Assembly (NCBI GenBank): GCA_963796685.1 | Contig: CAWCMR010000005.1 | Coordinates: 224,001-288,000 of the forward strand | From: an uncultured delta proteobacterium | GTDB lineage: Bacteria; Myxococcota_A; Polyangia; Fen-1088 | Direction of reading: 5' to 3' | DNA: 64,000 nucleotides | Part shown: piece by piece, positions 1-64,000 of the stretch | Position numbering within the stretch: position 1 is the first letter of the stretch | Layout of the letters: the number at the start of each line of letters is the position of its first letter | Made by a program: the position numbers and the translations under genes | The notes under the pieces: generated by a model | Seen by the model: the letters and a program-made list of their open reading frames with translations, nothing else | What the model was told of the DNA's origin: nothing | Databases searched by the model: none

Positions 1-400
1 GTAGCGCGCCCAGGAGCGCGATGGGGCGTCATTCTGCACGGGTAGTTCCAGCTCTTGGAGGGCAGCGGCCCGACGGTTGCGGGCGGCGCAGCCGCCATGC
101 AAGCGGCGGGACGCGGGCCGGGCGAGATGATGGCCCTGTTCACGCTGATCGTCGTGGCGGAGAGCGCAAGCGCGAGCGGCGGAGACGCCGCGGCCGGCGG
201 CGGAGACGCGGTGGTCTGAGAGCGCGCTGTCGCCTGAAATGCCAAGCCTGCCCCGCGCCAGCCGGGCCCCAGCACACGCGTGCAATGCACGCTGCAGGAC
301 GGCCCGGCCGCCGGACCGGGGCCCGTGGTCCGGCGCCGTTTCCCCCTAGGCGGAGCGGGCGGCGCCGTCCGCGGCGCTCAGAATCGCCCGCGTAGCCAGA

Positions 401-472
401 GCGCCCCTCCCCTTTGGGGATTCCTTAAAAAAAGGGGGTGCCAGGGGAGGGGTGTCCAGAGGGGAGGGGCGC
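401..472. repeat. 13-bp perfect inverted repeat (GCGCCCCTCCCCT / AGGGGAGGGGCGC) enclosing G-runs and a TTAAAAAAA tract
   Basis: 401-413 is the reverse complement of 460-472; several GGGG runs lie between 416 and 469; non-coding region downstream of the recombinase operon. Confidence 0.7.
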
Positions 473-806
473 GGCGGGGGAAACGGCGGCCAAAGCGTGC
501 TTGCACGCGTGTGCGTAAGGGGCCCGGCGTCGATCAAGCTGCGATGTCAGCACCAGGCGCGCGCCGCCACTTTGTGCACGATCGTTGCGCTGGCGAGCGA
601 GAGTTGTCGTCGCCGCTTTCCCGGATGCAGCGACCATGCCGAGGCGTCCGATGCGAGCACAAGTTGACCGCCGCTGTGTCCCCGATGGCACTTGCGAGCG
701 AGGCGCCGCGGCATGGGAGCGTCTACCGTGTGGCGCCGCTTTTCCCGATGGAGTCGCGCGCGCGTGCGCCCGGCAGGGGGCACGCGCGCGCGACGGGGCT
801 CGGGCG

Positions 807-983
807 CAGATCGCGGCGCTGAGCGCCTGCACGATGGAGCGGACTGGGCCTTGCCAGCGCGAGCGCGGCGCTGGCCGGCGCTCACGTGCGCGCACCCGCG
901 CGCGAGCGCGTGCAAGGACCAGGACGCGGTGACCGGGGCACAGATCGCGGCGCTGCGAGCCACGCACCTGCACGATGGAGCGG
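807..983 (+). repeat. Bipartite direct repeat CAGATCGCGGCGCTG...CCTGCACGATGGAGCGG (2 copies)
   Basis: Copies at 807-842 and 941-983 have identical 15-bp and 17-bp blocks separated by spacers of different length. Confidence 0.7.
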
Positions 984-1092
984 GCGCCCGTGCGGTCGCA
1001 GCTTGAGAAAATGCTGTGGCCCAGCTGAAGGTGGAGCGACGGCACGGGCGCCCGCGGGGCCGCAGCCACGGAGCGCGGCTCACAGCCGCTGC

Positions 1093-1443
1093 TCACGCGT
1101 GGCCGGTGTTCCGCTGCCCGATCACTTTCTCAGCGTCGGTGATCCACGCCTCGATGGCCTCAGCACCCCGCCCCGCCGCGATCATCAATTTGCCCAGCAT
1201 GGTCAGGCTCGTGCTGTCCAAGTTGTAAAAGACCTCGCCCACCGTCACGTGGCTGCAAGCGCTCCACAGCGACCACGCTACCAGCAGCAGCAAGCGCTCG
1301 CCGCTCGACAATGGCCCGCCGCCGTGTTCTGCCAGATCCCTGGCCAGCACCGTCGGTCCCGCGTCGGTCCACAGCTCGGTCAGCCGAGCTCGAGCACAGA
1401 ATGCCCGGCACACCCGCGAAAGTTGCGACTCTGAGCTAAACAC
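1093..1443 (-). CDS. Small hypothetical protein coupled to the recombinase gene
   Basis: 116 aa with normal helical-protein composition; GTG start overlaps the 3' end of the recombinase ORF. Confidence 0.6.
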   Translation of the reverse strand: MFSSESQLSRVCRAFCARARLTELWTDAGPTVLARDLAEHGGGPLSSGERLLLLVAWSLWSACSHVTVGEVFYNLDSTSLTMLGKLMIAAGRGAEAIEAWITDAEKVIGQRNTGHA

Positions 1444-2494
1444 GATCGTCCTCCTCCTCGCCGGCTTCGGCGGCTAAAGTAGAAAGCAATTCCTCGGCAG
1501 CCTGTTCGCTGACCACCGGCTTCTCGACACTCTCCCGTCGACCAAGATGTGCTCCGGGGTGGGTCAGCTCGTGCACTTCCTTAAGCTTCTTGATCGACAC
1601 CAGCGTGTAGATGCTCGTCGTCTCGAGGCTCGCGTGCCCAAGCATCGCCTGGATGAAGCGGATGTCCGCCCCGCTCTCCAGCATCAAGGTGGCCATCGTG
1701 TGCCTGAAAAGATGGCAGCTCCCTACCTTGCCGATCTTCGCCTGCTCGATGTAGCCACGCACGATGTCCGTCAGGGTGTGCGGCATGAAGCCGTTCCCGA
1801 GGTGCGAGATAAACAGCACGCCGTCGTCGGGCTCCACCACGTCCTTCGGCCTCACCTCGACGAGGTACTTTTCGATCCACGACAGCGCACGCTCGCCGAT
1901 GGGCACCACGCGGTCTTTGCGCCCCTTGCCCAATCTCACCATCAGCGTGCCGGCCTCTGGCTGCACGTCGTAGATCCCAAGCCTGACCAGCTCGCTCCGC
2001 CGGATCCCTGTCGAATACAGCGTCTCCAGCATCGCCCGGTCTCGGATCCCACTCGGCTTCGTCACGTCCGGCAAGCTCAGGACGTGTTCCACCTCGGCGA
2101 TGGTCAGCACATCCCGCGGTAGCCGCCGGTCCAGTCGCGGCAGATCGATCTCCGACGCTGGATTGAAAAGGATCATGTTCGACTTCGCCATCCACTTGAA
2201 GAAGGCCAGCACCGCAGCCAGCCGCTTGTGCTGCGAGGCGATGGTCAGCGGCTTGCCGAGCTTCGTCCGGTAGTAGAAGAGCCACCGCTGGTAGCGCTCC
2301 AAGATCGGCCGCGTGATCTCCGTCGGGTTGCGCAGGCTGCGCTCTTCACACCAATTGAAGAAGGCCCGCAGGTTGCCCTCGTTCCATTCGATGGTTCCCG
2401 GCGAAAAATGCTTCGCCCGCCGCATGTCCAGAAACTCGGCCGCCCTCACCCCGAGCGTCCCGTAGCTTGCAAGCTCGCGCAGTGTCCTGGCCAT
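1436..2494 (-). CDS. Tyrosine recombinase (XerC/XerD-like integrase)
   Basis: Complete catalytic set: TGIRRSEL (R), GKGRK (K), HLFRH (HxxR), LGHAS (H), TTSIYT (Y); N-terminal SAM-like domain; start overlaps the primase stop. Confidence 0.93.
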   Translation of the reverse strand: MARTLRELASYGTLGVRAAEFLDMRRAKHFSPGTIEWNEGNLRAFFNWCEERSLRNPTEITRPILERYQRWLFYYRTKLGKPLTIASQHKRLAAVLAFFKWMAKSNMILFNPASEIDLPRLDRRLPRDVLTIAEVEHVLSLPDVTKPSGIRDRAMLETLYSTGIRRSELVRLGIYDVQPEAGTLMVRLGKGRKDRVVPIGERALSWIEKYLVEVRPKDVVEPDDGVLFISHLGNGFMPHTLTDIVRGYIEQAKIGKVGSCHLFRHTMATLMLESGADIRFIQAMLGHASLETTSIYTLVSIKKLKEVHELTHPGAHLGRRESVEKPVVSEQAAEELLSTLAAEAGEEEDDRV

Positions 2495-5400
2495 CAGTTC
2501 ACCTTGGCCACGGCTGCGAGTACGACGGGCACATCAGGGTACGATGCGATTTTGGGCTCTACCCCCCTATGTGCTGTTTTCGGCTCAAAATGCCCGTTTC
2601 CACCATTTTCCTCGGGTTTTCCAGGCAAAACCGCCATGCTCGACCCACCCTCAATGGGGGCTCGTTGGGGGCTCAATGGGGGCTCGAACTTGCCTTTTTG
2701 AAGCTCGAACTCGCCTTTACCATGCTCGTTCTTTTCGTCGTACCCGCAGCCGCCAGCCGGTTGCACCTCGAAGAGCCCCTGCAGAAACGGCGTACCGTCC
2801 TTGCCCTCACCGTCGTAGAGCAGCTCGTAGACGAAGCTCTGGCCACGCGTTCCCCGATGCACCAGCACGTATTCCAGATCGACCAGCTTGTCCAGGTGGG
2901 TCCGTACCTGAAAGTCCGTCCACCCCACCGCATCCCGCACTTCCTTGCGCGTGAAGCGGTAATCCTTCCGCTCCATCGCCAGCCCTTTGCAGCCTGCTGC
3001 CACCGTCTGGTCGAGCAGCATGAGCAGCCGCCGCGTCTGCGGCGACAGTTCATCGAGCGATCGCCCCAGCACCTGGTGTGCAAGTCGATTCGCCACCGCG
3101 ATGTCGGCCAGCGTGACCTCGATGTATTCGACCACCTTGCCGTGGTGCTGAGCCGTCTTCACCGGCCGTTGCTGCTGGTGCAGAAAAGCGATCGTCTCGA
3201 TCAAGGTCAGATACTTCATGTGGTCCCGTCGCGTGCGCGTGCGGTGGTCCGGGAAGCGCAGCTCGCGCGCGTGAGGGTTGACCACCATCAGCGGGCGAAG
3301 CAGACGGTGTGCATTTCGATGCACCTTCAAGATCTCTTCTTTTTCTCGGCGGACAAGCTGCCCTTCGAGGCTACGCGCCGACCGCTGCAATTCGTGGATC
3401 GCCCGCGTTTGTGCGCGGTCCTCGTCGACGGTCAGCACCAGGCAGCGATTGAGCAATTCCTCGTCGATCTCGATCGCCGTCGTGGTCAGGAAGATCATCA
3501 CCGGTCCTTCCACCCGGTACTCGTGCGTGACCAGCTTCCCGCTCTCTGGATCTTTGCCGGTGGATGCGATGGTCAGCTCGCCTTCGCTCTGCAGGACCTT
3601 GAGCGCATACGAGGCTCGCGAGGCGCCCTCTTCCTCGACGATGGCGAGGATCTTGTGCTTGAGGTTCGTCTCGCCCATGTAGAAGAGCGACTGCCCCGTC
3701 ATCGCCGCGTACTTCACCCGCTCTTCCTCGGGCATGAAGGCCAAGACAGCTTCCATCAGCGACGATTTCCCCGCGGCCGACGAAGACTGAATCACCACCG
3801 CCAAGGGATCTTCCAGCTTGCGCGACACCGCCGCGAGATAGCCGACGAGCTTGTTCGTCTCCTCGCCCACGACGCCGCAGCGACGGAAATCCTCGAGGAT
3901 CCGATCGAGCAGTCGAGGATCCTTGAGCAGTTGCAATGCTGCCGCCGTCTCCTCGTCGGTGAGCCGCACCGTCGTGTCCTTCGGCGCCAGCGCCGCGCGG
4001 ATCTGCTGGTCTTGCAGTTGTTCCAGCTTCAGCAGCACCTTGCCGAGATCAGCCTTCAGCACGTCTTCGTTCACGCCGAGCTCGGTCGTGGCTTGCTTGA
4101 GGAAGATCGCCCGTTGCCGGGCGCCGTAGATGTCCAGGGTGTCGACGTGGAAATGGTCGCCACGACCGGCGAGCAGGTTTACCTTCAGCGAGTCGAAGGC
4201 CGTGTTCTTCGCAAGACCTCGCACGCGATACCGACGATCGGCGAAGCAAAAGATCACGTCCTCACCTTGGTGCTCGCACGGCACGCCTGCCACCGGCACA
4301 GCCTCGGGCGCCGTCGTCTCCAAGATCGTCACCGGTGGCGGCTCCGTCGTGGCTTCCGCGGTGGGCGAAGCCTCCGCGTTGGCAGCTAAAGGAGGATGGT
4401 CAGCCGCCGCTGTTGGCTCCGTCGGCGTTTCGGCTGTCACCGCGGCCGCGGTCTGGATCGCGGGCGTCTCCGCAATCGGGCGCGCGCCCTTGCCCATGAA
4501 GACCGCGCTCTTCAACGCCAGCTCTAACGACTTCGCCGCTGGCGACACCTTGCACGCGTACTCGTTCGCATCCATGCCGCGAGGAAATTGCACCCGGTAG
4601 CACGAGATGCCCGCGGCCATCAGTTGCTCGGCCACCTTCTCGGCTCCACGTTCGCCAGCATCATCGCGATCGAAAGCGATCAAGACCTGCGTGGTCCCGT
4701 AGCGCTTGAAGGCTGCCAGGTGCTCGGTGATATGACTTTCGATGCCGTACACCGAAGTCACATTGCGGAAACCGTGGCACCAGAAGGTCAAGGCATCGAT
4801 CAGCGCCTCGCACAGGATGACGGACTTCGACAGCGGCAGGGCCTCCCAGTTGAAGATCCCGCGATGCGGTCCGGGCAGATACATATGGAGGGGCGTTCCT
4901 TCCCGCAGCCCTGGCGTGATCTTCCGCCCGTACATCCCCACCACGTTGCCTTCCTCGTCGAAGATCGGAATCACCACCGAGCCGTTCATGTGCTCGTGTC
5001 CGCTCTCGCGCAATACCCCCAGCTTCTGCAGCCGCCCCCGGATCTCGCCTCCAGCCTTCCACTGCTTCATCGGTAGCCGCAGCCCCAGCGTTCGGTTCGC
5101 GAAGCCCAGCTTGAAGCGGTCGACCATCTCCGACGACTGCAGCCCCCGACCTTCCAGGTACTTCAGCGCCTCCGGGCTCTGCTTCAGCGTCTCGTGGTAG
5201 TAGCCCACCACTTGCGCCAAGATCTCCCGGTCGTCCGCATCCGCCTGTACCGGCGCCGCTAGCTTGCGCACCACCGATGTCTTCACCACGTTCGTCGATG
5301 GCGACGTCAAAGGCAGGTCGGCCCGCAGCAGCTCCACCGCGTGCCGAAACGAAACGCCTTCTGCCTTCATCACCCAGTCGATCACCGATCCACCTGCCTG

Positions 5401-5595
5401 GCAGGCACCGAGACAATGCCAAAGGTTCTTCCGTGAGCTGATCACCAGAGACGGCTTCTTGTCGTCGTGAAAAGGACACAGCCCGATCAAGTCCGCCCCG
5501 TGCCGCTTCAGCTCCACGCCCCGCGCCTCTGCCAGCCGCTGCACCGACACATGGGCCTTGAGCTTCTCGATCTCGGACTCGGGGATTCGGGCCAC
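2494..5595 (-). CDS. CHC2 zinc-finger/Toprim primase fused to a C-terminal P-loop ATPase
   Basis: CPFHDD...WHCLGAC zinc finger, CEALIDAL and AFDRDDAG Toprim motifs, SSSAAGKSS Walker A, AIVEEEG Walker B; GAAGGGAGG RBS before the GTG. Confidence 0.92.
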   Translation of the reverse strand: MARIPESEIEKLKAHVSVQRLAEARGVELKRHGADLIGLCPFHDDKKPSLVISSRKNLWHCLGACQAGGSVIDWVMKAEGVSFRHAVELLRADLPLTSPSTNVVKTSVVRKLAAPVQADADDREILAQVVGYYHETLKQSPEALKYLEGRGLQSSEMVDRFKLGFANRTLGLRLPMKQWKAGGEIRGRLQKLGVLRESGHEHMNGSVVIPIFDEEGNVVGMYGRKITPGLREGTPLHMYLPGPHRGIFNWEALPLSKSVILCEALIDALTFWCHGFRNVTSVYGIESHITEHLAAFKRYGTTQVLIAFDRDDAGERGAEKVAEQLMAAGISCYRVQFPRGMDANEYACKVSPAAKSLELALKSAVFMGKGARPIAETPAIQTAAAVTAETPTEPTAAADHPPLAANAEASPTAEATTEPPPVTILETTAPEAVPVAGVPCEHQGEDVIFCFADRRYRVRGLAKNTAFDSLKVNLLAGRGDHFHVDTLDIYGARQRAIFLKQATTELGVNEDVLKADLGKVLLKLEQLQDQQIRAALAPKDTTVRLTDEETAAALQLLKDPRLLDRILEDFRRCGVVGEETNKLVGYLAAVSRKLEDPLAVVIQSSSAAGKSSLMEAVLAFMPEEERVKYAAMTGQSLFYMGETNLKHKILAIVEEEGASRASYALKVLQSEGELTIASTGKDPESGKLVTHEYRVEGPVMIFLTTTAIEIDEELLNRCLVLTVDEDRAQTRAIHELQRSARSLEGQLVRREKEEILKVHRNAHRLLRPLMVVNPHARELRFPDHRTRTRRDHMKYLTLIETIAFLHQQQRPVKTAQHHGKVVEYIEVTLADIAVANRLAHQVLGRSLDELSPQTRRLLMLLDQTVAAGCKGLAMERKDYRFTRKEVRDAVGWTDFQVRTHLDKLVDLEYVLVHRGTRGQSFVYELLYDGEGKDGTPFLQGLFEVQPAGGCGYDEKNEHGKGEFELQKGKFEPPLSPQRAPIEGGSSMAVLPGKPEENGGNGHFEPKTAHRGVEPKIASYPDVPVVLAAVAKVN

Positions 5596-5641
5596 GGCGC
5601 GCCTCCCTTCAAAATCCTGTCAAGTGGAAGATACTTGTTTT

Positions 5642-5681
5642 TACCAGTGCCATCGACTCGCCTGGATGGTACTAGTATAAT
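5642..5681. promoter_or_regulatory. Imperfect inverted repeat overlapping a TATAAT box in the divergent primase/XRE region (candidate operator)
   Basis: TACCAGTGCCATC (5642-5654) vs GATGGTACTAGTA (5665-5677), 11/13 complementary; TATAAT at 5676-5681; locally AT-rich. Confidence 0.5.
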
Positions 5682-5748
5682 GGTATTTATGCAAGCGCTA
5701 ATTTCACCATCTGGGCCTGGTCCCGAAATTCGGCCTTACGATCTGCGC

Positions 5749-6114
5749 ATGCCACAGAGAGCCCCGAAAACCCGACCAGCCGAGGGCGCACGCCTGGCCG
5801 ACCTACGTCGCGCCGCCGGCCTCACCCAAGTCGAGTTCGCCAAGCTCGTCGGCGAGACCCAGCAAAACATCACCTTCTGGGAGCACAGCGATAAGCCACC
5901 GCGCTCCGACGTCCTGCCCAAGATGGCCAAGGTCCTCGGCTGCTCCGTCGAGCAGTTCCTCGGCATCTCACCGCTCGCAGATCGCCGCCCTGGCCCCGTT
6001 GGGAAGACCCAACGGGCGTTCGAGGAGGTCGCACGTCTCCCGCGCTCTCAGCAGGACAAGATCGTCGAGATCGTAGAGGCCCTCGTCGACCAGTATCGGC
6101 GCAAGGCTAGTTGA
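5749..6114 (+). CDS. XRE-family HTH transcriptional regulator
   Basis: LADLRRAAGLTQVEFAKLVGETQQNITFWE HTH_3 signature; divergent from the primase; ATG 5749 chosen over the longer ORF start. Confidence 0.88.
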   Translation: MPQRAPKTRPAEGARLADLRRAAGLTQVEFAKLVGETQQNITFWEHSDKPPRSDVLPKMAKVLGCSVEQFLGISPLADRRPGPVGKTQRAFEEVARLPRSQQDKIVEIVEALVDQYRRKAS

Positions 6115-6154
6115 GCCTCGACCAGAGTTTTGTAGGATTCAAGAGTATCGACGA

Positions 6155-6979
6155 ATGGGTCTCTTCAGCAGATTTCTTGCTCAGCGTCCTCCAGAAGCGT
6201 CGGAGTTGAAGACGTACATGGAGGCTCTTGCTCGGGGTGGCGGACCAGATGTACGTGCCCGCTTTTTTCGCTCTCTCTTGTGCAGTCGATTGCTCGTCCC
6301 ATCGCCAGGACTGAAGCCTGGCTTGGATCCTCGAGCATGTACGGGCAGAGAAACAGATGTAGCAACCAACGCAGATTTTGTGGAGTCCAGTGCCCCGGAT
6401 GGAAGTCGCGGGATGGTTGTATTTACCGATGAACAAGCGCTTTTGGTGTGGCGCCCTACTGGCTGCCCCTTTACCACATTGCCCGCAAGCGACGTCTTCG
6501 GAATGGCTCTCGCCGCTCAACTTGCATCGTTGGTTTTCAATCCGGCCAACCCAATCGCTGGATACGTTTCTCGCTATGAGTTACTCGCTCTCGCTGAAGG
6601 CAGAGTTCCGCCACCACTCGGGAAGAATGAAGCGATGCAAGCATCTGGCCTTCAGCTTCGGCGTCTCGACCACGAAATTCCGACAGCCCTCAAGGAACTC
6701 ATATCGGCGGTTGGGCCAACCCTCATTGAGGTTCGCGCGGTCTGGCTTTTGGCACTCACGATCGAGCGAGGGGAGTCCCATCTCTGCGTTGTGATCGATC
6801 ATCGCCCTGGAGCCAATCCCGACACCTTTGTTCCACCTCTCATGACGCAGATTCAGACTCTGTTGAGGCCCGGAGAATACGTCGACTGCATCCCCATGCC
6901 TTCGGGCTCAGAGCTTCTGCAACAGGCATGGGACGCTTCCGTCCCAATCTTTGCCGCAAAGAAATCCAGAGAGAGCTAG
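6155..6979 (+). CDS. SseB-family protein (SseB N- and C-terminal domains)
   Basis: LLVP...VFTDEQAL..W...LVFNP pattern followed by VRAVWL...HLCVVID C-terminal domain. Confidence 0.75.
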   Translation: MGLFSRFLAQRPPEASELKTYMEALARGGGPDVRARFFRSLLCSRLLVPSPGLKPGLDPRACTGRETDVATNADFVESSAPDGSRGMVVFTDEQALLVWRPTGCPFTTLPASDVFGMALAAQLASLVFNPANPIAGYVSRYELLALAEGRVPPPLGKNEAMQASGLQLRRLDHEIPTALKELISAVGPTLIEVRAVWLLALTIERGESHLCVVIDHRPGANPDTFVPPLMTQIQTLLRPGEYVDCIPMPSGSELLQQAWDASVPIFAAKKSRES

Positions 6980-7002
6980 AGCCCTGCGCTAGTTGTACTG
7001 TC

Positions 7003-7287
7003 TCACTTGTGATTCATCGCCCGCCGAATTGCCGATCCTGCCGTGAGGACAAGTCCGGGCAACGACCCGAAATCCAAAAGCAACGGTAAGTACCAAATCC
7101 CATTCACCATCCCAAGCGGCGTTACGAAGCACGCTGCAACACCGAAGAGGCCTCCGAAGAGGGGTATCCAGGATCTATGGTGGTTTCGATGTCGAAGGTT
7201 ATCGATCACAAACCAAGCATTTCCACCTGCAATGGCCGCGAACGCGGCCAGCAGAATCGCGGCTGTGACCCAACGAATAACCAGCAA
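7003..7287 (-). CDS. Small multi-TM membrane protein, probable immunity protein of the upstream Rhs toxin
   Basis: 94 aa with about three hydrophobic segments; starts 8 bp after the Rhs stop on the same strand; low GC like the Rhs tip. Confidence 0.65.
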   Translation of the reverse strand: MLVIRWVTAAILLAAFAAIAGGNAWFVIDNLRHRNHHRSWIPLFGGLFGVAACFVTPLGMVNGIWYLPLLLDFGSLPGLVLTAGSAIRRAMNHK

Positions 7288-7295
7288 ACCAATCC

Positions 7296-10200
7296 TTATG
7301 GGAAGTACATTCTTTGCCCAAGCATAGCTTTGAACCAGTCGGTAAGAACAAACTCCTGCGGCATTTGGAGGGATGACAATGGAACTGTGTAGCTTTGACC
7401 ACTACTGAATGGGGCAAACATGTTTCCCATTCCCGGTTGCCACTTGCCAGACAAAACATAGTTGACAGCTGTCTTGCCGCCCGTCATGACCCAATCGCCT
7501 GCCTTCAGCCCCTCACTTCCCCAGCGCGAGACAAGGACAAGACGATCAGAGTTTGCCGCAACAACGGCTCCAGTACTACCACCGACGAGTCCCACTTCAG
7601 GTGCAGTTAGACCCAACCCCTCCAATAGACCCGGCGCCGCTGCAACACCAGCAATTCCCACGAGGTCAACGGCAGCTCCCACTGCCGCCCCACGAAGTAA
7701 ACCACTCTGGTACTCCGGCGTCCGTTGCATGGCGTAGTCCGGAAAACAATTGTCCATCGCACACGCGATATCTGGTCTCCTGAGCTTTCCAAGGGACATG
7801 CCCGCTTCATCATCAGGGGCAAGAACCTCGGACAAGTCTCCTCCTCCTCCCCCGCCCCCCTGCTGTGTTGCCTGGTCAACAGGGTTTGTGTGGCTGAAAG
7901 CCATAGACAGGGCGGCGGCGACCATGCCGTTGGCGGCACCTATGACTACGTTGTCGCCGAGGCTGCCGCCGGTGATGGGCGTCATAACCGCTGCCGCGAG
8001 GCCGCCAGCAATAGTGCCTCCCAATAGCTGACCGATGGGGTTACCGCCACCGATCTCCGCGCCGAAGTTCCCGAATGCGTACCCTGTGCCGAAGGCAAAG
8101 GCGCTTGCAGCGATGGTCGAGTCCCATGGGGCACCGGATTCGATCGCCGCGGAGGTGGTAACGGCCGCTAGCGCCATCGCGGCGTAAGTGCACCCGGCCC
8201 CCGAGGTGCCGATGCACACGGTGAGGACGATGAGGGGGCCGAATATCTGCCCGACCCCGGCCAACCCTTCCAACTGGTCTGACCAGAAATTGAACCCCGT
8301 CGGATCCGTGTACCGCAGAGGGTTATCCGCGGCGTAGCTGTAGCGGTTGTAGCTCTGCAGATCTGACGCGAACTGGACGTTAGGGTCGGGCGAAAGAAAA
8401 CGACCGACCGTTGGGTCGTAGATACGCCCGTTCATGTTCACGAGCCCCAGGCTAGGGATCGTTTCCTGGTCGGTAAAACCCCGATTCCCCGCTGGCGAGG
8501 CGAAGGTCGGCGGGTCGGCAACCTGGCCACTTGGGCTGCGGATCGCGCCCCAAGGGTCGTAACCGATCATACTGGCGCCGGGGCCGTCGGCAGGGGCGCT
8601 CGTGACGTGGCCATGTTCGTCGCTCGCCGCCGTCACGGAGCCGATGTGGTCGAAGTGGTGGTACTCGGTCTTGGGTGTTGTCGGGGTCGAAGAATCCTCG
8701 GTTACCACCTGGATGGCAAACGCGCTCCCACCGTGCGCCGCGCCCGCATAGATGAAGTGCGAGTGCTCGACGGTTGCGCCACGCGTCTTGCGCTCGTATA
8801 TGCTCTTGCCCGTAGCCCCAAGGCCCACGTACACCGTGCGCGACAGCGTGCTGTTGCCCGAGCTCCCGAGCGCCCCGTCCCCCGTGCCTACCGCCTGCAC
8901 CACCCGCAACCCATCCGCGCCGTAAATGAAGTCCGCTGTCTTTGTCTCGCTCCCTGTTCCACTGGTTAGCCGCGTCGCTTTGTTGGCCGCGTTCCACTCC
9001 ACCGTGCGGTCACCCACACTTAGCAGGTTTCCGTTCGCGTCGTAATTGTAGGTAGGGCCGTCGTCTATCTGGCAAACTGCGTGGGGGCCCGCATCGCGCG
9101 CTCCCGCCAGGCATCCCGTCCCGTACTTGTAACTCCTGCCTGCCTTGGTTTGCAGGTTCCCGAGTTCATCGTACGTGTAGCTTTCCGGGTCGTAGCCTTG
9201 CGCTGGGACCTGCACCGTAGCACTGAGCAAACGGTCAAGCGAGTCATAGCCGAAGGTCTCGCTCGCGGCTAAGCCGTTTGCGCCGTCCGTGCGCTGGCGC
9301 GCACGCAGGTTTCCCGCCTCGTCAAAGGCATACCCCCACTTCTGGATCACGTTGTCGCCGTCCGCATGTGCCGTGCTCGTCCTGCCGAGCAGCCACCCGG
9401 TCGCGTCGTTGCGCACTGACGCAGTCTCCACCCCGTTCCCTAACACCTCGTCAGTCACCTGTCCCGCCGCGTTCATCGCCGTCGCCTCCCACATCACCGC
9501 ACCGGTGGCGTCGTTCGCAACGTAATGCAGGTATCCGGCCTTTGTGTACACGTACTTCACTGCGAATCGATTGCCCTTGGCCTCAGGATAGCGCAAAAGA
9601 ATCGGACGGCCGAAACGATCATAGCCGTACGTCGAGCGAAACGTGCTGCCATCCGCGCAATCGGTTACCTCGTCCACGTCGCCAAACCCCGTGTAGCGGT
9701 ATGAACGTCCGGCCTGTTTCTCGCCAGCCCCTGGCGCCGGCGCAAACTCTAGCTGGCACGCACCCGCGAGTCGCGAGTCGCTCGGGCTCACCATTGCCGC
9801 GAGCTTTCCGATGCCATGCGGGGCGGCGTCGTAGATCCACCGCGCGGTTCCGCTGTCGTCGTCGCGCTGGACCACCCGCCCCAACGCGTCGTACGTCATG
9901 TAGCTTGGCCTGACTTTGCCGTCGGTCTGAACCACCAGATCGCTGAAGCTGTTGTACTGATAGCCCCAGTCACCAAGGTCCGGATCGTGGGTCGCCTGCT
10001 TGCGGCCACGAGCGTCGTATGTAATATGCACGGCATTGCTCGTGTCCGCGTCCGAGGCGCACACGTCGGTCGGCGACGCAGTGTAAGCCAGGTTGCCGTC
10101 GGCATCATACGCAAACGAAATGGTGACCCCGTTCGCATCGGTAACCGAGGAGATCTTCCCGAGAGCATTCTTGGTTTCGGAGCGCGTCCGCGACTCGCCG

Positions 10201-13200
10201 TTTACCGTGCGTGTCGTCGTTATCGTGGAGCGGTCATACGTTGTATGGGTCGTCGTGGATTGCTCCTGGTTTCCCGGTGCGCCCGTCGCCGTGCCGTCGA
10301 GCACCCCGAGGTCCTGGATCACGGAGCTCACCCGCCCGAGCGAATCGTAGAGACTGATCGTTACGGGGGCCGCCGCCTCCACACTCAAATCGGACGATGT
10401 CGATAGGAACGGCTTTGTCGTCCAGAAAACGCGGCCAAAATTATCGTACAATGTCAGCGCCTTTACGTAGTGGTTGTCAAATGCGCGCGATAAGGTCATC
10501 GTAGTCCGTCCGAGCGCGTCCGTATAGGTCCAGGTGGGGCTTCCTGTGGGTGGCGTCGTGGCGGTTACGACCTTGATCGTGCCCGTAGCTGCGTCGGCAG
10601 GCGACAAGTGCTGGATTCTGGTCGTGATCTGGCCCGACGATCCGCAGCGACCGATCTCAAGGGTCTGACGACCAAGGCCGTCGTACACCTTGCACGTGCT
10701 GATACCGTTCGGTCCGGTCTGCTGCAACAACTTGCCGAACCGCCAGTCGTAGGCCGTCAGTTCGACATGGCCCGCAGCATTGGTCGTCTTGACCGGGTAG
10801 CGGCCAGCTCCATAGGAGAGGCTATCGAAGAGGCCCGTACCGGGCGGAACTGCAAAATCCACCGGATCGTAGCTGATCTGAGTGATCCGATAGGGCAGAT
10901 CGCTCGATCCCGTCGCGCCCGGATCTCCGCAGGACTCGAAATCACTCGCACAGATCGTCGTCCTGACCACGTTCCCGAACCGATCGTATGCGTAAGCGGT
11001 GTGCAGCTCGATGGGCGCTCCAGCCCCCGGCTCGACAGTGGTCTTGAGTAACCCGAGCGTTCCTACCATGACGCCCTCGTTCACGGGCGACGCGAACTGA
11101 TTCACCTGGCCATACTCGAACTTCGTTGTGTGCGTGATAGGTATGGCGAGGCAGTCCTGAGGATAAACCTTCTGGGTCGTTACAGTCGACAGAGTCACCT
11201 TCCCAAGCCGCTCCTCTGGGCTATCGGGATCGCCATAGGCATTCACGATCGTCTTCTGGTATACGTCTTCGCCACTCCCAGTCATCACCGTCGTCGTGAT
11301 CGGGTTTCCCTGCTTGTCGTGCGTGAACGTACTGCTGACTGAGACCGACGGAGCTAGCGACTGGCCCGAGCTTCCTCCTTGCCCATTGTTCAGGGTGGTC
11401 GAGGAAAGGAGGTATTTGTAGTCTATTACGGTCGTGGGGCGTACAAACCGCGTCCTGCCTGTGCTCGCGAATGGATCATCTCCCGTCGCCTGTGGCGTAC
11501 AGCTATTGCCCGTCCCAGGTATCGCATCGCAATACTCGGTAGTGGTCAGGGAGACCAATGCGAGTTCGTTTCGACTCGATGAATCGACGAGATAGCGCGT
11601 TACCTCTAACGGCATCCCAGTATAGGGGAAAGCCTGCAAGTATTGCGTCTTGGTCTCGATGCGCGTGCGGTGGCCGGCTGGCAAACTCCGATCCTCGGGC
11701 CCGGTCACGATGATAGTGCTGAAACCTTGTGGCCCGCGACCGGACGGGCTTGCGCGCAGGTCGCGGTACTCGTAGTCGGTGGTCGCAGTTCCGCCGATGC
11801 CGTCGTCCAGGGCAAGCGAGGCGACCACACGCAGCGGGGTTGTCATGAACGATGTGCCGGGCGCAGGCGGCGGTGGCTGCTGGTCGGACGTGGAGTCGTG
11901 GTAGGTCGGATGACCAGGGCGAGCGGCGTCGCTCTGCGCGTCGGCCGTGGTGATCACCTTGTAGGTTGGTACCGTCTTCCTCGCTAGGCCGTTCGGGAAG
12001 CCCACGATCACCGGCGACCGGAAGGCGTTCCGCCACGACATGGTTGTACTCGCGAGATCTGTCACACCGTCACCATCGAGATCGATGAACGTGGTGCTGA
12101 TATCGCCGGAGAGTCGATTGCCCTTGGGAACACGCGGAACCGGTGCCGGGATGGTGCCCTGCGAATCCTTCGTGCCCAGCGGATCCGTCCACGATGTGGA
12201 CCCGTCAAGGGTGATGAAGGTTTTCCCCGTGTTGAAGAAAACACGGCCTTGCTTGGGTCCCGGGTCCTCGGGAATACTATCAAGCGACATCTTGCGCTGA
12301 ACCAGATCCGCAAGGCCGTCACCGTTGATGTCGACGGGCATGAAGGCATGGTCTTCGACCCTGATGTTGATGTCGTTGCTCTGCGGCGTGAAGTACTGGA
12401 GGCGCTCGGCCCAGGATGACGCGTACTGTGCCGGCTCGTAGCCAGAGCCGGTCGCAAGCGCAATTCTCTCTATGAATGGGATCGACCACGTACCAACTGG
12501 ACACCCCGCCAAGTTCGGCTCTCCCTGCTGCCTACAGCCAAACTGAAGGACATCGTAGAGCCCGTCCCCGTCGAAGTCGGCCTTCGTCTCCATGCCATTG
12601 GGGTAATGGCCGGGGGACAATCCAAGGTCGAAGCTGACCCAGACCGTGCCGTTAGGAGAGACCTTGCCGGTATTTAGGTACGTCTTGCCCTCCGCCGGCG
12701 TGTGGTATTTGCCGACAAGATCGGGCAGGCCATCACGATTCACGTCGAGCAGATCGTAGTCGCTGATAGGAGTGACGCCGCCGTACCTGTCTGAGGCATC
12801 TTCCCACGGAGGGGAAGGGTTTGGCGGGAGCAGAACGCCCTTGTTGATGAGAACCTTCATCGAGCCTGTGGACATCGAGACGATATCAGCTCGGCCGTCT
12901 CCATCCATGTCGATGAGCGCACCATTGCCAGCAGTGAGTTGCACGTGGCTGGCCCAATCGGGCACGGACGGAACGAATGGTATGGCCTGCAACCACATCC
13001 CCTCAGTCCTGATTCGATTCAGCACGACAGTAGGCTGAGCAATTCCCTGGCCGCTGATGTGCATTGCGTCGAGCAAGCCATCGCCGTCCAGGTCCGCGAA
13101 AGCGGTGTTGCCCGGATTTGGATCGTCAACAGAATACCTCCAGACAATTCCCGGCAAGGTCCAGGGCCGTGGTGCCTGTTCGAAGGATGTGCCGGTGTTC

Positions 13201-16200
13201 CGCCATGCGTACGAAGCACTGTCGAGCTGCGCCGACACCAGGTCCAGCCTCCCATCGCCGTCGAGGTCCATAAACCACGTACCCGGAGTGAGAGCATGCG
13301 GCAGCGTGTACCCCGGAGCCTCCACCCAGTCATAGCCGCCACCGTCCCAATCGAAACTCAGCGGCTCGGCGCAGTCGCCTTCGTCAGGGCAGTAGGTGAT
13401 CGACTGTAAGCGGCTCGGGAGCATCTTATCATCTACCGTCGGTGTGGTCGCCGGCCGCCCGTAGTCGAGTTTGTAGACGCCGAGGTCAGTGATGATCCTC
13501 GTGAGCCTCCGATTCCGAGATAGGATCTCCGAAGAGAGCCGGGTAGTGCGGATGTCGGGACGGAGCTCGTACCCAAACTTGACGGACTGGAATGTCGGTA
13601 CCGCGGCGGCATCGTCGTCGGCGGCGGATCCCGGAAGACGCCCCGTGTACGAGATTTGGGACACAATGATGCCACTCGTGCGAAAGTCCTTCTGGTCATT
13701 GTTGTAATGAATCTCGTAGTAGTTGCCCCAGACGTCCACCACCTTCTGGAGCAGCCAGATCCCAGTCGTCCAGTATTGGGGATGGCCGCCCACCATCTGT
13801 ACCCGGGTGGTGTCGTCCTTGCCGTAGTACCTCGTCTCACCGCCCTTCGTGACTACGGTAAACATCGACTCCTCTGCGGATAACGAAGATAGTGTGATCT
13901 CACTGAAGTCGCCGAACTCGGGCTCGTAACGGCGCCCAGTGCCGTCCTGCTTCGCCCCGCGGTCGAACAGACGTTTGCCATCCAGGCAAATGCCGTCATC
14001 GGCGGGTGAGCTGCTCAGCGTCACCGGCTGGGCGAACCCGTCTTCGAAACGAGTCTTCGGGCAGCGATGGATCATCGACAAGCCAGTAAGGTCCCAGCCC
14101 TGACCCGCGATCCCATTTGCGCCCTGGCTCGAGTAGACGAGAGCCAGGTTCGGCACCATTCCGGCGATCCCAGGCGGTAGCGCAATCGGGACCTTGTACA
14201 TGGCGGCTCCGCTCGGGCTGACGGACAACTCGCCGTTCACTGTGCCGGGAAACGCCGAAAGCCCTGCAGTCGGGTCCGGTGCCTCACCAGTGCCGGTGCC
14301 GGTGCCAGTGCCCGTCGACGTGACCGTCGCCGTGCTCGTATCAGTGCTGGTGTCGGTCGTGGTCGCGGTGCCGGTGGCGGTGCTCGTGCTGGTGCTGGTG
14401 TCGGTACTTGTGCACGTACGGGGACCATTGCCCTTGCACACGCCGCTCTCGCAGATATCATCCGTCGTGCACGCGTTCCCATCGTCGCAACTCACGCCAT
14501 CGTCCTCGGTCGGGTTGTTGCAGAGGCCCGTGGTGGTATCGCATGTACCAACACCATGGCACTGGTCGGCCGCGGAGCACTGGATGGTGCGGCCGGCGTC
14601 GGGGACGCAGGAGCCGTTCTGGCAGGTATCGCCCCACGTGCAGGCGCTGCCGTCGGCGCACACGGTTCCGTTGTAGTACTTGGGGTTGGCGCAGTTGACG
14701 GAGCCGGCGCAGCCCATGCACTTGTAGACTTGGTCGGCGACCTCTTTGCTGGCATTGCCCCAGGTGTTGAGGCCGGGGCGGTTCACGCCGCACAAGTCGT
14801 CTGGGCCGCCGCAGGTCTCGGGGCTGCATCCGTGGGCTGCGTAACAGTCCAGATAGGCGCCGCAGCCGGCGCGGTCGCTCTGCACGCCTGCCTCGTAGGT
14901 GCAAAACTCTCCGCACTGGGTGTTGGCCCAGCCTTGCACGCAGGCGTTGGTGGCGGGGGCACTCACGCGAAAGTCGTCGGATTCGAAGGATGCCCCCACG
15001 CTGCCCACGCCTGCCGAGCCGCTGGTACACGAGCTATCCGTTTGGGTGAGAAGCTGCGTGCCGTTGACGAAGGCTTTCAGCGACGTGCCCTGCATGTCCA
15101 GCTTCACATCGTACCAGGTGCCGGCGCTGATGCCGCCAGGCACGGCCACCGGGGTGCCAAGGGTGCTACTGACGCCGGCGACGCGCTTGCCAATCAGCAC
15201 TTTCCCGTCTCCGCGCAGGCCGACGTAGTAGCCGCAGTCCGCGTTCCAGGTGGCGTCGTAGCGGCCCCACAGGGACACCAGCGCGCTGCTCGACGAAAAG
15301 CTGAGCGGCTTGAGGTTCGCCTCGACGGTCGAGTCCATCCACGCCACCCCGCCCTGGGCTTGCGAGATGTAGAGCTGAGACGCGGTGGCGTCGTTCTGGC
15401 GATAGGCCTTGCTGCCGTCGAGCACTACGCTGAAGTTCTGCGCTGCGCCCTGGCGCACGTTCCAAGCACTGCCGTTGCCGGTCTCGAAGTTGTCGCAGAA
15501 CGCCCACGTGCCCACACACGCATTGGTCAAGGTGACGGTGCCGGTCGCCGTCTGGGTGCCCGTCACCGTGGTCGGGACCGTCGTGGTCACCGTGTTGGTC
15601 ACCGTGCCGGTCGGGTGGTAGGTCCACGACTGCGTCCCATTCCCGGTGTTCGAGCCCGTTGCCGTGAGGGTCTTGGTGCCCGTGCCGGCGTAGGTGTGGG
15701 TGCCGACTCCCGTCGTGGGGTTGGTCGAGTTGGCGGTCACCGTGACCGTCACCGCCGGCATGCCCGTCGTGACTCCCGAGACGGTCACGCTGCCGGTGAC
15801 CGTCTTGGTCTCGGTCCCGTTGTAGGGGTTCGTGACGGTGTTCGTGGCGATGGTGCTCTTGGTGCCGGCGCTGATGCTGGTCGTGCTGGCGGTGGCGGTC
15901 TTGTTGTTCGTGGCCGTCGCGGTTCCGGTCCTGGTCCAAGAATAGTAGTAGACATACGCCGTATCCGTGGCCGTCGCCGTCGCCGAAACCGGATAGTAGT
16001 GGCTCGCGTCGGTCTGCACCGAGGTCAAGGTTCCGGTGCCAGTCACCGTCGTCGTCCCCGTCGCCGACTGCGTGTGGGTCGTGCTGATCGTGGTGGTGCC
16101 TGTGGCCGTGATGGTGGGGGGAACACCGGAATCGGGAGCGCCGCCGTCGGCGGGCGGCGTCTGGTCTTTGATTCGCGCTTCGCGCGAACCGGTTGCCAGG

Positions 16201-16343
16201 CCGGCCCCAGCCGACTCGGACATGGCGGGCGCTGGTGTGGTCCCGGTCGAATTGGGCTGCTCGCCTTGTTGGCCGCAGCCCCAGAAGGCTGTTGCCGCCA
16301 ACCAAACCAGAATAGAGTGCCGCGTTTGCCCGAATGTTTTCAT
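7296..16343 (-). CDS. Giant lipoprotein-anchored Rhs/YD toxin: lipobox, Thr-rich stalk, concanavalin/LamG-like domain, Cys-rich repeats, SpvB-like, FG-GAP repeats, YD repeats, Rhs core, C-terminal toxin
   Basis: WLAATAFWGC lipobox; GELSVSPSGAAMYKVPIALPPG...LALVYSSQGANGIAGQGW (SpvB-like); repeated DLDGDG; YD repeats; MNGRIYDPTVGRFLSPDP and NPLRYTDPTG Rhs core. Confidence 0.92.
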   Translation of the reverse strand: MKTFGQTRHSILVWLAATAFWGCGQQGEQPNSTGTTPAPAMSESAGAGLATGSREARIKDQTPPADGGAPDSGVPPTITATGTTTISTTHTQSATGTTTVTGTGTLTSVQTDASHYYPVSATATATDTAYVYYYSWTRTGTATATNNKTATASTTSISAGTKSTIATNTVTNPYNGTETKTVTGSVTVSGVTTGMPAVTVTVTANSTNPTTGVGTHTYAGTGTKTLTATGSNTGNGTQSWTYHPTGTVTNTVTTTVPTTVTGTQTATGTVTLTNACVGTWAFCDNFETGNGSAWNVRQGAAQNFSVVLDGSKAYRQNDATASQLYISQAQGGVAWMDSTVEANLKPLSFSSSSALVSLWGRYDATWNADCGYYVGLRGDGKVLIGKRVAGVSSTLGTPVAVPGGISAGTWYDVKLDMQGTSLKAFVNGTQLLTQTDSSCTSGSAGVGSVGASFESDDFRVSAPATNACVQGWANTQCGEFCTYEAGVQSDRAGCGAYLDCYAAHGCSPETCGGPDDLCGVNRPGLNTWGNASKEVADQVYKCMGCAGSVNCANPKYYNGTVCADGSACTWGDTCQNGSCVPDAGRTIQCSAADQCHGVGTCDTTTGLCNNPTEDDGVSCDDGNACTTDDICESGVCKGNGPRTCTSTDTSTSTSTATGTATTTDTSTDTSTATVTSTGTGTGTGTGEAPDPTAGLSAFPGTVNGELSVSPSGAAMYKVPIALPPGIAGMVPNLALVYSSQGANGIAGQGWDLTGLSMIHRCPKTRFEDGFAQPVTLSSSPADDGICLDGKRLFDRGAKQDGTGRRYEPEFGDFSEITLSSLSAEESMFTVVTKGGETRYYGKDDTTRVQMVGGHPQYWTTGIWLLQKVVDVWGNYYEIHYNNDQKDFRTSGIIVSQISYTGRLPGSAADDDAAAVPTFQSVKFGYELRPDIRTTRLSSEILSRNRRLTRIITDLGVYKLDYGRPATTPTVDDKMLPSRLQSITYCPDEGDCAEPLSFDWDGGGYDWVEAPGYTLPHALTPGTWFMDLDGDGRLDLVSAQLDSASYAWRNTGTSFEQAPRPWTLPGIVWRYSVDDPNPGNTAFADLDGDGLLDAMHISGQGIAQPTVVLNRIRTEGMWLQAIPFVPSVPDWASHVQLTAGNGALIDMDGDGRADIVSMSTGSMKVLINKGVLLPPNPSPPWEDASDRYGGVTPISDYDLLDVNRDGLPDLVGKYHTPAEGKTYLNTGKVSPNGTVWVSFDLGLSPGHYPNGMETKADFDGDGLYDVLQFGCRQQGEPNLAGCPVGTWSIPFIERIALATGSGYEPAQYASSWAERLQYFTPQSNDINIRVEDHAFMPVDINGDGLADLVQRKMSLDSIPEDPGPKQGRVFFNTGKTFITLDGSTSWTDPLGTKDSQGTIPAPVPRVPKGNRLSGDISTTFIDLDGDGVTDLASTTMSWRNAFRSPVIVGFPNGLARKTVPTYKVITTADAQSDAARPGHPTYHDSTSDQQPPPPAPGTSFMTTPLRVVASLALDDGIGGTATTDYEYRDLRASPSGRGPQGFSTIIVTGPEDRSLPAGHRTRIETKTQYLQAFPYTGMPLEVTRYLVDSSSRNELALVSLTTTEYCDAIPGTGNSCTPQATGDDPFASTGRTRFVRPTTVIDYKYLLSSTTLNNGQGGSSGQSLAPSVSVSSTFTHDKQGNPITTTVMTGSGEDVYQKTIVNAYGDPDSPEERLGKVTLSTVTTQKVYPQDCLAIPITHTTKFEYGQVNQFASPVNEGVMVGTLGLLKTTVEPGAGAPIELHTAYAYDRFGNVVRTTICASDFESCGDPGATGSSDLPYRITQISYDPVDFAVPPGTGLFDSLSYGAGRYPVKTTNAAGHVELTAYDWRFGKLLQQTGPNGISTCKVYDGLGRQTLEIGRCGSSGQITTRIQHLSPADAATGTIKVVTATTPPTGSPTWTYTDALGRTTMTLSRAFDNHYVKALTLYDNFGRVFWTTKPFLSTSSDLSVEAAAPVTISLYDSLGRVSSVIQDLGVLDGTATGAPGNQEQSTTTHTTYDRSTITTTRTVNGESRTRSETKNALGKISSVTDANGVTISFAYDADGNLAYTASPTDVCASDADTSNAVHITYDARGRKQATHDPDLGDWGYQYNSFSDLVVQTDGKVRPSYMTYDALGRVVQRDDDSGTARWIYDAAPHGIGKLAAMVSPSDSRLAGACQLEFAPAPGAGEKQAGRSYRYTGFGDVDEVTDCADGSTFRSTYGYDRFGRPILLRYPEAKGNRFAVKYVYTKAGYLHYVANDATGAVMWEATAMNAAGQVTDEVLGNGVETASVRNDATGWLLGRTSTAHADGDNVIQKWGYAFDEAGNLRARQRTDGANGLAASETFGYDSLDRLLSATVQVPAQGYDPESYTYDELGNLQTKAGRSYKYGTGCLAGARDAGPHAVCQIDDGPTYNYDANGNLLSVGDRTVEWNAANKATRLTSGTGSETKTADFIYGADGLRVVQAVGTGDGALGSSGNSTLSRTVYVGLGATGKSIYERKTRGATVEHSHFIYAGAAHGGSAFAIQVVTEDSSTPTTPKTEYHHFDHIGSVTAASDEHGHVTSAPADGPGASMIGYDPWGAIRSPSGQVADPPTFASPAGNRGFTDQETIPSLGLVNMNGRIYDPTVGRFLSPDPNVQFASDLQSYNRYSYAADNPLRYTDPTGFNFWSDQLEGLAGVGQIFGPLIVLTVCIGTSGAGCTYAAMALAAVTTSAAIESGAPWDSTIAASAFAFGTGYAFGNFGAEIGGGNPIGQLLGGTIAGGLAAAVMTPITGGSLGDNVVIGAANGMVAAALSMAFSHTNPVDQATQQGGGGGGGDLSEVLAPDDEAGMSLGKLRRPDIACAMDNCFPDYAMQRTPEYQSGLLRGAAVGAAVDLVGIAGVAAAPGLLEGLGLTAPEVGLVGGSTGAVVAANSDRLVLVSRWGSEGLKAGDWVMTGGKTAVNYVLSGKWQPGMGNMFAPFSSGQSYTVPLSSLQMPQEFVLTDWFKAMLGQRMYFP

Positions 16344-16382
16344 GGAGCCTCTCGTTGGGGTCTCGATGTCGGCCGGTCATTC

Positions 16383-16398
16383 AGCAAAATTGGTGCCA
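16383..16398 (-). promoter_or_regulatory. Sigma54 (-24/-12) promoter upstream of the Rhs gene
   Basis: Minus strand reads TGGCACCAATTTTGCT, matching TGGCAC-N5-TTGCW with exact spacing, about 40 bp upstream of the Rhs ATG. Confidence 0.75.
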
Positions 16399-16530
16399 CG
16401 GGTCATGCGCGTGCTCGCCGATATGATTTCAAATAGTTGCGCCCGGCCTGCCTCGCATTCGGTCGACCTGGAAAGCGGCAGTCATACGTTCCCAGGGTGT
16501 CGAGTCATATGACAGAGAGGAGGTGCCGGC

Positions 16531-16713
16531 TCACGCAGTGCCGACGTGCCGGCACCTTTCCTTCCCGGTGAGCAGCACCACGTCGAGCCGTTGAACGCGA
16601 AACGCATCGACCCCGAATTTGGCGAGGCCCCACGCAATCGCGTCCTCTGGGACGATGAAGAGCGCTGCCGGCTGCCCGCTCTGGTCCGGTACGATGGCGT
16701 AAAGGCGCATCAT
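16531..16713 (-). CDS. Small hypothetical protein (60 aa)
   Basis: AGAGGAGA RBS 7 nt before ATG; globular-looking sequence (LYAIVPD...PAALF...AIAWGLAKFG.DAFRVQ). Confidence 0.65.
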   Translation of the reverse strand: MMRLYAIVPDQSGQPAALFIVPEDAIAWGLAKFGVDAFRVQRLDVVLLTGKERCRHVGTA

Positions 16714-16940
16714 GATGTGTTCTCCTCTGCTGATTTTTCCCAGGTGGTTGCGTCAGCAAGCAAAGCAATGCCCGAGCCCAACGCGGCTGCCCACGCACCG
16801 GCGCGAGGCGCGCGCTCAGTCCTGAATCGCAGGCGGTCTGAACGTACCCAGGCGGCGGCACACGGCTGGCCCGTCGTCGAGTCCTATGACTCGCCCCGAA
16901 CAGAGGCCGAGTCATAGTGGCCAGGGGGCGTCGATAGTGT

Positions 16941-17035
16941 TCGGTCACGGCCTCGGCCACGGGACGGCTACGACCAAGGCGACAGGAGTCGTGGCCGTGG
17001 TCGTGGCCGTGGCCGACCTTCGTCGTCACGGCCAA
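16941..17035. repeat. CACGGC/GCCGTG-type hexamer repeat tract upstream of the four-helix-bundle gene
   Basis: CCACGGGACGGCTACGACCAAGGCGAC followed by GTCGTGGCCGTGGTCGTGGCCGTGGCCG (opposite orientations). Confidence 0.7.
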
Positions 17036-17069
17036 GCAACTTTTTCCTTTGTCTCGCCGAAACTCATAC

Positions 17070-17423
17070 ATGTTCGGCTTCCAGAAACTCGATGTGTATC
17101 GTTGCGCGGTGACCTTCCTCGGCGTGTCTTCCTCGCTCGCCGAGCGGGTTCCGCGCGGTCATGGTGACCTTGCAGACCAGCTTCGTCGGGCCGCGCTCTC
17201 GGTTCCGCTCAACGTGGCCGAGGGAAGCGGCAAGGGCACGATGAAGGACCGTGATGCCCGCCGGTTCTATGCCATCGCAAGGGGCTCGGCCCTCGAGTGT
17301 GCGGCCATCGTGGACGCCCTGGAGACTTTGCGATTCGTGCCGGCCGACGAGGCAGATCGAACGCGCGAGCTGCTGGAACGCATCGTCTCGATGCTCACGC
17401 GCATGGCTGGGATCAGGGAGTAA
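17070..17423 (+). CDS. Four-helix-bundle protein (23S rRNA intervening-sequence protein / Avd-like family)
   Basis: FQKLDVY...LADQLRRAALSVPLNVAEGSG...FYAIARGSALEC family signature. Confidence 0.9.
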   Translation: MFGFQKLDVYRCAVTFLGVSSSLAERVPRGHGDLADQLRRAALSVPLNVAEGSGKGTMKDRDARRFYAIARGSALECAAIVDALETLRFVPADEADRTRELLERIVSMLTRMAGIRE

Positions 17424-17435
17424 CGTCAAAAGTGT

Positions 17436-17636
17436 CCGGCCACGGCCACGGGACGGCGGCGACCAAGGCGACCTGCGCGCGCGGCAGGACGTAGGCTGGA
17501 GCGTAGTCGTGGTAGTCAAGAATGTCCGGCCACGGCCACGGGGACGTCTACGACCACGGCGACCTTCGGGGCCGAAGGCAAGGGTCGTGGCCATGGTCGT
17601 GGCCGTGGTCGTCACCGTGGCCGTAGTCGTGGCCGG
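17436..17636. repeat. Hexamer repeat tract and two about 40-bp direct repeats downstream of the four-helix-bundle gene
   Basis: TGTCCGGCCACGGCCACGGG...CGACCA(A/C)GGCGACCT at about 17433 and 17523, then an inverted GTCGTGGCC... tract at 17584-17635. Confidence 0.7.
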
Positions 17637-17684
17637 AGCTCATCCTCTCCGTCCGCGACCACATTGGGTTACAATCCTTGCCTC

Positions 17685-19067
<1,383 letters not shown>

Positions 19068-19094
19068 GCACCATCTGCACGGGGTCCGTCGACG

Positions 19095-22000
19095 TCAGCC
19101 ATGCGCCGTGTGCTGGCGGGCGAGCTCGAGGATGCGGCGATGTTCGGGGATGCGGGTGAGAAAGGACTCGCGCATGGCAGGGTCGTCGATGGTTTGGGCG
19201 CGGGCGTGGAGCCATTGCGCGGCGGCGGTCACCGCTGCTTGCGCGGCTGGCTGGTCCCCGGTGGCGATCAGGCACTCGGCGAGCTCCAAGCGAATGGTGG
19301 CCTCGCCGTCGTCTACAAAGCCGAGACGATCGAGCTGAGCATGTGCCTCGCGAGCGTTGGGGAGCGCTTCGTCCAGGCGACCTTGGGCAACAAGGGCGCG
19401 AGCCAGAAGGGCGAGCGCGAAGGGACGGGCGGAGGGCACTGGATCCCACGTCGTCATGGCCGCGCGAGCGAATTGCTCGGCACGTGGGTAGTCGCCCGCC
19501 AGGAACTCGGTTACCGAGAGATACGCCTCGGCAAACCCCTGAAATCGTCGATCGTTTTGAGCGCTGGTCACGGCTACAGCCTGCTCGCCAACTGCGCGTG
19601 CCTCGTCAAGCGATCCCTCGTACGCCAGGATGTTCGTCAAGGCCTGAAGACAACCTCCAAGCAGGTGCTTCATGTCCATCCTCTTGGCGGTGTTCAAGAC
19701 TTGACGCATGCGCGACTCGGCCTCTTCCAGTAGGCCGAGCTCGATGAGCGTCACTCCCAGGCTTCCAAGTGATTGGCACGCATCTCGTCGAACGCCTAAG
19801 CTCTCGAAGTGATCCGCGACGCGTCTCTGAAGTGCCACTGTCTCAGCAAGATTGCCTCTACCACGCAAGCCAAACACTCTCGATTGCATTGCTTTGCCAA
19901 CAAGGCGTGGCTCCAAGCATTCTCGTGATTCTTCCAGAAGGGCAAGGGTTCGCTCGCGCACGTCGTTGTCGCCACCAAGCGCGAGGTAAGCCGTGCCAAT
20001 CACCACGCACGTAAGCCAGGCATTCAGCAACTCAGGCTCCGCCGGTCGTTCGAGGCCCCGGAATAGCGCCGCAATCTCCTCATACTTGGCCTGCGGCCCA
20101 AGCGCATCGAAAAGCGCGCTCAGCGCACGCAATCGAATCCGGGCGTCGCTGGAAAGGAGTGCCTGCCGGCCGGCCAACTCTGCCTCTCTGTACTCGCCTC
20201 GCCAATAGTGCGCCTCCGCCTCGATCACACGCATCGCGCACAAATCCTCGCCCTCCGCGCCGAGACCCGCGGCCCGCTCGACGCGCGCAATGGCCTCCAC
20301 CAAGTCATCCGCATCGAGCGCCTGCTGCGCGGCCACGGCCAGCCAGTGAATGGCCCGCGCCTTTTCTTCCGCGCGCTCGAAGTGGTCGGCCAGCACGATG
20401 CCGTCGCGCTCTCCCGCCTGCTCCAGATACTGGCCAGCAAGCAGGTGGCCCAAACGCTCTTCCTCGGCCGGTAGCATCTCGTAGGCCGCTTGGCGCAGAA
20501 GCGCGTGGCGGAATGCATACTCGCGCAGCTCGCCGGTCGACCGCGAAAAGAGGATCTCCTGCTTTTCAAGGATGTCCAGCCAGCGGTCCACGTCCTTGCG
20601 CACGTTCCCGTCGACCAGGGCCTTGACCCCCGCGGGCCGAAAGACCTGGCCAAAGACGCTACCCGCGCGCAACACCAGCTTGGCGTCCGGGCCGAAGCCG
20701 TCGAAGCGCGCCTGCACCATGGCCAGCACGGTGTCGGGCAAGTTGCTGTCGTCGCCTACCGTGCCCCCGTCGGCCACCGCGCGCAGCAATTCCTGCAGAT
20801 AGAAAGGATTCCCTTGCGCGCGTTCCACGATCCAGCGCGCGCTCGGCTCGGAAAGGTCGGCCGCCACGTGCTCGACCATGCGCTGGCTCCAGCGCGGCGA
20901 GAGGGGCGCCAGCTTGATGTGCTGCGAGTTGCGCTCGCTCCACAAGCCGGGAAAGCGCCGTTCGACCTGGGGGCGCGCAAGCGCCAGGACCATCAGTGGT
21001 TTCTCGGCCAGCACGCGCAAGGCCGCGTCCACGAGGCTCACGCTGGGCGCGTCGCCCCAGTGCAAGTCTTCCAGCACGAGTAGCACGGGATGCTGGCTGC
21101 ACACCGCCTCGATCCATTCCAGCCAGGCCATGAGCTTCTGGTCGGCCATCAGGCGCGCGTCTTTGCGGGCCGCGCGCAAGGGCAGAAGATCGTCGTCGGG
21201 GAAGGGCAAATTGGCTAGCTCGCCAAGAAACGCCACCGTCGCCGCCGTGCGCGGGCCATCCTCTTCGGGCAGAAAGCGCGCGATATGGGCGGTCAGGAGC
21301 CTCCGCTGCTCGGCCTCGGGCTCGCCGCCGGCGATCCCGGAAGCCGCCAGCAAGGCCGGACCCAACAGCGCGAACGGCGCGCTGGCGCGCATGGGATCGC
21401 CGCGGCCGACCAGAAGCTCGAAGGGGCGGCCTCGGCCTTGGATGCGCTCGCGGAATTCATGGCAAACCCGCGATTTGCCGCCGCCCGCTGGCGCCGTCAT
21501 CAGCATCACGCGCGCCGCCGGCTCCTCGCACGTCTCGATCCACAGGGTTTCCAAGAGGTCAATCTCGCGCGCGCGGCCGAAGCAGGGCATCTCTTGCCCC
21601 ATGAGGGTCCGTGGCACTTCGGGAAGTCCCTTCTCGAACAGCAAACGCGAGGCTTCGTCCGACAGCGGCTGGAGCTCGAAACGGCTTTCAATCAGGCGGG
21701 CGGTGGGGCCATCGACGTGGATCGTCCCGACCGGGGTATTGGCCAACAAACCAGCCGCCTTGACGGTGGCTTGCTGCAACGAGAGCGTGCCCCCGGACTC
21801 GGTGCGGCTGGAGCTCATGCCCAGGCTGGACTCGGGAAAGACACTATTCAGGCGCAGCGCCAGACGCGCGGCTTGCGCGCTCTGGTCCGCGGGGATGCGC
21901 AGCCCCGTGAAGGCGACGGCCGTCAGCCCATCGGCCGTGTGCTCGGCCCGCGCACCGTAGGCGGCCAGCAAGTCCCGTAGCGCCGCTTCGCGCGTCTTAC

Positions 22001-22939
22001 CGTGATCGTCTCCCAACGCTTGCGAGAGCCCGGAAATGACCAGCACCGCGGCCACACGCTGTTCGCTCGCCGAGAGCGTCCGGCTTTGCCGCGGGGACGG
22101 CAGGTCCAATCCCGCCGCCGCCAAACCCTCGGCCACCGCGGCCAGCTCGTCGGAGAGCTTTCCGGCGTCGTCCGGCCGCTGTTCGGGTTCCAGTGCCAGC
22201 ATGGGCTCCAGCAAAGCCCGCAAAGTCTGCGGCAACGCCGAATACAGCTCGGCCAGCTCTGCATCGTCCCAGGTGTCCGTCTTGCTGCCCTGGTTTCCGT
22301 GCCAGCGGGGCGGCTTGCCGGTCGCACATTCGACCAGCACACAACCCAGGGAAAAGATGTCCGCGCGCCGGTCGACCGCGTCTCCGTCGCGTGCCTGCTC
22401 GGGCGCCATGTACAGCGGCGTACCGATCGCAGTACCCGGCCGGGTCACTTGCCAATCGTCGTGCGCCCCGCGAGCAATGCCGAAGTCGAGCACCTTGACT
22501 TGGTCGAGCTCGGCCGCGGGCAAGAATAGATTGGACGGCTTGATGTCGCGGTGGACGATACCGCGCGCGTGCGCCGCAGCCAGCGCCTGCAGGACGCGGC
22601 TGCCCAGTCGAGCCGCAGCCGTGGGACCGACCGCCCCGCGCGCCAGTCGATCGGCCAGGGTCTCGCCATCCAGCCACTCCATGGCCAGGTAGGGCTCGCC
22701 CTGTGCGGTGGCCCCGTGGGCCACGTAGCGCACGATGGCCGGGTGCGCGAGCGCGGCCAGGGCTTCTGCTTCGCGCAGGAAGCGCTCGGTGGCCAGGGAT
22801 CCCTGGCGGTGCAGCACCTTCAGCGCCACCGGCTGGCCGTCCACCCGATCGCGGGCGCGGAACACCATCCCATACCTCCGCTGCCCACCAGCGCCTCGAC
22901 CTCGAAGCGCTCGCCGAAACGCCTCTGCTCGCTTGCCAC
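19095..22939 (-). CDS. Ser/Thr kinase - degenerate cyclase-like - STAND ATPase - TPR protein with a 1-nt frameshift near 22870 (pseudogene or sequencing error)
   Basis: GGAGGAG RBS, GTG...RFEVEALVGSGGMG in one frame continues as MVFRARD in another (ATG GG ATG); HRDIKPSN, DFG, APE; APAGGGKSR Walker A; LVLEDLHWGD Walker B; C-terminal helical repeats. Confidence 0.85.
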
Positions 22940-23142
22940 GCACACAGGCTCCTCCCGGGTCTCGTTCAGGCCTTCATCCTTCACGGTGCCTGAACGGAAG
23001 ATACACGAAAAGGCGTTCAAGTGATGGGCATCACGCTAGACGAGCGATAGCCGCAGAAGGTCGCGGCCGTGGGGCGAAAGTTTTGCAACGTCTTGCGGAA
23101 CGGTCTTGACCAATCCGCATTGTGTTGCAGAATGGTCAGGTC

Positions 23143-24264
23143 GTGGAGCGAGCACAAACGAAAGCGATCCTTCGCGATCTCGACAAGAAGATGGTTCTCT
23201 TGTCCGGTCCCCGGCAGGTGGGTAAGTCGTACCTGGCTCGCACGCTGATGGCCGGATTCCGCGCGCCACAGTACCTCAACTACGACAGTGCCCAGGACCG
23301 CGCAGTCATCAGGGCCGAGTCCTGGCGGGGCGACACGGATCTGCTGATCCTCGACGAGCTGCACAAGCTTCCCCGCTGGAAAAGCTACCTCAAAGGAATC
23401 TACGACACGCGGGGGCCGCATCTCCGCATCCTGGTGACGGGCAGCGCCCGGCTCGAGACTTTCCGGCAATCGGGCGACAGCCTGGCTGGCCGGTATTTTC
23501 TGCACCGGCTGCTTCCGGTCTCGCCGGCCGAGGCCGGCCAGGCGGGCATCAGCGCCGGGATGGATCGTTTCCTCGATAGCGGTGGTTTTCCCGAGCCGTT
23601 CCTCTCCAATGATCCGCTGGACGTAGGGCGCTGGAGGCGGCAGTACCTGGACGGTCTGGTTCGCGAAGACATTCTCGCTTTCGACAACGTCCATGAGCTG
23701 AGGGCCATTTCCCTACTGGTCGAGCTGCTGCGCGAGCGGGTTGCGTCGCCGCTCAGCTACCAGAGCCTGGCCGAGGATCTGGGCATCGCGCCCAATACGG
23801 TCAAACGTTACGTCGAGATCCTGGAGGCGCTGTATATCGTCTTCCGCGTGCAGCCCCACACCCGCTCGATTGCGCGCTCGCTTCAGCGGCAGCCGAAGCT
23901 GTATTTCTACGACACCGGGCTGGTGAAGGGAGACGAGGGACAACGCCTGGAGAACCTGGTGGCGATGTGTCTGCAGAAGCACCTCTTCTATCTGGAGGAT
24001 CGCGACGGGAAACCGCGCTCGCTCCACTACCTGAGAACCAAGGAAGGCAAGGAGGTGGATTTCGTGACGGTCGAAAGCGGGCAGCCCCTGCTGATGGTCG
24101 AAGCCAAGGCGAGCGATCACGCCCTCACCCTCGGCTTGCGCTACTTTCGCGACCGGTACGGCATCCGCGGGGTGCAGCTCGTGGGCGATCTTCGTGTGGA
24201 GACAGAGCACGACGGGCTTTCGGTGCGCCAGGCATTCCCTTGGTTGCAGGCGTTGGAAGCGTGA
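23143..24264 (+). CDS. AAA_14 ATPase with DUF4143-type C-terminal domain
   Basis: GPRQVGKS, LILDELHK, TGSA, GGFPE, KLYFYDTG, EVDF..EAK motifs; start uncertain (23122 or 23143). Confidence 0.9.
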   Translation: MERAQTKAILRDLDKKMVLLSGPRQVGKSYLARTLMAGFRAPQYLNYDSAQDRAVIRAESWRGDTDLLILDELHKLPRWKSYLKGIYDTRGPHLRILVTGSARLETFRQSGDSLAGRYFLHRLLPVSPAEAGQAGISAGMDRFLDSGGFPEPFLSNDPLDVGRWRRQYLDGLVREDILAFDNVHELRAISLLVELLRERVASPLSYQSLAEDLGIAPNTVKRYVEILEALYIVFRVQPHTRSIARSLQRQPKLYFYDTGLVKGDEGQRLENLVAMCLQKHLFYLEDRDGKPRSLHYLRTKEGKEVDFVTVESGQPLLMVEAKASDHALTLGLRYFRDRYGIRGVQLVGDLRVETEHDGLSVRQAFPWLQALEA

Positions 24265-24300
24265 AAAGTACCCTCGGAGAGGAACTCCGCAACCTTTCCA

Positions 24301-24328
24301 TTGACACTGGACAGTGTTTGACTATCGT
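24301..24328 (+). promoter_or_regulatory. Sigma70-like promoter with an overlapping palindrome (ACACTG-GA-CAGTGT)
   Basis: TTGACA at 24301, TATCGT at 24323, palindrome 24304-24317 between the boxes; ATG at 24340. Confidence 0.5.
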
Positions 24329-24339
24329 ATCCACTGCCA

Positions 24340-25617
24340 ATGGAAAGACGCTTGCTCAAGGAAATCCTGCTCGACCAGCGAGCGGTCTTCGACCAGAAGC
24401 GCTCGGGAACGCGCCGGGATGTCCTTCCCGAGGTGGGGCGCCACATGGGAAAGCCTCACGCCATCACCCTGACTGGGGTCCGGCGCTGTGGCAAGTCGAC
24501 CTTGTTGCGCCAGGTCGCGGAGCAGTTCCTCTCATCCGGGTACCACTACTGCCACTTCGAAGACGAGCGACTTCTCGGTTTCGAGGCCCGGGACTTCGGG
24601 CTTTTGCATGAGGTCCTCATCGAGTGCTTCGGCGAGCAGAGGGTGATGTTGCTGGACGAGGTTCAGAATGCCCCGGGGTGGGAGACCTTCGTGCGCCGCA
24701 TGCTCGAGTCGGGGCGCAAGTTCATCATCACCGGTTCCAACGCCGCGCTCCTCTCCCGCGAGCTGGGCAGCAAGCTGACCGGTCGCCATGTCACGGTCGA
24801 CCTCTTTCCATTCTCTTTCCGCGAGTACCTGCGGCACTTGGGCGTGGATGCAAACGAAGAAATGCTGCTGCAGCCCGCTGGCCGCGCCACTCTCGCGCGC
24901 CATCTGACGACGTACCGGCTGCACGGCGGGTTTCCGGAGCCGCTGATCTACGATTCTCCCGACCTTCTCACGCAACTCTACGACGACATCCTTTACCGCG
25001 ACGTAGCCACCCGTCACGACATCAAGAACACCCGCGCCCTGCGCGAGCTGGCCCTCTACTACATGAGCAACGTGGCCACGCTGGCGTCGTTCAACAAGCT
25101 GAAGGCCTCGCTGGGTTTGGGAAGCGTCACCACGGTGTCGGCGTATACGGATTTCTTGGTGCAGGCTTTCGTTCTGGCCACGGTGCCGGTGCACGATGCT
25201 TCGGTGAAGCGACGGTCGATCGCTGCCAAGAAGGTGTATGCGGTGGATACCGGGCTGGCCAACCGGGTTTCGCTCAGCTTCTCGCACAACCTGGGCGCGC
25301 TCACCGAGAACATGGTCTTCCTGGAGCTGCTCCGGCGCGGCGCCGACGTGTCGTACTACCGGACTGCGAGCGGCCGCGAGGTCGACTTCGCATGCCGGCG
25401 CGGCCGGGCTTTGTCCAAGCTCGTCCAGGTGACCCTGTCGCTTGCCGACCCGCAGGTCCGCACGCGCGAGGTGGCCGCCATGACCGAGGCACTGGAGGAG
25501 CAGGAGCTCGACGTCGGGCTGGTGCTCACCGAGAGCGATCGTGAGGACATCGTCGTGGGCAAGCGGACGATCCAGGTACGCCCGCTGGCTGGTTGGCTCT
25601 GCGACCTCGACCGCTGA
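24340..25617 (+). CDS. Second AAA_14/DUF4143 ATPase
   Basis: GVRRCGKST, LLDEVQN, ITGSNA, GGFPE, KVYAVDTG, ENMVF, EVDF motifs. Confidence 0.9.
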   Translation: MERRLLKEILLDQRAVFDQKRSGTRRDVLPEVGRHMGKPHAITLTGVRRCGKSTLLRQVAEQFLSSGYHYCHFEDERLLGFEARDFGLLHEVLIECFGEQRVMLLDEVQNAPGWETFVRRMLESGRKFIITGSNAALLSRELGSKLTGRHVTVDLFPFSFREYLRHLGVDANEEMLLQPAGRATLARHLTTYRLHGGFPEPLIYDSPDLLTQLYDDILYRDVATRHDIKNTRALRELALYYMSNVATLASFNKLKASLGLGSVTTVSAYTDFLVQAFVLATVPVHDASVKRRSIAAKKVYAVDTGLANRVSLSFSHNLGALTENMVFLELLRRGADVSYYRTASGREVDFACRRGRALSKLVQVTLSLADPQVRTREVAAMTEALEEQELDVGLVLTESDREDIVVGKRTIQVRPLAGWLCDLDR

Positions 25618-25960
25618 GACAAGCCGGTTAACGCTCCGCTCAGCCTCCAGGAGCGGAGCACGAAGCCCCTAGAAGACCAGGGCATTTCAGACTGTGGGCG
25701 AGGCGAGCGGCCCAAGCGCGGGCGTCACCGTCGTCCAAGATCACGGTTGCATCCGGCAAGGTCAGGGCCAAGTCGAGCGCGCCACTTTCACCAACGCCAA
25801 GTTCGGAGTAGTCGTGTTCAACGACAGCCCTCCGGATTTCGATCCAGGGCTGGCGAAGGTCCGGAACCTCGTGCCCCCTCACACGGCCTTGGGCAAGCTC
25901 CTGCTCTACCTGGAAGGGGACGACGATTTTGCCAAACAGAAGCGGCAGCAGCTCAAGACG

Positions 25961-26006
25961 GCGCAGCAGGTGCAAGTAGATCAGCGCAGCAGGTGCAAGT
26001 AGATCA
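25961..26006 (+). repeat. 23-bp perfect tandem duplication GCGCAGCAGGTGCAAGTAGATCA, ending a gene remnant (about 25694-26002)
   Basis: Two adjacent copies at 25961-25983 and 25984-26006; the second shifts the frame to a stop. Confidence 0.8.
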
Positions 26007-26029
26007 GCGGCGACGTATTCGAGACGGTC

Positions 26030-26293
26030 TCAGGCACGGGTGGACCGCAACGCCGCGAGCTCGTGGGCCAGCTCTTCCGGGCTTTCTTGGAAGGCGTTGA
26101 CGCCGAACTCCCCCAACCTATATAGGAACTCGACCCTGGTAATGCCAGCCAGGGCTGCCGCAGCGCCGGACGACAACTGCCCCAGCTCGTGTAGCTTCAT
26201 GGCCGCCGCAAGGCGCTCCCTGCCCTCTGCCTCGGATGGTGAAGGCCCCAGCGCCCGAAGGGTTACCTCTGGTAGCTCGATGGAAAGGGTCAC
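26030..26293 (-). CDS. UPF0175-family protein (antitoxin-like HTH), orphan
   Basis: LAAAMKLHELGQLSSGAAAALAGITRVEFLYRL signature; no PIN partner downstream. Confidence 0.8.
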   Translation of the reverse strand: MTLSIELPEVTLRALGPSPSEAEGRERLAAAMKLHELGQLSSGAAAALAGITRVEFLYRLGEFGVNAFQESPEELAHELAALRSTRA

Positions 26294-26319
26294 AAGTCCA
26301 AGTGTACCAGGTGGATTCT

Positions 26320-26820
26320 CACTCGGTGGGCTGTTTCAAGGCGGCCTCGCCCTTCGATGCGGCGAAGCACGGCCAAGACTTCGGGCGGGGTAATTTCCGC
26401 GATGGGGCGCGAGCCAATCCAGGGATAGGCGTCCTTCTCAAGCCGGCCCTTCACGCCCCTGGCGTGGGATGGTGCCCAAGTGCTCTCGAACTTCGCCAGC
26501 CACTCCTTGGCGATGGCCTCGAGGGTGTTAGTTAGCCCTGCGGTGGCTCGGGAGGCCCTCAGCGCCTGCCTGTGCGCGCTTGGGTCGATGCCATCGCGAA
26601 GAAGCTTGCGTGGCTCGTCTCGCTTCTCGCGGGCCGCGGCCAGTGTGATTTCTGGGTATGTACCAAGGGACAGCAGCTTTTCCTTCTTGGCGATGCGGTA
26701 CTTGAGCCTCCACCACTTGCCGCCGGCTGGGGCGATTTCCAAGTACATCCCGCCTATGTCGTAGAGGCGCTTCCGCTTCCCCGTGGGCTTGGCTTTCTTG
26801 CAAGCTGTCTCGGTCAGCAT
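26320..26820 (-). pseudogene. Truncated P4-like integrase (arm-binding and core-binding domains only)
   Basis: MLTETACKKAKP...LYDIGGMYLEI...KWWRLKYR...LSLGTYPEITLAAAR; ends at ETAHRV with no catalytic domain; downstream of a tRNA. Confidence 0.88.
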
Positions 26821-27023
26821 TGGGGGTAACTCCCAGGCCCGCTTCTTCGACGGTGTGGCTTTCTTGTGCGTGGTGGGGGTAACTCCCAAGTCAGCCTCCC
26901 CGACGGTGCGGCTTTCATAAGAGCGATGGCCGCCAGCATTTGGGGGTAATTCATGGGATCCGAACCTCTTGCTTGGGGGTAACTGGTTTTCGATCCAGCG
27001 AGTTACCCCCAGGGTTACCCCCA
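26821..27023. repeat. Six TGGGGGTAA(C/T) motifs, probable integrase arm-type binding sites
   Basis: Direct copies at 26821, 26874, 26941, 26974; inverted copies at 27002 and 27014; all lie between the tRNA 3' end and the integrase start. Confidence 0.8.
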
Positions 27024-27139
27024 CGCTCTGGAGGCTGTCAACGAACGCAGGCGGACGCTTGCGGAGCCAAAATGCCCCTAAGTCGTTGAATTCTCTAGCG
27101 GCGGCGAACCTGTGCGGACGGCGGCGGAACCTCAGTTTG

Positions 27140-27213
27140 TGGGCGCGGCGGGACTCGAACCCACTACCCCCGGCTTCGGAGGCCGGTACTCTATCCAGAT
27201 GAGCTACGCGCCC
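27140..27213 (-). tRNA. tRNA-Arg(CCG), CCA not encoded
   Basis: GGGCGCG acceptor, TAGCTCA-TCTGGATAGAG D arm, CCGGC-CT-CCG-AA-GCCGG anticodon arm, GGTTCGAGTCC T arm. Confidence 0.95.
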
Positions 27214-27282
27214 GGAACCCACGATTCATAGCCCGCGCCTCGCGCCAGCGCAAGCTCGCCCCGATCCCGCTGTAACCGCAAA

Positions 27283-27359
27283 GGTCGTGGTCGCGGTCGT
27301 GGTCGTGGCCCTGGCCCTGGTCGTGGTCGTGGTCGTGGCCGTGGCCGTGGCCGTGGCCG
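27283..27359. repeat. G(T/C)CGTG hexamer tandem array (about 13 units)
   Basis: GGTCGTGGTCGCGGTCGTGGTCGTGGCCCTGG...GCCGTGGCCGTGGCCG; same unit as around 16941-17636. Confidence 0.8.
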
Positions 27360-27783
27360 ATTCATCCTCGGCCACGGACGAGCAAGAAAAATCCTTGCCA
27401 GAGCAAGAAGCCACATCCTTCGCCGCGCTGGCGCATTGCATTTTCCAGGGTGGCAATGCGATGTGCCGCCATGCGTGTGCATGTACGGAACGCTCAGCCA
27501 TGTGGGTGTCACTTTTTTGACGATCAGAAGAGCGAAGCCAATTAACTGATTGAAAAGATTAGGCCGTCAATTCTATGACCATTAGCCAGTGTGTTGACGA
27601 TAACGCGGATCATGACAATTGCGCGCAACGGACGCGGCCGAAATTCATTGATGAAACTGCGCAACAACCCAAACAACCGTCAATACCATGTCCAATAGTC
27701 ACACAATTGACTTGTGTTCGGCATAATTGAGTGTTCTAATGAAGTCAGCCCATTCAATTGGCACCCAACCAAGGAGAAGGACC

Positions 27784-27852
27784 ATGAAGAAAAAGGCAGG
27801 ACTCAAGGTGAAGACCAAGGTTCGCAGCGGCGGGGGTCTCTGGCCCAGGTAA
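27784..27852 (+). CDS. 22-aa peptide MKKKAGLKVKTKVRSGGGLWPR (basic leader + GG + short core); candidate signalling/RiPP-like precursor
   Basis: AAGGAGAAGG RBS just before ATG, AT-rich upstream region, downstream hairpin; below the ORF-track length cutoff. Confidence 0.7.
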   Translation: MKKKAGLKVKTKVRSGGGLWPR

Positions 27853-27877
27853 TTCACCGCTCGTCATACGTGTTGAT

Positions 27878-27913
27878 CGAGGACGCCGTCCCTAGGAAGG
27901 GCGGCGTTTCTCG
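27878..27913. terminator. GC-rich hairpin between the convergent peptide and kinase genes
   Basis: CGAGGACGCCGTCC-CTAGGAA-GGGCGGCGTTTCTCG forms an about 14-bp stem with one bulge and G-U pairs. Confidence 0.65.
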
Positions 27914-27946
27914 TCTTGCGTCTGTGCGGCAACCTGCGCTGCACGA

Positions 27947-30900
27947 CTATTGGGTCAATTCTTCGGCGTCGGCAATCCCCAATTCCAGTGCCAGCTTGAC
28001 AATGCGGTAATGCTCTGGAATGCGAGTTAAGAAAGAGCGGCGCCAATCCTCATTGTCAATAGTATTGGCTCGTTTTCGAAGCCATTCCACAGCCTTCTGC
28101 AATTTCTCCTTTGCCGGCTGCAGTTCCGACGAGGACACAAGGCATTCCACTATGGCAAGTCTGATGGTTGCCTCGCCGTCCGGAACGTTTCCGAGAATAT
28201 GAAGCTGCGAATCGGCTTCGCGCGCTAGCGGATAGGCCTCCGTGGTCAAGCCTTGTCCGAGCAGCGCCCGAGCAAGCAGAGCAAGGGCAAAAGGCCGAAG
28301 AGACAGATCGGAATCGAGGATCTCCAGGGCCGTCCGTGCGTGCTGTGCGGCGCGCGAATAGTTGCCTGCCAAGTACTCAATTACGGACAAGTAGAGTTGT
28401 GCGTATCGTCGGAAGTACTGGTCATTTGTCTCAGTGGTCAATTTTACTGCGTTCTCTCCGAAAGCGCGCGCATCGTCCAGACAACCACGATATGCGAGTG
28501 CGTTCGAAAGAATGTAGAGCGTTCCCCCTATGAGGTGGACCAGCCCCATCCTTTCCGCAATGCCCCACAGTTTCCTTATCTGCACTTCCGCCTCTTCCAG
28601 TCGGCCAAGCTCCATTAGTGTACCGCCGCTATTTCCCAGAGCCTCTGTGCTTGCCCGATGATGGCCAGCTTGGTCGAAGCACTCCCATGCGCGTCGAAAT
28701 CGAGCAACCGATTCTGCCGGTTTGCCATCGGCCCTTGCTATGTGAGCCCTCAGGCTTTCGGCCCGACCGATGAGAATCGGATCCAGCTTTCCCTGTTCCG
28801 CTTCAAGCAATGAAAGAGTGCGTTCTCTTGCTGCATGTTGACCAACGCTTGCAAGATATGCTGCGAGGTTTACCCTGCAATCGAGCCAAGCGTTCAGCAA
28901 CTCAGGCTCCATCGGTCTAGTCTCGATATCTAACGCAAGTTGATCGAACTCCTCGTACTTCGCTTGCGGCCCCAATCCCATAATGAGCGCGCTCGTTGCG
29001 CGCAGTGCAAGCTTCGCATCCTCGCACTTCCTCCCCTCCCTCGCAGCGCGCTCCGCCTCCACGTATTCCCCTTTCCAATAGCGCGCCTCCGACTCCACGA
29101 TCCGCAGCTCCGCCAGATCGTCGCCCTGCGCCCCCAGGCGCACGCCGCGCTCCACGCGGTCGAGGGCCGCCTTCAGGTCGTCCACCTCCATGGCTTGGTT
29201 GGCGGCCACGCGCAGCCAGGGCACGGCGCGCTCGGGCTTCTGGCCTTTCTCGAAGTGGTCGGCCAGCACGATGGCGTCGCGCTCGCCCTGCTCTTCCAGG
29301 AAATCGCCGGCCAGGTAGTGCCCGTTCACTTCCTCTTTGGGCGACAGCATGGCATAGGCGGCCTGGTGCAAGAGGGCGTGGCGAAAGACGTGCTGGCGGG
29401 TCGCGCCGACCGGGCGCGAGAACAGGATTTCCTTGCTCACCAGGATCTCGAGCCAGCGATCGACATCCTCGTCGGCCAGGTCGTCGACCAGGGCCTTGAC
29501 CCCGGCGGCGCTGAAGCTTTGGCCGAAGACGCTCGCCGCGCGCAGCACCAGCTTCGACCCCTCGCCCACGGCATCGAAACGGACCTGCACGGTGCCGAGC
29601 ACGGTGTCCGGGATCTGCGACAGCTCGCCGCCCGCGGCCGCCGCGCGCACCAGTTCTTCGAGGTAGAAGGGGTTGCCCTGGGCGTGGTCGAGCAGCCAAT
29701 CCATCTTCTCGGGTGCCACGTCGCCCAGCACGCGCCGCACGAGCTCCTGCTCGGCCCGCTTGCCGAGAGGCGGCAGGGAGATGCGCTGCACGTGCCGATC
29801 GCGCCACAGACCGTAGAAGCGCTCGTCGACCTCGGACCGCGCCAGGGCCAGCACCATCAGGGGCTTGTCGCGCAACACGCGCAGGGCCGAATCGATGTAG
29901 TTCACGCTGGCGAAGTCGCCCCAGTGCAAATCCTCGAGCAGCAGGAACACGGGGTGGTGCCCGGCCTCGGCTTCCAGCCAGTCGACCCAGGCCGCCATGG
30001 TCTGGTCCGCCATCAGACGCGCGTCCCGCCGCGCGGCCTGCAACTGCGGCAGCTCGTCGTCGGGAAAGTGGATGTTGGTGATCTCGCCCAGGAAGGCCGC
30101 CGTGGTGGCGGCGCTCTTGGCCGGCAAGAAGCGGGAGGTGTGCGCTTGTAGGCGTTTGCGCTGAACCTCGTCGGGCTCGGTGCCGGTGATGCCCGCGGCG
30201 CCGCGCAGGGCCTGGCCCACCAGCCCCAGCGAGACGTTGATCCGCATGGGATCGCCGCGCCCGATGAGCAGCTCGAAGCCGTGGCCGCTGTCGCGCTTGC
30301 GTTCGAGGAACTCGTAGACCACGCGCGACTTGCCGCAGCCCGCGGAGCCGCTGAGCACCACGGCCTGGGCCTGGGGCTCTTCCACGCAAGCCTCGAACAG
30401 GCTGTCCAGCTCCCTGATTTCGCGGTCGCGCCCGATGCACGGGATCTCTTTTCCTAAGACGGTGCGCGGGGCCTCGCGCAGCCCCTTCTCGAACAGCAGG
30501 CGCGCCCGGCCATCCGGCTCGACCACGATCTCGAATCGGGCGTCGAGCAGGCGTTTCATCTCCTCGCTGATGTGAATCGAGCCGAGGTGCTGCTTGCTCA
30601 CCAGGTGCACGGCGCTGTCGACCAGATGCTCGGTGCGCAGCTCGTCTTCCTTGATGGCGTGGCCCAGGCTGATGCCCAGCGACGAATCCGGTCGCGCGAC
30701 CTTGACCTTGAGCGCGCAGCGCGCGGAGCGCACCGCCAGATCGAGCGGCGTGGACTGCGCCTCGCCGGTCATGCTGACCACCAACCCGCCGTTGGCCAGG
30801 CGGCGAATGTGCGCGCCGAAGGCGGCGATGTCGGCGGCCAGGCGATCCAGCCGTGCCTCGTCGAATTCGGCGTCCGAGAGACGGCGCGCGAGCAGGTTTC

Positions 30901-31918
30901 CGAGGTCCGCCGTCGAGCCCAGGTCGAGGTGAGGCTGCTGGGTCCCCATCGTGCGCGACGACACCACGATGACCGCAACCAGCCGACGCTCGCCCGTGGC
31001 CACCAGCAACGAGGCACCCGCGGGCGCGCGGCGCTCCTTGGGGGCCAGGGGAAAGAACCCCGTGGTCTTCAGCTCCACGGTGACGTTGCCGAGCTCGCCC
31101 AGGACGTCGAGCATGGTCGAGGGGCGATCGCCGGGCCGCTTGGCCAGCATGCGGCGAAGCAGGTCGGTCAGACGCGGCGGCACGCCCACGCACCTCGCCT
31201 CTACATCCACGGTCTCGTCGGCGGTGATTCTGGCCAGGGTCCCGGTGGTGCTATCGGCCATGAACGGCGGGGTGCCGGTCAGGCACTCGAAGAAGACGCA
31301 GCCGAGAGAGAACACGTCGGCGCGCGCGTCGACATCCAGCGATCCCTGGGCCTGCTCGGGCGACATGTACATGGGCGTCCCCAGGGCCGAGCCCGCCTGG
31401 GTCAGGCGCAGCGAGGCCGGGTCGAACAGGCGACGCGCGATGCCGAAATCGAGCAGCTTGATCTTGGAAACGTCCTTGGCGGGCAGGAAGATGTTGGCGG
31501 GCTTGATGTCGCGATGGATGACCCCGTGCTGGTGGGCCACGGCCAGGGCCTCCGCGACCCGGCGGATCATACGCACCGTGGCGCCCAGGTTGATGGAACC
31601 GCGGGCCAGCCGATCCTCGAGGGTCTCGCCGTCGAGCCACTCCATGACCAGGTAGTGCTCGCCGTGGTTGGTCTTGCCGTGCGCGATATAGCGCACGATG
31701 GCCGGATGGGCGATGGCCGCCAGGCAGTTCGCCTCTTGCTGAAACCGCTCGCCAAGCTGGGACCCGAACCCGGACGAGATCTTCACCGCCACGGTTTCGC
31801 CGCTGGACAGATCGACCCCACGGTAGACCATGCCCATGCCGCCGGCGACACGATCCCCTTGCAGGCGAAACCGACCGTCGATCTCTCGGGGTATGTCGTC
31901 CGATGGCAGCACGGTCAT
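27947..31918 (-). CDS. Ser/Thr kinase - degenerate cyclase-like - STAND ATPase - TPR protein (intact)
   Basis: GGMGMVY, VAVKI, HRDIKPAN, DFG, SPE; GSAGCGKSR Walker A; LLLEDLHWGD; GNPFYLEE; TPR-like C-terminus; paralog of 19095-22939. Confidence 0.92.
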   Translation of the reverse strand: MTVLPSDDIPREIDGRFRLQGDRVAGGMGMVYRGVDLSSGETVAVKISSGFGSQLGERFQQEANCLAAIAHPAIVRYIAHGKTNHGEHYLVMEWLDGETLEDRLARGSINLGATVRMIRRVAEALAVAHQHGVIHRDIKPANIFLPAKDVSKIKLLDFGIARRLFDPASLRLTQAGSALGTPMYMSPEQAQGSLDVDARADVFSLGCVFFECLTGTPPFMADSTTGTLARITADETVDVEARCVGVPPRLTDLLRRMLAKRPGDRPSTMLDVLGELGNVTVELKTTGFFPLAPKERRAPAGASLLVATGERRLVAVIVVSSRTMGTQQPHLDLGSTADLGNLLARRLSDAEFDEARLDRLAADIAAFGAHIRRLANGGLVVSMTGEAQSTPLDLAVRSARCALKVKVARPDSSLGISLGHAIKEDELRTEHLVDSAVHLVSKQHLGSIHISEEMKRLLDARFEIVVEPDGRARLLFEKGLREAPRTVLGKEIPCIGRDREIRELDSLFEACVEEPQAQAVVLSGSAGCGKSRVVYEFLERKRDSGHGFELLIGRGDPMRINVSLGLVGQALRGAAGITGTEPDEVQRKRLQAHTSRFLPAKSAATTAAFLGEITNIHFPDDELPQLQAARRDARLMADQTMAAWVDWLEAEAGHHPVFLLLEDLHWGDFASVNYIDSALRVLRDKPLMVLALARSEVDERFYGLWRDRHVQRISLPPLGKRAEQELVRRVLGDVAPEKMDWLLDHAQGNPFYLEELVRAAAAGGELSQIPDTVLGTVQVRFDAVGEGSKLVLRAASVFGQSFSAAGVKALVDDLADEDVDRWLEILVSKEILFSRPVGATRQHVFRHALLHQAAYAMLSPKEEVNGHYLAGDFLEEQGERDAIVLADHFEKGQKPERAVPWLRVAANQAMEVDDLKAALDRVERGVRLGAQGDDLAELRIVESEARYWKGEYVEAERAAREGRKCEDAKLALRATSALIMGLGPQAKYEEFDQLALDIETRPMEPELLNAWLDCRVNLAAYLASVGQHAARERTLSLLEAEQGKLDPILIGRAESLRAHIARADGKPAESVARFRRAWECFDQAGHHRASTEALGNSGGTLMELGRLEEAEVQIRKLWGIAERMGLVHLIGGTLYILSNALAYRGCLDDARAFGENAVKLTTETNDQYFRRYAQLYLSVIEYLAGNYSRAAQHARTALEILDSDLSLRPFALALLARALLGQGLTTEAYPLAREADSQLHILGNVPDGEATIRLAIVECLVSSSELQPAKEKLQKAVEWLRKRANTIDNEDWRRSFLTRIPEHYRIVKLALELGIADAEELTQ

Positions 31919-32143
31919 CTCGGGGTCAGTCTAGAAACGAGTCCATCCAGGGGAGTTTATCCCCGATGTCGCTTTCTGCGAACATCCTGGCTCGTCGCAG
32001 TGGCCCAAGGGGCCTCCAACGGCGCAGACGAAGTGTTTTCGTGCTCGCGTTCCGGCGTCGGAAATCGTGATTTTGCGCCCACGCGGCACGGCCTTTCTCT
32101 TCCGGCGGTTATTGCCGCGCGTTGTCCAAGCTCTTTGGCTTCG

Positions 32144-32183
32144 TTGACGAAGACCCGATTGTCATACAAAATGCCATTTGTAT
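32144..32183 (+). promoter_or_regulatory. TA-operon promoter with palindromic operator ATACAAA-N6-TTTGTAT
   Basis: TTGACG at 32144; palindrome 32164-32183 covers the -10 region upstream of the antitoxin. Confidence 0.65.
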
Positions 32184-32198
32184 TACGAAGGCACCCAG

Positions 32199-32432
32199 AT
32201 GGCGAAGATGGTTCACGCACGGCTCGACGAAGAAAGCGAGCGCACGCTCGTGCGCTTGCGCCGCGCCACTGGGCTTTCCGATTCCGAGCTTCTGCGCCGC
32301 GGGCTACGGGCCTTCGACCTCATGCAGGGCGGCCGCGGCGGCCGACGCATCGCCGGTCTGGGCGCCTTCGCGTCGGGCATGCCAGACCTCGGTTCGAACA
32401 AGCGACACCTTGCGGGGTTCGGCGCGCGTTGA
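32199..32432 (+). CDS. vapB: RHH/CopG-like antitoxin (VapB-type)
   Basis: MVHARLDEE...GLSDSELLRRGL, C-terminal G.FASG.PDLGSN; overlaps the PIN gene start. Confidence 0.75.
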   Translation: MAKMVHARLDEESERTLVRLRRATGLSDSELLRRGLRAFDLMQGGRGGRRIAGLGAFASGMPDLGSNKRHLAGFGAR

Positions 32433-32842
32433 CGCCAGTGCTCCTGGATACCGGCTGCATCGTGGCTTTGCTCGATCGCAGCGAGACCCATCACGAGGCC
32501 TGTGCCACGTCGGTGTCCGACGCCAGTTTTCCGCTGGTCACGTGCGAGCCAGTAATCGCCGAAGCATGCCATCTGCTGCGCAAGCTTCGAGGCGCCGCCG
32601 ACGCGGTTCTGGAAAACGTGGGACGTGGCGTATTCACCATCCCCTTTCGCATCGACCAGTCCACGCCTTCGCTGCGCACATTGATGATAAAGTATGCCCA
32701 GGTTCCCATGGATCTGGCGGATGCCTGTCTGGTCCACCTCGCCACGGAACTAGGCGCCGACCGCATCCTGACTCTCGACAGCGATTTTCGCATCTACCGC
32801 TGGGGCAAGAACCGGCCGTTCAAGTTGCTGATCGACGTCTGA
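32429..32842 (+). CDS. vapC: PIN-domain toxin (VapC-type)
   Basis: VLLDTGCIVALL, EPVIAEACHLL, MDLADACLV, ILTLDSDFRIYR acidic PIN residues. Confidence 0.9.
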   Translation: MTPVLLDTGCIVALLDRSETHHEACATSVSDASFPLVTCEPVIAEACHLLRKLRGAADAVLENVGRGVFTIPFRIDQSTPSLRTLMIKYAQVPMDLADACLVHLATELGADRILTLDSDFRIYRWGKNRPFKLLIDV

Positions 32843-32849
32843 ACCCGTG

Positions 32850-33107
32850 TTATCCGGGCGGGAGCAAGATCCGTTCCCGGATGGGCGCAGGGACCTTGGC
32901 CATGCGACAATTCTCGAGGTTGTCCGCGGGCTCCACACCAAGGAGCACGATTTCAATTTCCCAATCCCGGACTTCTGTGCGGAACGCTATTCGTCGACAC
33001 TCGTAGTCGACTACCCCAGGCAGTGCGAAAGATAACGCCAAGCTCCCGCTCATGGCAATCAATTTGCTCATCGCAGTCCGTCCTACAACGCTTTGACCAA
33101 GCATCAT
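32850..33107 (-). pseudogene. Probable remnant of a gene coupled to the L,D-transpeptidase fragment (possible immunity gene)
   Basis: ATGA overlap with the upstream fragment; hydrophobic N-terminus; no recognisable domain. Confidence 0.3.
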
Positions 33108-33262
33108 CGTGGCGGCCCTTTCTCATCGTAGCCCTTCACCTCGGTAACGACTCCAGCGGCCAGGTAACCCTTTTCCATCATGGCGTCTCGGTCCTTCGGG
33201 CGAATGTGGAGGCATCCGTGCGACTGGTCCAGAGAGAACTCATTCCCCTGGGCCTCGTCTAA
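33104..33262 (-). pseudogene. C-terminal fragment of an L,D-transpeptidase (YkuD-like) domain, not in the ORF track
   Basis: Frame reads LDEAQGNEFSLDQSHGCLHIRPKDRDAMMEKGYLAAGVVTEVKGYDEKGPPR*; SHGC motif; no ATG before the motif and an in-frame stop just upstream. Confidence 0.6.
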
Positions 33263-33303
33263 GGATTTCTTGGGCCATGCGTCATCTCGGCTTAACAGTT
33301 ACG

Positions 33304-34206
33304 TCAAGTCGCGCCAGAGTCACCCGCCGCGAACCTGCGCAGCCGTTCGCGTGTAATGCGCTGGTTTCCTAGCTCCCAACCGTCCGTCGTGTAGAAAGGG
33401 GCATCCGGATTTGCGCCACTGCACTTCCAATCATCGAGCGGCGCAAAGAATTGCACGAACGCCTCCTTGGTGGGCCAACTCGCCAACGTGCGTGAGTGCC
33501 CGCCATCCTCTACAAGAACCAGTTGGAACTGTCCCCCCGAGAACACAAGGCCATGACCACAGTATTCGCGGTGCCGGTAGTACAAGCCGCTTTGATTCCC
33601 ACCGAGCAACTCGTCCGCCACACGATTCATCAGGTCGATGCCGAAGGGCTCGGGATCGCAGTGAAGTCGCAAAAAGGCCTTGCCCTCTTCGTATCGGTTG
33701 GTGATGACGACGGCGTCGATCTGACCCCGGACTTCGTTCACGAAACGGCGCCAAAAGGAAAGCCTCTCGGGATCGTTCAAGTCGAAGTCCTCGAAAGGGT
33801 TCCACCCTTGCCCTTGGTTCGAGGGCACTGGACAAGTCCCTGTCAGGCCATCCTGGGCGACGAAGACGAGCGACAGCCTACGACCGTCTTGTTTGAGGAA
33901 TTCGATCGCCGCCACCATCACTTCGCGAAGCTCGTCCACCGTGGCGTTTGGCCCATATCGCCAAGCCATCGCTCCAGTCCTTTGATCGATGCCCGCAGGA
34001 AGGCCCCACTGGCCATGCCACGGGGCGTAGAGCAATAGGGGATCGAGCGGTTTACAGTCCAGAGTCATGGCTCTACCACGTATCCAGATCCTCAGGGCAC
34101 GGGGCTGCGTGGCCTCAAAGAGCCATTCGCAGCCCCGACCGCTCGGGAAAGGCCCGGCGAAATGCGGAGAGGGTTTGAACAAACGCCTGAGCAATTGAAG
34201 GATCAT
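33304..34206 (-). CDS. Hypothetical protein
   Basis: 300-aa ORF of normal composition; C-terminal HREYCGHGL...GNQRITRERL block looks conserved-domain-like. Confidence 0.65.
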   Translation of the reverse strand: MILQLLRRLFKPSPHFAGPFPSGRGCEWLFEATQPRALRIWIRGRAMTLDCKPLDPLLLYAPWHGQWGLPAGIDQRTGAMAWRYGPNATVDELREVMVAAIEFLKQDGRRLSLVFVAQDGLTGTCPVPSNQGQGWNPFEDFDLNDPERLSFWRRFVNEVRGQIDAVVITNRYEEGKAFLRLHCDPEPFGIDLMNRVADELLGGNQSGLYYRHREYCGHGLVFSGGQFQLVLVEDGGHSRTLASWPTKEAFVQFFAPLDDWKCSGANPDAPFYTTDGWELGNQRITRERLRRFAAGDSGAT

Positions 34207-34469
34207 GTGAAAACGCTACTGTTTCTCACACCTCGTGACTCACTCCCTTCCGTCGGACGGGCGTGGCTTGCTGAGCGACAATTACATCTCCCCAACGGGT
34301 GAATGTAGTTGACGTCCAGCAGTGGCTTGGATGGTGGGCTTTTCAGGACATCCTCGATGCGCTCGCGTTCGCTGGCGGTAAGCCGGTGGCTTGCGAGAAT
34401 CTTCTCAAGGTCCTTGCGAACCTCGGGACCACCAGTCCGAAGGCTGTCCGAGCCACATGAATCCTCAGG

Positions 34470-34583
34470 GAGAGTGATCGAAGCCCCGATAAACCGCCAT
34501 GCCGCCTTTGCCGATCTTCCGGTCAGGCGATACCTGCCACCCACCAGGCGACTGCCGGGATCTGTGGGGGCAGGTTCCATCAA
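34470..34583 (-). pseudogene. Ser/Thr kinase N-terminal remnant
   Basis: LVGGRYRLT followed in a shifted frame by RKIGKGGMAVYRGFD (decayed Gly-rich loop). Confidence 0.55.
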
Positions 34584-34664
34584 AAGACCCCGCGGCGGTG
34601 ATGGTAGCGACCGGCGGTCACGGTGACGACGGATAGAGGGGTCTTTCGCATAATTGCTTGTTCC

Positions 34665-35615
34665 TCACGGCTTTCGCTTTTTTCGAAAGATCGGCGGCTT
34701 GAGCTTCGCGCCTCCCGGGGGCACGACGGGCGGCCAGGGCGGGGGCTCGGTGGTAGCATCGAGATAGGCGGCTTCTTCGTCTGGGATCTTCCCGTCCTTG
34801 TAGCGGTCGTCTTCCCAGAAGAGCGTCCAGGTCGTGGGCTCGCTAGCGTATTCGTAGGTCGTGTACGGCTCCTGCGGATCGATCTCGCTTTCGACTTTGG
34901 AGTAGTCGAGTCGCTTTCCCGCACGTTTGCCCTCCCACGCGTCGTTGCCTTCCCAAAGGTAGTTCGGCGCCCCGCTCGGCAAGGCCGGCATCCAGATTCC
35001 GGAGACGGGCACGCGCTGGCCAGTCTTGATCGATATCCCTCTGGGTTTCGGCGCCGGGGCGATGCTCGCAATCGGCGGGAACAGGACGTCGCTGGCACGT
35101 GCTCTATCGTCGTTGGGACGCGCCGCATCGGGAAATGCCCACAATCCACGCAGGGTCTTGTCCACATACGCACACATGTTTGCGGCGACCACAGCCCAAG
35201 CGTAAATCCCTTCGGGCGGGTTCGGATAAAACTGCCAACCGATGTCCTGGTGCTCCAGCCCAAAGTCAACTTGGCGGCCAAGGATCCAGTCGCGAAAAAA
35301 ACAGCCATCATAGATTTCGGCGTAGCCACGGCTGTCGCGGTGCCGGAGCTTCTCGATGCCATCGGTGAAGGCGGCCTCGTAGCCATGGAAGCTCGCGAGG
35401 TTGCTTCGATGGGCGGCCACGCGATCCGTTGATGGGGTTCGCTGCGAGAATTCCTCGTATCCGGCTACGAAGTTCGCGAACAGGGCTACCATTCGCTGGA
35501 TATACGTCAGCGACGAAAAGCGCTTCGCCAGCCAGATGGCACGGACGAGATCGTCGGCGGTGACCGGAATCTCCTTGCCTGTGAGCTTCGTAACTTTGGG
35601 CGCATACTTCGACAT
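34665..35615 (-). CDS. Imm71/Imm72-like immunity protein
   Basis: WLAKRFSSLTY N-terminal block; KTGQRVPVSGIW.P...GAPNYL and W.DDRYKDG.IPDEE C-terminal block; coupled to the toxin stop. Confidence 0.75.
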   Translation of the reverse strand: MSKYAPKVTKLTGKEIPVTADDLVRAIWLAKRFSSLTYIQRMVALFANFVAGYEEFSQRTPSTDRVAAHRSNLASFHGYEAAFTDGIEKLRHRDSRGYAEIYDGCFFRDWILGRQVDFGLEHQDIGWQFYPNPPEGIYAWAVVAANMCAYVDKTLRGLWAFPDAARPNDDRARASDVLFPPIASIAPAPKPRGISIKTGQRVPVSGIWMPALPSGAPNYLWEGNDAWEGKRAGKRLDYSKVESEIDPQEPYTTYEYASEPTTWTLFWEDDRYKDGKIPDEEAAYLDATTEPPPWPPVVPPGGAKLKPPIFRKKRKP

Positions 35616-37027
35616 CAGTTCGCTCTCCGTTCCTTCTCGGCGCTATCCCGGTCCTCGGCACGCACCGCTCGTTGTGCTTCGGACGCGGCGGTAGGCCCCG
35701 TCTTGCTCTCGATTTCGTTTGGGCCAAGGCGGTCGACGGTGGCTTCCTTCTTCGGAACGTTGATTCCCGAAAGGCCCGTCCAATTCGTCGACTGAGGCAT
35801 TAGCTTCAAGACCTCCTCCCGCGCGGCAAAATTCGCCTCGTTGAACGTGAAGTCGATGAAAATCTGCGTATCGCCGCCGGGCAGGAACTGACCAAGACTC
35901 TCTTTGGCGTTCTTGATGTCGTTTTCCACCTGGGATGCAATCCTGCCCTCCCAGGCCCATATGCCGCCTTCGGGCACCACAAACTCGATGAATTGGCCGT
36001 TACTGCTCCACGACTCCAGGACTGCGCAGTCCTTCCGCCAAGAGGGACCGTCCTTAGAAAGCCTGTAGAGCCAGAAATTCCCGTCCTTGTACGATTTCGG
36101 CCCGAGCACACGATAGATGCGCGTCCCGGCGGGAATCTTCACAGCGCGTATCGGGCCACTGAAGCTTGCGATAGTATGTCCCTCTGCCCAAAGCCTTTGC
36201 CTCAGGTCCGGCCAGCCTTCGACGTGGCGATAGGCATCGTCGGCGTTCGGTGGGAACGGCGGATTCTCCAGCTTCCACACCGTTCGCGGCTTTCCCTCAA
36301 CGACATCCTCCACCAGCCGCGCCTCGACTTCTCTTGTCTTGCTGCTCAAGCTCGATGGAATCTCGTACCAATCGCCTTCGTGGACATGCTTTTGGATTTC
36401 TTTCAGGCGGCGATTCAACTCCTTGAGCGACTCGGGAATCATCTCCTCGCCCTTGTTCCCCAGCTCGCGAAAGCCACGCTGGATCTGGCGAAGACGAGCG
36501 ATCATGGCATCGTTGATCACGATGCGGGCGTGGTGCAGAACGCCCTCGACCACGTCGTCGATTCGCTGAACCAACTTGTGCCACTGGCCAAGAACTTCGC
36601 CTGTGTATTTCTCGAAGCTCAACTCCTTGAAGAACTTGACTGCGTTGCCATCGCCGATGCGTTTCAGGATCATCATGATGTCGCGCAGGATCTCGGCGTG
36701 CTTGCCGACTCCTTCGCTGGCACGAATGATCAGTTTGCCAACGCCCTTGATGGCACCACCAAAAACCGGAATCAAAGCGAACAAGAGCAGCGTGAGGGTC
36801 AACCACTCCAGCTTGTCCTTGCGCTTCTCGGGGTGTTCGACGAGTCGAAGGATGACGGCGATCAGGTCGCGCACGGCCGTGACATCGCCCACGAGCGGAA
36901 TCATTCCGATGAGGGCATCCACGATGATCTGACTGATGGTCTGCTGCTCGTTGAAGCCGCCTTCGATGGTACCCCACAGCCAGCCACCCACCTCGGCGAT
37001 GACAGACTTCTTCTGGGCCTCGTTCAC
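35615..37027 (-). CDS. Polymorphic toxin with pre-toxin-TG-like hydrophobic N-terminus and enzymatic C-terminal domain
   Basis: IIVDALIGMIPLVGDVTAVRDL; C-terminal IYRVLG...FW...WRKDCAVLESW...VPEGG..WEG.IASQ...LPGGDTQI; immunity gene downstream. Confidence 0.75.
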   Translation of the reverse strand: MNEAQKKSVIAEVGGWLWGTIEGGFNEQQTISQIIVDALIGMIPLVGDVTAVRDLIAVILRLVEHPEKRKDKLEWLTLTLLLFALIPVFGGAIKGVGKLIIRASEGVGKHAEILRDIMMILKRIGDGNAVKFFKELSFEKYTGEVLGQWHKLVQRIDDVVEGVLHHARIVINDAMIARLRQIQRGFRELGNKGEEMIPESLKELNRRLKEIQKHVHEGDWYEIPSSLSSKTREVEARLVEDVVEGKPRTVWKLENPPFPPNADDAYRHVEGWPDLRQRLWAEGHTIASFSGPIRAVKIPAGTRIYRVLGPKSYKDGNFWLYRLSKDGPSWRKDCAVLESWSSNGQFIEFVVPEGGIWAWEGRIASQVENDIKNAKESLGQFLPGGDTQIFIDFTFNEANFAAREEVLKLMPQSTNWTGLSGINVPKKEATVDRLGPNEIESKTGPTAASEAQRAVRAEDRDSAEKERRAN

Positions 37028-38001
37028 GAAGACGACTCCAAGTGCGAGTCGATGAAAGCGTCGACGTCCAGCTCCTCTTGGAAGTCAGGGTTGGCTGTCT
37101 GGTCTACCTTCTTCCATGGCCGGCTGTCGGGGCCAAATTGGACTCTGATAGGCAGGACTTGAAGGTGAATCGTAGCCTTGCCCTCGGCATCGAGTTGGCC
37201 CTTGACGGTGCTGCCGTCGCTCAGCTCGACTGTGAAGGGCGCCTCATACACGGGCCCGTCGTCGTGGTACAGGTGCTCAAGCTCAAGCACGAAGTCGTCG
37301 GGCTTTTCTTTCTTGAGCAGCGCCTTCATCTGCGACGGCGTGATGGCCGGTCCCTCATCCTTGGGCATCGTGGCCTGGACGGGGATCCTTCGCAGTAGCA
37401 CCAGGCCATTAGGTTCGGAGAAAGGCGGCCGCCAGTCCTTGCTGATCTTTTCGCTGGCTTTGCGAAGAGGCTCCGCGGATGGCGGCGACTCTTTGGCGAT
37501 GCTGACGAGCACGACTTGCGCATCGGGTTGGGACACAACATCGTAGGAGTCACGGCCGGGTATCTTGCCCAGATCCACGTCGACGACCAGCTTGTACTGA
37601 CGGCCACGGTAGGACAGCTTGCTGTGCGTTACTTTTTCAACCTGGGCGACCAGGCGACGTAGCTCCGCAGTGGCGGTGGCATTGTTGGACTTCGCCCCAC
37701 CTCTCTCGACAGCGATCACGCGACCGTCGCGAATGGCGTCGCATATCAGCTTGAGCACCTCGTGATCGCGCATGCGGTCGAGGGAACAGTTGCCTAGCCG
37801 TGCTTCTGAAGCGAAGGCGCGTACTTCCAACCCGGGACGGCGACCCAGATTCTCCAGCATCCAGAGTGCCTTGCGGCTGTCTATCTCCTGGTACCCGCCT
37901 TCGGCACGCATACTCCGCCATGGGGTCGACGAAACGAGGGCGACCTCGTCCTCGTCGGCCATCGTCCGGAATAGGCTTAGCGTTCCGCGGCGGAGGAGCA
38001 T
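37024..38001 (-). CDS. Putative toxin carrier/adaptor with a C-terminal transthyretin-like domain of the VgrG/PAAR-tail type
   Basis: C-terminal HLYHDDGPVYEAPFTVELSDGSTVKGQLDAEGKA...VQFGPDSRPW; GTGA overlap with the toxin. Confidence 0.65.
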   Translation of the reverse strand: MLLRRGTLSLFRTMADEDEVALVSSTPWRSMRAEGGYQEIDSRKALWMLENLGRRPGLEVRAFASEARLGNCSLDRMRDHEVLKLICDAIRDGRVIAVERGGAKSNNATATAELRRLVAQVEKVTHSKLSYRGRQYKLVVDVDLGKIPGRDSYDVVSQPDAQVVLVSIAKESPPSAEPLRKASEKISKDWRPPFSEPNGLVLLRRIPVQATMPKDEGPAITPSQMKALLKKEKPDDFVLELEHLYHDDGPVYEAPFTVELSDGSTVKGQLDAEGKATIHLQVLPIRVQFGPDSRPWKKVDQTANPDFQEELDVDAFIDSHLESSS

Positions 38002-38185
38002 GGGTCACTGGGATAGCGTGGGCCCTTCAGGTACTTGGCACGGATCGATTCCATTGGGCCAAGTCTATCCCGTCTATTCCGATCTGCGAATTGGGCGACC
38101 CGGCGGAAATCGTGCTTTTGCGTGGAAGCCTGCGGCGCCAAGGGGTAAAGTGCCGGCGCTTTCAGTGCTTGAAAGAGGTATCCAG

Positions 38186-39070
38186 ATGTTTCGAATCCTG
38201 AAATCCGATTGGCTCGCTCCCAAGGTCCGCCGGCTGGAGGTCGAAGCGCCGCGTGTCGCGGCTCGGCACCGACCGGGTCACTTCGTCATCGTCCGCGCCT
38301 ACGAGGGCGGCGAGCGCATTCCGCTGACCATCGCCGACAGCGACAAGAAACGGGGAACCATTTCGCTGGTCATCCAGGTCATCGGCGCGACCACCGAGCG
38401 CTTGTGCTCGCTCGCCGAGGGCGACGCGCTGACCGACGTGGTGGGCCCGCTCGGCAAGGCCACGGAAATCGAGCACTTCGGCCATGTCGTCCTTGTAGGC
38501 GGCGGCGTGGGTACGGCGGTCATCTACCCGCAGGCCTCGGCGCTGAAAGCCAAGGGCAACCGCGTAACCGCGGTCATGGGCGGTCGTTCGAAGCCCTACG
38601 TGATTCTGGAAGAAGAGCTCAAGGCCCATTGCGATGCGGTCTACCCCTGCACCGACGACGGCAGCTATGGTTACAACGGCTTCGTCACGGGCAAGCTGGC
38701 CGAGCTGATCGCGGATCCGGCGCTGCCGGTGAACGCGGTCATTACCGCGGGCCCGGTGCCCATGATGAAGGCCATCGCCAACGTCACGCGCGAGAGGAAG
38801 ATCCTGACCATCGCGTCGCTGAACCCCATCATGGTCGACGGCACGGGCATGTGCGGCGGCTGCCGCGTCACCGTGGGCGGCAAGAACCTGTTCGCCTGCG
38901 TCGACGGCCCGGAATTCAACGCCCACGAAGTGGACTTCGCCTCGCTGACCGATCGATTGTCGGCCTACAAGGATCACGAGCGCAGCATCTGGGCCCGTCT
39001 CAAGACCGACGAAGAGCATCAGTGCAAGCTGCAAGCGGCCATGGCCGAGGCCAACGGAGATTTGCCATGA
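38186..39070 (+). CDS. nfnA: Electron-bifurcating transhydrogenase small subunit (NfnA/SudB, PyrK-like)
   Basis: ERIPLTIAD, GPLG, VGGGVG, MVDGTGMCGGCRV...CVDGPEF 2Fe-2S motif. Confidence 0.9.
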   Translation: MFRILKSDWLAPKVRRLEVEAPRVAARHRPGHFVIVRAYEGGERIPLTIADSDKKRGTISLVIQVIGATTERLCSLAEGDALTDVVGPLGKATEIEHFGHVVLVGGGVGTAVIYPQASALKAKGNRVTAVMGGRSKPYVILEEELKAHCDAVYPCTDDGSYGYNGFVTGKLAELIADPALPVNAVITAGPVPMMKAIANVTRERKILTIASLNPIMVDGTGMCGGCRVTVGGKNLFACVDGPEFNAHEVDFASLTDRLSAYKDHERSIWARLKTDEEHQCKLQAAMAEANGDLP

Positions 39071-40479
39071 AGCCATCCGAACGAATGAAGATCCAGCGCC
39101 AAGCCATGCCCGAGTCGCCCGCCGACGAGCGCTCGCACCACTTTCGCGAGGTGAATCTGGGCCTGCCGCCCGAGGTGGCCTCGCTGGAGGCCAAGCGCTG
39201 CCTGGCCTGCAAGAACCACGAGTGCGTGGCGGGCTGTCCGGTGGGCATCGACATTCCGGGCTTCATCGCCGCGGTCGACGCGGGCGATCTCGAGCGCGCG
39301 GCGAACGTGCTTTACGCCGCCAACGTTCTACCCGGCATCACCGGCCGCGTGTGCCCGCAGGAAACCCAGTGCGAAGAGCTGTGCCTGGTGGGCAAGAAGG
39401 GCAAGCCGGTCGCCATCGGCTACCTCGAGCGCTACGTGGCGGACTGGGCGCGCACCAACCTCAAGCGCACCATCCAGCTTGCGCCGGCCACGGGCAAGAA
39501 GGTCGCGGTGGTGGGCAGCGGCCCGGCCGGGCTGACCTGCGCGGGCGAGCTGGCCAAGCTTGGCCACGACGTGACGGTGTTCGAGGCATTGCACCGGCCG
39601 GGCGGCGTCCTGGTCTACGGCATTCCCGAGTTCCGCCTGCCCAAGGTCATCGTCGATCAGGAAGTGAAAACGCTGCAGGACATGGGCGTGAAGATCGAGT
39701 GCAACGTGGTCGTCGGCGCAACGATGACCCTCGACGACCTGATGAAAGAGGAAGGCTTCCACGCCGTGTTCGTGGGCAACGGCGCCGGCCTGCCCGTGTT
39801 CCAGAACATCCCCGGCGAAAACCTCAAGGGCGTGTACTCGGCCAACGAGTACCTCACGCGCGTGAACCTAATGCGCGCGTACATGGGCATGGAGGCCGAT
39901 ACGCCGGTCCTGCGCGGCAACGCCGTCGTCGTCGTGGGCGGCGGCAACACCGCCATGGACGGCGTGCGCACCGCGCGCCGCCTGGGCGCCGAGCCCGCGT
40001 GCCTGGTCTACCGCCGCTCCGAAAAGGAAATGCCCGCGCGCGTGGAGGAGGTCCACCACGCCAAGGAAGAGGGCGTGCGCTTCGAGATGCTGACCAACCC
40101 CATCGCGGTCTTGGGCGACGAGGCCGGCTGGGTGCGCGCCGTGCGCTGCCAGCGCATGGGCCTGGGCGAGCCGGATGCCTCGGGCCGCCGCCGTCCCGTG
40201 CCCATCGAGGGCAGCGAATTCGATATCCCGTGCCAGGTGTTCATCGAGGCGGTCGGCACCAAGTCGAACCCGCTGCTCACCCAGGCCACGCCGGATCTCA
40301 AGCTCAACAAATGGGGCAACATCGTCGTCGACGAGAACGGCATGACCAGCATTCCCGGCGTGTTCGCCGGCGGCGACATCGTGCGCGGCGGCGCCACCGT
40401 CATCCTGGCCATGGGCGACGGCAAGAAAGCCGCGGCCGGCATCCACGGCTACCTGAGCAAGCCCGGGGCGACGGCGTAG
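39067..40479 (+). CDS. nfnB: Electron-bifurcating transhydrogenase large subunit (NfnB/SudA, GltD-like)
   Basis: RCLACK...CVAGCPV, GRVCPQETQCE, GSGPAG, GGGNTAMD, FAGGDIVRG; ATGA overlap with nfnA. Confidence 0.9.
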   Translation: MKPSERMKIQRQAMPESPADERSHHFREVNLGLPPEVASLEAKRCLACKNHECVAGCPVGIDIPGFIAAVDAGDLERAANVLYAANVLPGITGRVCPQETQCEELCLVGKKGKPVAIGYLERYVADWARTNLKRTIQLAPATGKKVAVVGSGPAGLTCAGELAKLGHDVTVFEALHRPGGVLVYGIPEFRLPKVIVDQEVKTLQDMGVKIECNVVVGATMTLDDLMKEEGFHAVFVGNGAGLPVFQNIPGENLKGVYSANEYLTRVNLMRAYMGMEADTPVLRGNAVVVVGGGNTAMDGVRTARRLGAEPACLVYRRSEKEMPARVEEVHHAKEEGVRFEMLTNPIAVLGDEAGWVRAVRCQRMGLGEPDASGRRRPVPIEGSEFDIPCQVFIEAVGTKSNPLLTQATPDLKLNKWGNIVVDENGMTSIPGVFAGGDIVRGGATVILAMGDGKKAAAGIHGYLSKPGATA

Positions 40480-40705
40480 CCGAGTCGCAGGGAGGCATTC
40501 GGGCCTGCGCTGCCGCTGTTCCGGCGACCACGGCCTGGCGCGAGGCGCGGTGGGATCGACTGCACCCGGTGCTCGATGCACGGATGCACGTCCTTGCAGC
40601 CAGCCCCTTGCGATCCTCCGATCCTCCTCCGGCCGAGGATCCGCTTCGTGCACCGCACCGGACGCTGGAATGTCTTCGCAGGTTACCGTCGTGCATACAA
40701 ATGCG

Positions 40706-41599
40706 TCAAGGAAAGCATTGCGGTATATGGCAGCTCCGATCGCAGTAGGGGCAGTATTCTGGTAGCCCGTTGTCGGCGCCTAGATCGCACTCCTCAAAGT
40801 TGTCGACTACGCCGTCGCCGCAATAGCTAGCCGTGGTGCACAGAAAAGTGCAACCGGGCTGGCCGTAGAGATCGACATTGCCCGGGCCGTCGTCGCACGT
40901 TTCCTGACCATTGATCACGCCATCACCACAATAGGCGCCGTACCTGCACTCGCTGGAACACCCACCGTAGGTGCCGTCGCCGTTGTGTGGCATCTTGCTG
41001 GTATCGATGCCGTCATCGCATTCCTCGCCAGGTTCCACGATGCCGTTCCCACATACGGTGGCCGGACCACCACCCGCACAAGAAGCCCCCGCATCCTCCC
41101 CGCAATCCTGCGTGCACGGCCTTCCCGGCACCCGGCATCGCCAACCTAGCTCCACCTGCAGGCAGTCACCGGAGCAGCCGTCACCACTCAGCGTATTGCC
41201 GTCGTCGCAGGCTTCACCTGGTGACAGAAGTCCGTTCCCGCAGGCATAGGCCTGGACGCAGGGCTGCCCAAACCGGGGACACGCCCAACCAAATTCGACC
41301 CGACAATAACTACTGCAACCATCCCCATTCAGGACATTCCCGTCGTCGCAGGTTTCGCTACCATCTTGGAAACCATTGCCACAGAGAGCAGAGCTTAAGT
41401 CCTTGGACTCCGTCGAGGTACTGGACGTATCGCCTTTCTCAGTCTGTGCAGCATCTGGCAATGCGGCATCTGGTCCGCGTGAGGTCGGGGTCCCTTTCGT
41501 GCAAGCAAGCCCCGCATATGTCGAAAGAGCAAGACCAAGACCGAGCAGCAGGGGCCCCCGCACGAAACTGCAGCATATGATGATTTTGGTTCTACACAT
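40706..41599 (-). CDS. Myxococcal cysteine-rich repeat (lipo)protein
   Basis: Repeated CGNG....E.CDDGN...GDGCS..C; YAGLAC lipobox-like signal. Confidence 0.85.
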   Translation of the reverse strand: MCRTKIIICCSFVRGPLLLGLGLALSTYAGLACTKGTPTSRGPDAALPDAAQTEKGDTSSTSTESKDLSSALCGNGFQDGSETCDDGNVLNGDGCSSYCRVEFGWACPRFGQPCVQAYACGNGLLSPGEACDDGNTLSGDGCSGDCLQVELGWRCRVPGRPCTQDCGEDAGASCAGGGPATVCGNGIVEPGEECDDGIDTSKMPHNGDGTYGGCSSECRYGAYCGDGVINGQETCDDGPGNVDLYGQPGCTFLCTTASYCGDGVVDNFEECDLGADNGLPEYCPYCDRSCHIPQCFP

Positions 41600-41831
41600 G
41601 GCCTCAGCCTACCGCATCCTTGGGCAACCTTCGAGAGCTTTGGTACCCGGTCCCCGTGGTGGAAGTGGGCACCAGTCCCCACTGGCGACATTCGCTGTCG
41701 ATCCACTCAAAGCACCCCCACAGCAGATATCGCAAATACACACCAGGCGGCTCTGCTGCCGTTCAGGACTTCCACCATGCCACGCTGGGGTCCGGGCCAG
41801 GTCCGGGCTCTGCCCTTTCCTCTTCGTCGAT

Positions 41832-44800
41832 CTATTGGTGGTATTTGGTCAGGTTGTTCCCGTTCCACTGGTTGTTGAAATGGAACAGCTCATATACCTC
41901 ATCTTGGACGGTGGTGTAGACAACATGCTGCTGGTTGTCCCACGTGGTTTGATATCCAGCCAGGCGGCTACCGCTGCCAGCGATGGGAACATCGGGTGGG
42001 CCCTTCTTGTTCGAGTGGATATCCGTGGCCTGCTGCGTGAGACTAGGGATAGAAATGGTCCACTTGGCGAACCCAGTTCCATTCGCCAATTCCTGGACCT
42101 GATTGTTCGTGTCGATGAAGATGACATGCTGCTGGTTGTTGTAGGTCGTTTGATAGCCAGCCAATGGGCTGGACAATGACGCCAAAGTTGTCAAAGCATC
42201 CGCATCACTATTCAGATCGTGTGGGGCCCACTGGGTTCCGCCTTGCGTAAACACCAACTCATGCACGTGCTGATCATCGCCGATGAAGTTGAGATGCTGC
42301 TGCGTGTTGAGATCGAACGTAGTTACGTAGCCATTCAACGCGCTATTCTTCGTTGCGAGTGTGTCGTTAGGCAGCGGATTGAAGTGCCATGTGGTATCGA
42401 ATATGAACTCGTAGATATTGCGGTCTTCGCCGATGAAGACCACGTGCTGTTGATTGATCGGGGGCTCCGGGAACGGTTCAAAGTAGGATGTCACATATCC
42501 GACCAGGCTCTCCACCTTAACCCACTGTGCCCGAGGAACATGTGCCTCCTGATATAGGTGAACGGAATGCCAGTTCGGTCCGTGGCTCGTATCGTACCAC
42601 AGTTCGTAGGGCATGCCGTCAATCCCATCATTCGGGTCACCAGTCTGGGCTATGTAATCCACGTGTAGCTGGGAGCTGTAGGCAGTTTGGTAGCCGGCCA
42701 GCGACTTGCCGTCCTTGGCAGCGGGCGTAGTCGAATCGTTCTGCCGAGCTGAAGCGATCAAATTGACGGGAGGAGCCAACCACGAGCCGTTCGAAAACAC
42801 CAGCTTATAGATATCGTGAGGGCTGTCAATCGACTGATAGACAACGTGCTGCTGATCATTGTACGTGCTCTCGAATGCCACGATGCCACTGTCCATCGCT
42901 GCCGCAGGCGGCCCAGTCTTGTCGTCCGTCAAATTGGTGAAGTGCCAGTTGGAGTCGCCATTGTTGGTCAAGTAGAGTTCACAAATATCTCCGACCGAGT
43001 TCGTATACTTGATTTGTTCCTGTTGGCCGCTGAATTGAAAGCCTGACAGTGGAGTATTAGGAGTTGGGTATATTGGCGGCCGGAGCGGCATCTCTACCGT
43101 GCTTGCGTGGATGTGTTGCGCAAAACCTGTCCGGTCAGGGCATCCGAGCGTCGAGTCTGTGAATGCCCGGACGAAGTTGCCCTTTAGCGGGTCGAAAGTC
43201 ATGCCGTCGTAGTCCCCCCAGAAGAGTGAGGGGAGGACGGAACATGGTTGTTGAGATTGAGTAACTTGCGTAACGACGAGCCCATCCTTGGTGAAAGTGT
43301 GCGAGTTGTTTCCGACCAAGTCCGGTCGCACGAGCTGAGCTGCAAAAATGGCGATCTTCGTGGTGTCGTCAGGTGTTCGGCCCTGAAAAGTCACCTTCCA
43401 GGCTGACTTTAGGGACACCGGATCCTTTGCGTACTTAAGTGCCGGGAAGAAGACCGTTGGCGGACTTTCGACCGGTATCGACCAAAGAGGTACATCGATT
43501 GTGCAGTCGCTCAGGACGTCAGGATGCGTGGCCAAGTCTTTGACTGGACAATATCCTCCCTTCAGTCCCGCGTGATTGCCAGATTGGTCCTCGGTGTACA
43601 CGTAGACGAAGCGCATCTCCGGTTCAGGCGTGGGGTTGCCATTGGCATCCGTCTTCTCGTTAAGGCCGATATCAAAGGCGAAAATGGGTCCCCCGGAACG
43701 AAATGCGATTGGCTTTCCGGTCGAATCATTCCCAAAACCGGCGCCCGAGACAATAGTTGACTGAATGCAGCCCAAACTGACCGGAGCGTCTGAGCGATTG
43801 CGGATATTGACATTCAGAGAGAAGTTATAGCCGCTGCTGGAGCATCCCGAGTTGACGCCTATGGCCATCTTCCATAGGTCCGGACCGTTGGCGAGGAGGC
43901 GTATGTGTGAATTGTCCATAGTCAACTCGTCGTCACTTCCATCGCTGGACGGAAATGGGCCCGGATTCCCGACAACCGTGTTGTCCCCCACAGGGAGGGG
44001 TGGATTGTCTTGGTCGGCTGCATCCATTCTCCACACAGCCTCACGATTGACGTCCGGGTCCCTAAAGGCCGCGAAGGCATGAAAGCCGTCCCCGTCCCTT
44101 GTTATGGCCATCGACGTTCCGTCATAGAAGCGTCCCACGTCGCTGTTGTGCAGACATACCTGGGGCGTCTTGTTGGAGAGGACACAGGTCGGGTCTGCGA
44201 AGCAATTGACGAGGGGAAAGGTCCTTCCCCCATCAATCGAACGCGCCATGCAAGCTCCACCCAAGGTGTTCTCCCCATCCTCGGTTGTCCTGATTGCCAC
44301 CGTATGCGTCACAGGGTCCGCCTGCCTGGCGAACTTCTCGTGTGGAGCTGCGAGGCTGCCATAGAACACCACCCCAGGCAGGTTCGGGTGGCTCGCTACC
44401 ATCGGGTCTGACCAAAGGACGTCCCAGCCATTCGGGAGGATTAGACGCGACTGTGTCCACGTCGCCGGGTCTGGATTGGCTGCGCTCCTTTCCCGAAAGG
44501 ACCATGCGCTGCCGGTTGCACCCGGCGACAAGACTTTGCAGCCGCTGGAACCGCCACCGCTGCCACCTCCACCACCGCTGCCACCTCCACCACCGCTGCC
44601 ACCCCCACCACCGCTGCCACCTCCACCACCGCTGCCACTAGTTGAACACTCGGGACCGTAGGAGATCTTGATGTAATCCGACTCCGTAATATCGTTGTAC
44701 ATCACGCTTTCAACGTAGATACCATCGACCTCACTCTCGTTGCAAACTGACTCTGCCTGGAGTCCAAGCCAGGTTGGGTCCTTTGTAGAGTCCGAATCCC

Positions 44801-44948
44801 ACCCCGTCACCTTGCTGCACAAGGGACCACAGTCCAGTGCATTCGCCGGGGAGGCAACTCCAAGGATCGCGAGGGCGACAATTGTCGCGCCGACACCGTG
44901 CCAAAGGGTCTGTTGCTTCGAGAACGTCATCATCTTTGAGTGGTTCAT
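41832..44948 (-). CDS. Large secreted protein: signal peptide, GGGGGS linker, BNR/sialidase-like region and C-terminal lectin-like beta-propeller repeats
   Basis: ASPANA signal cleavage; ARSIDGGRTF Asp-box; about 6 repeats of GYQTT...QQHV.(F/Y)..D..(I/V)YEL...W resembling fucose-lectin propeller blades; low GC. Confidence 0.7.
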   Translation of the reverse strand: MNHSKMMTFSKQQTLWHGVGATIVALAILGVASPANALDCGPLCSKVTGWDSDSTKDPTWLGLQAESVCNESEVDGIYVESVMYNDITESDYIKISYGPECSTSGSGGGGGSGGGGGSGGGGGSGGGGGSGGGSSGCKVLSPGATGSAWSFRERSAANPDPATWTQSRLILPNGWDVLWSDPMVASHPNLPGVVFYGSLAAPHEKFARQADPVTHTVAIRTTEDGENTLGGACMARSIDGGRTFPLVNCFADPTCVLSNKTPQVCLHNSDVGRFYDGTSMAITRDGDGFHAFAAFRDPDVNREAVWRMDAADQDNPPLPVGDNTVVGNPGPFPSSDGSDDELTMDNSHIRLLANGPDLWKMAIGVNSGCSSSGYNFSLNVNIRNRSDAPVSLGCIQSTIVSGAGFGNDSTGKPIAFRSGGPIFAFDIGLNEKTDANGNPTPEPEMRFVYVYTEDQSGNHAGLKGGYCPVKDLATHPDVLSDCTIDVPLWSIPVESPPTVFFPALKYAKDPVSLKSAWKVTFQGRTPDDTTKIAIFAAQLVRPDLVGNNSHTFTKDGLVVTQVTQSQQPCSVLPSLFWGDYDGMTFDPLKGNFVRAFTDSTLGCPDRTGFAQHIHASTVEMPLRPPIYPTPNTPLSGFQFSGQQEQIKYTNSVGDICELYLTNNGDSNWHFTNLTDDKTGPPAAAMDSGIVAFESTYNDQQHVVYQSIDSPHDIYKLVFSNGSWLAPPVNLIASARQNDSTTPAAKDGKSLAGYQTAYSSQLHVDYIAQTGDPNDGIDGMPYELWYDTSHGPNWHSVHLYQEAHVPRAQWVKVESLVGYVTSYFEPFPEPPINQQHVVFIGEDRNIYEFIFDTTWHFNPLPNDTLATKNSALNGYVTTFDLNTQQHLNFIGDDQHVHELVFTQGGTQWAPHDLNSDADALTTLASLSSPLAGYQTTYNNQQHVIFIDTNNQVQELANGTGFAKWTISIPSLTQQATDIHSNKKGPPDVPIAGSGSRLAGYQTTWDNQQHVVYTTVQDEVYELFHFNNQWNGNNLTKYHQ

Positions 44949-44960
44949 CGCAAGCCTCCG

Positions 44961-47312
44961 TCACTGACAAATGTGTCTCTTGCAGGTCCCACCGTTTGGA
45001 CATTCCCCGCAGTCGACGTTGACGCCGAATGAGATCCCGGAGCCACACTGCCAGGATGCTCCGCCGCACTCTACCGGGGTCGCACACGTATTGCCGAAGC
45101 ACACCATCCCGGTTGGACACGCGCAATCTTCTGGGCATGTAGTGCAGTTTTCGTCACCCCCACACAGGTCGTCGCCGCACTGAGTCGCGCACCGGCCTCC
45201 AACGCACCGTTCACCCCTCCTGCACGCCGGGCTGCAGAGGTTCGACGGACATGTCGCCGACTGTGAAGAAGCGGTCGCGCAAACGCCAGATAGCATCCAA
45301 GTGAGCGGACTGCCATCGAAATGCACGCTAAATGCCCCGGACGAGGTGGTGGGCAAGAAGTACTCGAGTTGGCCACGGCCAACAGGCCCAGGGAAGAATT
45401 TATTGTCTGCTCCGACGGGAATGTTGGACGTTGACTCGTTGGGGTTCGCGTAGCCGAAGAGTGCCTCATATTGCCCGCCTCCTTTGTCCTTAACGCAGAC
45501 GAGCGTGGGGATCACGTCGGTCGGGCCACCTGTCTTAGGCGGATTCGAGCAGAGGCCTGTCGCCGGGTCGCAAGTGCCCGCGACGTGGCATGCATCCTGC
45601 GGCGTGCACACAGCCGGTGGACCGGGTATGCAGGTTCCCGTCTGGCAGGTATCATTCTGGGTGCAGCCATTGTCGTCAGAGCATTGTGCGGTGTTGTTGG
45701 TGTGCAAACACCCGCTTGCGGTATCACAGCTGTCATCAGTACACACGTTGCCGTCGTCACAGACTGAGAGCCGGTCCACTTATGCACGATCCGCCGGAGC
45801 AGGTGTCATTCGTCGTACACACGTTTCCATCGGTGCATGACGCGGTGTTGTTAGTATGCATACACCCGGCCGCGGGGTTGCAGCTATCATCTGTGCACAC
45901 GTTGTCGTCGTCGCAGCTGAGAACCGGCCCGGCTACGCACGAGCCGTCAGCGCAGGTGTCATTCGTCGAACACGCGTTTCCGTCGGTGCAAGGTGCAGTA
46001 TTGTTGGTGTGTATACACCCGGTTGCGGGGTCGCAGCTATCGTCGGTGCAACGTTGCCGTCGTCGCAGCTGAGAGCCGGCCCGCTTATGCACGCGCCGCC
46101 GGCGCAGGTGTCATTTTGGGTGCAAGCATTGCCGTCGACGCAAGTCGTCCCGGCCGGCTTCTCGGGATTGGTGCAGCCCGTGCTCGGGTTACAGGTCCCC
46201 ACGTCATGGCACTGGTCCAACGCCGTACAGACCACGGGTGCGGTCAGCGTGCACGTTCCACCCAAACACCGGTCGTTCTTCGTGCACGCGTTGTTGTCCG
46301 TACACGGCGTCGTATCTGGCAGACCGGCGCATGAACTAGCCGTCGTGCTCCCCGGACAAGCCATACACTGATACACTTGGTCGGCGATTATCTTCGGGGC
46401 CATGCCGCTCGCCGGCCGAACTGTGTTCACGCCGCAGACGTCGTCGGGGCCTCCGCAGGTCGTCGGCCCGCAGCCGTGGTTGAGATAGCAGTCGAGATAC
46501 ACATCGCACACCATGCGGTCGGTTTGTGTCTCCTGCAGACACCACTGCCCGCACGTCGTGCTTCGCCAGAGTCCCAGACAAGCCCCAGTCAACGTGTCCG
46601 TCGCCGTCGTGGTCAGGGTAATCGACTGCACCCCCGTGCCCGTATTCGTCACGACGCGCGTGTCGGATGCCGACGCCGTCTGTGTCGCTGTGCTAGTTTG
46701 ATGCCACGTCCACACCAAGCTCGCGTTCTGGACCCCCGTGCCCGTTGCCGTGACGGTCTTGGTTCCGCTCCCTTGTCGTGCCCCCGAGGTCTGCGTCACT
46801 GTGTTCGTGACCGTCACAGTCGTCGTTCCCGTGAACGTCACGAAGCCAGTCGTCACCGCGCTTGCCGTCTTGGTTTCTGTCCCGTTACGGCTGTTCGTCA
46901 CGGTATTGGTGACCGAATTGGTGAAGACACCCGTGCTTTGCACAGGTCCTGTCACGGTTGTGGTGCGCGTGTTGGTCGTCGTGTTCGAGGATGTGCCCGT
47001 CCACGAGAGATAGTAGGCCGTCACCTTCACCGTGCCGGTCACCGTGGCCGTGATGGTGTAAGAGTCCGTTGCCGAGGTTACCGCCGTGCTCGTGTTGGTT
47101 ACTGTCTCGGTGGCCACATGCGTGCCAGTCCCCGTCGATGTGGCGGTTTGTGTTCCCGTGGCGGTTACCGTCTCGATCACGGTATGCGCCTTCACTCTGG
47201 CGCTGAGATCTTCGCGCTGTCCGCCGGTCTGTCTATCCGGCGGGTCCTTTGAGCCACATCCAACACCCAAGGTCAGGGTCGCGACCAACAACAAGAGCCT
47301 ACGTGTTCTCAT
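44961..47312 (-). pseudogene. Thr-rich/Cys-rich repeat lipoprotein split by two compensating frameshifts (about 46050 and 45764)
   Basis: MRTRRLLLLVATLTLGVGC lipobox (GAGG RBS); CDDGN.CT.D.C repeats run across three ORFs; 1-nt deletion (AAC GT TGC) and 1-nt insertion (AGT C TGT) relative to sister repeats. Confidence 0.75.
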
Positions 47313-47743
47313 CGCTGCACCTCGATTCAAGTTCGGGCAAGTGGGAACTGCTTCGGCGCGCCTGCAATGACCCATCGTGGTATCACTGCCCTCCACCTGT
47401 GTCAACTAATAAGTACGGAAATACTTCAAATTCATGCCAGCTCACATCACATCACCTCAAACCAGGGCCATCTCGTCCGGCGATTCTGCTGGGCTGGCTC
47501 GCGACGGTCCGCCGCGAATGAAGCTTGGTCTCGCTCACGCGCAACATCTTGCACGCGGAAACGGCCTGATGCAGCGCACCCGTTCGACCTGATCGCGGCA
47601 TCGCCTTCTGCCAAGCTGAAGTGGCGCTCATGCTGCACTGTTGACGTGGCACCACGATCCCACCACCGATCAGGGCAGTCCCGCCGAGGTCCGCCTACAG
47701 CGGAGATCCCCTGGGCATGCCGGACAGGACCTGGTTGCTCAGG

Positions 47744-48346
47744 TCACGGCGTGCAGTAACCCGAGTCCATCAGACCACAGGATTGAAGGATGTCGTCTCT
47801 GCACTGCTGAGCGCCGCAGAGCGGCATACCCACTGCGCGACAATCATCGTCACTCCCGCAGGCGATATACTCACAGTGATATCTCCCGGCTAGTGCGTCG
47901 TTCGAAGCGACACAAATGCTCCCGATTGTTGGAGGAGGACTCGTGACGAGCGTCCAGCAGCAGAGCTCGCCGGGGTTGCAGTCTGCGGTTTCGTCGCATA
48001 CGCGCGTGCCTAGGATTGCGTTGCATGTGGCTGTTGCTCGGGAATCGCACCCGTTAGAAGCGGGGCGGCCCTCGACGCGTAGGCAGCAATGATCGCCGTA
48101 ACCACAGTTGATCGAGCCGCAGCGGACCTGACCGGGAGTCGAGGCGAGCAGGCCACTGTCCAACAGCGTCTGATCTACCACAACAGCATCGGTGAGCCCC
48201 GTGCGTCCTCCACCGCAGACAAAACAGAGCAGCAGCAAAGGCGCGGAGATTCGCCCGATGGGGAGCGGTTTCAGACGCGCGGCTAGTCCAAACAAGACCG
48301 ATGTCCCGAATCTAGAGATTTCGGATGCGATTCTTCGGTCCCCCAT
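47744..48346 (-). CDS. Small Cys-rich putative lipoprotein, tandem paralog 1
   Basis: LLLLCFVCGGGRTG; STPGQVRCGS..C.YGD.CC...CDETADCNPGELCC. Confidence 0.7.
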   Translation of the reverse strand: MGDRRIASEISRFGTSVLFGLAARLKPLPIGRISAPLLLLCFVCGGGRTGLTDAVVVDQTLLDSGLLASTPGQVRCGSINCGYGDHCCLRVEGRPASNGCDSRATATCNAILGTRVCDETADCNPGELCCWTLVTSPPPTIGSICVASNDALAGRYHCEYIACGSDDDCRAVGMPLCGAQQCRDDILQSCGLMDSGYCTP

Positions 48347-48464
48347 CGAGAGCCAGAATGTCCGACGGTTGCTACCACGTCAACTCGTTCCCGTGTGTCC
48401 TGTGCCCCACAGGGACAACTTCGACTGACGACTGGGTGTGTCGGGCAGGACGTGGTCGCTGACG

Positions 48465-49025
48465 TCACGGGGGACAGAGTCCCGACGGCATCTGACCGCA
48501 GGATTGAAGAATGTCGCCTCTGCATCGTTGAGCAATGCAGGAGGGCGCCCCCACCGCGCGACAATCATCATCACCGCCGCAGGCAGTCATGTCGTAGCTG
48601 CCACATCTCGGGCTTGCGGTTCCGGTACAGTAGCTCACTATCGTTGGACCCGACTGGGACAGCCAACAACAGATCTCGCCTGGGTTACAGTCTGCGGTTT
48701 CGTCGCATTCACGCGTGTCTTGGGTGCCGTGGCATGTGGTTTTTGCTCGCGAATCACACCCGTTGGAAGCGGGGTTGCCTTCCTCGCGCAAGCAGCACTG
48801 ATCGCCGTAACTGCAGGTAACCGAGCCGCAGCGGATCTGGCCAGGTGTCGAGGCAAGCAGACCACCGTCCCAAAATGTCTGGTCATTGCCGCCAGAAGCT
48901 GACACTGCCACCGTAGCATCTGTGAGGCCGGTGCGTCCTCCGCCGCAGGCAAGACAGAGCAGCAGCAAAGGCGTGAAGGTTCGCCCGATGGGGAGCGGTC
49001 TCAGACATGCAGCTAGTCCTAACAA
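48465..49025 (-). CDS. Small Cys-rich putative lipoprotein, tandem paralog 2
   Basis: LLLLCLACGGGRTG; colinear with 47744-48346; start uncertain. Confidence 0.7.
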   Translation of the reverse strand: MLGLAACLRPLPIGRTFTPLLLLCLACGGGRTGLTDATVAVSASGGNDQTFWDGGLLASTPGQIRCGSVTCSYGDQCCLREEGNPASNGCDSRAKTTCHGTQDTRECDETADCNPGEICCWLSQSGPTIVSYCTGTASPRCGSYDMTACGGDDDCRAVGAPSCIAQRCRGDILQSCGQMPSGLCPP

Positions 49026-49149
49026 GCCTGATTTTCCCTATGCGGCATGGATCTCAAGATGTCTAATAGCCGACAATCTGTCAACGTGGGATCTGGCTTG
49101 GATCTGGCTGGGCGAGGCCAGGGCGATGGGTGAACGGGGTTTGCAATGT

Positions 49150-49923
49150 GCCACCATGACCCTCGACGACCTGATGAAAGAGGAAGGCTTTCACGCCGTG
49201 TTCGTGGGCAACGGCGCCGGCCTGCCCGTGTTCCAGAACATCCCGGGCGAGAACCTCAAGGGCGTGTACTCGGCCAACGAGTACCTCACGCGCGTGAACC
49301 TGATGCGCGCCTACATGGGCATGGAAGCCGATACGCCGGTCCTGCGCGGCAACGCCGTGGTCGTTGTGGGCGGCGGCAACACCGCCATGGACGGCGTGCG
49401 CACCGCACGCCGCCTGGGCGCCGAGCCGGCGTGCCTGGTCTACCGCCGCTCCGAAAAGGAAATGCCCGCGCGCGTGGAGGAGGTCCACCACGCCAAGGAA
49501 GAGGGCGTGCGCTTCGAGATGCTGACCAACCCCATCGCGGTCCTGGGCGACGAGGCCGGCTGGGTGCGCGCCGTGCGCTGCCAGCGCATGGGTCTGGGCG
49601 AGCCGGATGCCTCGGGCCGCCGCCGTCCTGTGCCCATCGAGGGCAGCGAATTCGATATTCCCTGCCAGGTGTTCATCGAGGCGGTCGGCACCAAGTCGAA
49701 CCCGCTGCTCACCCAGGCCACGCCGGATCTCAAGCTCAACAAGTGGGGCAACATCGTCGTCGACGAAAACGGCATGACCAGCATTCCCGGCGTGTTCGCC
49801 GGCGGCGACATCGTGCGCGGCGGCGCCACCGTCATCCTGGCCATGGGCGACGGCAAGAAAGCCGCGCTCGGAATCCACGGCTACCTGAGCAAGCCAGGGG
49901 CGACGGCGTAGCCGAGTCGCAGG
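49150..49923 (+). pseudogene. nfnB: Duplicate of the 3' half of nfnB (direct repeat of 39718-40491)
   Basis: Indel-free copy at offset 9432 from MTLDDLMKEE to 12 bp past the stop; lacks the Fe-S and first FAD-binding regions. Confidence 0.92.
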
Positions 49924-49930
49924 CGCACGC

Positions 49931-51688
49931 CTACTGCGGTGATCCGCTGCCGTCGAAGGCTTCCTCGCTCACTTCGATCAGCGCGAGGCGCTCGGCGAGG
50001 TCGAAGGTAACGCGCAAATGGTCGCCGAGATCCAGCCGGCGTCGACGAAAGAACGGCAGGAATCCGGACATACCGGCAGCTGAGACGTCAAGATGTCCAA
50101 TCCGCCTGCCATCAGGGTCGCGAAGCTCATACCCGCGAGGATCGAAGCATAGCCTGAATGCGTCGGGCGTCGCTAACCGCCCGGTCAAAAGCGCGAGCTC
50201 CGACACCCGATAGGTGGCCCACAACCCCCTGGCATCCGGACGCAAGCCGTAGTCCTGCGCCGATTGGTAGCCAAGCCTGTGGCCGATGGTGGTCTTTGCC
50301 TTCGCTTCAATCTGACTCGGGGTCACCCGAGCGCCAATCAGCGTATGCACTCCCTGAGCCACACGCCGGATAATCGGACTGCTCCGTAGAGCCATGGTGA
50401 TCGTTGGTTTCCCGAGCCCCGCTTCAGCACCGAACCGAAATGCGTCTGCGCTGGACAGCAGCGGTCCGTGGGCACGAAATACGGCCAGCATCGCCCTCTC
50501 GGAGCGGGCCAGCGCGGTCGACGGATCGCGAGGCCGGGTATCGACGACGGTCCGTCCTCCTACCAGTCGACAATCCTTGAGTTGCCTGCACAAGCTCGCC
50601 AACACATGGCGGGGCGGCGCAGTGCCCTGCACTCGGTAAGGCCTGGCCAAGCCCGCCCTGAGAACAGACAGATCCACTCGCGGTGCTACGGCGAGAATCG
50701 CATCGATCTTCCGTAGCAAGGAACTGCTGCGGTCATGGCCTGGCGCGCCCTCAAACCAAAACCACCCCGACCCTTCGTCGAGCCAATGGAAACGCGACTG
50801 GGCCATCAGGGTTTCTCGGACGACGTCCGCCGCGATGGTCGCGCCACGCGCGTCGTTGATCCACGCACAGACGTCGTCGATGGTCGCACAGCCCCACCAC
50901 GCGACAGCTTCGCGTCCCGCGTAGGAAATCCTGTTCACGATGGCCGACTTCTCGAATCGCGCGGCCAGGCGCGCCTGCTCGACGCCGGATGGCACGGGCA
51001 CGCCGAACAACTCCGCCGCTCGCAAAAGGCCACCCATCGAGATCGTGGGCGCCGCGAGTCCTTCGGCAACGAGGAGAGAGCATGCCCGACTCTCGGACCA
51101 CCTTGGCAAGCGGCCGAGCACATCGATGGCGGAATGGAGTCGTGGCATGTCGAATTGAACGTCCGCGAGCCTGCGCTTCGTCTTCTCCATGATTTGCCGG
51201 ATTCGCTCCCTGGTTAGGTTGGCAGTGTCCCCCACGGATTGAAGCGTTGGTCGTGCAACCTGGTCCAGACCGATCCAGGATTTCATCTTCGAAACGTCCG
51301 CGGCCTTGAGCACAGCCGCAAGCGCGGAGGCAATCTCGGTCTCCACGCCGAAACGCGAATCAATGCCGTAGCGTCTGTTCAGCCAAGCCTGCCGGATACG
51401 AGACAGCTCTGGTGCGTACCGTTCGGCCAGCTCCACAATATCAGTCCGCCCCCAGGGGGGGATCTGCATGGACAAGGACAACCCCAAGTCCTGCAGCATG
51501 GCGTTGAGCTCTCCGATCGTCCCCCACCCGCAGTTGCGGGCCTCGAGCAGGTCTGCTTCGGTGTGCGAAACCAGCTCCGCCAGATAATGAATACCCCTCC
51601 TTTTCAGACATCCCCACGCGCGAGCGGACAGATTGAGCTGCGAGACGCTGAGAAGCAGCTCCTTGGGCATTGCAATGCGTTTGCTCAT
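49931..51688 (-). CDS. RNA polymerase alpha-CTD-like + sigma70 region 4-like HTH protein
   Basis: LNLSARAWGCLKRRGIHYLAELV...LLEARNCG..TIGEL (alphaCTD); TLQSVGDTANLTRERIRQI (sigma4). Confidence 0.8.
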   Translation of the reverse strand: MSKRIAMPKELLLSVSQLNLSARAWGCLKRRGIHYLAELVSHTEADLLEARNCGWGTIGELNAMLQDLGLSLSMQIPPWGRTDIVELAERYAPELSRIRQAWLNRRYGIDSRFGVETEIASALAAVLKAADVSKMKSWIGLDQVARPTLQSVGDTANLTRERIRQIMEKTKRRLADVQFDMPRLHSAIDVLGRLPRWSESRACSLLVAEGLAAPTISMGGLLRAAELFGVPVPSGVEQARLAARFEKSAIVNRISYAGREAVAWWGCATIDDVCAWINDARGATIAADVVRETLMAQSRFHWLDEGSGWFWFEGAPGHDRSSSLLRKIDAILAVAPRVDLSVLRAGLARPYRVQGTAPPRHVLASLCRQLKDCRLVGGRTVVDTRPRDPSTALARSERAMLAVFRAHGPLLSSADAFRFGAEAGLGKPTITMALRSSPIIRRVAQGVHTLIGARVTPSQIEAKAKTTIGHRLGYQSAQDYGLRPDARGLWATYRVSELALLTGRLATPDAFRLCFDPRGYELRDPDGRRIGHLDVSAAGMSGFLPFFRRRRLDLGDHLRVTFDLAERLALIEVSEEAFDGSGSPQ

Positions 51689-51710
51689 TCGTCGGACACC
51701 ACGTCAGCGT

Positions 51711-53093
51711 TCATCGTCCAAAGCCGCGAGCGACCAGCCATGTGATGCATCCACCGAGAAGGGCGGCGGCCGCTATCGCGGCGGCCTTCGCGCGCTTGCG
51801 CTGCCAGAGCGGTGGGCGCGGGTCGCTTGGTCTTTCGCTCGGGCAGGACGAGGGATCTTCGGGCCACAGGTGCAAATCCAGGGTCTTCACGACACGCTCG
51901 CCGTTGTCGTTCTGGGAAGGCCTGACTTGGCCGACGTCTATCTCGGTCTCGGTTCGCAGGCGCTGGGTGGTCGGCATCACGGGACACTCTTCGAGTGGCG
52001 CCAGGGGAACCACCACCGCAGCAGCCATGACCGACCGTGGGCTCATTTCGCCAGAAGTGTCCGCCTGCACACCGGCCTCTGTATCAACCCCCGCGCCCGT
52101 CCAGCCATCGACCGTGCTCACGCTGTGCTGGGAGGGCATGATTTCTGTGGGGGACGCAACGACGTTCGGCCGCGTACCCTTGGCTGGCGTAATCGGCGAC
52201 GGCGGTGCGCCTGTGGCCGCGAAGGTATCGCCCCACTGGGCGCGCCCCTCGTTGCTCGCGTCTTCCAGAATGGCCCGGCCAAAGTCGAGCACGGATGGGT
52301 AGCGCCGATCCTTTGCCACGCTCATGGCTTTCGAGATTGCGGCATCGAGCCCCACCGAGATCTCGGCACGGACCTCGCGCGGTCGCGGGTATTCCGCCCT
52401 CAAGATCGCCCCGATCAACTCGGCACCCTCCTTGCGCGCGAAGGGCGACTTTCCGGCCAAGGCCACATACGCCAGCAACCCGACCGCGTACTGATCGGAT
52501 TTGGCGTCGGCCTCCACGTTTCTTACCTGTTCGGGCGAGAAATAGCGTGGCGTCCCCACCACGTGTCCTGGCCGGGTGATCTCGCCCGATGCATTTTCCC
52601 CAAGGATGGCCACCCCGAAGTCCAGCACCTTCACCGACGTTCCTTCCGGCGTCTCGTGCAAGAACACGTTTCCCGGTTTGAGATCCCGATGGACGACGCC
52701 GCGGGTATGGCAAGCATGCACGCCCGCGCAAACCCCGAGGATGATGTCCACGGCCTCGCCCACGGGTATCTGCCCGCGTTTCAGCCGCGACGAAAGATCC
52801 TCGCCGCGAAGGTAGGCCATGACGATGTACGGGGTCGGCCTCGCGCTGAAATCGAGGATGCTGACCACGTTCGGATGGTTGAGCTGGCTGATGGCCTCGG
52901 CCTCGCGCGAAAAGCGTCTGAGCAGATCGGGGTCGGGCGCTCCGAGGACCTTGATGGCCACGTCCCGATTCAGGGACGGATCCCAGGCTCGATACACCTC
53001 GCCCATGCCGCCGCGACCGAGCATCTCGCGAATCTCGTAGCGGCCAAGCGCTGTGCCGCGCTTTAGTATTTCCCCTGACACGGTATGCTCCAT
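51711..53093 (-). CDS. Ser/Thr protein kinase with C-terminal TM segment
   Basis: LGRGGMGEVY, VAIK, HRDLKPGN, DFG, SPE. Confidence 0.9.
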   Translation of the reverse strand: MEHTVSGEILKRGTALGRYEIREMLGRGGMGEVYRAWDPSLNRDVAIKVLGAPDPDLLRRFSREAEAISQLNHPNVVSILDFSARPTPYIVMAYLRGEDLSSRLKRGQIPVGEAVDIILGVCAGVHACHTRGVVHRDLKPGNVFLHETPEGTSVKVLDFGVAILGENASGEITRPGHVVGTPRYFSPEQVRNVEADAKSDQYAVGLLAYVALAGKSPFARKEGAELIGAILRAEYPRPREVRAEISVGLDAAISKAMSVAKDRRYPSVLDFGRAILEDASNEGRAQWGDTFAATGAPPSPITPAKGTRPNVVASPTEIMPSQHSVSTVDGWTGAGVDTEAGVQADTSGEMSPRSVMAAAVVVPLAPLEECPVMPTTQRLRTETEIDVGQVRPSQNDNGERVVKTLDLHLWPEDPSSCPSERPSDPRPPLWQRKRAKAAAIAAAALLGGCITWLVARGFGR

Positions 53094-53113
53094 TCTAATC
53101 GCTTCGTGATTCC

Positions 53114-54382
53114 ATGGATGACGTAATCCTCAACCCCGGCGAAGTCATCTGCGACGGGCGCTACGAGATCATCCATGCGCTCGGGCAGGGCGGGATGGGC
53201 GTGGTCTACAAGGCCCGGTCGCTCGCGCTCAAGCGCGACGTGGCCATCAAGATGCTGACCCACATCGACGAGGATCTCCGGCAGAGACTCCGCCGCGAGG
53301 GCGATCTGCTGGCCAAGATCGATCACCCGGCCGTGGTTCAGATCTACGACTTCATGGAAACCGGCCCGCAGGGGCCGATGCTGGTACTCGAATACGTGCC
53401 GGGCCGCGACCTCGGCTCGGTCCTGGGCAAGCCCATGGCGATCAGCGAGGCCGCGGACCTCCTCTTGGCGATTTGCAGCGGGGTGGCCGCCTGCCACCGT
53501 TTCGGGATCATCCATCGTGACCTCAAGCCGAGCAACATACGACTTGCCGAGGGCACCGAGTGGCGTACGCGGGTGAAGATCCTGGACTTCGGCATCGCCA
53601 TTCCCTACGACTCGCCCATCATCAAAGCACGTCAGGCTCGCATCACCCAGATGGGCGTCGTTCCTGGCACGCCCTGCTTCACCGCACCCGAGCTGCTTCG
53701 GAGCGAGGAGCCGGACGACAAGTGTGATCAGTATGGGCTGGCGGTGCTGCTCTACATGGCGTTGACGGGGCGGGAGCCGTTTCCCGAGCTTGCGGGCAAG
53801 GAGCTTGTAGTGGCGATTCTGCAGGGCAGCTACCTGTCGGCGCGCTTCCTACGCCACCAGATCCCGACCGACCTGGAGCAGATCCTCGTGCGCGCGCTCG
53901 ACACCGACCCGCGGAAACGCTTCGCCAGCGTGGTCGACTTCGCATTCGCGCTCTTGCCTTTCGCCAGCCCGAAGGCTGGCTCGTACTGGACCCACTACTT
54001 CACCAACGCGAGAAGGCCCGTTTCGCGCAGATTGCTGGAGCCGGTCTCGGCGGCGAATCGCGGTCAGCCGGTCGTGCCGCTGGTCCAACGGATCGAGGTG
54101 ATGGCCGGACCTCCGCCCACTGCGACCCCTCGCCATCAGCCGCCGACGGTCGTCGATTCGATGCCCGCGCCGATTCCCGCGGCCACGCCGCCCCGGTCTG
54201 CCCGCACGCCTGATGGTGCGCCATCGGCCGAAGAGGTGAGGGTCGGAAGGCGGCCGGGCCGCTCCCGTCCGCAAGCCGACTCTTCCAACGACTTCCTTCG
54301 CAGTTACCTCACGGGTCTCGGCATCGGGGTGGCGGGCATCATCGTGGTAGTGTTGGCCTACCTGATTTTCCAGGCAAAGTGA
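53114..54382 (+). CDS. Ser/Thr protein kinase with C-terminal TM segment
   Basis: LGQGGMGVVY, VAIK, HRDLKPSN, DFG, APE. Confidence 0.9.
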   Translation: MDDVILNPGEVICDGRYEIIHALGQGGMGVVYKARSLALKRDVAIKMLTHIDEDLRQRLRREGDLLAKIDHPAVVQIYDFMETGPQGPMLVLEYVPGRDLGSVLGKPMAISEAADLLLAICSGVAACHRFGIIHRDLKPSNIRLAEGTEWRTRVKILDFGIAIPYDSPIIKARQARITQMGVVPGTPCFTAPELLRSEEPDDKCDQYGLAVLLYMALTGREPFPELAGKELVVAILQGSYLSARFLRHQIPTDLEQILVRALDTDPRKRFASVVDFAFALLPFASPKAGSYWTHYFTNARRPVSRRLLEPVSAANRGQPVVPLVQRIEVMAGPPPTATPRHQPPTVVDSMPAPIPAATPPRSARTPDGAPSAEEVRVGRRPGRSRPQADSSNDFLRSYLTGLGIGVAGIIVVVLAYLIFQAK

Positions 54383-54385
54383 ACG

Positions 54386-56002
54386 ATGTCCAACCCACGC
54401 GTCCATAGGCTTCCCGCGGATCACAACAAGTTTCCGCGCCGCCTGGGGCCGTACGTGGTCGTGACCTTCCTCGGCGAGGGCGGCATGGGAAGCGTTTATC
54501 TGGCCCTGACGGGCTGCAAGGATGCCGCTAAATTCTGTGTCATCAAGCAACTGGGCAGCGCCTGGTCCGACTTTCCCGCCGACGAGCTTCCCGCCATCGA
54601 GGGGCGTTTTAGGCGCGAGGCTGAAATCACCATGGCGCTTTCCCACCCGTCGATTCCCAAGACCTTTGCCGTGGGCGACGAGCAGGGACCCTATCTGGTG
54701 CAGGAATTCGTCGACGGCGTAAACCTGCGCCACCTGGTTGCCCACGCGACTTCGGCCGGCGAGTCCATTTCGAATCCGCTGGCCTCGTACATCGTGGCCG
54801 AGGTGGCCAAGGCGCTTTCGTACCTGCACGATTTCGAATCGCTGGGGCTGGTCCACAGGGACGTCACCCCCGACAATGTGATGCTCGCGGCGAGCGGGGA
54901 GGTGAAGCTCATCGACTTCGGCATCGCCAAGGCCACGGCACGGGACGACGGGCTCACCACTCGGGGCGTGGTGGGCAAGGCCGACTGGATGGCGCCTGAG
55001 ATTTTTCACGGGGCCAAGCCGGATCGCAGGGCCGATATCTACGCGCTCGGCTTGCTTTATTGGTACCTCTTGACCCGCCGGGATCCGGGATCCACGCAGT
55101 CGAACCGCACCGCCACGCAAGATCGCTTCCTTCCACCTTCCGCCTTCGTGGCCGATGTCACGCCCGAGCTGGATGGCGTGGTGACCAGGGCCATGGATCC
55201 CAATCCTGAACTTCGCTTTCAGACCGCGAAGGAGCTTCAGCGCGCAGCGACCCGGCTCATCCCCGCGGGCCTCAAGGGCAAAGAAGAGGTAGCAGGCCTG
55301 ATCTTCCGCAACACAAGTCGACTAGGCGATGGCCTGTATCCGAGGCTGATGGAAGAGGGACGGCATCTGCTCGACGACGCACCGGCGGCGGAGAGGGTCG
55401 AGCGCAGGAGAGTCGTGGACAGCGACGCGACCGAGATCGCCAAGTCTGTACGATGGCGGCGTATCATCCTCTTCGGGCTGGGCGTGGTGGGTGTTCTGGT
55501 GGTGGGGCTGATGGTCCCTTGGAAAGGCGAGAAAACTGTGGAGAAGACGCCCGTGCAGGCGCCGCCCGCAGCCGCGGTGGTCGCACCGCCAGCGCCACTG
55601 CCGGAACCGGCCCCGGCCCCGGCCACCGCATTCCGGCCCCCGGCGCCCGCGCCCGGCGTCGCCTCTGCCGCGGTGCCTGTGAGGAAGACGGCGGCGCCAC
55701 AACCAAAGGTGGAACCCGAACGCGGCGCCGTGCAGGAGAGCGCGGACGAGCTGCTGGCATCGGCGAAGGATAGCTTCGAGCGCTCCGATCTCTCCAAGGC
55801 GCTTGCGCTCGCCCAGCGTGCCGCGGAACAAGGCGCGGGTGCGCCCGCGTTCGTGCTGATTGGAACCTGTCTTTCCATCAAGGGGGATTTTGCTGGTGCC
55901 AAGGATGCGTTGAAACAGGCGCTGCGCCTTTCGCCAGGCGATGCCAACGCCACGCGCATGCTGAAACGGCTTGGCAACGGGACGCCCGAAGACACACCGT
56001 GA
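54386..56002 (+). CDS. Membrane Ser/Thr kinase with Pro-rich linker and extracytoplasmic TPR
   Basis: LGEGGMGSVY, HRDVTPDN, DFG, APE; TM IILFGLGVVGVLVVGLMV; TPR ...LKQALRLSPGDANA. Confidence 0.9.
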   Translation: MSNPRVHRLPADHNKFPRRLGPYVVVTFLGEGGMGSVYLALTGCKDAAKFCVIKQLGSAWSDFPADELPAIEGRFRREAEITMALSHPSIPKTFAVGDEQGPYLVQEFVDGVNLRHLVAHATSAGESISNPLASYIVAEVAKALSYLHDFESLGLVHRDVTPDNVMLAASGEVKLIDFGIAKATARDDGLTTRGVVGKADWMAPEIFHGAKPDRRADIYALGLLYWYLLTRRDPGSTQSNRTATQDRFLPPSAFVADVTPELDGVVTRAMDPNPELRFQTAKELQRAATRLIPAGLKGKEEVAGLIFRNTSRLGDGLYPRLMEEGRHLLDDAPAAERVERRRVVDSDATEIAKSVRWRRIILFGLGVVGVLVVGLMVPWKGEKTVEKTPVQAPPAAAVVAPPAPLPEPAPAPATAFRPPAPAPGVASAAVPVRKTAAPQPKVEPERGAVQESADELLASAKDSFERSDLSKALALAQRAAEQGAGAPAFVLIGTCLSIKGDFAGAKDALKQALRLSPGDANATRMLKRLGNGTPEDTP

Positions 56003-56928
56003 AGGCGACAACACATGCCTATCCCAACCACGACCAACCTATCGAACGGAGAAGAACCCTCGTGAGAAAGATTCTGCTAGCCATCCTGATCCTTACCATC
56101 GGCTGGTCGGTTTCACGCGAAGCCACGGCACAACCGCTGCGAACCGTGGCTTTTATTGATGCCGTGAAGTTCCCGCCCAAGGCCAAGCAGGCGCACCTTC
56201 GCTTGCGTGCTGCGCTGGAAGAGTCTTTCTCAGTTAAGAGCTGGTTTCTGGCCGAAACCGGCCGCCCCATCGAGGATTGCGGCGCAACATCCCAGTGCCT
56301 GGCCAAGGTGGCCAGTGACACGGGCACGCAATACGTCCTGCGCATCGCTGGAAAGAAGAGCCAAGAGTACGCGTATGACATGACACTGGATCTCTATTCC
56401 ACGGTTCTCGGTGGCATGCGCAGCAGCCTTGCTACTTGCGACATCTGTGATCCGGGTCGTATGGCAGAAGTCGCAAGCAAGGCCGCAGTGGAGCTACTGG
56501 TAAGCGCCGCAAAGGAAGAGGCCGGCCTGAGAGAGCGAGCCAAGCAGACAGCACTGTCGTCGGCTCCGCCATTGGTGTCGCAAGCTCCCACCCCGCCACC
56601 GACAGCGTTCGTCGTGCCCCCTGCCGTTTCTGTGACGGCGCCGGCAAACCGATCCTGGATTCCTTGGGCGTTGATCGGCGTTGGAGTGGTCGGAGTGGGC
56701 TACGGGGGATGGGCACTACACGAAGATGGCAAATCAGCGGGATCTTGTTCGCCCACGCGCGTCCCCACCACTTGTAACCAGTATTCTTTCGGCGCGGTAG
56801 GCTTGGTCAGCCTCGTGGGCGGCGGCTTGCTCGCAACAGCGGGCGTAATTTGGGAAATCACAACTCTTACCCACGCGACCACGATTTCGGCGTCGCCGAA
56901 CCACGTCGCACTGAACGTGAGGTTCTAG
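55999..56928 (+). CDS. Exported hypothetical protein with C-terminal hydrophobic hairpin
   Basis: Signal peptide (..REATAQ), Cys pairs, PWALIGVGVVGVG and terminal Phe; GTGA overlap with the kinase. Confidence 0.7.
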   Translation: MKATTHAYPNHDQPIERRRTLVRKILLAILILTIGWSVSREATAQPLRTVAFIDAVKFPPKAKQAHLRLRAALEESFSVKSWFLAETGRPIEDCGATSQCLAKVASDTGTQYVLRIAGKKSQEYAYDMTLDLYSTVLGGMRSSLATCDICDPGRMAEVASKAAVELLVSAAKEEAGLRERAKQTALSSAPPLVSQAPTPPPTAFVVPPAVSVTAPANRSWIPWALIGVGVVGVGYGGWALHEDGKSAGSCSPTRVPTTCNQYSFGAVGLVSLVGGGLLATAGVIWEITTLTHATTISASPNHVALNVRF

Positions 56929-56930
56929 CC

Positions 56931-58763
56931 ATGCGCGCAACGCTGCTTCTCCTTTGCCTCGTACCAGCCTGTCTCCCCACAGAGCCCAAGGTGGTTAGCT
57001 GCACCAGCGACACCGAGTGCACGGCGATTGCCGCTGGCCTTCGCTGCGACCAGCTTCAGCACGTGTGCACCTGCGAGGGCACATCTTTCCCAGGATGTGA
57101 AAAGCCTGGCGACGGCGGACTACTCGCAGACGGTCCAAGCGACGCGCCAGTGCCGCCGGCCGATGTGGGCGAGCCGCCCGATGGCCCCGCGGAGGTGCAG
57201 ATTCCGGACGCGCCTGAGGATTCGGCGGTACCCGATACCGCTGTCGACACGCGCGTTCCCGATGCCGCGGGAACCTGCGGCGTGGACAGCGATTGCCCGA
57301 GCCCGGCGAGATCGTTCTGCGTGGCCGGCGTTTGCACCGGCTGCACTGCTAGCCTATGCGCTTCGCGCATCGACGGTGGAACATCCGTCTGCGCGACGAG
57401 CGGAACCCTCGCCGGCCAGTGCGTGGACTGCGTGGCCGACGGGCAGTGCACGAGCAGTCCCGGCAAGCCATTCTGCGTGAACAACACTTGCACGGGCTGC
57501 TCGGCGGTCCTGTGCGCGGGCAAGGTCGACGGTGGGGCGTCTTCGGTGTGCGCGACGACGGGAGCGGCCGCGGGCCAGTGCGTGGAGTGTGTGGCCGACG
57601 CCCAGTGCATGACGAACCCCGCGAGAGCTTTCTGCGTAAGCAACGCCTGCACGGCCTGCACCGCAACCCTTTGCGCCGCCCGTACGAACGGCAAGACCGT
57701 CTGCGCTGCCACTGGAAGCGTCGCCGGCCAGTGCGTGGAGTGCGTCGACAACACAGGATGCACCGCCAACCCGGCGAAGGGCTTCTGCGTGGCGAACGCG
57801 TGTACCGCCTGCACGTCAACCCTGTGCGCCGGCCGCACGGACGGCAAGACCACCTGCGCTTCCAGCGGATCCTTCACCGGCCAGTGCGTGGCGTGTACGA
57901 GCAACGCCCAGTGCACGGGCACGACCCCCATCTGTGCCAGCGCGACCGACGTGTGCCGCGCATGTGGCTCCGATACCGAATGCACGGGGATCGGTCCCGG
58001 CGTGTGCATGACCGACGGTCACTGCGCGGCGGACTTGGAGACAGTCTACGTCGGAACCAGCGGAAACACGACCTGCTCCGACACCACGGGCACAGGGGGC
58101 GTCTCGGCGCCGGTGTGTTCGGCCCAAAACGGCGTGACCATCGCGAAGACTGGGTCCAAGTCGGTCGTGCTCGTCAGAGGCGCCCTGACCCCACCACCAG
58201 CAGGCTTCACCACGACCATCGCCATCTCCGCGCCTTTGACCATCGTCGGCAGAGCCGGCGCCGTTCTCACCGCCGCTGCTGGTGCCGACGCCATCACCAT
58301 CACCTCGGGCGACATCACCCTGCGCAACCTGACCATCCAGGGCAACGCCACCCCCGCGACCGGTATCGGCATCACTGCTCAGCCCACCCCCGGCTCCACC
58401 GTCACCCTTCACATGGACACCTGCGCCGTCACGAACAACCCCGGCGGCGGCATCCTGCTCAACGGCGCCGCCTTCGACATCCAGAACACGACGGTGACCG
58501 ACAACGGGCCGGGCACGTCAGGCGTCGGGGCCTCGTATGGCGGCATCAGGATCGAGTCCCTTCCCGCGACCGGCCCGACCAACCTCAGCCTGGTGACCAT
58601 CCAGAACAACAAGCAGGTCGGCCTTTCGTGCTCCGCGCTGATCGCCGGAGCCGGCGTGCTGGCCAGCGGAAACGTGGGCGGCATCGACATCAACACCACC
58701 TGCAACGTCACCGCCTGCACGCCCGCGAGCACGACTTGCGGGGCACAGTCCACGCCGCAATGA
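56931..58763 (+). CDS. Cys-rich repeat lipoprotein with C-terminal right-handed beta-helix
   Basis: LLLCLVPAC lipobox; about four GQCVEC..D.QC...P...FCV.N.C repeats; ITLRNLTIQGN / IQNTTVTDN beta-helix repeats. Confidence 0.8.
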   Translation: MRATLLLLCLVPACLPTEPKVVSCTSDTECTAIAAGLRCDQLQHVCTCEGTSFPGCEKPGDGGLLADGPSDAPVPPADVGEPPDGPAEVQIPDAPEDSAVPDTAVDTRVPDAAGTCGVDSDCPSPARSFCVAGVCTGCTASLCASRIDGGTSVCATSGTLAGQCVDCVADGQCTSSPGKPFCVNNTCTGCSAVLCAGKVDGGASSVCATTGAAAGQCVECVADAQCMTNPARAFCVSNACTACTATLCAARTNGKTVCAATGSVAGQCVECVDNTGCTANPAKGFCVANACTACTSTLCAGRTDGKTTCASSGSFTGQCVACTSNAQCTGTTPICASATDVCRACGSDTECTGIGPGVCMTDGHCAADLETVYVGTSGNTTCSDTTGTGGVSAPVCSAQNGVTIAKTGSKSVVLVRGALTPPPAGFTTTIAISAPLTIVGRAGAVLTAAAGADAITITSGDITLRNLTIQGNATPATGIGITAQPTPGSTVTLHMDTCAVTNNPGGGILLNGAAFDIQNTTVTDNGPGTSGVGASYGGIRIESLPATGPTNLSLVTIQNNKQVGLSCSALIAGAGVLASGNVGGIDINTTCNVTACTPASTTCGAQSTPQ

Positions 58764-58791
58764 CCAATGCTCCTTGGCCACGCAACACTTA

Positions 58792-60119
58792 GGTCTCGCG
58801 CGAAAATAACTGATCGCATTAGTCTGATTGCGGCGTGACTGTGTAGTTCCAGTCACCTCTGAAACGGGCGGGGCGAAGATTGACGGCTTCCATCTCCTCG
58901 TGTGCGACCTTGATTCCCTTTTTGTACGAGTTCCGGTCGGCGGCGGCGCGGATGTGGAGGCCCCGCTTTGTCGTTGTGGCTCCAATCAGATTGACGACGG
59001 TTTCGAGAGTCTCAAGCGGCCTCCCCCTCCAGTTCGCGGTGATGTGGCAGAACATCCGGTGTTCGATCTTGTTCCACTTGCTCGTCCCAGGCGGGTAGTG
59101 CGCTACTTGTATCCGCAATCCGCTCTCGTCCGCGAATTCCTGAAGTTCTGTCTTCCAAAGACGCACTCGTGCCCCGTTGCTGCCACCTCCGTCCGCAGTG
59201 ATGAGCAGCTCCTCCGCTTCCGGATACACTGCCTTGCCCATCCTCTTCCACCAACGACGGATGGTTTCCACTGCAAACTCGGCGGTGTCGTGGTCAATCC
59301 CCACGCTCACCCAACCCTCGTTCCTTGCGAGGTCGTACACGCCATACGGAATCGCCTTGCCGAGTTCCTTGTCAATGAAGTCATGAACCCGGACGGGAAC
59401 CGGCGAACCCTTCGGCTCCCATTCGCGGCCTCCGTTCTTGAAATCGCCCAGGTTCTCCTTCTTTTTGGTGTCGACAGAGATTACAGGCAGCCCCTTCGAC
59501 TGGAACTCCTTCGCCCGGCGGTTGATGTACTCGAACTGGGCATCTCGGTCTGGATCCTGCTTGCCCTCTCTGGTCTTGTGGTTTGCCTGCAGACTGTAGT
59601 CCAGATCCACCAGTAGCTCTCGCACCTTGGTTGCGCTGACCGGGTGCCCCTGCGCTGTCAGTTCTTCAGCGAGGCGCCGCGTGCCTTTGCTTGTCCAACG
59701 AAGCGGCGATTCCGGATCTCCTCGTGTAGCGGGGTCGATCAGACGCTCAAGGGCTTTGACCAGTTCTGGGTCCTGATCCTCAATGCGTTTGCGCCCAGCA
59801 CCGGGGCGGCGCACCCTCTGTTCGCATGGTGCCGCCAATGGCGGCGTCTCCCGCTGCACCTGCAAATCTCTTTTCCCTGCAACGATTCTCTTGTGGCGCA
59901 GGCCGGTCGCGCGAGTGACGATGGCGACGCCGCCGCGACCCAGTGATTCTGCTTCCGCTGCGGCCCACAGTCGAATCTGGCGCTCATTCAAAATGGGCGT
60001 CAGATCACAAAAGAGCTTTCGAACCCGTTCCACTTCGTCCATATTGCGACACTCTTCCCTTTGAGTGCACAATATACGCAATTGTCCCTATATGCGCTCT
60101 TTTATTTACGCGCGAGACC
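58792..60119 (-). mobile_element. ISAzo13-family insertion sequence (1328 bp)
   Basis: Terminal inverted repeats GGTCTCGCGCG(A/T)AAATAA; TTA target duplication at 58789-58791 and 60120-60122. Confidence 0.92.
58819..60042 (-). CDS. ISAzo13-family DDE transposase
   Basis: TRGDPESPLRWT, ISVDTKKKE, ITADGGGSNG, HYPPGTSKWNKIEHR; ATG 60042 preceded by AAGAG. Confidence 0.93.
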   Translation of the reverse strand: MDEVERVRKLFCDLTPILNERQIRLWAAAEAESLGRGGVAIVTRATGLRHKRIVAGKRDLQVQRETPPLAAPCEQRVRRPGAGRKRIEDQDPELVKALERLIDPATRGDPESPLRWTSKGTRRLAEELTAQGHPVSATKVRELLVDLDYSLQANHKTREGKQDPDRDAQFEYINRRAKEFQSKGLPVISVDTKKKENLGDFKNGGREWEPKGSPVPVRVHDFIDKELGKAIPYGVYDLARNEGWVSVGIDHDTAEFAVETIRRWWKRMGKAVYPEAEELLITADGGGSNGARVRLWKTELQEFADESGLRIQVAHYPPGTSKWNKIEHRMFCHITANWRGRPLETLETVVNLIGATTTKRGLHIRAAADRNSYKKGIKVAHEEMEAVNLRPARFRGDWNYTVTPQSD

Positions 60120-61074
60120 TTAGCCTATCCCACGGGATCGCCGACGAGAACGAGGTCCTCCTCGTCTCCTCGATCCGATGGATCGCCGTGCGCGCCGAAG
60201 GCGGCTACCGCGAGATAGACACTCGCAAGGCGCTTCGGATGCTGGAGAATCTGGATCGCCGCCGCTCGATGGATGCGCGCGGCTTCGTGGCCGAGGTCCG
60301 CATCGGCAACTTCCTTCTTTCTCGGATGGACGATCGTGAAGTCCTCAACCTGATACGCGAGGCCATCCGCGACGGCCACGTGATCGCTGTCCAGAAAGGC
60401 GCGGCGGAGTCCGACAGCCCCGGTGCCACGGTCGAGCCGCGCCGGCTGGTCGCGCAGGTCGAGAAAGCAACGCGCGGCAAACTGTCCTTCCGCGGCCGCC
60501 AGTACAAGCTGGTCGTCGGCGACGACTTGGCCAAGGTGCCTGGCCGCGACTCCTACGACGTCGTGTTCCAAACCGATGCCAGAGCCGTGCTCGACGGTAT
60601 CGCCAAAGAGTCGGCCACCTCCGCGGAGCCTCTGCGCAAGGCCAGCGAGAGGATCGGCAAGGACTGGCGTCCCCCATTCTCGCAACCCGAGGGCTTGGTG
60701 CTATTACGGCGAATTCCAGTCCTGGCGTCCGTGCCCAAGGACGACGGCCCGGCGCTCACGCCGTCGCAGATGAAGGCGCTGCTTGACCCGCAGAAGCCCG
60801 ACGACCTCGTGCTGCGGTTGGAGCACCTTTATCACGATGACCGTCCCGTGCACGAAGCCCCCTTCACCGTCGAGTTGAGCGACGGCAGCCGCATTACGGG
60901 AAAGCTTGATGCCAAGGGCCGCGCGACGGTTCACGTTCCGGTCGTGCCCACCAGGGTGCAATTCGGGCCGGATAGCCGGCCGTGGAAGCAGATCGAGCAG
61001 AAGAGCAACCCCGACTACCAAGAAGAGCTGGACGACATCGACGGCTTCATCGACTCGCATCTGGGCACGTCGAC

Positions 61075-62478
61075 ATGAACGAGGCCGAGAAGAAATCGAT
61101 CGTCGCCGAGGTGGGGGGCTGGCTGTGGGGCATCGTCGAAGGCGGCTTCAACGAGCAGCAGACCATCAGCCAGATCATCGTCGATGCCATGATCGGAATG
61201 ATTCCGCTGGTGGGCGACGTGACGGCCGTGCGCGATCTGATCGCGGTCATCCTTCGTCTGGTCGAGCACCCGGAAAAGCGCAAGGACAAGCTGGAGTGGC
61301 TGACGCTGGTCCTGCTTTTGCTGGCGCTGATTCCGGTCTTCGGCGGCGCCATCAAGGGGGGTGGCAAGCTGGTCATCCGGGCCAGCGAAGGAGCAGGCAA
61401 GCACGCCGAAATCCTGCGCGACATCATTCAGTTCCTGAACCGCATCGGGGAAGGCAACGCGGTCAAATTCATCAAGGAGCTGAGCTTCGAGAAGTACACC
61501 GGCGAGGTCTTGGGCCAGTGGCACAAGCTGGTCCAGCGAATCGACGACGTCATCGAGGGCGTTCTGCGCCACACCCGCATCGTTCTTCACGATGCCATGA
61601 TCGATCGCCTTCGCCAGATCCAGCGTGGCCTTCGCGAGTTGCGCGCCAAGGGCGAAGAGATGATTCCCGAATCGCTCAAGGAATTGAATCGCCGCCTGAA
61701 AGAAATTCAAAAGCATGTCCACGAGGGCGACTGGCACGAGATCCCGTCGAGCCTGAGCAGCAAGACACGTGAGGCGGAGGCGCGGTTGGTGGAGGACGTA
61801 GTGGACGGGAAGCCACGCAAGGTGTGGGAGCTCGAAAACCCGCCGTTTCCGCCGAATGTCGCCGAAGACTTTCGACCGGCGAAGGACTGGCCCAACCTGA
61901 AGAAATCTCCTTGGCTCCAGGAAAAGACTATCGCGACCTTCAGCGGTCCGATGCGGGCTGTGAAGATCCCGGCGGGTACCCGGATTTACCGGGTTCTGGG
62001 ATCGAAATCCAACAAAGCAGGAGGCTTCTGGCTCTACAAGCTACCCAAGGACGGGCCGTCGTGGCGAAAGGATTGTGCGGTCCTCGAATTCTGGAGCGAC
62101 AACGGCTACGTCATCGAGCTGGTAGTCCCAGAGGGTGGCATCTACGCGTGGGAAGGCAAAATTGCATCCCAGATTGAAAACAAGGGTGGGGAGACGTTCG
62201 GCCAGTTTCTTCCAGGCGGCGACACCCAAATCTTCGTCGACTTCACGTTCAACGAAGCGAACTGGGCGGCGCGAGAAGAAGTCCTGAAGCTCACGCCTCA
62301 GAAGACCAACTGGACCGGCCTTTCGGGCATCAATGTCCCGGGAAAGAACGTCACCGTGCAGAAGCTTGGCCCGAATGAAATCGAAACCAAGAAGGCTTCA
62401 ACGGCCGCGGCCGAGGGGCAACGAGCCGTACACGCTCAAGAAAACGGCGATGCGGAGAAACAAAAGGGAGAAAAGTGA
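61075..62478 (+). CDS. Polymorphic toxin, paralog of 35615-37027
   Basis: MNEAEKKSIVAEVGGWLWG...; near-identical N-terminus and more divergent catalytic region; ATGA overlap with the adaptor. Confidence 0.78.
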   Translation: MNEAEKKSIVAEVGGWLWGIVEGGFNEQQTISQIIVDAMIGMIPLVGDVTAVRDLIAVILRLVEHPEKRKDKLEWLTLVLLLLALIPVFGGAIKGGGKLVIRASEGAGKHAEILRDIIQFLNRIGEGNAVKFIKELSFEKYTGEVLGQWHKLVQRIDDVIEGVLRHTRIVLHDAMIDRLRQIQRGLRELRAKGEEMIPESLKELNRRLKEIQKHVHEGDWHEIPSSLSSKTREAEARLVEDVVDGKPRKVWELENPPFPPNVAEDFRPAKDWPNLKKSPWLQEKTIATFSGPMRAVKIPAGTRIYRVLGSKSNKAGGFWLYKLPKDGPSWRKDCAVLEFWSDNGYVIELVVPEGGIYAWEGKIASQIENKGGETFGQFLPGGDTQIFVDFTFNEANWAAREEVLKLTPQKTNWTGLSGINVPGKNVTVQKLGPNEIETKKASTAAAEGQRAVHAQENGDAEKQKGEK

Positions 62479-63398
62479 TGTCGAGGTACGATCCCAAAGT
62501 CACCCGCTTGACTGGACAAGAGATTTCCATTGCGGCCGACGACATCGCCCGTGTGACGTGGATGGTCAAACGTTTCACATCGCTGACTTACATCCAGCGC
62601 ATGGCATCGCTGTTCTTCAATTTCGTGGCCGGGTACGAGGAGTTCGCCCGGCGAGACCCGACCTCGGAACGAGCGCCCGCCTTCCGAGCGAACCTAGCCG
62701 ACTTGTACAAGCAGCAGTCGATACTAACCGATGGCATCGAGTTGATTCGACGGCGTAGCAGCCTCGGGTATGCGAAAACCCTTTGGGGCTGCGCTTTGGA
62801 AGATCTTCTGGTGGGACGACCAGCGGAATTTGGAATGAACTTCGACGACGTCGGCTGGCAGTTCTATCCCTACCCGCCGGAGGGCCTATTCGCATGGGCC
62901 GTGGTGGCTGCCGGCATGGCTGCAAAGGTCGACAAGACCCTTCGCGGGTTGTGGGCATTTCCCGACGCTGCACGACCTGATGGCGTCACGTTTCCACCGG
63001 CGGAAGGACTGCCCCCTGCGCCCAAACCGAAGGGGCTATCGATCAAGACCGGGGAGAGCGTGCCTGTCTCAGGCATCTGGATGCCCGCGTTGCCCAGCGG
63101 CGCACCGAACTATCTTTGGGAAGGCAACAATGCGTGGGAAGGACAAAGGCTAGTCCGGCAGATTGACGATCCCGAGGTCGTCGACGAGGATATGCCACAG
63201 GCCGCAAAAACCTATTACGGCTACGACACCGAGCCTACGACCTGGACGCTCCTGTGGGAGGACGACCGCTACAAGGATGGCAAGGTGCCCGACGAAGAAG
63301 CGACCTATCTCGATGCCTCGACCGAGCCGCCGCCCTGGCCGCCGGTGGTGCCACCGGGAGGCGCGAAGCTGAAGCCACCGATCTTCCGGGGCAAATAG
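62478..63398 (+). CDS. Imm71/Imm72-like immunity protein, paralog of 34665-35615
   Basis: WMVKRFTSLTYIQR; KTGESVPVSGIWMP...GAPNYLWEG; WEDDRYKDGKVPDEE. Confidence 0.78.
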   Translation: MSRYDPKVTRLTGQEISIAADDIARVTWMVKRFTSLTYIQRMASLFFNFVAGYEEFARRDPTSERAPAFRANLADLYKQQSILTDGIELIRRRSSLGYAKTLWGCALEDLLVGRPAEFGMNFDDVGWQFYPYPPEGLFAWAVVAAGMAAKVDKTLRGLWAFPDAARPDGVTFPPAEGLPPAPKPKGLSIKTGESVPVSGIWMPALPSGAPNYLWEGNNAWEGQRLVRQIDDPEVVDEDMPQAAKTYYGYDTEPTTWTLLWEDDRYKDGKVPDEEATYLDASTEPPPWPPVVPPGGAKLKPPIFRGK

Positions 63399-63422
63399 CT
63401 GACGTTCGGAGAGGAGTCGAAG

Positions 63423-63908
63423 ATGAGAGGTTTGCGCTTGCTCATTCTCTTGGCGCACGCGTTAGCGGCGGCCCAGGGATCCGCAAAGTGGGTCGAGGCG
63501 CCTACAACGCGTTCCCTCCCAGGCCAGGAATCTGTCCGTGCCAAGACCTATTTCGACGACTCATTTGGCAGGAAGAAAGGGAAGTTCAAGGCTGAATATG
63601 AGTCTTTTCTTGAGGGAAAGGACTTCGTCGAGGGCGAGCTCTTGGTTGCGCGGTTCCGCTACGTCTACGCGGTGCCCAACACCAGCGACTCATACCTATA
63701 CCCTACCCACGACGAGTCGATCACCGAGGTGCTACTAGACTGCACGAACCACTTCAGCGGCACAATCTCGACGACCTATAAGTTGAAGGGCAAGGTCGTG
63801 AAGCACGACGAAGCCAGTGACCACGATCTTCTGATGGTGCAGTATTCTGGACCCGGCACCGTCGCAGATCTGTGCACGTTCGCTAGGAAGCGAAGGGCGG
63901 TGCCTTGA
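63423..63908 (+). CDS. Secreted hypothetical protein (two-Cys, possibly surface-adhesin-E-like)
   Basis: GAGGAG RBS, signal peptide, LLDC...DLC Cys pair. Confidence 0.65.
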   Translation: MRGLRLLILLAHALAAAQGSAKWVEAPTTRSLPGQESVRAKTYFDDSFGRKKGKFKAEYESFLEGKDFVEGELLVARFRYVYAVPNTSDSYLYPTHDESITEVLLDCTNHFSGTISTTYKLKGKVVKHDEASDHDLLMVQYSGPGTVADLCTFARKRRAVP

Positions 63909-63935
63909 TGCGCTCCACGACATCCAGATCACGTT

Positions 63936-64000
63936 CTGCGGAAGGACGACGCTGCAAAGAGGGGCAAGGTGCCCGATGAGGGAGCGACCTATCTCGATGC
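63936..64000 (+). pseudogene. Degenerate copy of the 3' part of the immunity gene (runs off the window)
   Basis: CTGCGGAAGGACGAC...GGCAAGGTGCCCGATGAGGGAGCGACCTATCTCGATGC aligns with 63252-63316 with small indels. Confidence 0.75.

Follow-up and report, generated by a model that had tools for sequence, protein, structure and literature searches.

The window analysed, a stretch of 64,000 nucleotides in the 7.3-Mb genome of an uncultured member of the Polyangia (Myxococcota), harbours a giant toxin gene, a kinase gene and, between them, an activator gene, a small conserved gene and two predicted enhancer-promoter units. Its features are, by position:

7003..7287, minus: hydrophobic ORF of 94 aa and putative immunity gene, beginning 9 bp past the toxin stop
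7296..16343 (ATG at 16343), minus: Tc(B/C)-Rhs-type polymorphic toxin, 3015 aa (Pfam, NCBIfam)
16398..16383, minus: P2, perfect sigma-54 -24/-12 element TGGCAC-CAATT-TTGCT (TGGCACCAATTTTGCT), from a motif search
16480..16513, no strand: predicted enhancer B, GTCATATGACTCG with a second TATGACT 23 bp away; centre about 110 bp upstream of P2
16531..16713, minus: conserved 60-aa ORF (MMRLYAIVPDQ...) between activator and toxin
16764..16779, minus: P1, weaker sigma-54-type site GGGCTC-GGGCA-TTGCT with 2 mismatches, 51 bp upstream of the 60-aa ORF
16884..16917, no strand: predicted enhancer A, inverted repeat TATGACTCG-N14-CGAGTCATA, 113–137 bp upstream of P1
16934..17641, plus: genome-specific insertion of about 705 bp, seen by alignment and missing from the relative G002
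17070..17423: 23S_rRNA_IVP four-helix-bundle gene inside the insertion (Pfam 1.2e-18; TIGR02436)
17685..19067 (ATG 17685), plus: FHA-AAA+ activator with a putative HTH, 460 aa (Pfam, motifs)
19095..22943, minus: Ser/Thr kinase with cyclase-like linker, STAND NTPase (AAA_16) and TPR, 1282 aa, convergent with the activator

An earlier note on this DNA had proposed a circuit leading from a kinase through an activator and a sigma-54 promoter to a giant Rhs toxin, and its elements lie where it had put them. The 3015-aa ORF bears out the toxin with RHS, SpvB and TcdB_toxin_midN matches. The -24/-12 site, described as near-consensus and some 40 bp upstream of the Rhs gene, proves to be a perfect TGGCAC-N5-TTGCW match 39 bp before the ATG. 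The activator, said to be about 1.3 kb away, begins 1287 bp from that motif, with both FHA and Sigma54_activat matched, and the convergent kinase gene (Pkinase, AAA_16 and TPR matched) does end 27 bp from the activator stop. The second enhancer-promoter unit and the conserved small gene had been overlooked.

The toxin ORF matches the profiles RHS_repeat (7.1e-18), SpvB (2.2e-12), FG-GAP_3, TcdB_toxin_midN (8e-11) and TIGR03696, the RHS-associated core (2.1e-17). From N- to C-terminus it is laid out as a lectin-like domain, SpvB, FG-GAP, TcdB_toxin_midN, RHS repeats, RHS core and a variable C-terminal region: in the translation the core finishes at ..RYTDPTGF and about 335 residues follow. A lipoprotein-like signal, ..AFWGC, was spotted by eye. 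Repeats, core, SpvB, TcdB_mid and variable C-terminus identify the protein as one of the Rhs/Tc B-C kind, with a presumed immunity gene downstream. Tc toxin B/C components and Rhs polymorphic toxins have these parts, FG-GAP and a small downstream gene in common with the locus; compared with Tc toxin B/C components, however, the B-like and C-like parts are here fused in one lipoprotein-type chain, with the lectin-like domain in front. The ORF at 7003..7287 has no family in Pfam, NCBIfam or PADLOC; on account of its position downstream of the Rhs C-terminal domain and of the low local G+C (0.566 over 6001–8000), it may be the membrane immunity gene of the toxin.

By sequence, the 60-aa ORF is a member of an unannotated small-protein family. 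Across the order, a sigma-54-type site with at most 2 mismatches lies within 250 bp upstream of family members, on the coding strand, in 17 of 30 loci, where about 1 would be expected from the genome site density. A protein atlas search with the small protein returned hypothetical proteins throughout (best score 0.83). Complex prediction with the activator and with the TPR region of the kinase gave scores of 0.00 and 0.00, which weighs neither way.

Predicted enhancers and promoters, and related loci

The window contains no exact copy of TGGCACCAATTTTGCT besides P2, and 100 shuffles yielded not a single one. Its GG and GC doublets lie 10 nt apart, upstream of a gene and on the right strand, as befits a sigma-54 promoter. 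Sigma-54 transcription starts about 11–12 nt downstream of the GC; the predicted start is near 16373, leaving a leader of about 30 nt with a ribosome site, GAGAGG. Perfect -24/-12 sites number 13 in the genome (both strands; density 8.9e-7 per strand-bp). As about 6 are expected by chance, by our own estimate from base composition, a perfect site alone is weak evidence; P2 is lifted above chance by its position, its strand and its conservation in relatives. It is identical in G002 and stands in register with the TGGCGC.., TGGCCC.. and TGGCAC.. sites of the related loci L114, L115 and L015, in otherwise divergent surroundings. Sites at P1 are poor matches, with at least 2 mismatches, which counts against the reading preferred below; L114 carries AGGCGCGGGCATTGCT at the P1 position.

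The palindrome core TCATATGA occurs three times in the genome and GTCATATGAC once, while three of the 10 genomic copies of TATGACTCG fall within the activator-toxin intergenic region. Palindromes with the TCATATGA core, such as CGAGTCATATGACTCG, lie ahead of the activator gene in seven of eight loci. In all seven testable loci such a palindrome stands upstream of sigma-54-type sites, at a typical distance of about 110 bp; the spacing from palindrome to site is 98–124 bp in five loci and 225 bp in one. They would be the binding sites of the activator. The 60-residue gene lies between two enhancer-promoter units in 5 of 8 loci.

This locus was compared with eight related ones, drawn from two genera and a metagenome. 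The kinase-STAND and activator genes are convergent neighbours in 8 of the 9 orthologous loci, even where activator identity drops to 62%, although the cargo genes change. A sigma-54-type site facing away from the activator gene is present in all seven testable loci at 2 mismatches or fewer, and in five at 1 or fewer, against backgrounds of 0.089 and 0.0092 sites, respectively, per 700 bp per strand. The pattern TGGC.C-N5-TTGC holds its register across loci; the flanks are not conserved. Only four of the seven loci have a Rhs/Tc gene in the driven position; elsewhere the output is a GerE regulator, a secreted protein with DM9 repeats or an unknown protein. The toxin is thus an interchangeable output and not a constant third element. 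Some copies are irregular: residues 455–833 of the L114 kinase, the NTPase, have no match, activator and kinase of G002 match piecemeal in different frames, and L016 retains the activator with a different kinase arrangement. A metagenome search with the FHA part yielded 598 pattern matches and one true locus, L114. When named genomes were searched with the whole activator, at least 80 unrelated activators and no orthologue were among the matches listed; these served only as a control set for the loop motif discussed below.

At the level of sequence, the comparison demonstrates which parts are present, how they are ordered and conserved and how the predicted enhancers and promoters are spaced, and shows a conserved module; the locus is, in these terms, a portable regulatory cassette of uncultured Polyangia. 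The earlier expectation that kinase, activator and Rhs would be syntenic holds for the first two and for the sigma-54-type site (8/9 and 7/7), and fails for Rhs as a fixed partner. The circuit as first drawn is partly supported: its parts and the linkage of the kinase and activator genes stand, the fixed toxin falls away, and the activator departs from the canonical form.

The activator and its variant loop

The activator matches FHA (PF00498, 1.1e-12), Sigma54_activat (PF00158, 2e-49) and AAA_lid_14 (2.7e-16). Its AAA+ motifs are intact and invariant in 40 homologues: Walker A GETGVGKE, Walker B LFLDEIG, RRDLLARF and NVRELEN. The Walker, arginine-finger and sensor II elements of a sigma-54 interaction domain are thereby covered. 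Equally invariant in this set are the FHA residues G55, R56, S75, H78, N98 and G99, which are assigned here to the phosphothreonine pocket. The C-terminus lacks an HTH_8 match at E≤0.001; alignments to the NCBIfam models PEP_resp_reg, NorR and GlrR reach the last profile positions, and the stretch ..VARELDRQWAVVWRW.. is conserved among homologues.

What sets the protein apart, and had gone unnoticed, is the L1 loop, which reads GAHSQA as opposed to GAFTGA. A GAH..A loop recurs in 108 of the 121 closest homologues, H226 is at least 90% conserved among the 40, and the pattern ELFG-x3-GAHSxA is found in 37 of 401 sampled genomes. Of 35 activator-like genes in the genome studied here, 33 retain the loop F. 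The genome encodes a single rpoN (PF04552, 4.4e-64) and offers no special sigma-54 that could explain the variant. According to PMC2941729 and PMC3162934, only Y can replace the GAFTGA phenylalanine, other replacements being listed as inactive (PMC3162934, Fig. 3 legend), and surveys exclude proteins without that F from the activator set (PMC12316311 and PMC3162934). No paper in which a GAH-type loop is set beside GAFTGA came up in a literature search; the supplementary list of defective GAFTGA loops in PMC3162934 may include such proteins. With GAHSQA in place of GAFTGA, the activator is not filed here as a canonical sigma-54 activator, and the arrow from activator to sigma-54 is less secure than had been assumed.

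The loop, the published rule and the practice of the surveys all lend weight to an alternative in which the activator is uncoupled from sigma-54, as in TyrR, DhaR, HupR and VpsR, and works from the palindromes either as a repressor or as a sigma-70-type activator; the -24/-12 sites would then fall to a different activator, from among the roughly 33 canonical ones in the genome, or be held silent by it. The weak enrichment of sigma-54-type sites beside GAHSxA activator genes across the phylum points the same way (7 sites overall against 4.1 expected across 20 loci, with 4 sites within 850 bp upstream). However, the ATPase motifs are all intact and the histidine is conserved, not decayed. The palindromes stand at enhancer distance, about 110 bp, from the sites across loci and do not overlap them, and the region 16200–19300 holds no sigma-70-type promoter match. 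A substitute activator would, moreover, need binding sites of its own, and none is conserved there. TyrR, DhaR, HupR and VpsR likewise pair a Sigma54_activat AAA+ domain with an off-consensus loop, but theirs is deleted or decayed and their promoters are of the sigma-70 type (PMC3162934, PMC6158489); here the loop keeps its length, its histidine is conserved clade-wide, and the promoters are of sigma-54 type with enhancer spacing. Uncoupling is regarded as unlikely. The activator is classed as an EBP-family protein that probably works like a sigma-54 activator.

The kinase and the proposed circuit

The kinase gene product matches Pkinase (3.2e-42), AAA_16 (5e-12), TPR_12, TPR_10 and TPR_MalT. 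It contains the Hanks motifs VALK, IVHRDIKPSN, DFG and YMAPE, with an uncertain glycine-rich loop, and the STAND NTPase motifs APAGGGKS (Walker A) and LLVLEDLHW; by sequence it qualifies as an NLR-like NTPase with a TPR sensor. Matches to relatives start at residue 25, which leaves the start codon in doubt. That no phosphatase gene was seen is counted against the preferred reading. In PADLOC the kinase matches the generic kinase models PD-T4-6 and mad6 and the activator RtcR-type models; neither is taken as a sign that they belong to a defence system.

The reading towards which we lean, if narrowly, is that of a circuit running from a sensor kinase to the small protein and the toxin. The cytoplasmic NLR-like kinase (Hanks kinase, degenerate cyclase-like linker, STAND NTPase and TPR sensor) would detect a cue and become phosphorylated on threonine, or phosphorylate the activator. 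The FHA domain of the adjoining AAA+ activator would read the phosphothreonine; activator dimers on the TCATATGA-core palindromes would assemble and, at the expense of ATP, bring sigma-54 RNA polymerase into the open state at a pair of promoters, each about 110 bp downstream of an enhancer. P1 would drive the 60-residue protein and P2 the variable cargo, in this case the lipoprotein-type Tc/Rhs toxin with its putative membrane immunity gene. Binding of the activator to the palindromes, sigma-54 activity despite GAHSQA and the step from kinase to FHA domain are the links that we infer.

The last of these links has its own competitor, in which activator, enhancer and sigma-54 are rightly assigned but the STAND kinase is not the input: the FHA domain would read another kinase or oligomerise, and the kinase would be a separate sensor, for instance of a TOMM-like or defence pathway, that travels along. 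The two genes, being convergent, are not co-transcribed and share no operon. The best family match of the kinase, TIGR03903 (TOMM system kinase/cyclase fusion), scores 279.1 bits, below the cut-off of 705.75, and denotes a resemblance only. Its paralogue KIN2 (27947..31918) has no activator alongside, L016 pairs the activator with a different kinase, and any of about 49 kinases, counted as Hanks-kinase motifs in the genome, could feed the FHA domain, which also counts against the circuit. Yet convergent adjacency persists in 8 of 9 loci while the cargo changes, and among 22 more distant clade copies (44–62% identity) a Pkinase gene is the immediate neighbour in 11 and lies within 5 kb in 7 more. 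The same genome, furthermore, encodes kinase-activator fusions, namely Pkinase-AAA_16-GAF-Sigma54_activat-HTH_8 (1676 aa) and FHA-Sigma54_activat-Pkinase (1262 aa), and the phosphothreonine-binding residues of the FHA domain are invariant. A kinase that merely travels along is improbable in our judgement. That common myxobacterial gene types lie together here by chance, without a function in common, is scarcely credible and is contradicted by the synteny. Kinases, activators (at least about 42 matches) and Rhs genes are abundant and about 6 perfect -24/-12 sites per genome are expected from composition alone (13 observed), but order, orientation, palindromes and promoter positions recur in eight further loci. 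A binomial calculation, with loci treated as independent, puts four or more of six loci having a site of at most 1 mismatch at 1e-7; related loci are kin, however, and the counts overstate their independence.

The favoured circuit has precedents of several kinds. A route from Ser/Thr kinase through FHA-type activator to sigma-54 transcription is said to have been proposed for myxobacteria two decades ago and little tested since, and FHA-domain enhancer-binding proteins of Myxococcus xanthus were reportedly treated by Jelsbak, Givskov and Kaiser in 2005 (PNAS). These have the same FHA and sigma-54 AAA+ domains, together with an HTH for which the cassette activator has a putative counterpart, in a myxobacterium rich in Ser/Thr kinases, and the same proposed logic; the cassette differs in its GAHS(Q/T)A clade, fixed convergent STAND-type kinase, palindromic enhancer, small gene and interchangeable cargo, and has no link to development. 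We know of no described case of a Tc/Rhs toxin gene under sigma-54/FHA-activator control, and literature searches turned up nothing that describes Rhs being controlled by an FHA activator together with a STAND kinase. In type VI secretion, the PpkA-Fha1 threonine-phosphorylation pathway and the sigma-54 activators VasH/Sfa control an antibacterial weapon; in that system FHA protein and activator are distinct, the former serving as a scaffold at the post-translational level, whereas here one protein would combine both, and the weapon is a Tc/Rhs lipoprotein in place of a T6SS. Kinase-STAND-TPR-GAF-sigma-54 activator fusions, exemplified in this genome by L169:896-5923, use the same blocks (Pkinase, AAA_16, TPR, Sigma54_activat and HTH) joined into a single chain that has a GAF linker and lacks FHA; the cassette distributes them over two convergent genes, presumably coupled through FHA. 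PexR of M. xanthus acts at repeated dyad-symmetry sites upstream of sigma-54 promoters, with divergently placed targets and more than one enhancer-promoter unit, but it has a metal-binding GAF sensor and canonical sigma-54 contact determinants and controls peroxide defence genes (PMC12754779). Considered as a possible relative, it proved to be a GAF-type activator whose input domain is unrelated to that of the FHA activator.

A broader proposal, held with less than even confidence, is that GAHS(Q/T)A FHA activators are genuinely sigma-54-active, the GAFTGA phenylalanine then being dispensable, and that the one in this cassette is the transcriptional output of an NLR-like STAND kinase. With a dedicated 60-residue partner it would make up a mobile module leading from sensor to weapon, in which the cargo (a Tc/Rhs toxin, a lectin-like secreted protein or a GerE regulator) is swapped from strain to strain. 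The cassette offers a compact test case for two questions: whether Ser/Thr kinases drive sigma-54 via FHA activators, and whether the GAFTGA phenylalanine is indispensable. Should the histidine loop work, the survey criteria (PMC3162934, PMC12316311) would under-count the sigma-54 activators of Myxococcota and miss a myxobacterial class. If the favoured circuit is true, a bacterial NLR-like sensor would be wired to gene expression and not to an attached killing domain, and a Tc/Rhs toxin, presumably antibacterial, would be under a dedicated signalling cassette. The analysis has also brought to light a small-protein family repeatedly preceded by sigma-54-type promoters.

Four sequencing runs are listed as containing the stretch, all of soil DNA and none of RNA, from one study (shares 0.11–0.27). 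The insertion at 16934..17641 interrupts the activator-toxin intergenic region in this genome only, and its 23S_rRNA_IVP gene is flanked by (GTGGCC)n-type repeats.

Layout and setting of the cassette

The -24/-12 site that the earlier note placed upstream of the Rhs gene is present as a perfect match (P2), and the activator gene and the convergent kinase-STAND-TPR gene that it described are both found, with a 27-bp gap between their stops. Four features had escaped that description: a GAHSQA loop in the activator, a second enhancer-promoter unit, a gene for a 60-aa protein and an insertion of ~705 bp. Proceeding outward from the activator gene, the intergenic order is enhancer A, P1, the 60-aa ORF, enhancer B, P2 and the toxin gene, where enhancers A and B denote palindromic elements upstream of the sites P1 and P2, respectively.

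Features of the cassette and its borders (window coordinates)
1436-5595, phage-type integrase gene and a primase-like gene of 1033 aa with CHC2 zinc finger and Toprim, one end of the region
7296..16343, 3015-aa ORF of the toxin, profile matches to SpvB, FG-GAP, TcdB_toxin_midN, DUF6443, RHS repeats and RHS-associated core
From 9 bp past the toxin stop, hydrophobic 94-aa ORF, candidate immunity gene
16398..16383, minus strand, P2, perfect site TGGCACCAATTTTGCT, one copy in the window, 39 bp from the toxin ATG
16480-16513, enhancer B, GTCATATGACTCG and, 23 bp away, another TATGACT, between the 60-aa ORF and P2
16713..16531, 60-aa ORF, between P1 and enhancer B
16779..16764, P1, weaker -24/-12-type site GGGCTCGGGCATTGCT, between enhancer A and the 60-aa ORF
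16884-16917, enhancer A, inverted repeat TATGACTCG-N14-CGAGTCATA, the intergenic element nearest the activator gene
~16934-17641, insertion of ~705 bp, by alignment not present at the corresponding locus (98% identical) in a second genome, G002
17685..19067, activator gene, profile matches to FHA, Sigma54_activat and lid domain
19095..22943, kinase gene, 1282 aa, convergent with the activator gene, Pkinase, AAA_16 and TPR
26290-27222, integrase truncated to its arm-binding and central domains, other end of the region, overlapping tRNA-Arg(CCG) at 27139-27213

The source genome (7.3 Mb in 26 contigs, 88.6% complete) has a single copy of rpoN and 13 perfect TGGCAC-N5-TTGCW sites, both strands counted. 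Base composition predicts ~6 by chance, so the perfect match of P2 by itself proves little; the background density of sites per 700 bp per strand is 0.0092 with up to one mismatch and 0.089 with up to two. The 9-mer TATGACTCG occurs ten times in this genome, three of them within the activator-toxin intergenic region. TCATATGA is found three times and GTCATATGAC is unique to this intergenic region. The ~705-bp insertion pushes the activator gene ~700 bp away from enhancer A. It has the appearance of a small mobile cassette, with a four-helix-bundle 23S_rRNA_IVP gene (TIGR02436) between direct and inverted repeats of the (GTGGCC)n type. Outside the insertion the intergenic region is ~97% identical between the two genomes.

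The integrase-primase pair bounds the region on one side, and the carrier of the cassette is probably a decayed integrative island. Two AAA_14/DUF4143 ATPase genes (23122-24264 and 24340-25617) have hits, as low as 5.8e-99, to PDC-S01, a candidate defence family in PADLOC, so that the surroundings resemble a defence island. Convergent with the toxin-immunity pair is a gene of the SseB family (PF07179, PF14581; 6155-6979, plus strand).

A conserved regulatory part and exchangeable cargo

Activator orthologues (61–98% identity) occur in 7 of the order's 88 other genomes, spread over two genera, and one more lies on a metagenome contig; this patchy distribution fits an accessory element. Homologues number 917 in all, and named ones appear as 'sigma 54-interacting transcriptional regulator [Polyangia bacterium]'. 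The linkage of kinase, activator and Rhs gene that the earlier note expected in relatives is borne out for the first two, as a STAND kinase is convergent with the activator at eight of nine loci, the exception (L016) having a plain kinase and a TPR gene downstream instead. An outward sigma-54-type site is likewise found at all seven testable loci with up to two mismatches, and at five with up to one; the toxin, however, is less constant, with Tc/Rhs-like cargo behind P2 at only four of seven. In the remaining loci the cargo is a GerE-type regulator in L115, a secreted protein of 649 aa with DM9 repeats in L116 and an unknown 252-aa protein in L015. When six P2 regions are aligned, the -24/-12 letters alone keep register and the flanks differ. 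Together with the varied cargo, this indicates that the regulatory part is conserved and the output exchangeable.

A palindrome with a TCATATGA core precedes the activator gene at seven of the eight loci with sufficient upstream DNA, as CGAGTCATATGACTCG in L115, L116 and L117, GTCGAATCATATGATTCGAC in L015 and GATTGTCATATGACAATC in L016; the metagenome contig L114 has four copies of TATGACTC in its place. Palindrome and site are separated by 98–124 bp in five loci and by 225 bp in one. A second perfect sigma-54-type site with another spacer, TGGCACAGCAGTTGCT, is present in L015, and the 60-aa ORF is found at five of eight loci. The architecture of the cassette is thereby established, as far as sequence and comparison reach.

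Several loci show peculiarities of their own. At L116:1881 an extra perfect CGAGTCATATGACTCG palindrome and a nearby half-site, 4.4 kb from the activator gene and past the DM9-repeat cargo, hint at another regulated unit. The G002 locus (L014; G002:C16:300200-320100) matches activator and kinase piecewise in different frames, through frameshifts or assembly errors. Kinase residues 455-833, the STAND NTPase, have no match at L114:9770-12403, as if only kinase and TPR were present; a deletion may account for this, or an artefact of the assembly.

Judging by its domains, the 3015-aa product is a fused Tc B/C-Rhs-type protein with a lipoprotein-like signal ahead. Its RHS core ends in RYTDPTGF and is followed by ~335 variable residues. 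The toxin at the G002 locus is 91% identical over residues 39-644 and 38–45% beyond, a drop expected for a polymorphic toxin. Immunity genes usually lie directly after the toxin stop; G+C is low (0.566) around the toxin 3' end and the 94-aa ORF. Cargo of this kind, toxin with candidate immunity gene, is consistent with interbacterial antagonism or predation.

A small protein accompanying kinases and activators

The 60-aa protein has 31 relatives (E<=0.001) among 1.84 billion representatives, and profile and protein-atlas searches returned no family name for it. Across 22 sequences there is no variation at P9, A17, F19, A25, W28, G34 and F38. Within the order the family is represented in 25 of 89 genomes by 47 matches. 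A sigma-54-type site (up to two mismatches, same strand, no more than 250 bp upstream) precedes 17 of the 30 fetched loci, where about one is expected, and nine of the 30 have an activator gene inside 1.5-kb flanks. Two further copies reside in the source genome:

G000:C8:190575-190730, minus strand, preceded by a TGGTCCGCGAATTGCT site and followed directly by a Ser/Thr kinase gene
G000:C10:87062-87217, preceded by TGGCATGGTGAGTGCA, with an FHA activator gene (GAFSGA loop) ending 165 bp before it

The TGGTCCG-N4-TTGCT form also occurs at 60-aa loci in six other genomes. This site enrichment and the neighbours of the two copies mark the protein as a recurrent companion of kinase/FHA-activator modules; that it acts as a feedback modulator is a guess.

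The histidine loop and the probable link to the kinase

The sigma-54 contact loop of the activator is ESELFGFVRGAHSQA, with GAHSQA (its histidine is H226) in place of the expected GAFTGA. Among 35 activator-like genes of the source genome the third loop position is F in 33 and H in two; in 80 unrelated activator loci the motif was matched 79 times, never with H there. Within the clade, by contrast, 108 of 121 proteins have a GAH..A loop, and a back-translated ELFG-x3-GAHSxA pattern is detected in 37 of 401 sampled genomes of the phylum (reversed control, 0). For PspF, the statement in PMC2941729 that cites Zhang 2009 gives tyrosine as the sole tolerated substitute for the loop phenylalanine, and the legend to Fig. 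3 of PMC3162934 describes replacements other than Y as inactive. The surveys, as outlined in PMC3162934 and PMC12316311, retain GAFTGA-bearing proteins only. A literature search turned up no publication that treats a GAH-type loop alongside GAFTGA.

Two facts are therefore in conflict. By the published motif rule a GAHSQA activator should not activate sigma-54, whereas its conserved surroundings suggest a functional activator that has enhancers and promoters of its own. A chief rival reading, that it is a sigma-54-independent relative of sigma-54 activators, has the motif rule in its favour and the recurrent outward sites against it; phylum-wide, sigma-54-type sites next to 20 GAHSxA genes show only a modest enrichment (7, with 4.1 expected), four of them lying within 850 bp upstream.

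The kinase retains both its catalytic motifs and the P-loop of the NTPase, and the segment between them resembles a degenerate cyclase domain, consistent with a sub-threshold TIGR03903 match. FHA residues Arg56, Ser75, His78 and Asn98 of the activator are invariant in 40 homologues. Around 22 more distant clade copies (44–62% identity), for which crude GC3-based gene calls were used, Pkinase is the direct neighbour in 11, lies within 5 kb in seven more and is lacking in four; kinase motifs number ~49 in the source genome, roughly one per 150 kb. The other chief rival is that the kinase merely travels with the cassette. Fusions in the same genome argue instead that such kinases and activators act together: a 1676-aa Pkinase-AAA_16-GAF-Sigma54_activat-HTH_8 protein on contig C13 (L169:896-5923) and a 1262-aa open frame on C16 (L170:157-3942, minus strand) with FHA, Sigma54_activat (GAFTGA), Pkinase and Glyco_hydro_6.

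The most likely chain runs from kinase through phosphothreonine and FHA domain to an activator on palindromes and the sigma-54 promoters P1 and P2; DNA binding by the activator, sigma-54 dependence and phosphosignalling are what we infer. The NLR-like kinase would sense a cue, the FHA domain would read phosphothreonine, and the activator, seated on the TCATATGA palindromes, would open sigma-54 polymerase at both promoters. P1 would then yield the small protein and P2 the cargo, in this cassette a secreted polymorphic toxin of the Tc/Rhs type together with the candidate immunity gene. The components are of known kinds; the literature searched yielded no description of their combination, with a conserved histidine loop by sigma-54 promoters, a small partner gene and swappable cargo.

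A second kinase-STAND-TPR gene, KIN2 (27947-31918, minus strand), is ~51% identical to the cassette kinase gene and has no activator gene beside it in the window. KIN2 adjoins the cassette in G002 too, and a further paralogue is located at L115:17257-19899.

Follow-up and report, generated by a model that had tools for sequence, protein, structure and literature searches.

A micro-peptide gene convergent with an NLR-like kinase gene resembles an undescribed lock-and-key pair of uncultured soil myxobacteria

The window analysed here, a 64,000-nt stretch of DNA from an uncultured myxobacterial genome, contains a 22-aa ORF that faces the 3′ end of a gene for a 1323-aa protein, P0001 (Table 1). 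The ORF runs from its ATG at 27784 to a TAA ending at 27852 and encodes MKKKAGLKVKTKVRSGGGLWPR. A preliminary description of the window had singled it out as unannotated, with a strong ribosome-binding site, an AT-rich upstream region and a hairpin shared with the convergent kinase gene, and all of these features were borne out. The ORF is a conserved gene preceded by an AAGGAG box, and GC content is 0.45-0.49 over 27530-27829 compared with 0.646 for the genome. The 94-nt intergenic gap (27853-27946) folds as a strong hairpin (-40.2 kcal/mol, z -2.4), absent from the output of a simple terminator scan, whose stem, ACGCCGyC...GrCGGCGTTT, recurs at 17 of 18 genome loci.

Table 1. Features of the peptide-kinase locus, in window coordinates; residue numbers are those of P0001.
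Feature	Position	Strand	Remarks
Second, weaker dual dyad operator (GTCA-N6-TGAC type), upstream of the main one	27565..27601	+	Matrix score 20.5/21.4, both strands
Dual dyad operator, cGTCA-N6-TGaCg-N3-cGTCA-N6-TGACTTG	27678..27714	+	Overlaps TTGACT box; candidate promoter and regulator site
Ribosome-binding site AAGGAG	27771..27776	+	7 nt upstream of ATG, read directly
22-aa peptide gene	27784..27852	+	Consensus M-KK-x-x-G-[LI]-KV-[KR]-[TS]-[KR]-VR-[SG]-G, then variable tail x-x-x-[W/F/Y]-P-x-stop
Hypervariable lower-GC cassette	27830..29040	.	Peptide codons ~17-22, terminator and TPR-coding 3′ part of kinase gene
Hairpin between the two convergent genes	27868..27921	.	Probable bidirectional terminator; fold of 27853-27946
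Convergent kinase gene (P0001)	27947-31918	-	1323 aa
TPR sensor domain, residues ~960-1323	27950..29041	-	Pfam TPR_12/TPR_MalT at 1052-1237; predicted peptide-binding groove
STAND NTPase module, residues ~494-940	29099..30439	-	AAA_16 at 494-689; motifs GSAGCGKS, LLLEDLHW
Cyclase-homology-like domain, residues ~310-480	30479..30991	-	Partial TIGR03903 match; Foldseek match Rv1625c
Hanks-type Ser/Thr kinase domain, residues 26-268	31115..31843	-	Pkinase 7.9e-45

We found 18 copies of the peptide gene across 17 species genomes of two Myxococcales genera and 41 ORFs on metagenome contigs, giving 42 distinct peptides of 21-23 aa; the host genome holds a single copy. The GGAG core is spaced identically from the ATG at 18/18 genome loci, and the ribosome-binding site, ATG, length and stop position are kept across the 42 peptides. 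Pro occupies position -2 in all 42 and W/F/Y position -3 in 39; the tail is constant in its [W/F/Y]-P-x ending, directly before the stop codon. Position 11 is a hydroxyl residue in 42/42 (codons ACN, AGC and TCN), and S15 is kept in 17 of the 18 genome copies. Over codons 6-16 of these copies, the third position varies at 11/11 codons, the first at 4/11 and the second at 3/11. Both AGC and TCN encode Ser11 among them, Lys/Arg codon-family switches also occur, and codons 12-16 show strong conservation at the nucleotide level. Such conservation is far beyond chance and marks the ORF as a real gene conserved as coding sequence; from the same conservation we infer that it is translated.

The GG motif that follows VRS, earlier regarded as a cleavage site, is present in 33/42 distinct peptides and is not a fixed feature. 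The 22-aa peptide has no signal peptide and its gene no linked C39 exporter; C39 peptidase domains do occur in the host genome. Because the GG is not fixed, neither a signal peptide nor a linked exporter is present and the receptor has no predicted membrane segment, the processing to GLWPR or LWPR and the extracellular signalling proposed in the preliminary description can be put forward only tentatively.

Upstream of the peptide gene, the main operator is alignable at 18/18 genome loci, in two genera. A matrix derived from the 18 genome-locus promoters scores 52.6 at this site, compared with 20.3 for the next unrelated genomic match. Aside from the main site, the matches to the weaker upstream copy top the 7.3-Mb genome.

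The convergent gene had been described as encoding kinase, cyclase-like, STAND and TPR parts, all of which are present. The kinase domain, whose best solved relative is PknB, carries VAVK, HRDIKPAN and DFG, leaving its catalytic motifs intact. In a model of residues 285-960 (pLDDT 83), the STAND module matches Apaf-1, 6mfv and MalT (E down to 2.5e-9), with Avs3 also among its Foldseek matches. The cyclase-like region has no Pfam match over residues ~310-480; its Foldseek match to the class III cyclase domain of Rv1625c (rank 45, E 1.9e-5, TM 0.62 by target) suggests that this label holds at fold level only.

Peptide and kinase genes are consistently found together. In the genomes, 17 of 18 peptide copies point towards the 3′ end of an oppositely oriented kinase/cyclase-like/STAND/TPR gene across a gap of 41-118 nt, and the eighteenth sits at a contig end. 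Among the 41 metagenome ORFs, 30 have a convergent ORF of at least 100 aa at 41-119 nt; 23 of these partners are at least 340 aa and align to the P0001 C-terminus, with the non-redundant kinase C-termini listed being 48-67% identical to it. In four further metagenome loci the kinase C-terminus lies further off, is more diverged or is truncated where the contig ends. Peptide-less genomes of genus g1 (G001, G003, G005, G008 and G009) contain kinase matches of 37-40% identity only; the presence and absence of the two genes track each other. The kinase is the sole gene travelling with the peptide, and the pair is chromosomally syntenic between species rather than carried on a mobile element. The peptide gene is tied to this kinase clade, and the linkage is obligate.

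Part of this locus is hypervariable. Compared with G002, the closest relative, promoter and leader are 85-96% identical in DNA sequence. Identity drops to 50-72% at peptide codon ~17, stays there across the terminator and the 1.1 kb that encode the TPRs, and recovers to 89-99% beyond. Between G000 and G002, dS is 1.75 in the TPR part and 0.21 in the rest of the kinase gene (about 8-fold); between the two G010 copies, the values are 1.30 and 0.17. The dN/dS of 0.15-0.17 in the TPR part indicates purifying selection. The break near 29000 recurs against five metagenome relatives. A lower GC content in the TPR part had been noted from the outset and is clear in the last 360 codons (GC 0.55, GC3 0.56, compared with 0.69 and 0.90 upstream), with the GC break at ~29040. 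Peptide tail and TPR sensor therefore form one sharply bounded hypervariable block, and its bounds and dS jump are consistent with the earlier idea that peptide and sensor are exchanged together.

Co-folding, also proposed at the outset, predicts that the peptide tail docks in the TPR groove. Three runs scored 0.84, 0.84 and 0.83 (best of three controls, 0.16), a mark reached by 58/80 solved complexes and 2/110 mismatched pairs, the calibration set containing no protein under 30 residues. The runs have at least 65% of contacts in common; partner pLDDT is 46-48, below 50, and structure predictors readily place peptides in TPR grooves. The predicted interface comprises peptide residues 16-22, with the lowest-error contact at W20, and TPR residues 983, 1016-1024, 1052-1063, 1089-1100, 1129-1135, 1168-1172 and 1246-1247. 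H1059 and N1096 do not vary within this pocket, and R1052 is kept in 15/16.

The covariation of tail and TPR anticipated in the preliminary description was found at individual predicted contacts and not across the domain. Among 32 non-redundant pairs, W1017 together with F1023 occurs solely in the three whose tails end in Gly (G012/L162 of genus g1; G067 of genus g32) and in 0/29 others. Residue 1017 is N/D in 15/20 K/R-ending tails and 2/12 others (Fisher p 0.003, ignoring kinship), and, for three of the four variable positions of the tail that were tested, predicted contact columns rank first or second among 239. Whole-domain TPR distance, controlled for the backbone, was not significantly correlated with tail distance (partial r 0.27, permutation p 0.24, 49 within-genus pairs), and contact columns were not more variable than the remaining domain (entropy 1.37 versus 1.28, p 0.63). 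Raw mutual information over 16 pairs is dominated by high-entropy columns.

We also found unannotated multi-repeat proteins, GLKVKTxVKAGG-(2-10 aa)-NHN[RQ], in Myxococcota and Acidobacteriota. These share with the 22-aa peptide the conserved unit and a position beside a Ser/Thr kinase with C-terminal TPRs, but have 2-14 tandem units in which the variable part is internal and followed by NHN[RQ]. A Ser/Thr kinase lies within 700 nt at 14/24 loci, C-terminal TPRs are present in 12/12 tested adjoining kinases, and in one case (G099, L110) the multi-repeat gene and the 3′ end of a kinase-AAA_16-TPR gene are 19 nt apart. Unlike in the 1323-aa kinase, the kinase domain is followed by a membrane segment in 11/12 partner kinases, so their TPR would be extracytoplasmic. 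By genus in the class sample, multi-repeat genes occur in g2 16/20, g11 5/6, g1 0/10 and g32 0/7. The position equivalent to peptide position 11 is Ala/Asn throughout some of these proteins (for example P0003, P0006 and the L114 repeat protein).

Together, these findings suggest that the 22-aa product is probably the cognate ligand of the convergent NLR-like Ser/Thr kinase, and the pair has the look of a hitherto undescribed lock-and-key system for signalling or self-recognition in uncultured soil myxobacteria. The C-terminal tail, x-[W/F/Y]-P-x with its free carboxylate, would dock in the concave TPR groove, its constant aromatic-Pro-COOH part held by conserved R1052, H1059, N1096 and E1092 and its variable positions read by variable pocket residues such as 1017, 1018, 1023 and 1172. 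By analogy with MalT, Apaf-1 and Avs, we infer that peptide bound to the sensor would toggle the STAND NTPase between a closed and an oligomeric state and thereby control how active the N-terminal Hanks kinase is. Tail (key) and TPR (lock) would abut within a single cassette of ~1.2 kb, whose alleles would either have been maintained since an ancient divergence or be swapped between lineages, as at pherotype loci. The peptide may serve as a self/kin or quorum signal or as an internal regulator; action of the whole peptide inside the cell and a route of export, cleavage and re-import seem about equally probable. Of the interpretation first offered for this DNA, the real gene, its tie to the kinase, the block and the predicted docking stand; GG processing and secretion are tentative, and covariation across the whole domain was not significant.

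Several observations count against the ligand reading. Peptide residues 1-15, the most conserved part, lie outside the predicted interface. Two metagenome peptides adjoin a mere kinase remnant, and at two other metagenome loci the kinase is divergent rather than convergent. Close kinase paralogs lack a peptide, both in the window (19095-22943) and elsewhere (G011:C41, 71%; G004:C11, 68%; G010:C7 and G002:C39, both 58%), and GC3 is also lower in the TPR part of a peptide-less paralog (0.68 versus 0.83). Finally, metagenome locus L171 has an identical peptide and a TPR only 61% identical, with 17/25 contact sites shared (manual count from the site table).

The peptide could instead serve chiefly as the kinase's own dedicated phospho-substrate or adaptor, with K-V-[KR]-[TS]-[KR]-V-R-S as a basic acceptor site for the kinase cleft and the tail-TPR contact just recruiting the right substrate to the right paralog. 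The hydroxyl at position 11, the near-constant S15, the intact catalytic motifs and the placement of the conserved segment outside the predicted TPR interface would all fit, as would the relatives with an extracytoplasmic TPR, in which a cytoplasmic repeat protein could meet only the kinase domain. We nevertheless consider this unlikely: Ala/Asn at the equivalent position in the repeat family indicates that a phospho-acceptor is not a family-wide requirement, and avoidance of paralog cross-talk does not by itself account for saturated dS or species-level hypervariability of the cassette.

Less likely again is an anti-phage or abortive-infection module, in which the STAND kinase is an immune sensor kept off by the labile peptide, its cognate plug, until infection depletes or displaces it, an arms race driving hypervariability. 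The STAND-TPR architecture does resemble Avs sensors, including the Foldseek match to Avs3, and flanking variable islands contain a truncated integrase, UPF0175, Imm72/Imm71 and two DUF4143 ATPases that match PADLOC candidate PDC-S01. However, PADLOC matches of the kinase itself rest on the generic kinase domain alone (residues ~10-300), the pair is syntenic on the chromosome, and the private conserved dual operator at the peptide promoter suggests regulated signalling.

It is improbable that the ORF is a RiPP precursor modified by enzymes encoded elsewhere, with the kinase a regulator or bystander, a role that has been suggested for TOMM kinase/cyclase fusions. A conserved "leader" with a hypervariable short "core", the multi-core relatives and the C39 peptidase domains of the genome would suit such a precursor, and P0001 scores 284.8 bits over residues 54-911 against TIGR03903, "TOMM system kinase/cyclase fusion protein". 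This score is far under the cut-off of 705.75, though; the neighbours scanned include no maturase, YcaO, radical-SAM or exporter gene, only the kinase travels with the peptide, and a bystander would not share a hypervariable block that takes in its TPR domain. That the ORF is untranslated, its strong nucleotide conservation over codons 12-16 reflecting a regulatory or small-RNA element of the kinase 3′ region, is very hard to reconcile with the third-position variation, the Ser and Lys/Arg codon-family switches, the conserved ribosome-binding site, and a frame, length and stop fixed despite the hypervariable 3′ end.

The ligand reading can be set beside several known systems. The preliminary description knew of no counterpart with this layout, and no matching family model or publication was found. 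The TIGR03903 family, named for its linkage to ribosomal peptide precursors, is alignable with the kinase, cyclase-like and NTPase region of P0001, which differs in its sub-threshold score and in having no TOMM genes among the neighbours scanned. STAND/NLR-like regulators with repeat sensors (MalT, Apaf-1, Avs and M. tuberculosis PknK) have an NTPase-helical-arm-TPR architecture in common with the 1323-aa kinase. Their known ligands are sugars, cytochrome c or phage proteins, and none of them is known to be genetically paired with a micro-peptide that co-diversifies with it and is encoded tail-to-tail with it. The TPRs of Avs sensors bind protein ligands, relieving autoinhibition, and ligand binding to the repeat sensor of Avs7 has this effect (PMC13581612).

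The peptide-kinase pair resembles RRNPP systems in having a short ORF next to a TPR receptor whose groove is predicted to bind the tail. In these systems, especially Rap-Phr of Bacillus, the short ORF, whose last ~5 residues are the active part, adjoins a cytoplasmic TPR receptor with enzymatic output, and cassettes are polymorphic. The differences are that the receptor here combines a Hanks kinase, a cyclase-like domain and a STAND NTPase, with no match to an RRNPP-family profile in the 1323-aa protein; that the peptide is only 22 aa and has no signal sequence; that the genes are convergent rather than co-directional; and that the host belongs to Myxococcota rather than Firmicutes. In agr (agrBDC) and comQXP, the gene for the signal peptide and the sensor portion of its receptor, a membrane histidine kinase, both fall within one hypervariable segment bordered by conserved DNA; dedicated maturation enzymes are encoded inside the cassette, and key and lock alleles are co-inherited. 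Our locus has no maturation gene and its receptor is a soluble STAND Ser/Thr kinase, but its cassette likewise covers peptide tail and sensor domain between conserved flanks.

On comparative evidence, the unannotated 22-aa ORF in the window is a gene. It is single-copy in its genome (7.3 Mb, 64.6% GC, 26 contigs), with AAGGAG 7 nt 5′ of the ATG and, over the 260 nt upstream, an AT-rich composition (GC 0.45-0.49). Both the ribosome-binding site and the AT-rich region had been pointed out in the preliminary description, and the ORF now proves to be a conserved coding sequence. Across codons 6-16 of the 18 genome copies, the third position varies in 11 of 11 codons, the first in 4 and the second in 3, and switches occur between codon families (AGC and TCN for Ser11, AAG and CGA for Lys/Arg12). 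Ribosome-binding site, start codon, length and stop position are constant, and the last codons differ nearly everywhere. Genomes and metagenomes combined yield 59 peptide ORFs, which encode 42 different peptides, 21-23 aa long, with the pattern M-KK-x-x-G-[LI]-KV-[KR]-[TS]-[KR]-VR-[SG]-G, followed by three variable residues, an aromatic residue, Pro, one variable residue and the stop. The aromatic is W, F or Y in 39 of the 42 distinct peptides, and the Pro after it is present in all 42.

Features of the peptide-kinase locus and its surroundings (window coordinates)
Feature	Position	Strand	Remark
22-aa peptide ORF, MKKKAGLKVKTKVRSGGGLWPR	27784 (ATG)-27852 (TAA)	+	read directly
Dual dyad, candidate operator, cGTCA-N6-TGaCg-N3-cGTCA-N6-TGACTTG	27678-27714		kept in 18 of 18 genome-derived peptide promoters
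Second, weaker dual-dyad copy	27565-27601		113 nt upstream of main copy
Kinase-STAND-TPR gene (P0001)	27947-31918	-	1323 aa
Paralog of P0001	19095-22943	-	51% identical, no peptide gene
FHA + sigma-54 activator gene	17664-19067	+	convergent with paralog
Insertion relative to closest relative	24268 to 27111 or 27222
Simple-sequence stretch	27230-27430		frames read as PR, T/A or V/A runs
Imm72/Imm71 immunity-protein gene	34665-35615	-
3015-aa ORF	7296-16343	-

The peptide gene has a narrow distribution. A DNA search followed by a profile search located it in 7 of 13 genomes of the window's genus (g1), one of which (G010) carries two copies. In a second genus of the same family (g32) it is present in 10 of 11 genomes, the eleventh copy being interrupted by a contig end. 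Of 401 genomes sampled across the class, 14 carry it, and these represent 2 of the 162 genera. When one genome per species (185,579 species) was scanned with a degenerate pattern, 15 of the 17 matches came from these same Myxococcales MAGs; the other two (Stahlbacteria, Streptomyces) were discarded as chance matches within longer frames. The same scan of metagenome contigs returned 49 stretches, 40 of which hold 41 peptide ORFs and 9 of which hold none. Relatives of the window's genome are labeled as MAGs of uncultured Myxococcales or of a "delta proteobacterium", recovered from fens and soils. The region 27400-29400 was located, in part, in four soil-metagenome DNA runs from one study, and no RNA run was listed for it.

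The peptide promoter contains a dual dyad that we consider a candidate operator; apart from the weaker upstream copy, no comparable site was found elsewhere in the genome. A sigma-54 promoter (TGGCAC, 27760-27765) was rejected because it lacks a -12 element, overlaps the ribosome-binding site and is conserved only among the closest relatives. Downstream of the peptide ORF, 94 nt fold into a strong hairpin and the stop codon of the convergent gene for P0001 follows, which bears out the hairpin first described as common to the two genes. A simple terminator scan did not flag it.

Linkage of the peptide to homologous kinases, a check that had been proposed, was then assessed. Seventeen of the 18 genome copies are followed, at 41-118 nt, by the 3′ end of a convergent kinase-STAND-TPR ortholog (50-89% identical), and the remaining copy is 190 nt from a contig end. 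For 30 of the 41 metagenome ORFs, the convergent neighbor at 41-119 nt is an ORF no shorter than 100 aa, and 23 of these neighbors reach 340 aa and align with the P0001 C-terminus. Four more have a kinase C-terminus that is more diverged, at a wider gap or cut by the contig end; two lie beside a kinase remnant only, two have a divergent rather than a convergent kinase, two have no room on the contig and one is the first of two tandem peptide genes. Peptide-less g1 genomes contain no ortholog of P0001, their best matches being 37-40% identical (G007, whose ortholog ends at base 78 of its contig, was left out of this presence/absence comparison). The linkage thus holds from peptide to kinase. 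It does not hold throughout in the other direction, where the preliminary description had looked for possible refutation: besides the 51%-identical paralog in the window, kinase paralogs without a peptide are found on G011:C41 (71%), G004:C11 (68%, frameshifted), G010:C7 and G002:C39 (both 58%).

The arrangement of these loci also varies. One contig of G010 (C19) carries two complete peptide-kinase cassettes 15 kb apart (at 194 kb and 209 kb; L012, L024), with tails GVTPR and GKFPF, and in G071 (L062) one peptide gene is flanked by two kinase genes. On a metagenome contig (L186), tandem peptide genes at 4081-4149(+) and 4536-4604(+), with tails AGRWPR and GIRWPH, face one convergent kinase. 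At L150:2621-2689(-) and L147 the peptide gene lies beside a remnant of about 90 aa of the kinase C-terminus, representing either an orphan peptide or a decaying locus. Just 5′ of the 58%-identical paralog on G010:C7 is a weak peptide-like stretch, TKVRSRGGRWPT (L069:1829-2002(+), E 0.0013), which may be a relic of a peptide gene. Kinase copies split by frameshifts occur in G010b, G071 and G072. The window's own paralog is convergent with an FHA and sigma-54 activator gene, and its version in G002, the closest relative, contains stop codons.

The peptide-kinase pair is syntenic between the window's genome and G002, with extra insertions on both sides in the former. The insertion on the peptide side encodes a second DUF4143/AAA_14 ATPase (PADLOC candidate PDC-S01), a UPF0175 protein and a truncated integrase that retains arm-binding and central domains, with no catalytic-domain match. 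Between this insertion and the promoter lies a simple-sequence stretch that aligns with G002 at 53-76% identity, with gaps. On the kinase side, synteny with G002 stops at 32124 and the window continues with about 6 kb that includes an Imm72/Imm71 immunity-protein gene. The block containing this gene is absent from G004, G010b and G012, as judged between the kinase and an oxidoreductase gene homologous to window 38209-40479. The window also contains a 3015-aa ORF.

Within the pair, divergence is concentrated in a block that spans the peptide tail and the TPR-coding part of the kinase. DNA identity to G002 is 85-96% over 27430-27829 (promoter and peptide codons 1-15), 50-72% over 27830-29029 and 89-99% over 29030-31929; the kinase protein is 93-100% identical to residue 960 and 51-71% identical beyond. 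Five metagenome relatives show the same identity break near 29000. The TPR part is likewise the most diverged among closer g1 genomes (62-71% vs 85-99%) and in g32 (63-77% vs 83-90%, outlier G070 omitted). Between the window's genome and G002, synonymous divergence (dS) rises from 0.21 to 1.75 in the TPR part; for the pair of copies within G010 the corresponding values are 0.17 and 1.30, and dN/dS of the TPR part is 0.15-0.17. Because faster protein evolution alone cannot explain this jump in dS, the pattern indicates a cassette of old alleles, either maintained or exchanged by recombination. The lower GC content first seen in the peptide locus and TPR-coding part is evident as a drop in GC3 from 0.90 to 0.56; a similar drop occurs in 6 of 7 g1 copies, and smaller ones in g32 and in a peptide-less paralog. 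The earlier suggestion that peptide and sensor were exchanged as one block is consistent with these data, which maintained old alleles would fit too.

P0001 has the kinase/cyclase-like/STAND/TPR architecture originally assigned to it. It is a Hanks-type Ser/Thr kinase (Pkinase, 153.7 bits) with intact VAVK, HRDIKPAN and DFG motifs, followed by a STAND NTPase (AAA_16, 4.6e-16; Walker A/B motifs GSAGCGKS and LLLEDLHW) and C-terminal TPRs (TPR_12/TPR_MalT, residues 1052-1237). For residues 285-960, a sequence search of the PDB (residues 290-960) returned P-loop noise only, and a structure model (pLDDT 83) matched Apaf-1 (Foldseek E 2.5e-9), the solved STAND-TPR protein 6mfv (1.4e-8), MalT (9.1e-8) and also Avs3. 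The fold is thus that of STAND proteins, an NTPase with a helical/winged-helix arm that precedes the repeat sensor. The cyclase-like assignment rests on fold likeness and a sub-threshold TIGR03903 match: over its first ~200 residues the model resembles adenylyl cyclase Rv1625c (catalytic domain, rank 45), and residues 290-490 have no Pfam match. No hydrophobic segment of P0001 exceeds the threshold, and the receptor is predicted to be cytoplasmic.

We then modeled the complex between the last 400 kinase residues and the peptide, using alignments made in this analysis (16 and 18 sequences, respectively). The predictions scored 0.84, 0.84 and 0.83, compared with 0.16, 0.00 and 0.08 for controls. 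In the calibration of this score, which contained no protein shorter than 30 residues, the pass mark was attained for 58 of 80 solved complexes and for 2 of 110 mismatched pairs. At least 65% of contacts are common to the runs, and the partner pLDDT is 46-48. Only peptide residues 16-22 form the predicted interface, lying in the TPR groove with the lowest error at W20. The predicted contacts (P0001 residues 983, 1016-1024, 1052-1063, 1089-1100, 1129-1135, 1168-1172 and 1246-1247) are spaced ~36 residues apart along the inner face of the TPR superhelix, all within the hypervariable part. Among them, H1059 and N1096 are invariant and R1052 is found in 15 of 16 sequences, which would fit recognition of the constant aromatic-Pro-carboxylate by these three residues; residues 1017, 1024, 1062/1063, 1099/1100, 1135 and 1168 vary.

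Covariation between the TPR domain and the tail, put forward earlier as a check, is seen at the level of sites and not of the whole domain. With backbone distance removed, TPR distance does not correlate significantly with tail distance (partial Mantel, partial r 0.27, p 0.24), raw mutual information over 16 pairs is uninformative, and contact columns show no more variability than other columns of the domain. One metagenome locus (L171:12312-12380(-); kinase 8236-12207) encodes a peptide identical to the window's beside a TPR domain only 61% identical, its backbone being about 80% identical (DNA). Individual sites were compared in 32 non-redundant pairs. W1017 and F1023 are confined to the three pairs, from two genera, with a Gly-terminated tail, and an N or D at residue 1017 accompanies 15 of 20 tails ending in Lys/Arg vs 2 of the 12 remaining tails (p 0.003, uncorrected for kinship). 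For three of the four variable tail positions, a predicted contact column takes first or second place among 239 columns: column 1023 with tail position 22, column 1172 with position 19 and column 1132 with position 20. Column 1018, adjacent to two contacts, ranks first for position 22. These mixed results are suggestive support for the modeled pocket.

The preliminary description inferred that processing at GG would release GLWPR or LWPR, to be sensed by the kinase. Cleavage of this kind, giving an extracellular signal, may occur. GG follows VRS in 33 of the 42 distinct peptides, whereas double-glycine leaders have an invariant GG (or GA/GS) at the cleavage site, and no NCBIfam or Pfam model, including those for GG leaders, matches the peptide. 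The genome encodes three C39 peptidase domains, all unlinked to the peptide, the closest being on the same contig at a distance of ~170 kb. Along its whole length the 22-aa product is basic and hydrophilic, with no signal sequence or hydrophobic core detected. Position 11 invariably carries a hydroxyl residue, which would also be compatible with the peptide acting as a substrate.

The profile search also uncovered a wider family of proteins built from 2-14 tandem units of ~21 aa, GLKVKTxVKAGG-(2-10 variable residues)-NHN[RQ]x. A large protein collection contains 116 such relatives, unnamed or labeled "hypothetical", and the few with organism labels come from Acidobacteriota, Blastocatellia and one Actinophytocola bin. 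Neither the peptide nor the repeat proteins match a family in Pfam, NCBIfam or PADLOC, and the ESM Atlas places the repeat protein only in unnamed "hypothetical protein" clusters. In the class sample, repeat proteins occur in 39 of 401 genomes, including 33 of 71 of the family, and in 0 of 10 g1 and 0 of 7 g32 genomes, so that they and the single-unit peptide have complementary distributions. In 14 of 24 loci the repeat gene has a Ser/Thr kinase ORF no more than 700 nt away (8 convergent, 3 divergent, 3 co-directional), and all 12 such kinases tested have C-terminal TPRs. One of these (G099) has the kinase-AAA_16-TPR architecture of P0001 and, like it, no hydrophobic segment; the other 11 have one directly after the kinase domain, so their TPRs would be extracytoplasmic. 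At L058, repeat-protein genes at 5713-6288(-) and 9200-9724(-) flank a kinase at 6558-9170(+); further repeat-protein loci are L059, L060 and L105-L124. The window's peptide thus resembles a family member reduced to one unit, whose partner is a soluble receptor with a STAND module. The predicted external TPRs of the relatives, together with a "leader" conserved throughout the family, point to export by some of its members.

Together, these observations make it reasonably probable that the peptide is the cognate ligand that an NLR-like Ser/Thr kinase senses through its TPRs, and that peptide and sensor are encoded as one polymorphic cassette. What the preliminary description observed at this locus therefore stands, and its interpretation is supported in part. 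A broader reading is possible, though we hold it tentatively and think it rather unlikely to be right: a polymorphic self-recognition or pherotype system of uncultured soil and fen Myxococcota, in which a leaderless 22-aa peptide with a [W/F]-P-x end would act as key to a lock formed by the TPR sensor of an NLR-like, eukaryote-type kinase. This system would be the minimal member of a large and so far unrecognized superfamily in which multi-copy peptide precursors are paired with membrane Hanks kinases bearing extracytoplasmic TPRs, in Myxococcota and Acidobacteriota, and a bacterial counterpart of peptide-hormone/receptor-kinase signaling.

To our knowledge, almost all ligands of the hundreds of myxobacterial eukaryote-like kinases are unknown. 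The locus offers a concrete candidate ligand-receptor pair for one of them, with a predicted pocket and natural variation on hand (38 tail variants, and matching sensor sequences for 32 non-redundant pairs). It also draws attention to a peptide family that lacks annotation and is associated with TPR kinases in two soil phyla. Should its alleles turn out to be specific, the locus would represent a new principle of kin or strain discrimination in social bacteria and a natural case of a private, genetically encoded ligand for an NLR-like protein.

The layout appears to be undescribed, as was first supposed: searches of the accessible literature for the peptide motifs and system concepts returned nothing relevant, and no profile or Atlas cluster name describes it. 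PADLOC assignments of the kinase were set aside, as their matches fall on the generic kinase domain. P0001 reaches 284.8 bits (residues 54-911) against the TIGR03903 TOMM kinase/cyclase fusion model, whose cut-off is 705.75. Genes of that family are described beside a cyclodehydratase and a TOMM precursor, and domains of neither were found in the 18 ORFs scanned at 16.5-49.9 kb of the window. Peptide signaling through cytoplasmic TPR receptors is, as far as we know, almost confined to Firmicutes and their phages. P0001 resembles RRNPP receptors in being a predicted cytoplasmic receptor with a TPR-type peptide-binding domain. It differs in having no Rap, NprR, PlcR, PrgX or AimR homology in Pfam or NCBIfam, where only generic TPR, MalT-like TPR, kinase and AAA_16 models match, and RRNPP pro-peptides carry a secretion signal that the 22-aa peptide lacks. 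Such pro-peptides are exported, trimmed to a short C-terminal peptide and taken up again by an oligopeptide permease, and the mature form binds within the groove of the TPRs. As in pherotype loci, a hypervariable block spans the peptide gene and the sensor of its receptor between conserved flanks, the cassette layout also found in agr and comQXP. Although it falls outside both classes as they are defined, the peptide-kinase pair would work like RRNPP and pherotype systems.
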